Shown here piece by piece: positions 1 to 64,000 of a DNA stretch of 64,000 bases. Each line of letters starts with the position of its first letter. Position 1 is the stretch's first letter. The notes below the pieces were generated by a model that was not told the DNA's origin, ran no database searches, and saw only the letters and a list, made by a program, of their open reading frames with translations. Origin of the DNA: Lingula anatina. Lineage: Eukaryota; Animalia; Brachiopoda. The position numbers and the translations under genes were made by a program. The DNA lies in the NCBI GenBank assembly GCA_051362555.1, contig CM120644.1, positions 18,622,534 to 18,686,533 on the forward strand, given 5' to 3'.

Positions 1-34
1 ACATGATGGCATTCATAAGCCCCCCCCCCCCCCC

Positions 35-71
<37 letters not shown>

Positions 72-307
72 ACACACTCGAACGCACGCAGAGGGCTAAA
101 TACTAATAGTCTAAACAGAGACGTGGTTGATCTTGCTGTTAAATAATATGAACTAAAGAGGTATAGTACAATACGATAAGTTGGAAAATAGTTTGGTCTT
201 GGTTTGTCTGTTCAAATAATAATAATTATTATCATTATTATTATTATCAGTATTATCATTAAAGGGGGGGGCGAAACAATTCCAACTTTTCTGTAGGCCC
301 TATCCGA

Positions 308-352
<45 letters not shown>

Positions 353-549
353 AGAGAGAGAAGGGGGGTTGATAAGCATTATCACAAACGTATTAATTTG
401 ATCTATTCCCAAGAAAATGAATAAATGTGGTTCAGTGGGTCATGGAAAATATTCCCATGAAGCAAAATCATAATATCTGTAATAACACTGGGAAAAATAA
501 TTTACCGGAATTATATTGCACAATATGTGTATATGTATAGGTACTTTAC

Positions 550-3500
550 CGTTCATACAACAAGAGCAGCTGTGTCTGTTCCCTCCTCTCCGTCCAGGTC
601 CTCCGCCGGGGCTGTAGCGAAGCGGCGGTAAAATACACGTGGGCGTTACCATGGCACCGCAGCGGTAGCACGGGCTGGTAGTGCCCATCTGGGCCCACCC
701 TCTGAAAAATTCTCAATTTGATAATGTTAAAATGAAACCAAAGTAAACATAGATCAAATATTAACCAAAATGGACCTTTTCTTTCAAACCCACCCCTGCC
801 CTGGTTGGGGTACATAAATGCATGAATGGATAAATAAATATACAAACAAAAGAATAAAGAACATAAAAGAGCACCAAACTGTATATGTGACAAGGTTGTT
901 CGTTCCCTCCACATACTGTCGAACTAACTGTGGATCGATCTGTCTCCGAGGGGATTCTAGCTAAATTGCAATCAACTTAAACGGCTTAGATTTCTGTCAC
1001 GCCTATTGAAGCTGCTGGGGTAATTAATTATCGTTAAGCAGCTCCAGTAGGCGTGCCAGACATATAAGCAGCTTAAACTGAAAGCAATTTAGCGAAAACC
1101 CCCTCGGAGATGGATCGATCCTGTCAGAGCGATTTAGGTATGGGAACTGCGGTGTAAAGAAGCTGACAGAGAAAGAGAGAGAGAGAGAGACAGAGAGAGA
1201 GAGACAGAGAGACAGAGAGAGAATGAGAGAGAATTAAAGGCGGCCGTACACTGATAGCCTGTTTCAAGTTTTAAAGAATAAGACCCACCTAAAATCATTT
1301 CCACACTTATTGCAATGAAATTCTGCATAGCCCCACTCTTTATCTCTTGGTATAGCATCGAATTTTACTTTACAGCCATAACACTTTGAAACCTACAAAA
1401 ATAATTTGTCATTTGAAAAAATAACAGGAGATCAAATCTGAATGGTTATAGTTCAAAATATTATTTTCTTTTTTTCTTTTCTGTATCATTACTTTAAGCT
1501 TAGACTAGGTTGCCATTCCTAGATCGACCTGACAGGATCGATTCATTTCCGGGGGGTTCTCGCTAAATTGCTTTCAACTTAAGCGGCTTAGATGTCTGGC
1601 ACGCTCACTGAAGCTGCTAAACGATAATTAATTACCCCCCCCCCCCCCCCCAGCAGCCTCAGTAGGCGTGATGGACATCTAAGCCGCTTAAGTTAATTGG
1701 AATTTAGCGAGAATGCCCTCGGAGATGGATCGATCCACCGTTAGTACGATAGGACCAGTCTCGCACATGTACTGTTTGAGGTTGTTGCTTTGCGAAATGG
1801 CGCTAAATGTCAGAAGTTGAGAAGTCGGAAATGAACCCTGGGCGTCAGTTTCCGCTGCGACCTGTCTTGTACAATAGCGCCTCTTTACGCATTATGAAAG
1901 ACTATGGCGCATTCACAGCAGCGAAGTAACAGATCTGCGGATCAAATATAGCCGATCCACTAGAATGCTTGTAATGTAATCCCTGCGGGGTATCTATTCA
2001 GTGTCTAATCGGCAATTAAGCGGCAAGCTTTTTAGCATGTCGCCATATTTGATCCGCAGATCTGTAATTCCGCTGTTCTGAAGACACTAATATTTCTATC
2101 AGAGCAGACTGTCTACTAGCAAGCTGAGGCCCAGCATAACGGACGAGGGCGGTTTGATCTCCCTGGTATGAAACTTACTAGCTTTCTTGCAGGGACTCGT
2201 CTCCACCAGGAGTGGTCACAGGCTTGGCACCCGAATTGTCTGATCTCTACAGAGAGGCGTCCTCTTTTGGCCTCACTTGTCCGGGGAATAACCTCGATCT
2301 GCAATTATTTAGACGTTTTGATAGTGTGTGTGTGTTTTGGAGGGGGGGGGGCATGCATATGCGTGAGAGAGAGAGAAAGAGAGAGAGAATGTGCGGTTGT
2401 GAAAGGAAGGCAAGTGACGGAGAAAAGAGAGATGGATAGAGCTGATAAACAGGAATATACATGTACATGTTTGTAAATGAAGCATAGAAGAGGATCTCTT
2501 TCTCTCTCTCTCTCTCTCACACACACACATGCACACACACACACTCACTCACACTTAATAAAAATAACTTCAATTAATAACCGAAATAAATATCTTTTTC
2601 CAAGTTAATCTGTGAAACACTATTAATTTACCCAGCTTTTGGCCTCTTCTCGTATTTCCCGTCTCAAATCATCAGGCTTTTCTAAAATAGAAACAGAAAG
2701 CCAGATATACGACTGAAACAGAAATATTTTGTTTATTAAAACAGCGCATTTTCAAAATTCATTTGTTCATTTTAATTGGCCTGTGCCTTTGATCCGAGTG
2801 TTTGCTGCTTTAAAAAAATCTACAAAATGATAAACATTACGGCCTATTAGACAGACAAATCGATTAAAAAAATCATTATTGACAAGATACCATTCTGTTT
2901 ACAATTGTAGGTCTCCACTCACTTTCCAATACATAACAAGCCGCCTCTCTAATATCGAAGTCAAATTTCTCGACAAGATATCTAGCTTCGTTTTCAGTGA
3001 AACGTCCTCGAAAAAGTTCGCGGAATGCATTGAGCTGAAATCAAAACATGTATCATACGTGAGCATGAAAAAGTCGATTTATTACACGAATTAAATAACA
3101 TATTGTTTTTATATGTAGTATTATCATTTGTGTGAGTCGTTTAATACCAAACTTACACACAGGACTGCTTATTTTATACCTGATTACATGTTCTCATGGG
3201 ATTCTACCGACACATCCAGATATTGCAGGTGATGGACTTACATATAATGTAATATAACTTACATAGTATGTCATGGAGTGAATGAGTAAAGAAAATTCTC
3301 GTAGAAAATGGGTTTGAAGATGTATGGCTTAAACAGAAAGTAGACAAAAACTTCATGAAAACTTAGAGACAGTAGTATACAACTTTGGCATAGTAGAATA
3401 TCACAAGAAGACCTCAAGTTGAGAACGTGTAAAACTTTCAAACTTCAGAGAGTTATCTTGATATAATTCAAGATAAAGAAAAACGTCAAACCATAACCAA

Positions 3501-4856
3501 ATTTAGAATCAGCAGCCCCAATTTGCACATTGAAACAGGACGCCATGTCAAAGGTAAACCAACACCATTTGATAAAAAGAAAATGCCACATCTGCCACTC
3601 TGGAGTTATAGAGGATGAAGAGCACTTTTTAATTACCTGCCCCCTGTATACAGAATATAGAAATAAACTATTTCAAATAGTACAAAGCGCCCATACATAT
3701 TTTACAAATTTAAACAACAAAGATAAATTCTTCTTCAGAATGAACAAGAGACGGTGATAATATGCTTGGTTAAATTCATTAACCTCACTTTTGACAAAAG
3801 AAACTGTGCTATATCTTCCACTTTGTGATGTATAAATACTTGCTATAAATATGAAGGTTTGTTTCACATAGTAGAAAATGGCTCTTGCATAATTAATAGG
3901 CCCCCTATCTAAATCTTAGTCACGTATAAAATACTTGTAGTGTGATGCTAGCGTACGATCAGTGCTAATTCATGACAAGATTTTCTGCTGTGAAGAAAAA
4001 GGGCATGAATTAAACTGCTGGGCTGTTGGAATGTTTGTTTCTCCTATATAAGCCTTTATAAGGCTTAATAAACGAATTAGGCGTTTACTAAGACTATATA
4101 TACCTGCAGATCTCAACGTCCATATTAGCCACTAAACCCACGAATTAACCAACACACCGTACAATTATTTAGCACCAACAAAACGTTACTAAGCACTAAC
4201 ATTCAAATTTACGCCTGCCAGTACAGTGTAGGTGGTGTAGGCCCTATGTCGGCCGTAGCTCGTTTTCCACTATAACTAGGCTGGCACAGAGAGAGTTTGA
4301 TGACAATTAGCATAGTTTACGACATTTGCCCAATTATGCCACTCACATATTGCTGGGCAGTGATGTAACGAAGCGTTACTGGGGCGTAGTTAAGACGATC
4401 AGTTTTTGCTATCATTTTTGGTATTTTAGTGGGCAGGCGGTGTCTCTTGGTACGGTTAACAACTATGATTCAGCTAGTCCAAATTCTTGTTTCAAGAGGA
4501 GACCTAAAACAAGCAACTTAAGAAATCCAGGATCATTTAACAACATCCCCTACCCCCCCCCCCTCCGCCCCAACCGAATCATCTAGGCTTCATTATCGCA
4601 GCTGCTGTTAGTATTTGCCTAGCAAAGAAAGATTGATGAATGTCGTGAGCGTTAAATGAGAAAATTTTCGCAGGGGTTGTATATCAGGGGACCCCTCTGA
4701 GCGCCGAACACCGTTATTGCAAAAGATGTACTGTAACTTAAATTGCTTTGAATATCTTTGTGCCCCCCCCCCCCTCCCATGCACACTCAAAATCCCGGAT
4801 CTCTTAATGGAGAACAAATGTACCTTTTTTTCGGCGTCCTCTTCAACATCAGCCAT
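550..4856 (-). CDS. SHFL: Shiftless (SHFL/C19orf66/RyDEN) homologue, copy A; exons 1-6 in window, last exon predicted just left of position 1
   Basis: Exons 4856-4824, 3034-2923, 2681-2632, 2298-2179, 1392-1289 and 701-550 have GT..AG introns in continuous frame. Translation: [35 protein letters not shown]...[83 protein letters not shown]...RHSCS. This matches recalled human SHFL motifs [37 protein letters not shown] and GWAQMGSPSPCYGCG...PTRILPP. Confidence 0.92.
920..1147. mobile_element. Palindromic Harbinger-like MITE (GATCGA.. family), present only in SHFL copy A intron 5
   Basis: Self-complementary ~225 bp sequence. Related copies lie at 1512-1755, 8518-8752, 9709-9921, 14504-14727, 53040-53327 and 62209-62408. 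It is absent from the paralogous site near 9075. Confidence 0.7.
1512..1755. mobile_element. Palindromic Harbinger-like MITE shared by both SHFL copies (paralogue at 8518-8752)
   Basis: Hairpin structure at the same intron-4 position in both arms, so it predates the duplication. Confidence 0.7.
3270..3800 (+). mobile_element. Decayed 3' fragment of a non-LTR retrotransposon ORF2 (RTE-X-like C-terminal zinc knuckle), only in SHFL copy A intron 1
   Basis: Frameshifted translation ...[22 protein letters not shown]...[32 protein letters not shown] matches the R.S.H.L.IE.GR / C..C..EDE.HF...C..Y...R LINE motif. Confidence 0.8.
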
Positions 4857-5570
4857 ATTCTGCGCCAGATGTTCTTCACTCACGGGTATCGACTTGTCCT
4901 TCGTCTGAACACGGCAAATAAACACATATTTAAAACCTTATCGCCCTCCCAAGGTGAAGGCTAAACGAGCACGTTGATATAAATTTGAACTATATCAGGT
5001 CAACTGCACAGTATATATATAGGCTATAGAGCTGTGACAACAATGCTGGCGTCCTTGGCTTTATTTAACATTATTATTTTTTTTTTTTAAAGCCAGCTTG
5101 TGCTTGTAGCATGAAAACATCTAGCACTTGCCCTCTTTAAAGCAGGTACACACTTATGAAGGTTTGAAAATTCACTTACATGCAACTATTTGTCAGAACA
5201 GCGTGCACATTTTGTAGAAGGTTTCACTTCTGGTTATTAACGAGTGACGTCATTGTCGACCCAGATATTTTCACGTGACCGAAATGTCATTAAGGGCGTT
5301 GCGATATGGCTAAACGTCAGTACTGCTTTTTATGTCCTTTCATAGCTTATTTCCGCTACTTAGTTATATAAGCCCCCTTATATGTTTGAAAAGAATGATT
5401 TTAAAAAAGTTTTGGCATGGAGGAGTAGGGTCTGCTAGGAAATTTGTGGCAAATTCTTATTTATTTTTGATGTTTGTAGTCACAGATATGCATGTGTATA
5501 CCTAACCCGTGCGTATAACGTATATTTGTGGGAATTTCTGTGGGAATGGTCCCTAAAAGTATGTCTGTCT

Positions 5571-5617
<47 letters not shown>

Positions 5618-5870
5618 TTCATGCTACTAGCACGTGCTGGCTTTTTTAAATAAAAAAATAATGTTGAATAAAGACACGAACGCCAGCGTTGTTGTCACAA
5701 CCCTATATCTATATACTTTGCAGTTGACCTGGTATAGTTCAAATTAATATCGACGTGCTTGTTTAGTCTTCACCTTGTAAGGCCAATAAGGTTTTTTATA
5801 TGTGTTTAGTTGCCGTGTTCAGACGAAGGACAAGTCGATACCCGTGAGTGAAGAACACTTGGCACAGAAT
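4857..5870. promoter_or_regulatory. Putative shared bidirectional promoter of the two SHFL copies
   Basis: 1014 bp separate the divergent ATGs. The unique core (~5130-5610) contains TTTCACTTC (5222-5230, IRF-element-like GAAGTGAAA on - strand), CRE TGACGTCA (5245-5252), E-box TCACGTGA (5271-5278) and kB-like GGGAATTTCT (5530-5539). Confidence 0.55.
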
Positions 5871-8800
5871 ATGGCTGATGTTGAAGAGGACGCCGAACAA
5901 ACCGAACAAAAGGTAGGCCTTCATTTGTTCTCCATTGAGAGATCCCTGATTTTGTGTGTGCAGGGGGAGGAGGGGGGGGGGGGATAAAGACATAAAAAGC
6001 AATATAAATTACAATTGTAGCAATAACGGTGTTCGGAGCCCAGAGGGGTCCCCTGAATAGAACCCCTGCGAAAATTTTCTCGTTTAACGCTCACTCACGG
6101 TTCTCAATCTGTCCTACGTGTAGAACGTGTTTTTCTATTTTAGTGAAAAATGTTCTTAATCTGTTCTAGGACATTCTGAGGGACTTCCCAAAAACAGTTC
6201 TCGAATTGTTACATTTAATACAGAACAACATTACGATTGTAAAAAAAATACAATAAATGCTCTAGAATAGATTGAGAACAGCTAGTGAACGTTAAATGAG
6301 ACAAATTTTCGCAGGGGCAGGGGGTGTTATTAGATTATCTTGATCATGCCCTTTTACTTCACAGCAGAAAATCATATCTGTGAATATCTTATGGATAATC
6401 AAAAGCCTATTTTGTCACATTTTTTCTCTGTCGTGTTCGATAGGGACATGAAAAATTACATGTAAGTCCATCACCTGCAATATCTGGATGCAGGCCCGTA
6501 GCCAGGGGGGGGTTCGGGGGGGGGGGTTCGAAAGAACCGCCCCTTTTGTCGGGAAAAGGTCCATTTTGGGTAAAATTTTATCTAGGTACACATAAGTTTT
6601 ATTTTAAAAGGTCCACTTTTTCAGAAAAAGAACCCCCCTTTTGAATTTGCTGGCTACGGGCCTGCGATGTGTCATTAGAATAAATCCCATGAGAAAATGT
6701 AATCAGGTATAAAATAAGTAGTCCTGTGTGTAAGTTTGGTGTTAAATCACTCACACAAATGATAATTCTACATATAAAAACAGTATGTTATTTAATTCGT
6801 GTAATAAATTGACTTTTCATGCTCACGTATGATACATGTTTTGATTTCAGCTCAATACATTCCGCGAAGTTTTTCGAGGACGTTTCACTGAAAACGAAGC
6901 TAGATATCTTGTTCAGAAATTTGATTTCGATATTAGACAGGCGGCCTGTTATGTATTGGAAAGTGAGTGGAGACCTACAATTGTAAACAGAATGGTATCT
7001 AGTCAATAATGAGTGTTTTTATGTAATTATCAATTTGTCTACCTATTAGGCAGTAACATTTATCATTTTGATGAATTTTTAAAGCAGAAAACACTCGGAT
7101 CAAAACATAGGCCAATTAAAACGAACAAATTAATTTGAAAATGCACTGAGTTAAATAAATAAATATATCTGTTACATTCTATATTCGATTTTCTGTATTT
7201 GTTATAAGCAACGCCTGAGGATTTGAGACGGGAATTACGAGAGGAAGTCGAGAGCGAGGTAAATGAATTATGTTTCACAGATTAACTCGGCAAAAGATAT
7301 TCATTTCGATTATTCATTGATGTCTTTGTATTTTATGCGCGCCAGCGCGCGCGCGTGTGTGTGTATGTGTGTGAGAGAGAGAGAGAAGAAGAAAAAGAGA
7401 CCCTCTTTTTATGCTTCATTTACAAAAATATGTTTCCTGTTAATCAGCTCTATCCATCTCTCTTTTTTCCGCCACATGCTTTCCTTTTACAACCGAAAAT
7501 TCTCTCTCTCTTTCTCTCTCTCACGCACACGCATGTCCCCCCCCTCTCCCCTCACACACACACTATCAAAACACATCTAAATACTTTCAGATCGAGACCA
7601 TTCCTCGGACAGAAGAGGCTAAAGAAGGACGCATCTCGGTAGAGATCAGACAATTCGCGTGCCAAGCCTGTGACCACTCCTGGTGGAGACGAGTCCCTGC
7701 AAGAAAACTAGTAAGTTTCCTTACAGCGAAATCAAACCGCCCCCGTCCGTTATGCTGGGCCTCAGCGTGCTTGTAGACAGTCTTCTCTGATAGAAATATT
7801 AGAGCGCATTCAGAAAAGCGGACTAACAGATCCGCGGATCAAATATGGCGACCAACTAAAAAGCTTGCAGCTTAATTCTCGATCAGACACTGTATAGATT
7901 TCCCGCAGGTATTACGCAACAAGCATTCAAGTGGATCGGCTATATTTGCTCCTCAGATCTGTTAGTCCGCTGTTCTGAATGCGTCCTTAGTCTCTCATTA
8001 TGCGTAAAGAGGCGCTATTGTACAAGACAGGTCGCAGCGGAACCTGACGCCCAGGGTTTATTTCCGACGTCTCATTTTCGGCACGGGGGAGACTGATTGT
8101 GCCCGGAAGTGACGTGTAGTGGTGTTAGAAGCGAAGCTAAGTGGTCATTTTAAGCTGGAGGTGAACGGGAGAGAAAACGTGTAGTCGGAGGAAAAAGAAG
8201 TTTTCTAAACAACATGGTAAAATAACACTTTTACTTTACGCATTTTGGACAGAGAATACTTGTAGAAATAATAGGTGCATGATATGAAAACGTGACACGG
8301 AACTTGAAGGTGCAAAATCGTGCTTTATTTGCTGTCAATTTGTTTTGAAATACAAATACCAGCGCGCCAAAGAGCGTCAAGGGAAAATAATTCCCGGGAG
8401 ACTATAAATCGTTGTCATGTGGAATTTAAGCATTTAACCATTTCCGACGTCTCATTTTCCTACATTTAGCGTCATTTCGCAAAGCAACAACCTCAAACAA
8501 TACATGTGCGAGACTGGTCCTATCGTACTAACTGTAGGTCGATCTATCTCCGAGGGGATTCCCGCTAAATTGCAGTCAACTTTAGCGGTTTAGATGTCCA
8601 TTACGCCTACTACGCTGCTAGGGGGTAACTAAACTGTCGTTTAGCAGCTTCAGTTGGCGTGCCAGACATCTAAGCCGCTTAAGTTGAAAGCAATATAGCG
8701 AGAAACCCCCGGAAATGGATCAATCCTGTTAGGGCGATCTAGCTATGGAAACCCAGTCTAGGATTAAAATAATTATACAGAAAAAAAAACAAGAAAAACA

Positions 8801-9020
8801 CTTTGAATGATAACCCACCAGAATTGACCTTGTATTATTTCTCAAAAGACAAAATTATTTTTGTAGGTTTCAAAGTGTTATCGCTGTAAAGTAAAATTCG
8901 ATGCTTTACCAAGAGATGAAGAGTGGGGCTATGCAGAATTCCATTGCGAGTGTGGACACAATTTTAAGTGAGTTTTATTCTTTAAAACCTGAAACAGGTT
9001 TTCAGTGTATTGTCGCCTTT

Positions 9021-9064
<44 letters not shown>

Positions 9065-10021
9065 TTCTTTACACCAACAGTTTATGTGGTGGGAACGAAC
9101 AACCTTGTCACTCATATGATGCTTCTTTGTGCTCTTTTTTCTTGTGTCTGCATATTTATTTACCTATTCATGCCTTTATGTATCCCATCCAGGGCCGTAG
9201 GCTCGTGGGGTGCAAAAGAAAAGGTTCATTCTGGGCAACATTTGATCTAGGTACACAAAGCTTTCATTGTAAAAGGTTTCCTTTTTTTGTAAAAAGACCC
9301 CCCCCCCCCCTTTTGTGAAATAGCTGGCTACGGACCTGCCTGCATCAAAGTGAAGTTGTCGGCGATAATAATCGTGTCCACATTCTAAGTTATCAAACTG
9401 GGACATTTTCAGAGGGTGGGCCCAGATGGGCACTACAAGCCCGTGCTACTACTGCGGTGCCATGGTAACGCCCACGTTTATTTTACCGCCGATTCGCGGA
9501 GGACCTGGACGAAGAGGACGGAATAGACACAGCTGCTCTCTTTGTGCTGAAGGTAGTGTACCTATACAGGGTTCACATATTGTGCAATTCTATTTCGGTA
9601 AATGGTTTTTCCAGTGTTATTGCAGATATTGTGAGTTTTGCTTCATGGGAATATCTTTCATGACCCACTTAACAGAAATTATTATTTTTCTTGGTAAGAT
9701 CACGTCAGCTCTGTTCCCATAGATTTTAGATCGATCTATCCCAGCGGGGAGTCTCACTAGATTACTTTCAGATAATCCGACTTAAATGTCCGTCCCGCCT
9801 ACTACAAGCTGTAAGAGGGTAATTAACTTTCGTGTCAGCCCGGCTGACAGCTATTTAGCGTGAACCCCCAGGGAGTTAGGTCGATCTAAAGTAGGTCGAT
9901 CTAATCTATGGAAATGGGGTGTAACACGTTTGTTCTAATGCTTATCACCCCCCCCCCCCCTCTCCCCCGGCTTGGTCTTGGTTTGTCATTTGAAATTATA
10001 ATAATAATAATAATAATAATA

Positions 10022-10060
<39 letters not shown>

Positions 10061-12505
10061 TAATGTTGAGGGGTGCGGTGGCCCACAAGTGCACTCCAAA
10101 TTCCAAACGACACTCCCAATTCTAAACCTCACACCGAATACTTAAACTTCACTCTCAATTCTTAAACCCCACTCCAAATTCGTAAACCCCACTCCGAATT
10201 CGCAAACCTCACTCCGAATTCGTAAACCCCACTCCGAATTCGTAAACCTCACTCCAAATTGAAAAAGCTCACTCCGAATTCGCAAACCCCACTCCGAATT
10301 CGTAAACCCCACTCCGAATTCGTAAACCTCACTCCGAATTGAAAAAGCTCACTCCGAATTCGTAAACCTCACTCCGAATTCGTAAACCCCACTCCGAATT
10401 GAAAAAGCTCACTCCGAATTCGTAAACCTCACTCCGAATTCAAATTTTAACCCCGTTCACTGCCGTATAAAGTCGGAAGTAATATTCTAAGGGTCGGTGT
10501 ATGGGGGGGCAAAGTGATTTCCATTTCGTCAGAAAATGAAAAAACGGCCGTTTTTCCTTTTCATTTGATAAATTGTCAAAATGAAATGGAAAATCAACCT
10601 TGATTTTCGTTTTTCCTTTTAAAATGAAAACTGGAAAAACGAGATTATTTTTCGTTTTTTCCGCTTTTTTATAACATAAAAAAAACAAAAAACGACAGAT
10701 TTCCAAACGTGATAGAAAATAGAAACATCCACTGTTTTCCCATGTCAAGAGAGTGAAATATATTAGAAAATACGTCCTTTTCTCCTTCTGTGAAGAAATG
10801 AAGTATCGAAGCATGTTCATTTTTTGCCATTATGGTTTCAATGGAAAAACGGAAGTCAGTTCGTTTTTCTGATTTTCATTTTGGAAATAAAAATTGGAAA
10901 ACGGAAGTATATAAAGACATACAGACAGAAAAATGGCAGTCCTTGAAACTTTGACTTCACAAGACTAGGAGTATTCCTGGTGTTGTATAAGTATTCGGAG
11001 ATTTAGTAAATAACTTTAAGAAAAATGAATTAAGGAATTTCAGAAATTCTAAAAACTGTGGACAATTATGGATAAACAATGCACCATCGCTGTGTGTGGT
11101 TTAGAAATATGAAATAGGCCCCTAGGTTAGTGCCTAGGTCTTAGTGGAGAAGAAATGAAGGTTGGATCTGTTTCTATGGGGGCGTCTCGATAGTCCGAAG
11201 GTTCATTGGTCCGAAGGTTCATTGGTCCGAAAATTCGTAAATTTTTCATCAGATTTTCAACAAAAAGGTTCATTGGTCCGAAGGTTCATTAGTCCGAAAA
11301 TTAAAGGTCCATTGGTCCGAAGGTTCATTAGTCCGAAGGTTCGATAGTCCGAAACATTTTAAGATGTTCTTCGATTTTAAGAATTATAATTACAAACGGA
11401 ATCTAAGGGTGTGTTCCCAACGAAACTATCATTCTACGTAGATTGATCCAACTCCACCAGGATTCTCACTGTATGCAATCAGATTAGCAATCCTGGAGCT
11501 GCTAGGGGGTGATTAACTTTCGTGTGAACTCAGCTTCTAGAATCTTTATCATTTCGTTTTGAGTGCGACCGAAACGCACGTGAAAATTATCCATATAGGT
11601 CGTATTGTTTCCGTGAACTACTCTTTACAATGTGGGGAAGTTTGGGGATATGCAATGGCTACCCTTTCCAACTCATGAACACCATACATGTTACACATGA
11701 AATATTGAATAAAGATTGGAACGCATAAAATGAGAGGACGCCTATAATGACATTTTCTTACGATGTCTTAAGATACTATGATTAGAATTCAAATTCTTCT
11801 AACCTACACATTTCTTAAATTATGTAAAAGTTATAGAATAATTGCATTTCCAAACAAACTATGTTGTTGTTCGCACAGCCCACTCCCCTACCCTCCCCCC
11901 CCCCACCCCCCCCCCCCCAAAAAAAAAAAAAAAAAAAAAAAAACAGCCGTTCCGCCAGCAGTACTGTATTACTCATAGGGATGAGGATGAATTAACTGGA
12001 GTGTAAACTTGGCATATAAACAAAAATTACGAGCATTTACGAAAACAAGCTTTTCCCTTACTAGGCCTTTAAACATAAAAATTGTATCAGAATACAGTAA
12101 TATGCTCAAATATCCACAAATAGTAATACATATTTAATTCCACCCCCTCTTCCCCAGCAATACTGAAGGTGCTGAAACGTTTATAATCTGAAATAGAAAT
12201 GTGGCAAAGCCATATCAACCCGGTGGGCCTATTTATTTATTTATTTATTTATTTATTAAACGTAAAGTACAAGTGAGAAGGCAGTTTGAACATGTTGAAA
12301 TATTCTAAAACAGTTAAACTTCTAATCTGATGAACAACATCAAAAATGCTGTCTTTGTAACAAATTCATTTAAACGAAGAAAAACGTACTCTGCAAAAAG
12401 TAGATACACTTGTGACTCGTGAGAAAATTTCCATTTGATTTTACAAAATAAACCTTTGCAGTTAAATATCGTCAACTTCCAATCCCATGAAAAACATCAA
12501 GATCT

Positions 12506-12552
<47 letters not shown>

Positions 12553-15500
12553 TTGTAACTAATGTAATATGCTAGTATTGACGTTATTTTTGCCCGTGCA
12601 GACCTAACTTTTAAACCCTCTACCAGGGCGACTGATAGATTTTTTACAGATATTCACAGATGTGTCTCTAGATAACTAGGTGGTCATTTTGAGACACCAA
12701 CAATTTTCGGGGCCCTTTAGCGGGCCCCAGATCCTACGCCAAGGGGGGTGGGGGCTTTGCATCCGCAGACCCCCCTTCAAATAATCTTGGATCCGCCCCT
12801 GTACATGTAATTCACTATACACTTATACAGCGGGCCTACATTCGGACTATCGAACCTTCGGACTATCGAACCTTCGGACTAATGAACCTTCGGACCAATG
12901 AACCTTCGGACTATCGAACCTTCGGACCAATGAACCTTCAATGCACATTCGGACCATTGAACCTTCGGACCAATGAACCTTCGGACTATTGAACCTTCGG
13001 ACTATCGCTACGGCCCCGTTTCTATAAGGACTTTTTGTGACAAGATTTTGATAGAAGAAGAAATTTTTATCATGAGTGAAATATTTGAATGTTTATTAAG
13101 TCGCATGGACTGTAGTGCTGGTATAGCCTCAATTGATGTTCTTTTAACTAAGTAGCCTACTGGTGCGTGCGACTGGGCAAAGCAGTTATGTAACTGCAAA
13201 AATTTTGTGTTTCTGTGGTTCTCACTGGATAAATTAATAAAATGTTTGTTAGAATCTTTGCACCACTGCGTCTTGTTGCTGTTGAATGTTATTGTACCTT
13301 AGTCAAAGAGGTTATTGAGTTAGTTTTTACAAATCTAAGGGCCCTTTGCGCAATGCATTTGCTTTATTATCTCATGTACGTAATCACAACCTAATAAACA
13401 TATTATGCATTTCCTCTTCCTAAACATTTTAATGCAACCTTGGGGGGGGGGGGGGTATTTTATTTTATAAAAATTCACACATTTGCATCTTGAGTTTGAC
13501 TCTCTCTTTTTACTGCAATACGAGCGTTGGGTCGGACAATCTCATATATTCGTCGTGTTGATAAAAATAAGCTGTACATAGAAGGAAAAATAAGTGCAAG
13601 ATTTCTCTCGTTTCAGTTTTTACTGCTGTTACTGTACAAACCAGCAACTTATCAAGTAACAAATACAGGGGGGGAGGAAGTCCGCGGGTAAGCGTGTCAT
13701 TGTAATATTTTAATATTTAACCTTTCAAGAAAATAAAGATGTTCAAAAAACAGATCTTGGATGGGAAGCCGACCCTTCCCCCCCCCTCGTTGGCGTGGGT
13801 TTCGGGGCCCGCTGAAGGGCTCCGAAAAATGTTGGTATTTATTTTAGAGAGTACCATTTGGTATGGTTTAGAACTATGATTCAGCTGGTCAAAATTCTAA
13901 TTTCAAGAGGGGATCATTGGTGTGATATTTTTCAGAAATCGAAGGTGGGGTCAGGATCCCCTAATACCCCCATAAATTTCTCCACTTAAAATGTTCACCA
14001 ACCTTAAAAGAAATAATTGAGAATAATAGAAGAGTAAAAAATTAAATGAATGAAATAAAATGGGACATCAAGATATGGATTTGATATACAGCTGTACCAG
14101 GAATAAATTAAACTGTATCGATCTTCTGAAGGAGTGAATGAGTACTGAGTATATTATCTAATAAGCTCTTGACTTCCTAGCCCGTAGCTGTGTTTCAAGC
14201 ATAATTAGATGTTTTGAAGGTACATTAAATGAATATGACGGGAATAAAATAACTAACCTACATCCCCCCCTTAATCATAAAATGTTCCTGACGCCTTTCT
14301 GGCCTTTGAAAACCGTTTTGGTGGGTTTTTCTCTCTTAAAAATTTGCTTACAGCTAGGATAGACGATAATAATTTTGGTTCTATCTTACAGATAGCCCTC
14401 CTACTCCCTTTCGGCCCTTTGACCGTAGATAACTGATTAGCATTTTCTGACCAAACTTTCAAATAAGAGGAAACACGCGCTGCAATAAATCATTAAACAA
14501 TAAGGGTGCTTTCCCAGAGATTTAGATCGATCTAAAGATTAAGTTTTAGATCGACCTAACTCCCTAGGGGTTCAGGCTAAATTGCAGTCAGCCGAGCGGA
14601 CACCATAGTTAATTACCCCTTACAGCATTTAGTAGGCGGGACAGACGCTTAAGCCGGCCAAGCTGACAGTAATCTAGTGAGACTCCCCACAGGGATAGAT
14701 CGATCTAAAAATCTATGGAAATGGGGTGTAAGACTGATTTTTAAAGAAGTAAGACTGATCAAGGATGAGAACAAAGACAAATTGTTTAAGTTTTAAATTG
14801 TGCCGTTGAAGCTAAATGGTAGGCCTATAGGCCTATTATCTACAAATCAGCGGATCTACAATAAACAACAACAAAAATATGATAATAATCAAATACTTTA
14901 TTAAAACCTAATTGTCCATGAAAGTTATTCACAGTGGGTAGAGGATTAAAACAGTCTGATTAGAATATATTTTCAGCACACAAACAGCTGGCACATGCAT
15001 TGTTTGCAATATACCAGTCTGTTGCACAAAGTTGAACTCTCTTGTGCACACTTGTAATGGATCTCCGTTTCTGTAATGCCTTTAAGTGGAAGTTTTAGAC
15101 CAACGTCAACAGCATATCCCAAAATTCTGCATTATTTATAAAATTAATTCATTGCATTTAAGCTTTATCTGACAGAATTTAGTCACCAATAACTTATAAA
15201 CTTGAAGCGGCTGCCATTTCTCTGTCTGTGTGTCTGCACGTCCGTTTCTCCATTTTCATTCATAAAATGAAAATCAGAAAAACGAACGGACTTCCGTTTT
15301 TCTATTTGATTCGGAAATTGAATAATGAACACTTTTTAAAGCTGTCATTTCCTCAAAAACAGGAATATAAGGGCATTTTATGATTTATTTCACCTGTTAA
15401 ACATTAGAAAAAACGAAAACGGTCGATATTTATATTTTCTACCGCATCGGGGATCTGTCGATATTGTATTTTGCATTTTATAGTAAAATATAAAAAACGA

Positions 15501-18500
15501 AGGCAATTTCCGTTTTTCCATTTTTCATTTTAAATGGAAAAACGAAAACTGAGTTTCATTTTCCATTACATTTTGGCCATTTCTATAAAATGAAAATGAA
15601 AAACGGCCGTTTTTTCATTTTCTGACGAAATGGAAATCACTTTGCCCCCCCATACACCGACCCTAAGATGGGCTAGGGGATTTTGCCAATAGAGGGCTTC
15701 GTGTGAAAACTAGTTATTTTTCATACTACTTGGTGCGCTGTATTCCCATTCACAAAATGATGACGTAGACGTACATGTATGACCCTTTTAAGCTCAAGGA
15801 AATAGAAGAAATGAAGAAAATAGGGATAAACATACATGTACTTAACAGCAAGTCACAATTAAAATATATTATGTTTACGTGTTTTCTTGTGTGTGTCGTT
15901 TTAAGGAATTATACATGTATTATGAATATGAGAACAGAATTACGAGTTGAAACAGCGTTGGAAGGAACAGATTTATGCACTACATGTATGTAAATAAACG
16001 TGCGTTATTTATTATTTACAACTTCAAGCATTTTCACATGATTATTTTGAAATGAATGTTTAATACAGATAACATGTTTCAGGGTGTCGACATTGGCTTA
16101 TATTATTTATAAATGGGCAAAACAATCCGTATTATCATATACTGTAGGCCTACACATGTACCTGTTATATAACCGAGTATACTTGATAATAGTAATTAGT
16201 AGCCCCTCACTCTTTTGCAGCAGAAATATTCATCTAAGATCATAGATAATCTAATAATTGAAATTAATCAGATTAATTACACTTTATTAATCGATTTCGA
16301 ATGAATAACATGCAGTGGTGGATGGGGGGGGGGGGGAGGCGTGTGAGGGGGGTCTTGACCCCCCTTTTGAATTCTGTAAAAAAAAATCACACCAATGTTA
16401 AAATTAGAATTTTGAATAATAGTTCTAAAACGTACCAAATAGCACTGTTCGCCCTATAAGGGGGGGGGGGGGGGGCAGCTCTGCATATGCAGCCTGTCAT
16501 TCCAAAAAAAAAAAAAAAAACAAAAACAAAAAAAAAAAAAACAGATCCCCCTTCAAATAATCCTGGATCCACCCCTGACATGTATGGATTATTAGTAGTA
16601 TCAATCCTATGTTGAGAAAATTGGGAGCAGTGTCACTTAATTTGTCCTTTTATTTATAACGGTAAACCTGTAAATTGCTTCTTGCTCCCAATTTGTGTCC
16701 CTGGCGAGAGAGTGTGTGTGTATGTGTGTGTGTGTAATTGTGAAAAATACTGAAAATAGCTGGAGAAGTCAATTGACCTTGTGACGTAAACTGTTGGTTT
16801 ATTTTCGTAAGGTATGTATCACGCAAACCAAAATGTAACACAATAACCTTGCGCGCGTTATACGTCACAGGTCTTGCGTAACTACCCACGTGCTACGATT
16901 TTTCCCTTGGGGGGGCAGCAAGCGGCCATTTTGTACAGGAGCAATGTATAGATGGGTGAAAACGATACGTTGTTTTTAGCAAAAAACGATGTCCCCGGGG
17001 CGAAACTGCCAACACCAAAAGTAAAGGAGCATACCAACGTTGTTTTGAAACGATATGGTTAGCCTGTCAGTGACGAGTTAGGGAGAAAAGAGCAGCACTG
17101 ATAGCAAGGTACTGTACTGGTATACACGTGAACCGGCAAAGTTAATGATGATTTCATGTTGCAAAAGCATAATTAAATCAGTTAGTTATTTCCAAACGAT
17201 ATTATTTGAATAGCAGATACGTAAATCAAACTAACAACAATAAACATTTTTGATGACATTGAATATCAAAACCTGCGGTGCACGATAGGTTGGGGAGGAC
17301 ACTGCCACAGCAATAAATGCATGGATTTGTTACACAACACCATATGCTTGTGTCATTGTTAACTCTGTGGTATTATTACTCAATTTACTACTCAAATTAA
17401 TACCTGATACTATTTCTCAGGCTACCAAGTACAAATCAGCTTATTTTGTGGCAATTGACCTCCATGTTCCATCTTGTGTGCAGGTTGTTTATTATTATTA
17501 TTATTTGTTCAAGCACATTTTAATAAAGTGTCTATGCTTTAACAAGAGAAATTTATGCTGAATTTTAAAAGATTAAATCATCAGTAGTATGTACAATTAA
17601 AGCTATTAATTTGATTATGCATATTTGATTTTCAATTATCTTGATTATGATATGAGGTTTCTGCATTTTTCTCTTGTCCTCGAATCAATATCTAACAAGT
17701 AAATTGATGGTGCTTTATTACAATTTTTGCTTTATACTTTCAGATGTAAAAACTGTGTAGCAGTTGGTAAAGCTGTAGAGACTGATGTGAGCATAGATCA
17801 GGGGAAATGGTATTAGAGAAACTAGGAGGACAAGACATAGATAATGTACTAGTAGATCCATCATCGCAGCAAGGATAGATGGTGTGATCTTGTCCCTGAA
17901 GCTATGCCACCAGTTTTCAAACTGGTTGAGTCCTTACTAAGACAAGCTGCTGCGGTGTGAATCGCAATATGTACATTCAGGTTATATGTGGCAGATTTAT
18001 GACAAAAGAGACCTTCACAATATACTTCAAAGAAGTTATTCTTGCATCTATGCCTCATCAAAAGTACACAGTTACAGTGACTAGAACATTGTCTGCAAAT
18101 AGTGAGGCAGTGAAGGCTGCAAGGTGCCATTGTTTTTCAGTATTAAAAATGACAGTATATGTTATTTATTTATTTATTTTTATTTCTCATTTTTAATGGG
18201 AGGGAGACTCACTTTGTTCTTTCTATGCCCATTCAGTTAAGGGTTGATGGCAATATATGGTAAATCTGTCATGCCTGTATGTAGAATTTCTCTGGCTCAA
18301 ATTTCTACATTTATTGGGTGCATTATGAAGTTTCCTGACTGATTAATGAGGTTACTTGTAGAAATATCTTGCTTACACACATTTTGTGATATTTTTACTA
18401 CTTTATACATATGATTATTCACATCTCATCAGTGGTGTGTGAAAGGTACTTGGTATTTGCATTTTAGAACTGTAGATCTGTGTACCAGCAGGGTTATATT

Positions 18501-20070
18501 TCATATATCTGCGAATGTGTCTTAAAATAAGCTTCATGTTTGATAATTACTTGGTTTGAAATAAGTAAATAAATAACCCAAATAAAGTCAATTCATTTTA
18601 TATTTCACATAATTTGTTTTTATTATTCTTCTAAGCATTTAATCATAACAGTTCCCATCATTATACTGTTATTGTGTAATAACATTGAAAGTTTCCAAGT
18701 TTTTATTAACAGGTTGATGCTAACGTATTACAAATGAATGTAAGCATAAAAGCATATTTACTACTCAAATGTATCAAACGTAACACTGGCATAATACCGG
18801 TAAAGATACAGGTAAAGATGACAGCATTGATAACTGGGTTTACAGCGCTGTTAGTGCAGCTTGGTTAGTGTCAGATTGTTATCTGATAAAGTTTGCTACT
18901 AGTTCCTGAGAACAAAAGGCACTTGATAAAATCACAAAACACCTGTAGAAAATAGAGTATACCCTATACCTGCCCAACATTGATTTGTTCAGATTCTTGA
19001 CTAGGGGTGCGTTACAGGTGTCAAGGGCCAAGACTTGAACTTAGGGGTTTGGCATGTCACTGGGCATTACCCCCGATTTCTGTCCAAATCTAATAAAGCC
19101 TCAGTTGCTTAACTTTCTCCAAATTTCCAATATTTACCGGTTGTGTTGTTTAATGCTTGGGGTCTCTTCTCTGGCGGCGGTTAATTGTGGGCACCTGTGC
19201 GGCCTGTCAACGCACCTAGATTCACTTTTGCCGGTGCCACATTTTCAATTGCCGTAAATATCAAATTCATGAATAGAATAAGGAAAAATGACAGTTATGA
19301 AAAAATGTTTGGAAGTACCTGTCACCTTCGCCACAGTAACCATATGGGCTGTGATGCCCCCCCACCACAGGCGACACCTTGCGGAGCAAGCGTGCGTAAT
19401 CCAGGGTGCAACTGAAAATAACCTTGACGCGCGACCTTATTCGCACTGTTTGCTAAAACTCTCTCGAACCTTTCACTGGAAGCGCCCAGCTAAAAAAAAA
19501 ATTATTTGTCCCAGACGAATTACTGTTTCATAAGATTTCTCGAAGAGAACTTTGATGAGAATGGGCTTAGTGGAATTGGGAGTGAGCTTTACGAAGAGAA
19601 CTTTGATGAGAATTGGGAAAGTGGAATTGGGAGTGAGCTTTTTGAATTCGGAGTGAGGTTTACGAATTCGGAGTGATGTTTGCGAATTCGGAGTGAGCTT
19701 TTTGAATTCGGAGTGAGGTTTACGAATTCGGAGTGAGCTTTTTCAATTTGGAGTGAGGTTTACGAATTCGGAGTGAGGTTTGCGAATTCGGAGTGAGGTT
19801 TATGAATTCGGAGTGAGGTTTACGAATTGAGAGTGAAGTTTAAGTATTCGGTGTGAGGTTTAGAATTGGGAGTGTCGTCTGGAATTTGGAGTGCACTTGT
19901 GGGCCACCGCAGAGGGGGGCAAAACGGTTTCATCCCCCAAGTTGTTCCAACTTTTCTGGATCCGAAACACACACAAAACCCAAGCGATTTTCTAACCTAT
20001 GGATATCAGTATGGTATCGTATGTAACTATACCTCTTTAGTCCATATTATTTAACAGCAAGATCAACCAT

Positions 20071-20105
<35 letters not shown>

Positions 20106-20517
20106 CTTTTGAATGCCATAATGTATTGTGCTATCTTACATAAAGCACTGTGTTCCGCTATGAAATAAAAAGTGTAATGCGACATTGCCTTTTCTACTCC
20201 ATATCTAATTGTGTTAGAAGTCTTTTGTATTTTATCGTTACATATTGTTTACAATCAATAAAAATAGAATAACTCCTCTTTTGCCCCAAGGTCGTCCGTG
20301 CTGTCACCCTCAGGTCAGACGAAAGTTTGGTCTGCCACGTGTTGTCAACAGCAGTAACGTTCACGACAGTTCCGGTTCCACCGTGGCCACGTTCTTGCCA
20401 CAGGACGATCTGATAAATGACGACGATTTCATCGCATACCCACGCCATTCCCCCATCAACGAGGGAAGTGATGAAGGAAGTGATGACGAAAGTGACGGAG
20501 TAAGTGGCGCTCCATGA
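5871..20517 (+). CDS. SHFL: Shiftless (SHFL/C19orf66/RyDEN) homologue, copy B; complete, 7 exons, 263 aa
   Basis: Exons 5871-5912, 6851-6962, 7209-7258, 7591-7710, 8867-8967, 9413-9552 and 20291-20517 total 792 nt, and the phases are consistent. Motifs [31 protein letters not shown] and [15 protein letters not shown] are present. The final exon [38 protein letters not shown] plus an acidic tail matches the SHFL C-terminus ([32 protein letters not shown]). Confidence 0.93.
6491..6664. mobile_element. ~170-bp non-autonomous DNA transposon CAGGCCCGTAGCC...GGCTACGGGCCTG, 5-bp TSD (hAT5-like); other copies at 9190-9338, 22325-22505, 23037-23204, 28566-28744 and 38095-38252
   Basis: TIRs are visible. 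TSDs are GAGGT (22325 copy), ATGAA (23037), CTGTT (28566) and GGATG/CGATG here. It is absent from the paralogous site in copy A. Confidence 0.8.
8060..8459 (+). other. 360-bp insertion flanked by a 20-bp direct repeat in SHFL copy B intron 4; resembles a captured promoter plus first exon
   Basis: ATTTCCGACGTCTCATTTTC occurs at 8060-8079 and 8440-8459, and copy A has a single empty site (~1815-1832). The insert contains CCGGAAGTGACGT (8103-8115) and AACAACATG|GTAAAA (ATG 8214-8216). Confidence 0.75.
10090..10442 (+). repeat. 20-bp tandem array (ACTCCGAATTCGTAAACCTC) in the left TIR; mirrored at 19570-19895
   Basis: Head-to-tail units without unique spacers; the reverse-complement array lies at the right end. 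Confidence 0.95.
10491..15663. mobile_element. 5.2-kb non-autonomous PIF/Harbinger-like element with ~420-bp imperfect TIRs, nested in the IS3EU-like element
   Basis: Ends are GGGTCGGTGTATGGGGGG... and ...CCCCCCATACACCGACCC. The TAA TSD lies at 10488-10490 and 15664-15666. Arm 10491-10910 matches 15241-15663. Confidence 0.8.
11178..13017. mobile_element. 1.8-kb non-autonomous DNA transposon with 8-bp TSD and 16-bp subterminal repeats (superfamily uncertain)
   Basis: TSD GTTTCTAT lies at 11170-11177 and 13018-13025; termini are GGGG...CCCC. GGTTCATTGGTCCGAA arrays occur at 11190-11352 and, inverted, at 12841-13005. Confidence 0.85.
16952..18133 (+). pseudogene. Decayed SAP-domain + SWIM-type zinc-finger gene fragment (transposon accessory protein of the YqaJ/lambda-exonuclease type)
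   Basis: 16952-17108 reads [34 protein letters not shown]/(frameshift)[17 protein letters not shown] followed by a GT donor, which is SAP-like. 17980-18133 reads [38 protein letters not shown], the typical lead-in to a SWIM CxC motif, then truncates. Confidence 0.55.
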
Positions 20518-21386
20518 CCGCCGCATAGTCGGTCGCGGCCATGATGGAACCCAAGGGGATGACGGGAATGGGTGGCGTGGAAGCGGCGAGGCCGGTGTTA
20601 CGTGGCAGAGAGTCCTTCATAGCCCGTATATGGATAGTGCAGGCGTACCTTTTAGGTGTTTGAAGAAGTTATAAAGTACCAAGTGTGTGTATATTGTAAG
20701 CCGCCACTCTCAGTTTCTTGTAATAATTCGAAAGTTAAACTGTAATTTTGGACCAGCAGACTCCGTCGGGTGACGTAATTTTCAAAATTTTCTTTCGGAC
20801 AGGTACGTGTGTGTAAGAATCATACAGTTTATACATGTTTCACTCAAAAATTAATTTGATCTCAATGTTTTCAGTAAGGAGCCTGTTGCACGACAACGTA
20901 TTTGCCTGACGTAACATTAGCATCACCCCCACGCCACACGGCCATCGTTTTTTTAAACCCCCACGATTTCTTCTTGATTCATTTATGTAGAATTTAAATA
21001 CGTTTTGAAATAAATCATTGCTTAGCAATCTCAAGTTTTGCTGCTTTGCATTTTTGTTTATCACCAGACTCAACAATTTTGGCACACGTTCTTGTTGTAG
21101 TACGGCATAGCTTTCTATGAATTTATCCTGATTGAATAAGAACAAAAAATTAGGTGTAAACGTTATTATTTTTTAGTGAAAGCAGCTGAACGTTGACGAT
21201 TTTGCTGCATTGTGACGCGTTGGTCATATATATGTGTGTATTTCTGTATATATGTATATTGCAGAGGTATCCTTTCGCATTCGCATACTTGATTATAAAC
21301 AATCTGTACATTGTAATTTATTTGAAACACCTTGACTAAACTTGCCACAAGGAGAAAAATGTTTAAAGCTGTGACCAAAAAGGAAT

Positions 21387-21468
21387 CGACGAGGATGAGA
21401 TTCGAACTCACGCGGGGAGACCCCAATGGATTAGCAGTCCATCGCCTTAACCACTCGGCCACCTCGTC
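21387..21468 (-). tRNA. tRNA-Ser (anticodon GCT)
   Basis: GACGAGGTGGCCGAGTGGTTAAGGCGATGGACT-GCT-AATCCATTGGGTCTCCCCGCGTGAGTTCGAATCTCATCCTCGTCG is 82 nt, with a long variable arm, intact A/B boxes and a T5 Pol III terminator 6 nt downstream. Confidence 0.97.
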
Positions 21469-22640
21469 ACGTGGTGTCTGTCAGGTTTATGAATAATAAA
21501 TAATGGCCCAGATACAGGTAATCGTATATAAATATATACATCGTTATTCTGTATCCCCCATACATGATAGGGATTTTCTTAAGTTTTTTCTCCTAGTTTT
21601 ACTTTTCCAACAGATGGTATTTGAATTTTATAAAGGAGATAAACAATTCAATTATTCATTTAAGAAGAGCTCGGTCACTTATTAAACCTCTCTCTTTAAT
21701 AATGTATAGGCTATCATTTGACCTAACGCAAGTTGTTTTCTCATTGTCATTGAAAGACTACATGTATGTGGCGACTTCAATGATAAGTTCAATGGAACAC
21801 TTTCTTGTGTATAAGAAGGAGAAAGAGGACAAATACATGTTTTCGATGTTTCTCATTTAAATATATTCTACGACCTACTGTACACTCCTCTGTATATACT
21901 ACCAGTATAGACCCGTTTGGCCGAGTTGGCAGGCAAAAAGACGATGAATTTCTTCTAATATTTCGCCCAAAGTAATACATAAATAAATGAAATATTATGA
22001 AGAACAACAGAAAAACATAATAAAAAAGTCATATTTGAGAGTTCCAAACAGGATGACTAGATAGATGGATATTTTTTTATTTATTCCGAATTGTGAGGAT
22101 AACCAAAAATAAAGAAAACATCTCGCTCTAACATTAGTTCTTTAGCAAAAAAAGTGATCTCTTTTTTAAAACTGCTATAAGTTTTCTTAACATTATGATC
22201 AAAAACTTATGTATATTCTTCAGCAAGTAATCATCAACAAGATCTGCTCGCAGTCTATTAAAAAATTATAGTTCCCTACTTTTATATACTATTTCAGAGA
22301 ACCCTGATTTCTAAGGGTAGAGGTCAGGCCCGTAGCCGGGGGTGGGGGGGTGGGGTGGGGGGGGGGGTCGAAAGAACCGCCCCTTTTGCTTGGAAAAGGT
22401 CCACTCTGGGTAAACTTTGATCTAGGTACATGAAGTTTTATGGGAAAAGGTCCACTTCTTCAAATAATAAGAACCCTCCTTTTGAAATTGCTGGCTACGG
22501 GCCTGGAGGTTATTGTGAATATAAAAGGTTAGAGACGATATGGCTGACGATATCAAGAGTTATTGATCCTTTTTCAGACTACATCCTTCTCTCTGACTAC
22601 AGGGTGCGCTAGTTGTCTGTGACAAAATTACATACTTTAA

Positions 22641-22871
22641 AGGGATAACAACTCTTTGAATGAAATCCATATTTCACTACAATATAAACAATTCAGAAAT
22701 ATAATTAATTCTATTTTACCACCAAAACGGCGGTCATCACAATTAGTCTGGAAGCTGTACGTGACCTCCATAGATGGCAACCTTCTGTAATAATCTCTTA
22801 AAACCAAACTTTTTAGGGAAAAAGATTACCCCAGGAAAATCTATTTTGGCCAAAATGAACAGTTTTGTCCC
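22641..22871. mobile_element. Kolobok-like MITE (TTAA target, AGGGATAA...TTGTCCCT ends); longer copy at 48658-48994 and internal fragments at ~37160-37420, ~38665-38900 and ~47345-47600
   Basis: The 48658 copy reads TTAA|AGGGATAATAACTCT...AGAGTTATTATCACT|TTAA and shares internal sequence with this copy. Confidence 0.6.
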
Positions 22872-22943
22872 TTAAATTCTGTACACTATGATAGAGGTCC
22901 TGATACCACATGTTATCTTCACCCCTGAGGTGGTCGTTTGACT

Positions 22944-23312
22944 GGGAGCTGTTCGAAGGTTCATTGGTCCGAACAGGGTATTATATCCGATATAGTACCC
23001 TGGTCTGAAAAACGTTATGCGCGCGCCTCTGATGAACAGGCCCGTAGCCAGGGGGGGGTCAGGGGGTTCGAAAGAACCGCCCCTTTTGCTTGGAAAAGGT
23101 CCACTCTGGGTAAAATTTGATCTAGGTACATGAAGATTTTATGGAAAAAGGTCCACTTTTCAAGAAAAAGAACCCCCCTTTTGAAATTGCTGGCTACGGG
23201 GCCGATGAACTTTATTTTATTATTGCCAGTACACTATACTGTACACCTTAATCAGACATTTATTCACGCTATCAGACTTTCGGACCAATGAAACTTCTAT
23301 TGCTACGACCCC
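22944..23312. mobile_element. Short relative of the 8-bp-TSD/16-bp-repeat transposon, itself containing a hAT5-like MITE, directly 3' of the LRR gene stop
   Basis: GGTTCATTGGTCCGAA occurs at 22958, and TTCGGACCAATGAA..TATTGCTACGACCCC at 23279-23312. A degenerate TSD GTTTGACT/TTTTGAAT flanks it. Confidence 0.6.
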
Positions 23313-23320
23313 TTTTGAAT

Positions 23321-25659
23321 TTACTCCTTGCTGTCGTCGTAGATGATTGGCTGGATGTAGGCTTTCTTCTTTCCAGTGTTGTAATAAGCCTCCGGCTCCC
23401 CGGCATCGCAGTACGTATCTCCTTGTTGGCCGCTCTTATCGAACGAGATATAGTCATCGGCGGAAGGTCTTGGCTCAGCTTGCATAGCAGCGCCCATGTT
23501 GGCATCGCCCTTCAGGCCGTGCCCAATGGCTTGTTCAATTTTCATTGGTGCGTGTTGGATTTGAGCAGTCGCGCCACCTGCCGCAGGCTTTGTATAAGTA
23601 GTATCTTCATATTCATCAGATTCGGGGCCTTTTTGGAAAGTGACGGTGTAAGGTGGCGCCATCTTGTTGCAGGCAACTTTAGGCGCGGTTTGCTGACTGG
23701 GAGCAGACTCCCTCACGCCCCATTTGAGTCCGGTGTAGCCTTTAGCCGGCTTGTCCGTGGGTTTTGCTGACAACTTTGACATACGTTTCAACGATGTGTA
23801 AGGATTTTCTGTTAATGCTTCTTCCCAGCTTAATAAGGCGGTAACGCTACGGCGTTGTCGTCGATTACAAGTGAAGATAACAAAAACAAGAATTGAGTTA
23901 ATGGCCGCCATTATCAGGGACACCGTGACAACAATGTGCCAAGGGTCTTCAAAATTGGGAGATGTTCCATTGCCACCTTGATTACTGTAGTTTGGGGGCA
24001 CAGAATCAACGCGGGGGCAACCTTCGAATGCCAATTCCTCTTTGGAGCATTCATCTGTGGGGAAATCCCCAATTGCCATCCCCTTAAACCTTATTGGCGA
24101 GTGGCAAATTGCTTTGCTGATGTCGGAGACTGTGAAGATGGATTTCTGCGACACATGCTGTATCCAAGCAAGAGAACAGTCGCAATGGAGAGGGTTTCCG
24201 CTTACCGTGAGTTGCCGTAGAGCCGAGAGCCTCTTAAACGTGCACTTGTCTAAGGTTCTTATCTTGTTGTCGTTCAGGCGCAGAACCTGCAGGCTTTTCT
24301 CAATCCCGTGAAAGCCGGGTTCTGAGATGATGAGAATTTTATTGTTACTGACATCTAGGTGACTTAGTTTGTCACAGCTCTGTAAAGCAAAGGGCGTCAA
24401 CGTGGTTAAAGTGTTATGTTGCAGGTGGAGTTGCTGCAGCTCGGGCAAATGATCCAGGTCCAAGGGCCAACTGTCGAAAAAATTCTTTCTGAGGTTCAGA
24501 ACTTTTAAATCATGCAGGTCGTGGAGAAAACTTCCGAGAGAGACCTGGCTTAAGAGGTTGCCACTAAGGTCCAGAAATTCCAAGTGTTCTAACCCATCCG
24601 CCGAAGCAATGTCGATGCGACGACTTAACTTCACCGCGCTCAGTCGAAGGGTTTTGAGCTGAGAGAATTGTGCCAAGGCGCTAGGGAAGAAGTTTATGGT
24701 ATTTCCGCTCAGATCCAGGGACTCCAGCGTACGTGGCAGGTATTTCAAGGAGTCGACGGTAGCTTGGGTCCGATTGGCGTCACTGCTGGCTATACTCATC
24801 TGGATTTGGTTATTGGCCATGGACAGGTGTTTCAGTGGCAATGGTCTAAACTCTTTGGGTATTCCCTGTGCACTGTTGTCGTCAAAATTCAAAACTTCCA
24901 GAGAATCCCATTTATGGTTCCCGATTCCCCTTTCAACTGATTTCTCCGAGTAGCCGTTGGAGCTAAGGTCCAACTCTCGTAAACGTGTAAATCGGATACT
25001 CGCCGAAGCCGCTTCTATGGGCAGAACTGGGAGCAAGTATGTGAGGGAGTGAAGACGCAGAACTTCCACGGAGTTCATTACGGAGTACAGAAACCCAAAC
25101 AGCTCTGTGGAACATGTATGCATGAATCTCGAATAGGAGAGGTCGATCGATTTGATGGCGGCGGTCGGAAAGTTGCAAAACTGCAAACTGTGTTCCAAAG
25201 TTGTGCACAGATTAGTTTCCCTGAAGTTGTAATTGCGGAGATCCAGATGACTCACCGGCACACGGAGGTGCTGAAAATCGTGACATATGACACCCTTGGT
25301 GAGTTGTGCAGCGTTTGGACATTCATAAATCCAAGGTGTCGTCTGCTCATCTTTCCAATCGCCAGGTTCCCGGTAGCACGTCTCGCACGCCGGGACGGGG
25401 GGACACGAAGTAGACACCTGCTGCACAAGGGCGATAACAACTAACAGATGGTGCACCTTTCGGAAGAGAAACAGCAACACGCTGAAAAATAATTTTTTTT
25501 TGTATTTGTGTCTTTTATGAAAATCGTACGCCAAATAAGCGATTTTAAATTTAGTTTTTATATACTGTACAATAAAAATTGAATAAAATCAGGAGCAAAA
25601 TTGATGTTACCTTTATCCTTTATGACACAATTTATAATTGTGTGTGTGTTTGTGTGTGC

Positions 25660-25725
<66 letters not shown>

Positions 25726-25768
25726 AATATGATTTAGAGGACTAGTACCTGAGTCCAGAGACTACCAT
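23321..25768 (-). CDS. Leucine-rich-repeat single-pass transmembrane protein (signal peptide, ~12-13 LRRs, LRRCT, TM, Tyr-rich tail, no TIR); ~726 aa, 2 coding exons
   Basis: Exon 1 is 25768-25749 (ATG GTA GTC TCT GGA CTC AG|gt) and exon 2 is 25481-23321 (ttttcag|C), in frame. The protein has LxxLxLxxN repeats, LRRCT GNPLHCDCSLAW...ICHSP..FKG, and TM IVVTVSLIMAAINSILVFVIF. Confidence 0.9.
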
Positions 25769-26039
25769 TTTCTTCGTCCAATGTCAGTTCACTGCAATCT
25801 CCATTGCGTTCCTCATGCAATTGTTAACAGTGTTAGAGCATACACATATGCAAGAATATTATCAATCCTCTACCACAATCTGTCCCATATCAGATAACTG
25901 ATCACTGATATCAATATATATCTTGTTGACGTAATGTTTGATAGGACTGAGGATATCACTGTATAGAAAGTGTGTTGGTCCCTTGATAAACAAGTTAGAA
26001 ATTAGTACAATTCTGTTAGTCCGAATTTCGTCCAAAATT

Positions 26040-26218
26040 GGGAAAATTATGTTTAATGAAAAAATTGAGGAATGCTGTCGAAGATTCACGTCCAAGTTAC
26101 GCTTAACTAAAACGTTACTTAAATGAAATAAATGCTTTGGGAAAATTATGTTTAATGAAAAAAATGAGGAATGCTGTCGAAGATTCACGTCCAAGTCACG
26201 CTTAACTAAAACGTTACT
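26040..26218 (+). repeat. 99-bp-period tandem duplication upstream of the LRR gene
   Basis: GGGAAAATTATGTTTAATGAAAAAA.TGAGGAATGCTGTCGAAGATTCACGTCCAAG..ACGCTTAACTAAAACGTTACT occurs twice. Confidence 0.85.
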
Positions 26219-26632
26219 ATATCAAAAACCTGAATCATGTTCCAAATCGAGTTTCTAAGCTCACTAGAAGTAGAAATCTACTAATCTATTATGCGCATGC
26301 AGCAATATGAACAGTGTCCGCAGAGATTCGTGAGGGGGGGGACGCTTACCGTGTCCCTCTATGCAAACATATGAGTTATCAGTTAAATTGTTATCTGGTC
26401 ATGTACTACATGGATATTATCAAATATTTACCCTCCTACATGAGTCTTGTTCCTGCAGTTTGAATGTTATACAAATGTAGTTTCATTCTATTTGTAACAA
26501 ACTACAAGGACCTCTGTTGGAGGGCATCGCTAAGTCCAGGGTCATATGAATTACAAGAGAGTTCCCGCCGATTCAGTTCTCTCTGTGCCAGTTGATTAGT
26601 ACTACGACCCACCCTATGTGTTGACCCACTTA

Positions 26633-28507
26633 GGCTTCGTTCACATGCAATGTCTATTTTCTAAATTCTATTTTCTATTTGCGGTATGTCTTATGATCAC
26701 GGTCTGTGGCCTGAATATCCCGCGGCGTAATTACTGGCAGCACGAGCCAGTTACTATAAGTTACTATAAGTAACTGGCTCGCGCTGCCAGTAATTACGCG
26801 GCGGGATATTCAGGGCACAGACCGTGATCATAAGATAGCGCAAATAGAAAATAGAAATTAGAAAATAGACATTTATGGGCGGCGGTTTATACAAAAATTC
26901 AAAACACGATTAGTCGTCATCGTTATCAGATCAGTCGAAATGAAAACACGATTAGTCGTCGTAGTTATCAGATTCGTCGAATTCAAAACACGATTAAATA
27001 CAGCAAAATACGACGAGTAGTCATCAAAACTCGATTTGACGCTAGATGGCGCTCATGTCAATGGTCTTGGCCACCCTTGTGCCGACTTCACAGTCAATAC
27101 CGCAAAAATCTGACAAGTGCTTAATTTGAGATTGACAGATGTTGTACTATAGTAGGCTAGTATGTGATAGATACAATACGAGTCGCAGAGCTGTACGTGA
27201 AATATATAACGAGTGTATTGTCGAGCTGCAGGCGAGTGTTGTATCTGGCTTAAACCACGGCCTCTGGCTAATACACTGCCCTTGCGATATTTTACTCATA
27301 CATGTTAGGGGCCCTTGTGGTCACTTAGTCCTGTGTTGGACGATGGAGGGCAAGGCTGAACACGCCTAACCGCTCCCCTCGACCTAAGTCAGCCCTAGCC
27401 GCTTCTTGCAGCAGCAGCAGCAGCAGCACCAACACCACTCCCATCACCAGCAGCAGATTAGATACTGAGAAGCCCCCCCCAGAAAAAACTACTCTTTCTC
27501 TCCCATCAGTGGCGGATTTAGAGTGGGGGTCAGACCCCCCCCCCCGGTTTCTGAAAAATATATCACGCCAATATTCCCCTCTTGAAATTAGAATTTTGAC
27601 TAGCTAAATAAATCATAGTTCTTAACCGTACCAAAGGCACTGTTTGCTCTTTAAAACACCAAACATTTTCGGGGCCCTTGAGCAGGCCCCAAACTCCACA
27701 CCAGTGGGCGACGATCGGCTTCACATCGTCCCGGACCCCCCCCCCCCCCCATCCCCCCGATTCAGATAATCCTGGATTACTTTAATATTGTGACGAATTT
27801 TTAGATCTTTATATGTCCATCTGACATGAATTTTCACATAAATGATCACACTAATACACCTTTTACACCGGGGTAGGCGAAGGTGTTAACACTTAGGTCG
27901 AGGGGAGCTGGGGGGGGGGGGGGGGTTTGGGACGTCCAACACAGGACTAAGTGACCACAAGGGCCCCTAACATGTATGAGTAAAATATCGCAAGGGCAGT
28001 GTAGTAGCCAGAGGCCGTGGTTTAAGCCAGATACAACACTCGCCTGCAGCTCGACAATACACTCGTAATATATTTCACGTACAGCTCTGCGACTCGTATT
28101 GTATCTATCACATACTAGCCTACTATAGTACAACATCTGTCAATCACAAATTAAGCACTTGTCAGATTTTCGCGGTATTGACTGTGAAGTCGGCACAAGG
28201 GTGGCCAAGACCATTGACATGAGCGCCATCTAGCGTCAAATCGAGTTTTGACGACTACTCGTCGTATTTTGCCGTATTTAATCGTGTTTTGAATTCGACG
28301 AATCTGATAACGACGACGACTAATCGTGTTTTCATTTCGACTGATCTGATAACGACGACGACTAATCGTGTTTTCATTTCGACTGATCTGATAACGACGA
28401 CGACTAATCGTGTTTTCATTTCGACTGATCTGATAACGATGACGACTAATCGTGTTTTGAATTTTTGTATAAACCGCCGCCCATAGACATTGCATGTGAA
28501 CGAAGCC
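26633..28507. mobile_element. Palindromic Harbinger-like MITE (~255 bp, TTA TSD) split by a nested insertion
   Basis: TTA|GGCTTCGTTCACATGCAATGTC ... GACATTGCATGTGAACGAAGCC|TTA; near-perfect hairpin at 26649-26873. Confidence 0.85.
26874..28485. mobile_element. Non-autonomous IS3EU-like foldback element (TATGG...CCATA, 6-bp TSD GACATT) with ~470-550-bp TIRs and 39-bp subterminal repeats
   Basis: The TSD lies at 26868-26873 and 28486-28491. Arms 26874-27342 and 27934-28485 are near-identical reverse complements. Confidence 0.85.
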
Positions 28508-29472
28508 TTAGAGTACGTAAAGGTAACCGTTACCTATACAAACCAAATGGAGGGTGGACTCTGTTCAGGCCCGTAGCCAGGGGGTTGGGGAGGGGGGGGG
28601 GGGTCGAAAGAACCCCGGCCCTCTTTTGCTGGGAAAAGGTCCCCACTGGATAAAATTTTATCTAGGTACGTAAAGGTTTCATGGTAAAAGGGCCACTTTT
28701 TCAGAAAAAGAACCTCCCTTTTGAAACTGCTGGCGACAGGCCTGCTGTTTGACACAGACTCCATTTTACTTGGTTTAAAAGTTAGGAACATGATTTCAGT
28801 ACCTGTATACAGCAACGACAATAAAGGTTCCTATAGGGAATTCCCTTAAGGGAAATAGAAATGGATAAATAATTTCAATTAATGAAAAGTAATAAAACAT
28901 TTAATTCAACATGTACTTTATTACATATCTTCCAGATTTTCAATTTAATACAAGAGTTCACTAATGGAACGCAGTAGAAGCAAGTCCATACACATTTTTT
29001 GCTAAAATTAAATTACACAGGTGTGCCTTAGTTCACAAACTTCCATGCCTATAACAATCAAAAATATCCCCCTGAAAAATTACAGCATTCTGACCATTAA
29101 ACAGATTTTTTTGAAAATAAAGGGCTATACATGACTACAAAATTATCATGGAAGGGACTAGTTTTAATATCAATTTACAAATCAAGGCATAGACATAGTA
29201 TATAACATGTTCATAAGGGACTTAAAAATAAGAATTATAAAAAAAAACTCTAAACAAATGCACATTTAATTTATAGTCTTTTAATGGTTTGCATTGCATG
29301 TAAGTCATTATTTTTGTGGGCAAATTTTGACTGTATTTTAACTTTATTTTGCAATTGTACAACAAATACACTTACATATATCATCTATTTACCTACAATA
29401 AGCCCACTTATAGCAGTGTTTTCCAGAACCAAATAGCAAGATGCCAGTGAGCTTAACAACTGGTACCCTCCC

Positions 29473-29524
<52 letters not shown>

Positions 29525-31282
29525 GTTGCCACAGAAATAATGATTATATATGTACTTGGTAACAACAATAACAAGTAATTATGCTATGAACCAAGGTAAA
29601 TAATAAATATTAGATTTCATATAATGTTTGTTTGCCCCATCTAAATTTTTGGCAAATGTGAGCAATGCTATTCATCTGCTTAAATTTCCCACTAATGCTG
29701 ACTTCAGTCTTCCTAAATTCTTGACCAGATTTAATTGCTCCTGCTCTATCAGAATGGACCAGTTGGTCAAAAGAACAATATAGATTTTGGGCACCATTGT
29801 ATCCCTGTAGTTGACGATTAAAATTAATATAATATATTTTTTCTCTTGCATAAAACTTGTTTCAGACTATCCTAACAAGGATGTAATCTGCTCAACAGAA
29901 ATATCAGAACCTTAACCTAATGAAAGTCATTATGTACAGTAAGAACATTAAAGTAAACAAAACATTCATAAAATACAAAAATGATAAATATTCCACCAAT
30001 ATCTAACAAATTTCAAATGTTTAGGGGCATACTTGTTCTCAGTATTTGAAAATGGCTGGTTGGTATCTATTACCATTCAGATTTCTATTTCTGATAGCTT
30101 GTTATCTAAATGGATCTTCATAAATGAGTCAAATTAAAAAAATAAAAACATCTGGGCAAAATATTTCAGCACTTGTGTCGGCAGCTCACAAATGGTGTTC
30201 CAGCTTATTCACTCTGTCCAGTCCATACATGTATTTTTTTTTTACTTAAATGAAGTAAATGCATTTGGTAAACTTTGTTTAATGAAGAAATTGAGGAATG
30301 CTGTCGAAGAGTCATAAATATCATTTGTTAGTTTTTGTAACTGAGTAATAAGTTAGAGTAATATCATTTCACTTAAAAAGGCAATGGTATTCAGTAACTG
30401 AATGAGGTAAGGTTTCTTCTGATAGAAAAATCAAAAGATCATTGTTATAGAGTAAAAATGCAATTTACAACGTGGATAATAAACATAACTAAATTATAGT
30501 AAATGTGCCCACAGTTACTACATATGCAACAGTAATTGTTACATGTACTTCAGGTATTTGAAATCACTTGAACAAAAGTAAATGCCATAAGAAAACCCAA
30601 TATAGGATGTTTAAGCCCATCAAACATTCATAGTACATTATGTAATTGTAAGCCAACAATTAATCTTTACAAGAGTTTTTTCCCAGTTCATACTTATACT
30701 TCTTCTTTTCTGTTATATAAGCATGCAGGTAACAATTCCCTTCAACATGCATAGTCCAAGAGTTGATACAGGGAAAGTCTTGTTGAAAAAAAAGTTAGTC
30801 CCAAAAATGGCATATGGTACACTCCTTGGTCTCAGGCTTGTGGCAGTTCATCGAATTATTCGACCAAGTTAAATTTATTCATTTTTTCAAATACAAGTTT
30901 AACAAATACAGTGCATTGGCTGCATAACAATTGAAAACTGTTGCCGAAACTCATCTAAAACTTCAGGGAAGCATCTACTTTCCCACCACTGAGTTCAACT
31001 TATAAATAAGAATTAATGTCTATTATTTTTTCATGGAAATTGTATTCAATGTTTGAAGTTCTATTATCTCCTCTGCCTGACACACTGACTCCAATCATCT
31101 CAATCAAAAGTTCCATTTAGCAAAATTCTTACGGATTACATAAAAATACATGGGCTGTATTTCATTTTCACCCTAACAAATAACAAATATGTGCTTGAAC
31201 ATCTTTTAAATTCTTTGGGTCTGAGACCCATCAACACAAGGAAATAACAAAAGTCATGGGTCACGCAAGACAAGGCAAAGTC

Positions 31283-34200
31283 TCATAGTCCGTTGTCATG
31301 GTTTAGTCGTACACACCTGCTGATTGGCTGGCCTGTCAAAAAGTAGGTCACCATGTCCCCTTTACCTTTGACCTTGACAATCCCCCTGCATTCCAACTGG
31401 TAACCCAGGGGATTGAGAATGTTGTATATCTCTTGGGTCACCTGAGGTAATGAAAATATTGTAACTTTAATTGATTAAAAAAAAAGCACTGGTATTGATT
31501 TTTACACATACAGTACATGTACAATGTAGATGCAGTCATATAAAATATCCTTTAGAATATGCTTCATGTTTCAAATTGTTTACAAAAAAAACAGTGTCTT
31601 GGAACATTACACCACAGATGTTAACATGTTCCATCTGTACACAGTTTATTACTTCCAATCTTTGTTTATACCCTCATCTCATTTCTATGCCTCAACAACC
31701 TCTGAAAAGTGGCAACTACATGGGAAGATAAATTTCAGATTTACCCTCATAAAATAAAGCTTAATAAATAAATAAATAAACAAAAATGCACTTCTTAGAT
31801 AATGCTGAAATACCACAATCAATGTGGTCTTTAATTAAATTAGAAAATTTAATAAACAAACAAATAAAAAAATAAACAAACTGATAAACAAGGCAGCAAA
31901 GCTGTCAAATGTACAGACAAAAAACAGAAAATAAAGATGCAAAAAAAGGTCATTTTGTCAATTTTGATGCAATAATAAATAATGCTTATAATAGCACTGT
32001 CAGTCAACACTGAATTTTAATCATGCACAACAGGTAACATGGTCAATAACAGGAGCGGACCCTGAGATATTTTCTGACAGTATTCCAAAGTATCTATGTT
32101 GATCCATCCTCCATTTTGATGGTCTTCCAACAGAAAAAAATAGATACCAGTCAATATAAACTTAATAACCTGTCTTCAAGAAGACCCAGAAGATGGTCTC
32201 AATCCACCCCTTCAATAAGATTACAGTTTCAGGACCATGAGAGACTATAGTCACATGATGAAAGTCTCAATATTTGAAAAATGATGACAGTGCATAAAAT
32301 AATTTTATATAATGTTTAAAGACATAAAAAACAATACAATTGCTTATGTGGAAATACAGAAAATGTGCAGAGCCTCGAGCAGATGAGAGTTAAAAGTCAC
32401 AAATGCAAGTGTTTGAGAAAAAATTGTAAAGGAAAACCTAACAAAACTAGAAATCCACCGAGAGTGCAGACCTCTGCCAAGGCAGCAATTGTTGATTATT
32501 GTTGATTATTGAGCCAGACCACCACTAAAAACTAACCATTGTCCTCTTTGGCCCAATTCTGACAGTTCCTGAAAATTTCAGCAAAATCGGTCCATAACTT
32601 TTTGAGTTATGTTGATGACAGACAAACAGGGGTGAAAATATAACCTCCTAGGCAGAGCCTGAGGTAAATATAATTTCAATGAAGCTGCCATTCAAACTTT
32701 TAATCTTTGATTATATATATATATATATATATATAATAACCTGCATAATTATCACTGCTTCCTTATTATTAATCTAGCAGAGAGCTTAACTTTTGGGAGT
32801 TTACAAGGAAATATCAACAAGTGTGCTTTATGTAATCTCCTTTAATGGCCTATCAATTAGGCAAATGACTTTATAACTCAGAAATTAGCTACGTGATACC
32901 CAAGGAATATTAACAGACTGACCCTCTCAAAGGTCTTTCAGGCCCATAAGTCACATCTTAAGAAAAGCACAAAACAATAATGCACAAAATAGGAGACTAC
33001 CAATTCTGATGCAATAATACATTATGTTTTACTGCACAGTCAACATCAAATTTTAATTATGCACAACAGGTAACAACGACGAAAGTAAAAGCATAAGGCT
33101 TCAGGCCCATCAGAGTTCAAGTTTATACTTAGAAAGTGCCAGAATGAGAAAAATGAAAATTTCACACAAAATTGCATAAATTCAATAATAAATGATAACC
33201 CAATTGACCTGGCTTTCTAATTTGAACTGCATGCCAATCCTAAAAATCATACTTGTAAGTTAAAAATAATAATAATAAGTAACACAGTTTTCTTTTCATA
33301 ATGTTTGCAGTAGCAATGCAAAAATATTGTTGTCAATTTTGATGTAACATTACATAATAAATTATAGAATAATTATCACCAATCTTTGATTATTGACAAT
33401 AAATAGCATGGACATGTAGAAAATTTGATTACCATTCGGCTTCATGTCCATGGGAGCTCGGAGTCCCACAATGAATATGCCAAAAAGATAATGAATATTT
33501 CACTCAAATGTATAACTTCCAGAAAAAGAAGCCAATTAGACTGCTTTTCCAACTCATTCTGCATTTTAGTCCTGTGTTTCTTTTTTAAAGGTTTGACAGT
33601 CATAACACGGTTTTCCCATAATGCTCATCATAGCAGCAGCACCAAAAATTGTGTTTTCTTCTATTTTGATGCAATATTACATAATGCTTAATAGCATAAT
33701 GACCATCAATTTTTAATAATAGAATATTAGTAACATGGACATTCAGAAAACGTGACAAGCAAAGGTCTTCAGGATCATGGAACTTCAAAGTCACACCTTG
33801 AAAATGCCAATATGTGAAAAATTAAATTTTCACAAAAAACTGTTTAACTGCCAGAAAAAATTACCAAACAGACTGCATTGCCTACTGAAGCTGTATTTTA
33901 GCCCCATGTTTCTTTCCTGTAAGTTTGAAAACAGTAAGTGACATGGTTTTTCTTAAATGGTCATCATGGGAGCAGTGCCCAAAATAGGGGTTTCATCAAA
34001 TTTTGATGCAATATTACATAATGTTTAACAGCATAATGACCATCAATTTTTAATAATAGAATATTAGTAACATGAACATTCAGAAAACGTGACTAGCAAA
34101 GGTCTGCAGGCTTCAATATGGAACTTCAAAGTCACACCTTGAAAATGCCAATATGTGAAAAATTAAATTTTCACAAAAAACTGTTTAACTGCCAGAAAAA

Positions 34201-36332
34201 AATTACCAAACAGACTGCATTGCCTACTGAAGCTGTATTTTAGCCCTATGTTTCTTTCCTGTAAGTTTGAAAACAGTAAGTGACATGGTTTTTCTTAAAT
34301 GGTCATCATGGGAGCAGTGCCCAAAATAGGGGTTTCTTTAAGTTTTGATGCAATATTACATAATGTTTAACAGCATAATGACCATCAATTTTTAATCATA
34401 AAATATTAGTATCATGAATATTCAGAAAATGTGATTAGCAAAGGTCTGCAGGCTCATGAAATTTCAAAGTCACATCTTAAAAATGCCAAAATGTAAACAA
34501 GACAGCACTGTTCTGAAATGGGTTTATTTCCATTTTTAACATTTTTTAAACATAAAACAAAATAAACAGTTTGTTGCCATTTTATATGACCAACTAAGAA
34601 AATTGATGAGATGGGAAAAATATCAATAGAACAGTGTTTAATGTCCAATTTCCTCCATTCTGAGATTCTGAACATAGTGGATGATTGAATCTGACAAACT
34701 GCAATGATGAGTTTATTACCATTTTTGACAGTTTATTACACAATACACGATAACAAGTTTACCATCATTTTTACACAATCAATTAACAATGTTGTAAAGA
34801 TGCAGGAAATATCAAACAAACACTTTTACGTATCTTATTAGTTAAATAATGAGACTGTTAACATGCCTAATAATTGAATCTGAGGAAATGTGAAAAAACA
34901 GCATAACTTCTAAAATAAAGGCCCGATCATGCTGATTTTCGAACTTGACCTGCGTATTATGAATATCCATCAGTTCTGTTAGTTTCAAGCCAAAAGGTAA
35001 AATGTTATTTCACTTATCGTGTTATCGGTGTTGCATATATGCTAAGAAAAGTGAAAAAACAGCGTAACTGCCCTAAAAATGACCCGATCATGCTGATTTT
35101 CGAACTTGACTTGCAGATTATGAATATTCATCAGTTTTGTAAGTTTCAAGCCAAAAAGTAAAATGGTTTTCCACTTATCGTGTTATCGGTGCTGCATATA
35201 TGCTGAAAAAAGTGAAAAAACAGCATAACTTCCCTAAAAATGGCCCGATCATGCTGATTTTCGAACTTGACCTGCGTATTAGGAATATTCACCAGTTCTG
35301 TAAGTTTCAAGCCAAAAGCAAAAACCGTGTTCCACTTATCGTGTTATCGGTAAAAGTGCACGACGGCGACGACGGCGCCGACGGCGACGACGGCGCCGAC
35401 AGACGCAGATGATGGCTATATGTACAGACACATCTGTGTCTGTACATAAAAATTAAGTAGCACTCAAGCCAGCAATCCAATACAAGAAAATATAAACATT
35501 AAGGGTTATTACAGACCTGTATATGATTGGGGAGTCCAGTGCTATCCATTCTACTGGCCACATTAACAGCATTGCCCCAGATATCATACTGGGGTTTCCT
35601 GGCACCTATTACACCTGCCACCACAGGGCCTATGTTGATACCTGTGACAGAATTAAGAACATAATAAAGCATAAGTTTTTATGATAAAAAAGACGGCACT
35701 TAAATAATTATATTACATGCAAAATTTTTAATTTGTTTTGAAGTAATTAGAGTAATTTTTCTCTTTTCATTTCATTTCATTCATAGAAAGCAGACATAAC
35801 ATATGTCCATCATTTACAGGACCTTAAAATTAATGTACTTTACACATAAAAACTCAATAAAGTTAGGAAATTCAATTTTAACAATATGACAACTGATTAG
35901 TAATTAATAAAAAATAATACAGAAAAGAACAAAAAACAAGTAACTGTAAAAACGTGAAATCTGCCAGGGATTTTCATACGCCTACACTTTGATTGCAATC
36001 AAATACCGACCTACCTATTCTTATCTTAAAACTGTTGAATGAATGCTCATTCACATAGGCCAGCTGCTCTTTCATAGCAAAGGCAAAGTCCACCAAAGCC
36101 AGAACATGGTCCAGTTTGGGTGAGTTAGTTTGTTCCGTAAGGCCTGATGCAGCCATGTATGTGGAACCTATTGTTTTAATTTTCTCGCAGCATTTAAACT
36201 GCTCTTTTTCTAAAATCTGAAAAAGACAAATATACATCAAATTGTAATTTCATGTTTTTCGTGTGTTTGACATCAGTGTTCTGAAGAAGTAGAAAGCACA
36301 TCTATGAAAAAACTTAATTAGCTAGTGTATGC

Positions 36333-36363
<31 letters not shown>

Positions 36364-39300
36364 CTTGTCTTATAATATTACCGCCAGATATAATTAACCA
36401 CACACCTCATCAAAATCTGCAATGATTTCATTGAGCAACCTGAGACACTCCACCCCTTCATTGTTGCCTTCCAGCTCTATGTAAAACTCACTGAAGTTAG
36501 GTATTGAGGCAAACATCACACACACATTATCACAGCCCTGGTAATACAGATCCTGAAATGTGGTAGAGGAAACATATTAAATGTGATAGAGGAGACAATA
36601 CAAAATATACTGGAGAATATGGCATGCAATGGGGCAGAAATGTATGAGATTAGAGTCGAAAAAAGATCATGCATAATATTTAATAAAACAAAAACAAGAA
36701 CACAAAGTTTTCAGCTTAAATATATCCTGTAAAAACAATAAAGAAAATTTTCAGAACTAAATTTCTATTCCAAATTATGGAGCTAAATCTACATTCCTCT
36801 AAATGGTTGATGAAAATTATAGGCTAAGTTACCTCATCTTTTTTATTTTGACTTTTAAGGAAATGTTCAGCAACATGAAGTGGTAAAATATTGGCAAGAA
36901 GCTTCATGTTGTACGCTCTCAAATTTTCCATTTCTTCTTTTTCCTCAGTTGCCTAAAAATATTAAAGAATATTTTTATGAAATAAATTCATTGTTTCTTT
37001 TTCATATCTTTAAGCCCTGACACATTATCAATATGAAAAGTGGTCTGCATCTTGTATATTTTTGTCTACTGGAACTGAAATATGACAATAACAAATCCAG
37101 GTTTTTAGTGACCCAAAGATAAAAAAACACAGGGTACAGCTACAGTAATTACTTAATCTTCTAAATGGGAGAAAAATTCTGAATTTTACAGACACTATTG
37201 TATCAAGTCATAACTTCTTGCAATACGAAAATTCCTACTGAGTGGCAGCAACAAAACGGAAAAGCAGGCCACCTTGTATTTCTATTCTTTACAGTAAAAA
37301 CACCACAAATGCTACATAAAAATAATTTATGATTCCAAACTTATGTATCTAAAAAATACATCATTTTTCCTCTTTGAAAAGATTTTTACATTACAGTAAT
37401 GAAAATGTAATTTTAAAACAGCATCCAAAGTTTCCATTATTCCCAATCGACCAGTTACACCCAAAAATCCAATTTATTTTCACAAGTCCATTCCCACATC
37501 TGTTGACCAATTTAACTCAAAGCATACACTAATGGTTTGGATTGCACACATAAAGTGATCTACAACAACAAGTGGATATAACTGTACAAAATGAAATAAG
37601 GTCTACATCTCTATGACATCACCTGTTTGATATCACTTAATATATTATCATTCACTTTTCATACTTAAATTCACATTTTAACATTCAGCCATAAGTATCA
37701 CTTATAACCTGTATTTTAGCATTCAACCATTACCTGTAACTTCCACAGGAAGTCCAGCCTGGCAGTGGACTCTACGATTTGTGCGTGTATGCAGAGTGCG
37801 ATAACGAAAACGAGTAGAATGATAACAGTCACCCACTCTATTGGAATGGTCGTACTTGGATCTGAGGTCTCTTGGCTGGAATAGAAAAACCAGCGTGAAA
37901 AATATTAACCTATATGTGCAATAATGATAGTTCTTAAATGCAAAACAGCTGTATCCCTAATGTTTCACTGCAAAATCACACTATGTGAAAATTTGAAAAG
38001 AAATCAAAAGAGCAGATTTGTACTTATAACAATGTTAATTTCTAAATTAAAAAACAAAATAATGTAACTGTTTTACTTCTACTTCAAAGAAATACAGGCC
38101 CGTTGCCAGGGGGTTCGGGGAATTCCAAAGACTCGCCTTTTTGCTTGGAAAAGGTCCCCTCTGGGTAAAATTTCATTTAGGTACACGAAGGTTTCATGGT
38201 AAAAGGTCCACTTTAAAAAAAGCCTCTTATGAAATTGCTAGCTATGGGCCTGAAATGAGTCATTTATTTGTGATGTATGTGTAAAGTGTAAGTTGTGACA
38301 GACAAGTGTGTTAGCAGTGACAAAGTGTGTTAGTTGTGACGGAGCAGTGTATTAGCTGTGACAAAGATGTGTTAGTTGTGACAACAGTGCCAAATGTGAC
38401 ACACTCTAAAACTCACCCACTATGAGCAAACACAATGAAGTCTCTATTCCTGAACAAGTTGATGTGGGTCACCAACACCAGCACTGTGTAGCACAGACCC
38501 ATCAGCAACAGTAGCACCAGTTTCAGTATGCTGCTTGCCTGGAGAAACACTGCACTGGATATCATGGCAAGAGCCACACAGAATGTGTAGTACTGGAGAG
38601 AAAAATGAAAAAAAAATTTTCTTTAAAAACATGCATAATAAATAGTAATGACTCTATCTTTTCAGTGGGGAAAAATTGTGAATCTTACACTTGCTGTATT
38701 TCTTAAGTCATAAATTTTTAAAATATCGAGTGGTAGCAACAAAATTGAAAAGTAGACTGCATTACAGTTCCATTCTTTGCCATAAAAGCAAATGTTACAA
38801 ATGTTATAGGGTTATATATTTTAAACAATTCTAAAATAATGTATCTGAAAGATTATCATACATATGTGAAAAAATAATATTACATACTGCAGCAATGAAA
38901 TACTATATTTATTACTATTATCCAGAAAATTCAAAGTTATAAAAAGAACTGTTAAAATTATATTCTTTGAATTTATCTATTGTAAAAACTTCATGAATAA
39001 ATTTAAAACATGGATAGGACAAAAACGATCTCACCACCATTGATAAACATCAGCTATGAAAAGATGACCCTGCACAAACATTAAGCACTGGCATCAATCA
39101 CATACTGGTAAGTGCAACAACTGCACTGAAGTGAATATTAAACAAAATACTAACCGAAGGAATCACAAGTCCACTTACCTCTGGATAATATGTAGTTGGC
39201 ATCACATTATGGCAAATATTATTGAAGTCCAAGAAAGAGATATTCATTTCAAATAAGTGTGTCCTATTGACAGTGTCTTCAGAGATATTGAGGTAATTGG

Positions 39301-41416
39301 CAAGGCAAGAGTACAGGCTAGACGTATCAACAGCAATCTGGAACAGCATGTATATTGTGTTAGCTGTGACAAAATAATGTGTTGGTTGTTATATTATTAG
39401 GATAAAAGCTGCTGGCTGAAACAGCATATAAATTGTGTATCAGTTGTGACAAAAATGAGGTGCTGGTTGTGGCAGTAATTACTATGAGGTAAAAACTTCA
39501 ATCTGGAATAGCACGTACATTGTGTTAATTGTGGCAAAATGACATGTAATTGTGACATCACTCAGCTCTTCTGTCAATAGGATTGTTACAATATCTCCAC
39601 TTAATTTCTTCACATAATTCATGTTCATAAAAATTACCCTATGTCACATAAAACAACTAAATAAATATTATAAACAACTTCCTCAAAGAGTTGCCTGTGA
39701 TAAAAATTGATACAAATATTTCATCATTAAGTGTTAGTAGACATTTCAATGAATCATGCAGGGCTGTTTAATATCTAAAGGAAAGATCTATGATACTTGA
39801 AAAAGCAATGAAAATCTTAAAAGTAGGTACTTGGAAATATCCCCACATCTTTTATTAAAATAGCTGATACTGTTTAGCATATACATCAAATGTTTTGCAA
39901 GGTGTTACCCTTACCCTTAGGCACTAAAATGAAATAAATATCCCAACTCTCCAAGTTTAAAATCTTAAACTTAGTCTAGTAGGATTCAAAAATGAAGCCA
40001 ATGCAATAATTTCCTAGTTTGTTCAGCAAGTAACAAAGTTTTTCAATGTGTCCATACTCACAATTGAAAAGCACCCTGCTGCGTAGATAATGATCACTGT
40101 GGTTGCCGTGACGGCATGAGCCAACACTCTGTTCACTGCTATTTTAGTAGACAGCATTCTGACACTTTTTGGAGAAAACTGAAAAATACGACAGCAGTTT
40201 AAATTGTTAATATAGAAATACTGACCAAAGACTGGATCTCATCACAATGAATTACTTAGAGAATAACAAAATTTTCCTATGAATTTCCCCCAATCAGTCA
40301 AAAGTCATTTTTTTACATCATATAATATCTAAATTAAATATTGTCACATGATATTATTTTGACGTATATTTCCTTCCATTTTATAACAAAACTGTTAATC
40401 ACTCTGAAAAAGGTGACAGCATTTGACAGTATAGTCTCAAGGCTGTGTTATTGTAGTGGTTGTGATATCTTTTTGTGTTGTAATATTTGATTATATTAAT
40501 TGCATAAGCTGTGCTATACCTTCATGTGTAATAACATCTGATTATGTTGATTGTGTTAGTTGTGAAGTACTTTCTGTTGTCACATCTGGTTGTGTTGATT
40601 GTATTAGTTGTGCTATACCTTGTGTTGTAACATCTGATTGTGTTGATTGTGTTAGTTGTGAAGTACTTTCTGTTGTTACATCTGATTGTGTTGATTGTGT
40701 TAGTTGGGCTATACCTAGTGTTGTTACATTTGATTTTGTTGATTGGGATTGTTATGACATACCTTGATGTGTTCAGCTGCTACCATTAGGGTAAGACACA
40801 CAAGCAAGAAGACACAAATAAGAAAGACAACGGTCATAAGTGAAGAGCTAGAAAAAAAAAGAAAAGTTATAGATTTAAAGTTAAAAATCTGTAATCTACT
40901 CACATAAGAAGCACATGCCATACAAAGATTAAATATTTAATTTCAAACAAAAAATGGTTTCTTTAAGCTATTACATATTTAAATGCAAATGCACACATTT
41001 GGTACAAAAAAGTATATTTATATCAAGGTTTTTAAAGTTACGTATCTCTCCCAAATGCTTTAATTCTTCCAGTAATTGTTACCTTTGAATTTTCATATAC
41101 ATATTATTTTTATCTCACCTTTCCCATATTTAACATATACCTATACGTACTGATATATATATTGCAAATATACATATTCCTATACCTCCTGCACCCACCT
41201 TGGAACAATTGTCACTTGTGCCAAGCATATACAGATCACCATGGCCAGGGCACAGCCCATATGGGAGGTAAACATTGTGTCACGCACACGAGAATACTAG
41301 AAAATTAGAAAAAAATTTATACTGAATATTGACTGAAGATATATACAGCACTCACATGTACCTGCATCTATGTGTCTGTTTTATTACCTCTCTTTCTCTC
41401 TCCAATCTGCATGCAC

Positions 41417-41476
<60 letters not shown>

Positions 41477-44400
41477 GAAGAAGAAAATACCCTCTAATAC
41501 GTTTACATGTTAGAAAAGAATTTTATAAGCTGATTAAATGAACATCACATGCCCTACACATACATACAGAGTGGTAGGAATGAAACTGAGAATACCATAA
41601 GAATACTATACTATGGATTTATAATTTTTACAACTGTATTAATTTTTCTAGATCTCGAATATTAACCCCACATAGTGTTTATGTCTGTTTGTTGATTTGC
41701 AGAATGAAATCACAATTCAGTTTGAGTGCCTTTGTTCAAATTCGATTGCTTAATTTTCACCCCAAAAGCTGAATCTTTTAATGCACAAGCATGTAATTTT
41801 AAAATAAAAAGTTACACTAATATGTTGAAGTCATAAAAATACAGTTATGATATCTATCTATCTTTGGCCATTCATTCTACTGCAGTTAGTGGGCACACCT
41901 TTTCCTCCAGTTCAGGTTTACGGAATGTAAGAAGAATACGTTTCACATGCTCTGATCGCAAGCGGTCAATACTCCGAGCATCAATAGCACGACTCAGGTA
42001 TTCATTGACCTCTTCTTCAGGGCTCTTGCTGCTCTTCTGCTCACCAAACCCAAGCCTAAATGGTAGGGAGATTATCATTGGTTAGTATAAAAGTAAAAAG
42101 CCATGCCCAATGGTAGAGGGAATGTTATTGGTTAGTGTGGAAGCTAAATGCCACGAATAAAATAGTATGGGCACAGAAACATTTCTGTGAAACAGTACAA
42201 TTCAATGGTTAATATGAGTTGGTTTGAAAACCTTGGACTAATTAAAAAGTTCATAGGGGAAAAGCATTAAATATGAGGGTCAAAAATATATACTGAAAGG
42301 TATAAGCAAAACATTCTTCATAAATATAAAATATTATGGCTTTTGTGGTGGTTTATACACTTACTTGTTATGGATATTTGTTTGCGAGTCATATGCTCCA
42401 AGACGCCTCATTTCCTTACTCAGTCCATTATCAACAGACTTCTTATCATTCAACTTTCCAGGACTGGGACTTTTTGTCTTAAAAATAGAAAAAAACACAT
42501 ACAAAGATATCACACATTTAATTACAACTAGAATTATTTCCACTGGGATATTTCAACAACATTTCATAACTGAAGTAATCATATAATTTTTGCAGTTTCA
42601 TTGAAGTCAGTAAAACTAGGGAGTATTTTCATAAGTGGGTTTCTAGATCTTTCTTACTAGTAACAATTAACATGTAGATAGAAGTTATTTCTTCTGACAA
42701 TGGTTATTACTATATATGTATTGGGTCACATGAGGAATTGTAAGTCTTTGGTATCAGACAACTAGGAGCTGAACAAACAACCTTACTGCACTCTACAATC
42801 CAAGATCACCAATTAATTCACCTCAAATAAACTATATAGACACTGACAATGACTTACAGTTAAAAATAGAAAGCAGTTTCCTTTTACCTGAAAATTCCTA
42901 TCCATGGGTTCTATCACTAAGTATGTGTTAATTTTCTGTTCCTTTATATACGCATTTCTTTCATCCCCTTGCCCCGACTCCACCTCGTAGTCGTCATTAA
43001 GGTACAGCAGTGTCACTTCCGTCACATGCACACGTCTGATGAAAAAATGATATCAATCAAGTTACATTACTGCACTTTATGTGATTTCTCACGTAGTATA
43101 TATGTAAAGGTGATTTTAAAAATATCCAAGGATTTCCTCAATAGCTTTAAATCTTAGGAATAGCTTTATAAAAATTTGGACTAGGGTATGGACTTCAGTT
43201 CATAAATTGTTTTCACAGCATATAATAAATAGCAGAAATGAAGAATACAAAGTGTATATTTGAATACCCTCAAATAAAATGGATTCATCCCAGAAAAGCC
43301 CCCTCCCCTCATCAGCACTCCTTCCAACCCTGAATAAGAGTTAGCTTCCATTACAAGTTTTTCCAATCCTAGTTCTCAACCAAACTCACATACACATAGA
43401 ATTAATTCATTCTCTAAACATTTCCATTGAAATGCAAAGTATTATGAGGGAGAAAATATCTTAAAAGTGACAAAATCATTTAGAATATTATAGCAGTATA
43501 AAAATCATATTTGTTATAGCCCACTGGTTCACACATCCAACCAGTCTATTTTTTATTAATTTCTTTGTTACCAAAGGAATGCCAATAAAAAAATTCAAAC
43601 AAAGCTGAAATCAAAAACAAAACACAAATGTTCCTTGGCCCAGTATTATTTGAGAGCCACATAGGTTTATGTATCTCCACACTGACTGTAGTCATTGTAT
43701 ACAGACCCATACAATCATCAATCTGATGCTCCACAAATGACACCCCCTTTGTGTGGAGGATTTCCAAACTCCATCAAGTTAACGAGAAATCTCAGATTAC
43801 ATTACGACCAACCAGATGAAAAAGGTTAAAAAGTCAATACAATGATGTAAAAGACTCGGGTCTAATGCTGGATTATGCTAAATATAACATCAATCCCTTA
43901 TGCAAAGGAAGCTTCATCAGCTTGCCAGGAAAAATGATTTGATGAAGTCAGATGAATTATAAGCAAAGCACTGACATGTTCCATAAATATGATACTGAAA
44001 CATTCCAAACTGATCTTTTTCTGAGGAGTTCTGATTCAATTCCCATGAAGCTAAGTGTGGATTACAATATTATTGCTATTTATTTTGTTTGAAAAAGTCT
44101 AATCTGGATCAAAACTGGTTTTATGTTCTACACTGTTTTAATTAGGACCTTTTTACGGTTTGCGATATACTGTATTGTGCTTTTTTGAGAGACTGACAAC
44201 ATAATATTTTTTTTTTTATACAAAAGACAGTTATCTAAATGGAGCCCCCCCCCACCCACAACACACAAGCATGCACACACTACATGACCAGTTAACCAGA
44301 TTAATGTTGATTGGACCAAACAGTTGGAAAAATGCCCAAAAAATTCTCGATTTACATCCAAGCCGTTTTTGGAAAATCCCAGGCTTAACACTTCCTGTGA

Positions 44401-47400
44401 ATTAATAATTATTTTTCATGAAGATTTTTTGGCAACTCAATTAAGATAATTCATAATGCTCTTTATAGAACTTTATAAAGCCATTTTCAGGACTGTTTAT
44501 GAACAACATTGTATTTTCAGAGAGATCAACTGTTTTATTTACTTATCAAAATTTTATTGGTACTTACCCAGGGATTCCTCCACTCTCCATTGCATTGGCC
44601 AATGTTACGTCATTGGACCAGACATCATACTGCCATTTTTTCAATCCCAGAACCCCACAGTGGACGCGCCCGGTGTGGATTCCTACCCTCATGTTCAGCC
44701 GTTCAACACCAGTCATCTCTCGCACCAATCTGGGAAAATATGGTGATGAATATGGTGATGAATTATATCATGACATCATGATAAACGCAGATTTTATTCA
44801 GCCATTCAAATGATAGCATCTTAGAAATATGGATATAAAAAAAACTGATAAACGAGGCATTTGTTTAATGTTCCTTTTGAGTATCTTTCTTTGCAGTTAA
44901 TATCTTCAAAATTATTCATTCTTACATATCTAATTGAGTTACATTTATCTCTAAATTAATTTTTTTTAGTTTCCATTTTATGTCATCTTTTAATTACAAA
45001 AAGACAATTATTTGTTTCTAAATGTAATTGTCTTACTGGTTTTCTAAGGTGATGCAGTGTGACTGCACGCATGCATGTATACGTGCAGAGTACACTTAAA
45101 ATATCTCTCGAAACACTGAAAAAATAAACTAAATTTTTTCTTTTTTTATTACCTAATTGCATCAATCATGTCCAGTCCCATCTCCACACAACACTGAGCG
45201 TGGTCAGGGCGGGACTCAGGCAGTCCGCTGACACAGTAATAACAGTCACCGAGAATCTTAATGCGGAGGCAGTGGTTTTCTTGGGCCAGGCGATCAAACC
45301 GCGCAAATAGTTCGTTGAGAAGCTCTACCAACTCCTGAGGCGTGCACTTGCCCGAGAGCTCTGTAAAACCACAGATGTCCGCAAAGAGGATGCTGAAAAA
45401 TAAGAAGGTATCATAATACATGTATATAACAATCAATTTACATATTGTGAACATCTATTCGAGATAGTATAAATCCGATTTTGGATATTACATATATCAT
45501 ATAAACATATTTTTGACTGACAATGTCTGTCACTATATAATTGCAGGGCAAAGAAATAGATCACAAATACTAAAAAAAGAATTTATCCAGCACAGCCGAC
45601 AGAAAAGTACAGGCATTTAGTTCCCTGCAAATGCACTCATCATTAATAATAACCCTGGGCAGAAATCACATGGATTAGGTTTTTATTAATTAGACAAACA
45701 ATGGCTGTGAGCAGTCTGAAACCACAAACATGATGACTAATCCTTATTCCTGTGCCTGAAGGTGGCAACAGTACAAACCAGTTCTGAACCAAGGGTCATC
45801 ACTTGCTGTTAACCATGCAGACCCTCAATCATACTGCTTTGATGGATTTTTTTCTTTTTCCTATGCTTTTTTTTTTCTTTTTTTTTTTTTTAAGCGTGCG
45901 GGAGGGGGGGGGGGCGGGTGAATATTATAACCACTCACAAAATGTTCGGAAGAATAGAAGAAAAACAAAGACAGTTGAGACACAGTTGGGCAGGAATGCC
46001 ATGGCTATGACCCAACTGTTCTTGATAATAATGATGATGACGAATGTTGGTGGCAAGAATGGAAGTCACCTCAAGCAGGAACACTTAAATGACGAAGCGC
46101 AAAACTGATGGAATATCAGGGGAGGATCCAGAGCTATTTTCTGACAGTCTTCTAAATTATCTTTGTTGATCCATCCTGTATTTTTGACCGTCATCTGAGA
46201 GAAAAAATAAGATACCCGTCAATGTAAACTTGAAACTCTGACCATCTTCCATAAGACCCAGAAGACGGCCTCAATCCGCCCCTGAATATCTTAAAATACA
46301 ATGGGTACACCTGGTGAGGAAATTGCTAGCTTTGCCCGATCATCTCACAGGGGTCTTTTATGCAGTTTTGTAACAGAGCAGACTAAAGACACCCCAGCTG
46401 TGATCTGAGGAAGTCACTTTTAGTAAAATTTAATTTTTTATTTTCAGCAGGAGAGGGGAGAATTATTTAAAATGACATTGTATATTTAAAACTGGACGAA
46501 AGCCAGAAGCTAAGGTCAAATACAGCTAATATAATATGCATGTAACAAAACTACTTTGTTAATGAGCAGCATCTCAAATTCGGATAATCAAGAATGTCAA
46601 TACCATACCTTCCAGTCTGAAATACTGCAGCTAGTCATAGGCTCCATTCAGAACAGGGGACCAACTAGTCCGAGGGTCAAATATGGCTGACCCACTTGAA
46701 TACTTCCCCACAGGATATTTATTCAGAGTCTATAAGCGAATTAGATGGCTAGCTTTGTTGTGGGTCGCCATATTTGACCCTCGGACTAGTTAGTCCCCTA
46801 TTCTGAATGGGGTCTTATTGAACACTAGCCATTAGACTACATGTTTAAATGCACTGGTACTGAACAATGTTAATGATTTATCATAAGCTGATCTAATTAT
46901 CGGTTCTCAGTCCTGCTCGGGTAATTAATCTGCGAAAAAGAGACCCGTGGGCATCTTAGTGAATACATATGCTCAATCATATTACTGAGGAAAATAAATG
47001 TATTGAATTCTGTTCAAATGAAAACATTACATTAGTCTGATAAGGTCCTCCTTTTTTTAAGTACAAATTTCTCTACCTGTTGTTGCGATCTTGATGCAGC
47101 AGCCTGGTATTTTTTAACAAAAAATAGATAACTTTCATAAAAAAAAAAAAAAAAAAAAAACAGATGAACACATGGATGCCACGAGCATATAGTTATTTAT
47201 GACTATATTGAGAGTTAGCTTAGAGGCCTTGGAGACATCTTCAACTTTGCGCTCATGCTGATTCAATTACTTTGCTACAGCAACATGACTTGATCTGGGG
47301 GTGAAAGAATTGCAGTTACCGTTACCATAGTGACTGAAACTTTTCATATGGGAAAAAATGTGAATTTTACAAAAATGTATTTTTAAATCATAAATTCTTA

Positions 47401-49992
47401 AAAACTAGAACAATCCTATCGAGTTACACCAAAAAAACTGAAAAGTTCCGACAACCCTCAAAGTTCTAATCTATACAGTAAAAGCAGCACAAATGCTTTA
47501 TAGAATATATAACATTTTTACGATTCCAAAATTATGTATCTGGAAGATTGATATTTTCTTTTTTGATAATTTTTGCCCATTGAAAAGACTGAGTCATTAC
47601 TACACCTGCAGTCGTGTTTCCATCCTATCTCATTCCAACCCATATAATTATAAGCCGTTAGCCAAATAACAAGAAAATCACAAAAGGCAGCAAATCCAAT
47701 GAAAGTGAATATCTTCAACATCACGTACACACCAATGAAGTAAACTGTACCATAAAGCTTCAAAGTTCATGCCTTGGCATATTTCAATTTCTCGTAAATT
47801 CTACTCTAAAATGATCTCGTATGATTTCTGTCATGTCCCCATAACCAGCCGAAGACATACAAGTATATATCAATACTGAAATACACTTATATATATCTGC
47901 ACTCAAATATCTTTCATGCAGATTATATTATATAACAAGATTGAGATAAATCACCTGTATTCACAACAAACTGCCTCAAATCTCAAAGAGGGAGATGCGT
48001 GTTCAACTTGACTAGCTAGTATTAGATTTTTTTAAAGTTACGTTGTGTGAAATACTACTAAAATAAAAGGACTGACATACACAGTATTATATCTTTATGT
48101 TATTGAGAACATCATAAATTTATACAAATTAATCCATCTTGCTCTCCAGACTACCATCACATAGGCTTATTAGGTGAGACAATGGTTGTTTGACTTGGAT
48201 TCATGCAGTGAATTCAAGGATGGCCTGATGACCTGATAGCCTGAGATGATCGAGTCAGCCGAAGTTGGGTAGGTTAATCTCAACTGGAAACAGGTCTAAA
48301 GGTGTCTTCACATCAGATAGGCAAAAGCTATACTTAACTTTACTCTTTGTATCACAGGTAGGCCAGGAAACATGGTTAGCCAATGTTTAATCTGGTTGTC
48401 AGGTGAAATTTATAAATAATTAAATCTGTTAAGTGAGTCAACTTCTTAAATTGTCCTGTTTTTCTGCTTTTTTTTTTTTTTTTTTTTTGCTAAGTTAAAC
48501 TTAATGCTAAGCCTGCCTAGCCTTGAAAGCTGACTACATACAGATTACCAGGAGATATTGACCTGTAGTTCATGAAGGATTGGTCTGCAATAATTGCAAC
48601 TCCATGGTGTGTGTGCATATGTATGGGTGCATGCACGTGTGTAAATGACTTACTTAAAGGGATAATAACTCTTTGTATGAGATCTATATTTCACAATAAA
48701 AACATTGTGAATAACTCATAGAAATATAATATATTCTGTTTTACCACAAAAACAGCAGTTATAGCTATTATTCTGATATGTGAGCTTATCTTTAGACCAC
48801 GTGACCTCCATTGATGGCTATACTCTGTTAAAATCTCTTAAGAGTTTTTAACAAAAAACCAAACTTTTTAGAAAAAAACCAGGGACTAAATTTGAATGTA
48901 AAAATGGATTCATTAACCATTGGTAAGTATGGGAAAATTGTTGTTTACTCCAGGAAAATTCATTTTTTGACAGAAACGAAGAGTTATTATCACTTTAACT
49001 ATAGCCAGTGAGAGTGTAAACCCCTGTCAAGAGCCAGGTCTCAGTTTGAGTGATATCAGATGAACAACCTTTTTGATTCTATGTGAAACACAACTCTATT
49101 TTAATTCGTAGGAGCCTGCGCCGAGGTTGATAGTCGGCTAGCTTACTGTAATTACTCAGATTTAAACAACATGAATTCATCATGTTATTTGTAAGGAAAT
49201 TCTTATCAGAGTCAATTTAAATGTATGTTGATTCCAGAGTTTTGAAGTAATTTGTGAGACAGCATATTTTGTGAGGGTCCAAAATGGTACGTAAATCTTG
49301 AAAAAATAAAAGAAAAAAGTGAGACGTGTGAAAATTTCGAGCAAATTCTGCAAGTTGTTTTGTGACATTGCAGATCCAAGGTCTCAGACAAAATGATGTG
49401 GCATGTTCCAATAAAGACATTACCTAACATTCTCATGGCGCTGTATGTAGATTTTATGGAACATCGTATCCTTCACCTGACCGGCAATATCCGACTTCAT
49501 CTCCATGGCAACATGGCGTGGAAGCACTGATAACAGTAACCTTTCCTGAAAATAAAAAAGTGATACTGCATGATGAACCAAGTCACACAATGTTTATTAT
49601 ATAATATATATAATAATAATTTTAAAGACAAAAGAATTAAAATACCTTATTGTCTTGCTTTTCTTCGTCAGTATAATGTACTATGTCGTTACCTTTCAGA
49701 ATTCACCTTTGTAGTACAAACTATGCAAGGCAATAGCAGATCATGTGCCAGAATAAAAGAAAAATATTCTGGGGATTCAAGAGAATGTTTTTGCCCAACA
49801 ATAAAAATACACATCTAAAAGATATTCTATTTTATTAATGTGCATAGCGGACTTCTGGATGTAACCTGCCAGCACAAGCATGCAAGGGTCAGGAGTTCTT
49901 TTGTTGACCTTTTTGGCTTAATTAGCAAGGAAAATTGCCAAGGGCTTTTTGCCAGGGCACAGATTCTGAAGTGAAACTACGGGCAAGTTGAT

Positions 49993-50053
<61 letters not shown>

Positions 50054-50066
50054 GTGAGAGAGACGG

Positions 50067-50113
<47 letters not shown>

Positions 50114-53100
50114 CTTCATAAGATCGCAACCTATGGGATTATAGTTGTACAATGAAATAAATTTTACAATGAAGGATATTTGGCCAAGATACAGAGATTC
50201 TCAAACCAAGGATGTATATTGACTTAAACGTCCTTGCTCAAACACACCCAGCTCTGGAATGATTCCACAGTAACGCCAACCACAGATGAATTGAAATTTA
50301 ACAATTTATACCTCTCTGTTCCCGAATTAAGGACAGCACTGATATATGTGGTGGAGTCATGTCATAATGCAGGTGGCGTGATACAAAATTTTGCAGTGGT
50401 GAGTGCCACATCATCTCGTGAATTAAACCAGGATGTAAGAACTTATTCACGACATCACGGTACATGTAACAAGATAGCTAGCTTGCTGAATATCATTCAG
50501 TGACTCACTCTTTATGTAAGCATTTCTGAAAAAAAGTGTGAATCAAACACAACAACCTGTTCTCTTCTTTCTCTTTAACATTTTATCTTTCATAATGGTT
50601 TCAACAAAATAATTTTGTGGAAGATTTTTTAAAAGAGACAACTTCAGTGTTACATACGCTCGTGTGATACCAAATGTAATGCCATCTTTCTGTAGAAAAA
50701 AAAAATCTTGAATGATCATGGTATACTTTATTTCAACTAATGCTGATCATTAATTCCTGATATATAAGTACATCCATTATCATTAAATAACAACATTACC
50801 AAGTATAAGGTCAGTACGTGGTTCAATGAACTTGTCTGAAGGTTTTTTTTGCTCGGTAACTCCAAAGTCCCACTAGAAAAAGCATAATTATCAAAGAGAG
50901 CACAAAATGAGTTAATTTTCAAATTTTCTAGGGATTAATAAAACTCATACTAGTTATTTCTCAAACTGCACAGTGAATGCTTGCTTGCAACCACCTGCTA
51001 TATTAGCACCTACATATTAGCCCCCTTTTCCTATTGAAGGGTGAAGTTGAGTATACTATATATGAGATTTATATTCCAAAATTAATTTTTCTCCAAAAAA
51101 AAAATTAAATTTTTTTTTGACTACTCATAAATCTCATTGCTCAGGTTATATATGGATTATCGTTTTTGTTTCATTTTAAATTTAATAATTTAATTCTAAA
51201 TGACTGGTCAATTAGACTTCCATATCTTCTTGTACATTTTAGAAGGAACTATGACCCCATTCCCACAGACACTATCGGTGTACTCAGATAAAGCTGATTG
51301 CACTCAGCAAGAGTCCCACAGATTTGAAGCGATCTACACAAACCAATGGTGTCTATGGGAATGGGGCCTTAGACAGTATCCAGTGCCTTTATTTAAGAGG
51401 GTTTTTTTATAGGTTTTTAGGTCCTAATTGGAGAAGATATTGAGTAGCTTTGCTAAATATATGTAGACATAGGAATTATGACTTTGGTAAATTTTCAAAA
51501 GCAAAGTAATAGTCTGGCCATCATGTACAGTAAGAGAGCCGCCTAAGTGGAGCCATCATGCTTGACACATATACGGGCAAATAATTTCTTAAACAAAACA
51601 GTAGGAAGCAACTTGTGGAGAACCTGTAAAAGTCAGTAAAACCCCCTGAAATGCAATTTCACATTAGGAACCTCTCAATGAATGTACACTTTCTTAGTTA
51701 CTGTAGCGCCAAGAGCGTGTCGCTCAATGTGAATGGGACCCTCTAGTCATTCTGTAATCTGTCATTTTGTCTACTGCTAATTTGACGACTCCAAAACAAA
51801 GCCCAAGGTAATTAAGAGCAATCAAGAATCCATTCTTCTTCACCAGAACCAAAATTGTTAAGCACTGTGAGATCTTCCTTGAAATTTGAGATAATTGCTA
51901 CAATGCATTATTTATTGAATTAATTCCACTGTGTGAACTCATCAGATATTGTTGCAGAAAGGGAAAACAGTGTATTAAATGCAACAAGGAATTGAAGTGA
52001 ATAATTGCGATGGTACTCTTCTGATTAAATGATAAAGTGACTGAGATATATCTTAATTACAGCACTGGAAGATGAAGTGAGTCTATCTGTGAAATATTTC
52101 TTCTGAACTGGGCTATTTCTCAGAATCTCTTTTGCTAAAATAATGAGTTATAGGAAGACAACTTCTAGAGGTGATATCAACCAATGATTATATACCCAAA
52201 TAAGGGGCTTCTCAGTTTATAATCTATAAACTTGAAACAACGGAAAGTCAAAATTCACAATTGCAGCCTCAATCAGAAGACATGACAAACAGTGCATTAA
52301 AACCGTTTTCCATTCTGGCTGGATTCCAAAGTAGAAATATATATAGTACAAGCCAAAGTGAATAATTGATACTAATCATTACCATTATTTGTATCAAATC
52401 TTTTGCCAGACAATGTCTCAGCTTGAGAACAATACTGGCAACTGTTGTTTATAATATAATATTGATAGACACATTTTCTCGTTTATGGCCAACAATGCCT
52501 ACAGAAGCTAAAAATACACCTGTGATGGCCGATAATGTAGTAACAGTTCCACTCGATCTATGTTCTCAATTACCAGTAATACTTCATGCACCAAATGCGG
52601 GTAACTTAATGATATGTTTGCCTATAATGATAGCATTGCATGAAGACATAATTTCATGTGGATGACACATTCAATAAGGATTGCACAAACACAAAGGTAC
52701 CGCAGTCCTAGGGCCATAATATTTAACTTGATGGCTTCAGTTGAAGGCGCTTTTTAAAATTTCCCACCTTTAATAATTATGTAGAGGATGTATTACGGAC
52801 ATCTCGCTGTGTACAGATTTCTCTTTCAGAACTTATCATGGAGCCAGTTGGGCCCCTGGGCCCATGGTATGTCGGTACGCATTTCACAATCTGTTACGTT
52901 CCGCTCTTTTACTCCTTTTCATAAAATTGTTAGGGTGACTCCCGTTAACGCCCAACATAAATACATAATTATTAAATATAGCAAATAATTTTACTTTTCA
53001 AATATATTGAATTTATAAATTGGTCTTAGCACAGACTACGTTCCCATAACCTTATTGTATTAGCAGGATCGACCTTTCTCAGCAGCGATTCTCGCTAAGG

Positions 53101-55598
53101 TGCAGACAACGTAAGCAGCTTAATTGTCTGGCAGCCCCCCCCCCCCCCCCCTCAAAAAAACAACATGAACAACATCGTGGACCACAAAGTTTTTCCGACT
53201 TTACCAAGTACTTCATGTTAAGAGGGGGCATGGCAGACATTTAAGCGCTTAAATTGAATGGAATTTAGGGAGACTATCTGAGGAGTTACAACAATCCAGC
53301 CAGTACATTAGGGTTTGGGAATGGTCCCAAAGACCACAGTGACAATGAATTTAAGCCGTGTTTAGACTTAAAGGCTGCCTGCCTCATTTTGCTTTAATTG
53401 TTCTACCATTTGGTCTTTAAAACTAAGCCCATGCAGCATTAAGCTACTGTGATTATACAAATAATTTTTACTCATGGTCACAATAACTTGACCACCCTTA
53501 ATAATCTCTTGTATAACACTTTTAGACCAACGACTGGTTTAACTTGGATTTTAAAAACTACATGAAACAGATCCCTGGCAAACACTTTAATTATGGCCCC
53601 ATTCAGAATAGGGGACTAACTATTCCATGGGTCAAATATGGGCAGCCCACTAGAAAGCTTCATTGTCTATTAGCGAATTCTAAATGGGGCCTATGGCTTC
53701 ATAAATTATCTGTAATAGCATGTCTGAGACCACAAATCTTCAACTCCTATACAACTGCATGTACAAAGGTAAATCCTGAGATTAATTTTACTGATGTAAT
53801 CTTACCACAAACTAAAAATTTCATGTTTATAATATTGAATGAGTAACCACGCACCAATGAATTACACATCATGCAGATTTCTCCCATTTGCACTCAATGC
53901 CTTCTTTGATACACTCCACCTGGTTCAAACAGCACTCGAATTAATATAATAGGGCTCATTCCCAATAAAATAATCATTCTATAGAGATCGACCCGACTCT
54001 GTGGGGATCTTTGCTGAATGCAAACAGATAAACAAACGTCAGGGGCGGATTAAGGCCGTCTTCTGGGTCTTCCGGAAGACGGTCAGTTTTTCAAGTTTAC
54101 ATTGATGGGTATCTAATTTCGTCTGCCAGAACATGGTCAAAAATGAAGGATGAATCAACAAAGATAATTTGGAAGACTGTCAGAAAATATCTTTGGGTCC
54201 GTTCCTGAATGTGCCTCTTGGCATTGAGTAAATAACTGAAAAGCTGGTGACTTTGGCATTGAAATCAAGAGGTGTATTATTCTTTCATTTTGATTGCATT
54301 CAATATCAATATCCGACCACACTTCAAAAGAGATGCCGCCGATTCCCGATGGTTTCTCCACCTCCACACGCACCATTACTGTGAGGGCCTAGCAATTAAA
54401 CCTCAGAACCGAGATTTAATCCATTTAATGGTGCACGTGAAGTCTGGGAAACCATCGGGAATCAGCAGCATCTCTAAAGAAGTTTGGTCGGTCATATTTA
54501 TAGTCAGCAGATCAGTTAATTAGTACTTGGATCATTAGTTCTGAATGGGGCCTTTAACTTTTATATTCAGGTTAAAAAAGAACTTTGTACATGCATGCAA
54601 CCTTCTCTCTATATATAAGAACAATCTTAGATCCATTATCATAATGGTAAAATTTCATGGAAAAATGATATTCAAGAAAGGCCCGTAGCCGGGGGGGGGG
54701 GGGGGGGAAATAAATATTAACTACACTTAATTCATCAGTGCAAAACAATTTGTCCCCTTTTTTGTGGCTTCAAAAAATGAAAATGCTGGCAATAACGTGG
54801 AAAATGCATTTCTCGGTTTTCTAATCTACATGTATGCAGATCCCAGGCACTCAAAAAAATGTCATTTCCAGAAGCTAATAGGTATAATTCTTAGAGGGTG
54901 AACTCTAAAATTCAAAGGTTTATAGGAATTCGCTGGAACCTGAATAAAAATATTTATCCATTTGCCAAAATATCTATTTCCAAACATTGTAAAATGATGA
55001 AAATAACAATGTTGCCATTGCCTTAACACGTCTGTTTTTTTTTTTATCTGAGCTTTTGATCATGATCTGCCGTAAATCTTGTGGCTGCCAAAGGGCCTAA
55101 CAAAAGCATTGAACAAGTCTTGGAATTCTATGATTCTGTGGAAGCTAAGAAGTTGATATCAAATATAAATTAAGAAAACTTAACAAAAGGCTGAGGACAT
55201 AGGCATAATAATCAGAACTGAATTGAAGCACTGCATTAATTGGAGTAAACCTTTCCAGATAAAGAAATAAGAATTAAATAGATTCGTAAAAAAAAAAATA
55301 TATATATAGTGAAACACCTGCAAGGGTTATGAAGTGGTAATGTTGCATGTCATTGACTTAAGCACCGACAAGAGACACTCATACAGACAGTAAAAAAGGG
55401 AAAAAAACTGAATTCTCTGCAAATTATCTTGTACAAATTAATGGCCATGTATCAATCTTCTTCTCAGGTTATCTTGCATATGCTTGAATAACTTCCCAAT
55501 GGCTTAATTCAAGATAAAAAAACTGAATAATAGCTATCAAATTTGCAATTCAACTGATGCAAGTAATGCTCTCTATCATCTAGGCCCATGTAAACCTT

Positions 55599-55632
<34 letters not shown>

Positions 55633-56484
55633 GCATGTTTGTATGTTTTACAATATGTATGGGAATTTCATATGCATATGTTTCTTTTCTATTCTATCTG
55701 CCTATGCATGCATGTGCTAACATATGTGCTCATAAGTAACAAAATCTTAGGGACCATTCAGAATGAGAAGAGTCGAGTGCTAGCTGGTCCATGGCCTAAA
55801 TATGGCGAACCTACATAAAATGAAGACCACTTAATCCTGTAATGGTCTCTCTGCCTCTCACACACCTACCCACGCATCGTCCCTCAACCTGTCGAATTGA
55901 GCCAAGATTTAATTACTGTGCCCCTGTAGGGACGATGCAGGCTGTGGACCAGCTAGCACTCAGCTCCTTTTGTTCTGAATGGCCCCTTATACAGAAAAAA
56001 GAGCCTTCGGATCATTTACTTAATTTAACTAAAGTTATCAATTTTCCAGTGAACCACATTCATTCATGCATAAAAGATTCTTTGTGAATTAAGTGGATTA
56101 TGCCTTTTGTAACATGACTACAATACATCAGAATTTTATTCATTTGTTTCAAGTTACTGGATTTTGTGATGTGACTTTCCTTCATGGTGACTGTGTGAAA
56201 CATTCATTTATTTCTTTTTGTTAATCTGTTTTGGGAACAGGTCATTTTGTCCATACATTATTTCATCTTTATTTGTGAAGTGTGAAAATAAATTTCTCTC
56301 TGATAAATAAGTTAAACAAAATTTACTTAATTGTCTTTCTATCTAGCTCATTTCCATTTCCATTTCTTTTAGAACTCCAGTTTCTCTTTTTCAAATGAGC
56401 GACTTTATCTTCCAATTTTATCCCTTCTGTTTATGTACATTTCATGATAGTCAAAGAAATGTACCAGCATGTGCAGTCCTACTG

Positions 56485-56571
<87 letters not shown>

Positions 56572-57454
56572 CAGAACTCGATTACGGGGATTCTCTAACA
56601 GGGAGCCAGTGCATCTGCTTTAAAACAAGTGTATTATGAGTTTCCTTGGGTGCGCGGGTGAAAAGATCAGGGGCCGATCCAAAGCTATTTTCTGACAGTC
56701 TTCCAAATCATCTTTGTTGATCCATCCTCCACTTTTTGATCATCTTCCATCAGAGAAAATTAAATACCGTCAGTGTAAACTTGAAAATCTGACCATCTTC
56801 CGGAAGACTCAGAAGACGGCCTAAATCCACCCCTGAAGATGCACTAAAATTCTCATTATTGGTTTTCCTTTTTTTTTTTTACAGGAAATTGACCCAATAT
56901 CTTTCCCAGAATAGAACTTTTTTCACCAAACAGGTGCAGTAGAAGCTCAACAAATGAAGAAAAGTCACCTTTGCAGAAAACAAAGATTCTTTTTCTTAGA
57001 ACCCATTAATCCCTAGGCAAGAATTTCCCAGAACGCGTGTGGCAAAGAAGGGGTCATTAATCTCAATATACACCACTTCAAAAAGGTAACATTTTTTTTT
57101 CATTAATACATTCAAATCAAGTAAGATATTTCAATTAATATACTGAAAAATTTCATCTTTTTATCTGTTATTGTTCACGTGAGGCCAGAATGTAATATCA
57201 TGGTTCTGTGACTCTTACAGCTATCTCTGGTTCACCTCAAGCAAAACAAAATTGATACACGTGCTGCAAAATGTCAATAAAAAAACTATTTCTCGTGTCA
57301 TTACCTGCTGTTGGTTTTCCCGTTGTGTCTTCAAACGTGCCTCGATACATCGTCTAGTCTCTAAGAACGCTTGGCGCTGAGCGGCCTCCGTGGGGTAGTG
57401 AGTGAAGACCCCGGCAATATTCACACAGATGTACAGGAATACATTGGCAACTAC
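31283..57454 (-). CDS. ADCY5: Transmembrane adenylyl cyclase, ADCY5/6-like; 18 exons (873 aa) in window, N-terminal exon(s) beyond 64000
   Basis: Exons 57454-57305, 49545-49424, 45392-45153, 44729-44568, 43035-42888, 42477-42365, 42055-41899, 41296-41199, 40847-40763, 40178-40062, 39337-39179, 38592-38417, 37875-37734, 36952-36833, 36552-36406, 36216-36015, 35641-35517 and 31441-31283 are all GT/AG and in frame. Motifs: [115 protein letters not shown] and VKGKG.M.TYFL. Exact orthology (ADCY5/6 clade) needs a tree. Confidence 0.93.
32445..32668 (+). mobile_element. Short non-autonomous Helentron-type (HINE) element
   Basis: AACTAGAAAT..GAGAGTGCAGACCTCTGCCAAGGC ... ACAGACAAACAGGGGTGAAAATATAACCTCCTAGGCAGAG has a subterminal inverted repeat and a 3' hairpin. 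Confidence 0.6.
33000..34490 (+). repeat. ~335-340-bp tandem array (about 4.5 units, the last ones nearly identical) in the last ADCY intron
   Basis: The anchor TT(T/C)TGATG(C/T)AA.A.TACAT recurs at ~33004, 33337, 33664, 34001 and 34343; a degenerate outlier lies at ~31961. Confidence 0.85.
34890..35452 (+). mobile_element. Helentron-associated element with internal ~160-bp tandem repeats, GACGGC microsatellite and 3' palindrome
   Basis: CATGCTGATTTTCGAACTTGAC occurs at 34928, 35088 and 35249, followed by a (GACGGC/GAC)n tract at 35362-35405 and the hairpin ATGTACAGACAC-ATCT-GTGTCTGTACAT, then AAAAA. Confidence 0.7.
40445..40758 (+). repeat. ~39-42-bp minisatellite (TGTTGATTGTGTTAGTTGTG core); related tracts at 38280-38402 and 39350-39560
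   Basis: Direct tandem units are visible; they produce the spurious Cys/Val-rich ORF 40456-40767. Confidence 0.85.
46117..46284. mobile_element. Second ~168-bp [16 protein letters not shown] family with 5-bp TSD; copies at 32050-32212, 54040-54207 (reverse) and 56668-56835
   Basis: TSDs are AATAT (46117 copy) and AAGAT (56668 copy). The copies share the internal sequence TATTTTCTGACAGTCTTC...GAAGACGGCCTCAATCCGCCCCTG. Confidence 0.8.
46640..46814. mobile_element. Palindromic Harbinger-like MITE (GGC.CCATTCAGAA...TTCTGAATGGGG); relatives at 1908-2085, 7804-7985, 53594-53692 and 55750-55986
   Basis: Long hairpin arms with TWA-like flanks. Confidence 0.7.
56490..56570. repeat. (TA)n microsatellite; numerous other (CA)n, (GA)n and (TAA)n tracts occur across the window
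   Basis: Directly visible. Confidence 0.95.
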
Positions 57455-60400
57455 CTAAAATTGTCAAAGTGAAAGATTAAATTTAATCATGAGAGAATTT
57501 TCCAACAGCACAGTTAAAACAAAATCTACAAAATAACCCTACGTCACATTGTACTGAGGAAATTCAATCAAATGCAAAAGCACATGCCACTGTAATGTAT
57601 ATAATATTGATAATAATTAAACCAAGCACAACATGCACATTAACAAACTTAACTATTATATAAGTTTATTTTTATACAGCTAAACTCCAAGTCGAACAAG
57701 GTTTCCAATTCCCATTGACACCTGCAGTCTACATAGATAGATCCAACTCTGTGGGTGGTCTCACCGAGTGCAATCAGCTTAAATGAATGAAAGGCCTCTA
57801 CTTGGCATTGAGTGTAGAATACAGAAATGCTGGTGATGATAATTAACAAGACATTGGAAAAAAAGAGAATGTCCATTTTATTCAGTTAAGCTGACTGCAC
57901 TTAATTAGCAAGATTCCCGGCCCACAGACTTGGATCAATCTGATGGTGTCTGTGGGAATGGGGTCTAAAGCTTGTCTTTTTTTCTCATACTTTATCTTGA
58001 TCTTAATATCAGTAGAAACTTAATTAAAACTAAAAACAGAGTCAGACTTCAGCTTGGGGAGTGAAGCTAAAAATATAGCACTGTAACAGCTATAGCAGCC
58101 AGAGAAACACAGAAGCTGCCTAAGGTGTTGCTTAATTTGGATCCGAAACACTAATCAGACAAGTCCTTAACATTCAACATCATACCTGACTTTATTATAT
58201 ATCAAAGTGAAAGTAATTCTGAAATTAATTCATTAAAACTGAAACCTCAATATCCACTTGTAATACTTCCTCTGTTTATTAGCTCAGTCTGAATTGGGTT
58301 TTTAAAGAAACCAGTTTGAAATGACAATTTTATTTTACGCATGTCACTAGCAAATGGGTGTATAATGCTAAAACTACATGTAGCATGGTATATGATTTAA
58401 CTGGAGGACCAAAGTGTTCATAAGTACAAAAATAATAGAAATTGAAGATTATAGGATAATTCTAATGAGACGGAAAGATAAAAAGCAACAAACTGTGAAA
58501 AAAAAAAAAGGATCAATACAGAACTATGATCTGCCAGTACTTCAAATTAATCAGACAAATGCCATTACTAACACTGGGAAGGCTATAGTAATGTGAAATC
58601 AGATACTAGCTGTCAGGCAATACTACAAATTGAAATCTCCCATAAATTAAGGATGCATTAAGAGGTGTTTTTATAGTGGCAAATCAAGCACAAAAGCACC
58701 ACCTCCACATACTACACACTCTAAACAAGATTTATACCAATTCTGACACCCTTAATCCTTAGAAATGAGGAGAGGATCAAAAAGAGAGTATACATGCACC
58801 ACTGCTGTGATACATGTGCAATATTCTGTATATAACTATTAACCTATTTATAACTAATATATATATGGGGTAACAACACTGGAACATGGGCAACAAGGCG
58901 CCGATCTTCTGAGCACGTTTTTTTTTGCTTAGAATATGCACTGTATTTATTTTCATAAAGTTTGGAAAATGTAACATTAAACATAAAAAAATTATCAGGG
59001 AAGAGTACACTTAACTTCACAGAGTTGGGAAAGCAAGCTACGATCCTGAATTGGCGGTTAAACAGTGCTGACATGAAGCCATTTTTCGTGAGTTACATGC
59101 CAAAAAGTGGGCACCAGATATAGCTAATGTAATTAGTCCCATTTAGTATTCATGTGCCCGGGTCATTACGTCAGCGATGGAAATCTCCAATGTTTACGCT
59201 AAGTCCCTGGGCCGAATCTGAATGGGGAAATGAAGAGATGGCAGGTACAAATCAAGATGGAGTCAAACTCGTATCTCCCCACCCCAAACCCACCCTTATC
59301 ACATCATATATATTTTGCCTGTAGGACCTGGACATCAAAAAACAGTATTTTTCTTTTAGATCAATTAATGTGACTGTTATGATCTGCATAAAAAGTCGAA
59401 TCAAAGATGACATTTCAAATTACAGATTGTAATTGGATATCGTTAATCTTGGATGTGGCCCAAGAAATGGGGTTGATTTTCTCTTCAATAACCAGAACCC
59501 ACAATTATATTTCTGACAGTGGGAATATGATCCATATCATAATTTCATTACAGAAACAAAATTCACAGCAATCAATGTAATGGTGTCTGTCATCATTTAT
59601 TTAACTCATTCTCAGGAACGATCTCTGATCTAGGCCATGCAGATCAATATCTGCAATTAAGAGATCAAATGGCAGCTTGGCTATGCCTTTTTTATGGGCA
59701 TTGTAAGTCACATGGATAATTAACTCTTGTTGCAGATCTGAACCTAGTTTTTGGTGAAAATTGAGAATTTTAAAGGCATTAATGGAGTTTCAGATCTAAA
59801 ATTAGTTTTTGGATTAAAATTGGTAATTCCAAAGGCAAATATGGAGGCATGCATGCAGATCTAAACCTAGTTTTCGATAAGAATTGAAAATTCCACAGGC
59901 AAATATGGAGGTATGCAAAACACCCCAAACTCTATTACATGCATATTTTCGAAACAAAAATATCCTTTGCAAGGGAGATGATCAAGGGGGGGGGGGGGGG
60001 GGGGGGAGAGAAAAGAATTGACCCAGTCCTTTCTAGATACCTGGAACCCACCATTACTTCGTTTCACCTGGGAATAAATCCCAGGCAATGTGGAGAAAAT
60101 GTCATGTCGACCATCAAACATTCCAGTCAAAAGCCGATGCCATTAATGCTAATTACTTGATGTAAGACAGCAGAAAGCAATTGTTCATCTTCACAATAGC
60201 CAACCAAGTAATGGAACATGGAATTTGAAGCAGATTCAGCACTTTAAAGGTTACTAATGCAATTTATGTTAGACCTCAGTTGAGCAAAACCAAAATCCTG
60301 AAAGATTTATCAACCTAAATCTTGCATTAATTTTCTATACCCTACACAAAACTGCTGAGAAAATTACTATCGAAGATAATTGGATCTTATGATTAGAAAT

Positions 60401-61547
60401 ATGAGTAGGGTTTTGGATAGGGCATACTTTGGTGATGAAGTGTACAGGAAATGTTTTGGAATTTCCGAGAAAATCACTTATTTTGCTTGGTCTATTATGT
60501 TCAGTGTGCCACTAAATGACCACATTTGGTTTGATAATACCAGAAGCCATATTTGCTTTGACAATGCCGAAATTGCTGTCCTTTTCAAGCCATTTAACAT
60601 TTGTTCTAGGCAAATATAGTGACCTTCAGACCATCATCTGAGCCACACACTTCCCTGATAAACAATTAAGACAAGCAAAAACAACTTTCTCACTACCACT
60701 AATAATTAACGCCCATGCCGAAAGCTGGCACCTAAATAGCATCAATAATGCTAATAATAACTTGGAAGTTTTTTTCAATCATACGCAACAATAGACAAAT
60801 GCCACCGAGGCCTAAAACACAGTAGATCATAAATCAACCTTCCAATTCTCGTTACAGAAATGTCATTTTTCTCTGCTCTCTAGGGCTTCTGGGTCAGCAT
60901 GTCAGGACTAACTGAAAATATCAATTCTTTTTGTGACATTTCCCGAAACCAGTGGGAGGCATTTTGACTAGAACAACATAGTTTTCCCCTTGATAATATC
61001 TCCACAGCAAGATCAGAAACAATTTTTCAAATTAGTCTGAGAGAAAAAATAATCAATTTTCACACAAAAAGGTACTTGCAAAGATCAAGAGAAAGTTTAT
61101 TAACAAAATATCTGATATTTCCTGGAATAAAGCTCTATTTCTTTGAACAACACTGTTTCTGCCAGCTAGATAGGTCTCTAAACCAAATGTTATCAGCAGT
61201 AATTATTATCACTCCATTTGGGGAATGATATTTTACAATTTAATCTTCACAGATAGAGAGAGAAATATTGTCATTTAGTCAATCATTTTCCCTGGCAATA
61301 TCAATACTTAGACTCAGTCCAGATGGGAAGCATTTTGCAATCAGAAAAGGCATAATTTAGCTTGCTCAAGCATACAGTGTTAAGTGTACAGCATGTTTAT
61401 TTACTTATTTATTATTATTATTATCTTTATTTATTTTTATTTATTTATTTATTTATTTTTTAATCTAAAACATTGATTCAAGTTCATGAAAAGATATCAG
61501 TAAGTTTGAAATACTCAGTAGATGAGATTCATATAAGTCGTCATTAC

Positions 61548-61587
<40 letters not shown>

Positions 61588-62208
61588 GGAGATCATACGA
61601 GAGAGAGAGAGAGAGAGAGATCAAATCTACTGTGAACCCCAGCCATAATTGCTCAGAAGAGACTGAAACTTAGCCCAAGACATTAAAACCACATCTATAT
61701 TGCATGATGCGTAATGGGTATAAAATGTGCTTAGAGCTCCTAAATGATCCTGTAATCTTATTTCCCCCAATAAATCCGATTTATTTTTTAAAAAAATAAG
61801 TTTTCATCATTTTACTAATTCATTCTAATTCAATTCAAATGATTTAATTGATGGCATTATCAATTTCACTTCCCTGAGTTCAAAATTCTAAAATGTCAGA
61901 CAATAAATAAATGATGGCATCCCAATGCTTTTTGAACACATAATTGCAGCTGTCATGTAAGACTACGGGGCTTTCATGGACATGCATTCACTTTATTACA
62001 CATAAATTCACACTCCGATAGACCATATATCTTTTTTTTTTTTTGGTGAAGCAAACTTTTAGAAAAAAAGGACCTCTCATCAACTTAATTTTTCAAACAA
62101 TTTGTTTTGAGAGTACTTGGATATCTACCCTAGGTTCTAGATTTCAGTATTGCCAGCTCAGTCTTGATTTCAACCCATATCAGCAATACCGACTCACAGT
62201 AAAGCTTA

Positions 62209-62408
62209 CACCCCATTTCCATAGATTAGATCGACCTAACTCCCTGGAGGTTCACGCTAAATAGCTGTCAGCCGGGCGGACACGAAAGTTAATTACCCCC
62301 TTACAGCTTGTAGTAGGCGGGACGGACATTTAAGTCGGATTATCTGAAAGTAATCTAGTGAGACTCCCCGCGGGGATAGATCGATCTAAAATCTATGGGA
62401 ATAGAGCC
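62209..62408. mobile_element. Palindromic Harbinger-like MITE with TTA TSD, near-identical (reverse) to 9709-9921
   Basis: TTA|CACCCCATTTCCATAGATTAGATCGACC...GATCGATCTAAAATCTATGGGAATAGAGCC|TTA. Confidence 0.8.
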
Positions 62409-62807
62409 TTACACATGGAAAGGTGTAGTGAGCTATGCAAGCTAACTTTAATGCCCTGATACTCAGGGTACTGTATATCCCTCTTTGTAGAAGTGTGCAT
62501 GGGGCAAATTATTTTCTCTCAGCCAATAGTAAATTGATTCCAGATGGACTTTATGTCCACGTTGCCTCGCAATGAGGAAGAGCTTCTTCGATTCTTTGCA
62601 TATTTCATGTGAGCTTTTATCTTAGGAGAAAAATTCAGCAAACATCCATATATTGCAGTAACATAAGGGAAATATCTCACACTTTACTAGCTAGTGCTCT
62701 CATGTTTATTAGACCTATAAAATATAAAATATACTCTTGTTGTATGGGAATGAGTGTGGTTTCTTTAATTATGGGTAAATATAGAGAAATGCACAACATA
62801 CATAAGT

Positions 62808-62980
62808 CTGGGGTAGCGCTAACACTCGCCAATTTAGCCAAATGCTAAAACTGACTTAAACTGGCTAAAGAAAAGGGGCTTGATTTGACATGTTTTAGCC
62901 AAATTATAACCATTTTGATAACAAATTGACAAAAATATGGTGATTTGGCTAAGTGAAAAAAATTGTTAGCGCTACCCCAG
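62808..62980. mobile_element. 173-bp MITE with 17-bp TIR
   Basis: CTGGGGTAGCGCTAACA...TGTTAGCGCTACCCCAG, flanked by TAAGT/TAAGA, with internal TTTAGCCAAA repeats. Confidence 0.75.
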
Positions 62981-63631
62981 TAAGAACTTAGGCTGGTATA
63001 TATTATTATACACATATATTTTTTTATTTTTTGGTTTAGCCAAATGGATAAATTTTCTACTTCAAATAAACACTTTTAAATAATCCATATTTGCCTTTGA
63101 CAAATAAACAATCCTGGCAATTAAATGACATCTAAGGATCTCACATACATGAGCATAAAAAGAAATAATATCAAAATTAAACAAAAAAAAACATCAAATC
63201 TTAATTCATCATAAAATACCTTCAGTCATCTGCGCTCTCATTTCTGTAATGCACACAATTAAGTAGCAAAGTCACAAAGTGCATCATGCACAGACATGGA
63301 TGGATTTCAGATAATCAGACAAAAACGAATTGCAATTAATCTGAAGGTTGCATCTGAATATAATAATCGCATTTGTTCTTGTGCCTAGCATGGAGCATGA
63401 TCAGGGTCTCTGTATGACGTACATAGTAATATATCAAGCCTACTTCTGAAACATGGTGCACATTGCTGATGCCTAAAATGTTAAATTCATTCCGTAAGTT
63501 TGTGACAGCATTTCTTATGCAGATCTGAGAAATTAAAACAGTTTAAATACCTTAATTCATGCAGATAATTCAAAGTAAAATATCTCATCCTGAACGGCAC
63601 TCATGCTGAATTGCATAATTTTCACAGTCTG

Positions 63632-63664
<33 letters not shown>

Positions 63665-64000
63665 TTTGGTAATATATTTATTCCAACAGGCTCATTGGAA
63701 AGTAATTACTCTACAAATTTAAATGTCATAAATCACCAAAATAAATTAATATGAAAGAACCTTTGAAGGCAGCATGATTTAACACCCAGGCTTTAATTTC
63801 CCACCCACAGTAATGCACAAAAGCTAGAATCTGTTTTTGAATTTCATTCAGCATGCGGGAAATTGAGCACTTTGAATAACTGCAAGCATTGCATAAAAAT
63901 AATTTTGATGCTTTCTTCTCCTACATTCGTAATAAAAAAGGGAAAAAATGCACTGTTTTAATTTCCTTTAGATGAATCTAAGTTTTGCCTGGGTTTGAAG

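Follow-up and report, generated by a model that had tools for sequence, protein, structure and literature searches.

The locus described here raises the question of whether an invertebrate genome carries two intact genes of the Shiftless (SHFL) family, placed head-to-head, and whether such a pair could act as one antiviral unit. It lies in a 64,000-nucleotide stretch of Lingula anatina DNA (the window), in which copy A is read from the minus strand and copy B from the plus strand. The preferred reading, to which we give a probability of roughly 65%, is that a recent inverted duplication produced an SHFL pair around a 496-bp spacer, the two genes likely sharing a promoter and having SHFL-like activity.

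Two spliced genes of the SHFL family

Copy B has seven exons, which form a 792-nt, 263-aa open frame with GT-AG boundaries at all six introns. Coding exon 1 (5871..5912, 42 bp) begins with the ATG at 5871 and is followed by exon 2 (6851..6962, 112 bp), exon 3 (7209..7258, 50 bp), exon 4 (7591..7710, 120 bp), exon 5 (8867..8967, 101 bp), in which the first zinc finger 2 (ZF2) knuckle is CxC, exon 6 (9413..9552, 140 bp), and exon 7 (20291..20517, 227 bp up to the stop), whose start is bounded by spliced RNA reads. Exon 7 encodes the last ZF3 cysteine, the Ser/Thr phosphorylation loop, and an acidic tail. Its displacement by 10.7 kb, which the first-pass annotation had proposed, is confirmed, as intron 6 spans 9553-20290 (10,738 bp).

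Copy A contributes six exons and 190 open codons to the window. Five of its introns have GT-AG boundaries, and exon 6 is followed by a GT donor. In the direction of transcription (minus strand throughout), these are coding exon 1 (4824..4856, 33 bp, phase 0, ATG at 4856); exon 2 (2923..3034, 112 bp), which encodes part of a helical bundle; exon 3 (2632..2681, 50 bp); exon 4 (2179..2298, 120 bp), with the first knuckle of ZF1; exon 5 (1289..1392, 104 bp), with the second knuckle of ZF1 and a CxxC first knuckle of ZF2; and exon 6 (550..701, 152 bp), with the second knuckle of ZF2 and the start of ZF3. The two copies share end phases (0,1,0,0,2,1), as had been claimed, and where their exon lengths differ, the indels are in frame (9, 3, and 12 bp, the 12-bp one being an insertion in copy A exon 6). 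Exon 7 of copy A is absent within the window; a BLASTN match of 124-178 to 20069-20015 places it roughly 100-170 bp to the left of base 1. The description of the pair as intact therefore stands for copy B, which is complete, and for copy A over its six open exons, whereas the seventh lies outside the window.

Assignment of both copies to the SHFL family is borne out by single exons that exceed the curated cut-off (29.8 bits) of Pfam PF15135 (UPF0515). Four of the five stretches of copy B that were queried pass on their own (exons 4-7, at 34.9, 40.1, 46.8, and 37.7 bits), as do all three from copy A (exons 4-6, at 30.7, 45.8, and 43.3 bits); exon 2 of copy B, used as a query, returned no Pfam family. 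Among database proteins, XP_013407020 is the nearest, with 84% identity to copy A and 81% to copy B, and it matches human SHFL (9KBO) by sequence with an E-value of 3.6e-52. The fold comparison was made on this protein as a stand-in for copies A and B: its predicted model (pLDDT 81) has 9KBO as its sole Foldseek match below E 0.001 (E 5e-19, probability 1.00), with a TM-score of only 0.50 and an rmsd of 12 Å.

The human protein coordinates zinc through 12 ligands (C112/115/132/135, C155/158/174/177, H203, C205, C210, and C223) (PMC12716391). All 12 have counterparts in copy B, as do the 11 encoded by exons 1-6 in copy A; the eight cysteines of the four-cysteine zinc ribbons ZF1 and ZF2 are present in both. 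The CxC knuckle in ZF2 of copy B is a natural variant, carried by 26 of the 65 distant relatives that were parsed. The HCCC site of ZF3 is present in copy B with compact spacing, and the last cysteine of this site in copy A would be encoded by exon 7. Of 295 fetched proteins, 37 have the compact form, which is also seen in protist relatives.

Origin of the pair and the spacer between its ATGs

The claim of an inverted duplication is upheld by BLASTN, in which 399-5118 and 5615-9702 form inverted matches of 76-85% identity. The arms include the duplicated upstream regions of copy A (4857..5118, minus strand, about 260 bp; 4645-5118 matches 6094-5615 at 84%) and copy B (5615..5870, plus strand). 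Between them lies a unique 496-bp spacer (5119..5614), which is outside the arm matches, forms the axis of the inversion, and is a candidate shared promoter. The genes face apart, and their ATGs, at 4856 (minus) and 5871 (plus), are separated by the 1014 bp originally reported. An Rfam search over 1-24000 gave a single match, a tRNA.

Each arm carries its own insertions, which are absent from the other. Most of copy B intron 6 is a 9.8-kb DNA-transposon-like insertion (10074..19911) with 288-bp terminal inverted repeats (91%), a 6-bp target duplication (GAGGGG), 20-bp subterminal tandem repeats, and nested inverted-repeat elements; a coding remnant inside it gave no meaningful Pfam match and only Atlas matches under 0.9. 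Copy B intron 4 contains an insertion of about 370 bp (8079..8438, plus strand) that is bounded by a 20-bp direct repeat. In copy A, a 1.4-kb insertion in intron 1 (3217..4644), seen as a gap between BLAST blocks, holds a putative broken LINE-like remnant recognized by eye.

Since the arms are about 13% apart in their introns, the pair is a young duplication and not an assembly artefact. That two haplotypes of one gene were joined in inverted orientation is highly improbable. The junction between the arms is read from the assembly sequence, which would allow such an error; however, an intron mismatch of 12-14% far exceeds the 1.6% heterozygosity of L. anatina (PMC4595640), the insertions are arm-specific, and RefSeq likewise has two models, four accession numbers apart and both on a 360,381-bp contig. 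The duplication may have arisen by fold-back with the spacer as its axis, followed by separate insertions into each arm and sequence exchange between the arms. The first-pass annotation took the paired architecture to be the notable part, but it is less remarkable than was thought: SHFL duplicates recur in Pecten and Gigantopelta, and young duplicates have a high background rate in Lingula (PMC4595640). The head-to-head layout alone is a common outcome of duplication in the Lingula lineage.

Bidirectional gene pairs are defined by divergent starts within about 1 kb, a spacing that the ATGs themselves display. With transcription starts upstream of the ATGs, the start-to-start distance would be below 1014 bp; A-type RNA reads extend to at least 4920. 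The two copies would likely share one promoter. Within 60 bp, the spacer contains an IRF-E-like site (5221), a palindromic CRE (5245), and a palindromic E-box (5271); the spacer counts are reached in 4, 0, and 1 of 53 background tiles, respectively, for motifs that were picked only after inspection of the sequence. These motifs and the close ATGs favor the co-regulated anti-recoding defence module that the first-pass annotation had inferred; in such a module, a bidirectional promoter induced by dsRNA or virus would drive two products that both inhibit -1 frameshifting. We regard it as unlikely in this full form: the motifs were chosen post hoc, and a motif scan between the two ATGs found neither an exact ISRE core nor an NF-kB or GAS site.

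Expression, constraint, and possible roles

RNA evidence comes from six of nine runs labelled with the species (X1, X3, X4, X7, X8, and X9), which may be pools and derive from animals with alleles unlike both window copies. A-type expression is present in X7, X8, and X9 and near absent in X1, X4, and X3, a variation between samples that is in keeping with an inducible module. Reads cover copy A exon 1 at position 4846 (20 in X7, 23 in X8) and exon 3 at position 2649 (20 in X7, 10 in X8). In three of the four runs mapped at exon 7, reads continue upstream of it (4, 9, and 8 reads), and their consensus, compared by eye, has 29 of 30 letters in common with the end of copy A exon 6 and 23 of 30 with that of copy B. 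In RNA of other animals, A-type exon 6 is therefore spliced onto an exon 7. Spliced reads had been proposed as a check on both copies; the A-type exon 6-exon 7 joints are found, and B-type transcripts are essentially not seen. Reads at copy B exon 2 carry copy A bases at 6857 and 6869 (14/14 and 6/6 at the latter), and 27 of 27 reads at the exon 7 tail differ from copy B. At 20348, X8 has three bases (G 3, T 5, A 3 among 11 reads), which would indicate two expressed loci, and thus favor the module, provided that X8 is one diploid animal rather than a pool. The near absence of B-type reads speaks against co-regulated expression of the two copies.

The same reads raise the possibility, one we consider doubtful, that copy A is the working gene, whereas copy B is expressed weakly and has begun to drift or decay. 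The reads fit the copy A exons far better, the RefSeq model that shares copy B's exon 5 is frameshifted in exon 6, copy B bears the 9.8-kb insertion, and dN/dS between the copies (0.68, 95% interval 0.37-1.32) does not differ from 1, so that amino-acid constraint is indistinguishable from neutral. On the other hand, neither a stop nor a frameshift interrupts copy B, and every splice site and zinc ligand is retained although the introns have diverged by 13%. Its CxC knuckle is a form that many distant relatives also carry, and the lack of B-type reads may be due to differences between populations, as the RNA animals' alleles are unlike both copies.

Comparison of the frames indicates that both are held open by selection. 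Introns 2-5 contain 36 frame-breaking indels in 1649 aligned bp (intron 1 was dropped, its count being inflated by an alignment that fragmented the 1.4-kb insertion), which predicts 12.3 in 565 bp of exon; none is observed, for a P of about 4e-6 that is optimistic, as the intron count takes in repeat-prone sequence. Under simulated neutral drift, an open frame with 11 intact ligands persisted in 3% of 5000 runs per copy.

According to the preferred reading, the genes likely encode zinc-finger RNA-binding proteins that, like human SHFL, would act on ribosomes to restrain viral or structured RNA, and an antiviral, frameshift-blocking role of both copies is likely. The pair probably represents ordinary birth-and-death turnover of an immune-type gene, with steady expression of one copy and a second whose frame is open in this genome but shifted in the RefSeq model. 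A housekeeping role in ribosome or mRNA surveillance, with the antiviral role a vertebrate co-option, is again a minority possibility. The family long predates interferon: it comprises 310 clusters at 50% identity, with named members including an amoebozoan and a diplonemid. Mammalian SHFL is reported to be constitutive in liver and strongly conserved (PMC10433982), and a role in arresting ribosomes that have frameshifted spontaneously has been proposed for it (PMC12716391). By contrast, the repeated young duplications, the mosaic alleles, the frameshifted copy, and the near absence from 3 of 6 RNA runs seem to fit an immune gene that is inducible or limited to certain tissues better than a housekeeping one. 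The first-pass annotation supposed that the animal probably lacks canonical interferon. An interferon-like response to poly(I:C) is reported for oysters (PMC8218723), so it is not paradoxical for a lophotrochozoan to have a homolog of an interferon-stimulated gene. None of six SHFL names occurs in the supplementary file of a Nematostella poly(I:C) study (PMC8476169), where gene ids may be used instead, and no functional study of an invertebrate SHFL was found in literature searches that were swamped in part by papers matching taxon words.

More speculative, and less probable than any of these functional alternatives, is that the pair constitutes a dsRNA-inducible, recombining antiviral locus, in which exchange between the arms would generate mosaic zinc-finger surfaces and viral frameshifting would be blocked through the compact ZF3. 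If so, anti-recoding defence would be far older than vertebrate interferon, and invertebrates would have had their own arms race.

Comparison with known SHFL genes

The Lingula genes add ordinary members to a family that is already annotated. As the first-pass annotation had guessed, invertebrate SHFL proteins are present in databases, namely for Lingula, scallops, an oyster, and a gastropod. The L. anatina RefSeq pair XP_013407016 and XP_013407020, named RyDEN/SHFL homologs, lie close together, as here, and XP_013407020 has the same compact ZF3 as the window copies. However, neither equals copy A or copy B, and both are mosaics. XP_013407016 has copy B's exon 5 (7/7 differing sites) and, in an exon 6 that is frameshifted and was compared in the shifted frame, the 12-bp insertion of copy A; XP_013407020 has a mostly A-like exon 5 (4/7 sites) without the insertion. 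The four Lingula sequences group as a single clade (SH-aLRT 99) in a quick tree built from 40 rows.

Two molluscan duplications are independent of that in Lingula. Pecten maximus XP_033749282 is a 580-aa model in which two SHFL copies are fused head-to-tail, an old pair in the same orientation, unlike the Lingula pair. Gigantopelta aegis XP_041374877 and XP_041361425 are 90% identical and are both listed on a 54.6-Mb contig. Argopecten matches were rejected as separate genes, being isoforms with consecutive accessions.

Human SHFL (C19orf66/RyDEN/IRAV; 9KBO) is about 40% identical to the Lingula proteins and is encoded by eight exons (PMC10750386), as compared with seven coding exons in copy B; Lingula differs further in its two head-to-head copies. 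The human ZF3 has the form HxC-x4-C-x12-C, whereas that of Lingula is HxCxxC-x5-C, 9 residues shorter, and copy B has CxC in ZF2. Alanine mutants of R13, R97, R138, R198, and K227 lower the inhibition of -1 programmed ribosomal frameshifting (PRF) by the human protein (PMC12716391). Two of these five residues stay basic in Lingula, while R13, R97 (the least surely aligned of the five), and K227 are replaced by N, E, and Q; R14 and S256 are also changed. These changes count against a module in which both products inhibit frameshifting, and also against the SHFL-like activity of the preferred reading. Frog SHFL, 53% like the human protein, did not restrict HCV in human cells (PMC10433982); homology is thus no guarantee of activity. 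Because it differs from the human protein at frameshift-inhibition residues, the pair is valuable as test material, and it bears on whether frameshift inhibition predates vertebrate interferon or came later. Of the four loop residues, copy B keeps three (S249, T250, and T253), together with the partners R121, R126, K127, and H244, and the phosphosite S256 aligns to P. Features that Lingula SHFL has in common with the human protein are the helical N-terminus, the three zinc fingers and their full set of ligands, the WWRRVP motif, the Ser/Thr loop, and an acidic tail (PMC12716391).

Architecture of the paired Lingula SHFL genes

The window holds a single inverted duplication, the arms of which (about 399-5118 and 5615-9702) match at 76-85% in blocks by self-comparison and flank a unique 496-bp spacer (5119-5614). 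Each arm carries a gene of the SHFL (Shiftless, C19orf66, RyDEN) family. Copy B, on the forward strand, has seven coding exons (5871-5912, 6851-6962, 7209-7258, 7591-7710, 8867-8967, 9413-9552, and 20291-20517), all introns GT-AG, and an open 263-aa frame. Copy A, on the reverse strand, has six exons inside the window (4856-4824, 3034-2923, 2681-2632, 2298-2179, 1392-1289, and 701-550) with 190 open codons. The intron phases are identical in both copies and their ATGs lie 1014 bp apart, so the inverted, phase-matched pair described in the first-pass annotation is upheld; its claim that both frames are open holds for the complete copy B and for six exons of copy A, exon 7 of the latter lying beyond the window. 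Since window positions 124-178 match the end of copy B intron 6 by self-comparison, copy A exon 7 should start about 100-170 bp to the left of base 1. Positions 190-350, in copy A intron 6, have the same orientation as their copy B counterpart (9972-10040 plus 19912-19980), so that this segment has been flipped back locally inside the inverted arm; the large intron-6 element splits the copy B counterpart.

The SHFL assignment is supported by single exons of both copies, as copy B exons 4-7 (four of five stretches submitted) and copy A exons 4-6 (three of three) each exceed the Pfam UPF0515 (PF15135) cut-off. Neither copy is identical to the Lingula RefSeq models; XP_013407020 is 84% identical to copy A and 81% to copy B, and matches human SHFL (PDB 9KBO) with an E-value of 3.6e-52. 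A structure model of XP_013407020, built as a stand-in for both copies, has a mean pLDDT of 81, and 9KBO is its sole match below an E-value of 0.001 (TM 0.50).

Insertions are private to each arm (1.4 kb in A; about 370 bp and 9.8 kb in B). The displacement of the last exon of copy B, already remarked upon, is explained by a 9.8-kb DNA-transposon-like element in intron 6 (10074-19911), with 288-bp terminal inverted repeats, a 6-bp target duplication, and 20-bp subterminal tandem repeats. Nested within it are inverted-repeat elements (10486-15668 and 11178-13017) and a stop-ridden coding-like remnant (about 17750-18145), for which Pfam and Atlas gave no classification. The copy A intron 1 insertion (3217-4644) includes a broken LINE-like remnant recognized by eye (about 3280-3760), and reads of related copies map on it in RNA runs X7 and X8. 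The copy B intron 4 insertion (8079-8438) is bounded by a 20-bp direct repeat and includes motifs of ETS-like and CRE-like type as well as an ATG with a splice donor behind it. It resembles a duplicated 5' end from some other gene, and RNA reads map on it, run X1 included. Beyond the pair, the reverse strand carries a tRNA-Ser(GCT) (21386-21469), a leucine-rich-repeat protein encoded by one long ORF and likely to have a membrane segment (23321-25588), and adenylate cyclase-like exons recognized by eye (about 35974-36249 and 45149-45454).

Divergence and maintenance of the two copies

Copies A and B share 83% protein and 90% coding DNA identity, with dS of 0.15, dN of 0.10, and dN/dS of 0.68 (95% interval 0.37-1.32) over 185 codons. 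That they are haplotypes of one gene is ruled out, as the 12-14% intron mismatch between arms far exceeds the reported L. anatina heterozygosity of 1.6% (PMC4595640); they are therefore paralogues. All three coding indels between them are multiples of three. Across 1649 aligned bp of introns 2-5 there are 36 indels of frame-breaking length; at that rate the exons should contain 12.3, and none is observed (P ~4e-6, with intron 1 left out of the count; repeat-prone sites make the value optimistic). Of 5000 neutral simulation runs per copy, 3% retain the frame and 11 zinc ligands. Together these results indicate that both frames are kept open; most residues are weakly constrained. The pair is a recent inverted duplication, preserved by selection, of a gene that had been annotated before.

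Transcripts, alleles, and a candidate shared promoter

The RNA mapped (six of nine runs) comes from animals that carry alleles different from both window copies. Copy A exons are covered at positions 663 (11 reads in X7, 8 in X8) and 2649 (20 and 10), with zero reads at either in X1 and X4. Exon 7 has 26 (X7), 36 (X8), and 32 (X9) reads, and none in X3; 4, 9, and 8 reads, respectively, continue upstream of its start. The consensus there equals the end of A exon 6 at 29/30 letters and of B exon 6 at 23/30, with an agreement of 0.78-0.92 that marks the reads as mixed. Because exon-7 reads run into an A-like exon 6 end, an A-type transcript possesses an exon 7. Loose read ends at exon 7 show a tail resembling XP_013407020. 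B-type transcripts were essentially not detected in these runs: all 27 reads across 20440-20451 differ from copy B, no more than one read in any run has the copy B base at 20324, 20347, or 20366, and reads mapping on copy B exon 2 bear copy A bases. Of the spliced transcripts expected from both genes, an A-type one is thus seen across exons 6 and 7 and B-type ones essentially are not, in animals with alleles unlike either copy. X8 has three different bases at 20348, which would mean that two loci are expressed or that the sample is a pool.

The RefSeq proteins have conflicting affinities. The frameshifted XP_013407016 equals copy B at 7/7 differing sites of exon 5, and its tail, read out of frame, corresponds to A exon 6 in the shifted frame, 12-bp insertion included; exon 5 of XP_013407020 is for the most part A-like, and that insertion is missing from this protein. 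This pattern, mainly one indel and protein models, suggests sequence exchange between the arms.

About 260 bp of upstream sequence is duplicated per copy. Within a 60-bp stretch of the spacer lie a CRE and an E-box, both palindromic, and one IRF-E-like site, motifs selected after inspection of the sequence, whose counts are reached in 0/53, 1/53, and 4/53 background tiles, respectively; exact ISRE core, NF-kB, and GAS sites were searched for in the spacer and none was found. A shared promoter here is plausible. A candidate non-coding first exon of copy A could be defined by a good splice-donor match at 5179 (reverse strand) together with an acceptor-like site around position 4905, but RNA reads pass 4920 unspliced.

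Relatives and predicted activity

As the first-pass annotation anticipated, RefSeq already names SHFL homologues from invertebrates, in Lingula, the scallops Ylistrum and Argopecten, the oyster Saccostrea, and the gastropod Gigantopelta; another appears in an Octopus transcriptome table (PMC6522055). Young duplicates are common in this lineage. Pecten maximus XP_033749282 (580 aa) fuses two adjacent paralogues, head to tail, in one annotation; N-terminal sequence of the upstream paralogue also occurs in Argopecten isoform X2; and the two Gigantopelta genes are 90% identical. The Lingula sequences, four in all, group in a clade separate from the Pecten and Gigantopelta duplicates (SH-aLRT 99; quick tree, 40 rows).

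The family comprises 310 clusters at 50% identity, and two of ten members looked up bear non-animal names (one amoebozoan, one diplonemid). In Balamuthia mandrillaris KAL6058073, an SHFL-type zinc-finger domain is fused to a long N-terminal part, exonuclease-like by eye, and a Namystynia karyoxenos protein carries such a domain; the family thus extends beyond animals. A weak literature search, swamped by taxon-word matches, found no report of this extension. Searches with most subscription papers and bioRxiv supplements outside coverage turned up no publication about this pair or about what an invertebrate SHFL does, and term look-up in the available text of the reviews PMC9230503 and PMC10750386 and of PMC10747187 found no invertebrate discussion of SHFL. 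An interferon-like response to poly(I:C) is reported in oysters (PMC8218723). The first-pass reading of the pair as a co-regulated anti-recoding defence module stands as a hypothesis, from which induction and a frameshift block are predicted.

The zinc ligands described for the human structure (PMC12716391) have counterparts at 12/12 positions in copy B and at 11/11 of exons 1-6 in copy A. The third zinc finger is nine residues shorter than in vertebrates and molluscs, and 37 of 295 proteins fetched have a compact form. Of 145 distant relatives, 80 did not parse; among the other 65, 26 share the CxC knuckle of copy B. Copy B retains human S249, T250, and T253 and has proline in place of S256. 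Mutating R13, R97, R138, R198, or K227 of human SHFL lowers its inhibition of -1 programmed ribosomal frameshifting (PMC12716391); only two of these five positions are basic in the Lingula proteins. Human SHFL is also reported to act against HIV-1 independently of its frameshift inhibition (PMC11055011), and in human cells frog SHFL reportedly failed to limit HCV (PMC10433982). Taken together, these comparisons make an SHFL-like, RNA-binding, translation-linked role likely for the Lingula copies, and give inhibition of -1 frameshifting specifically about one chance in three.
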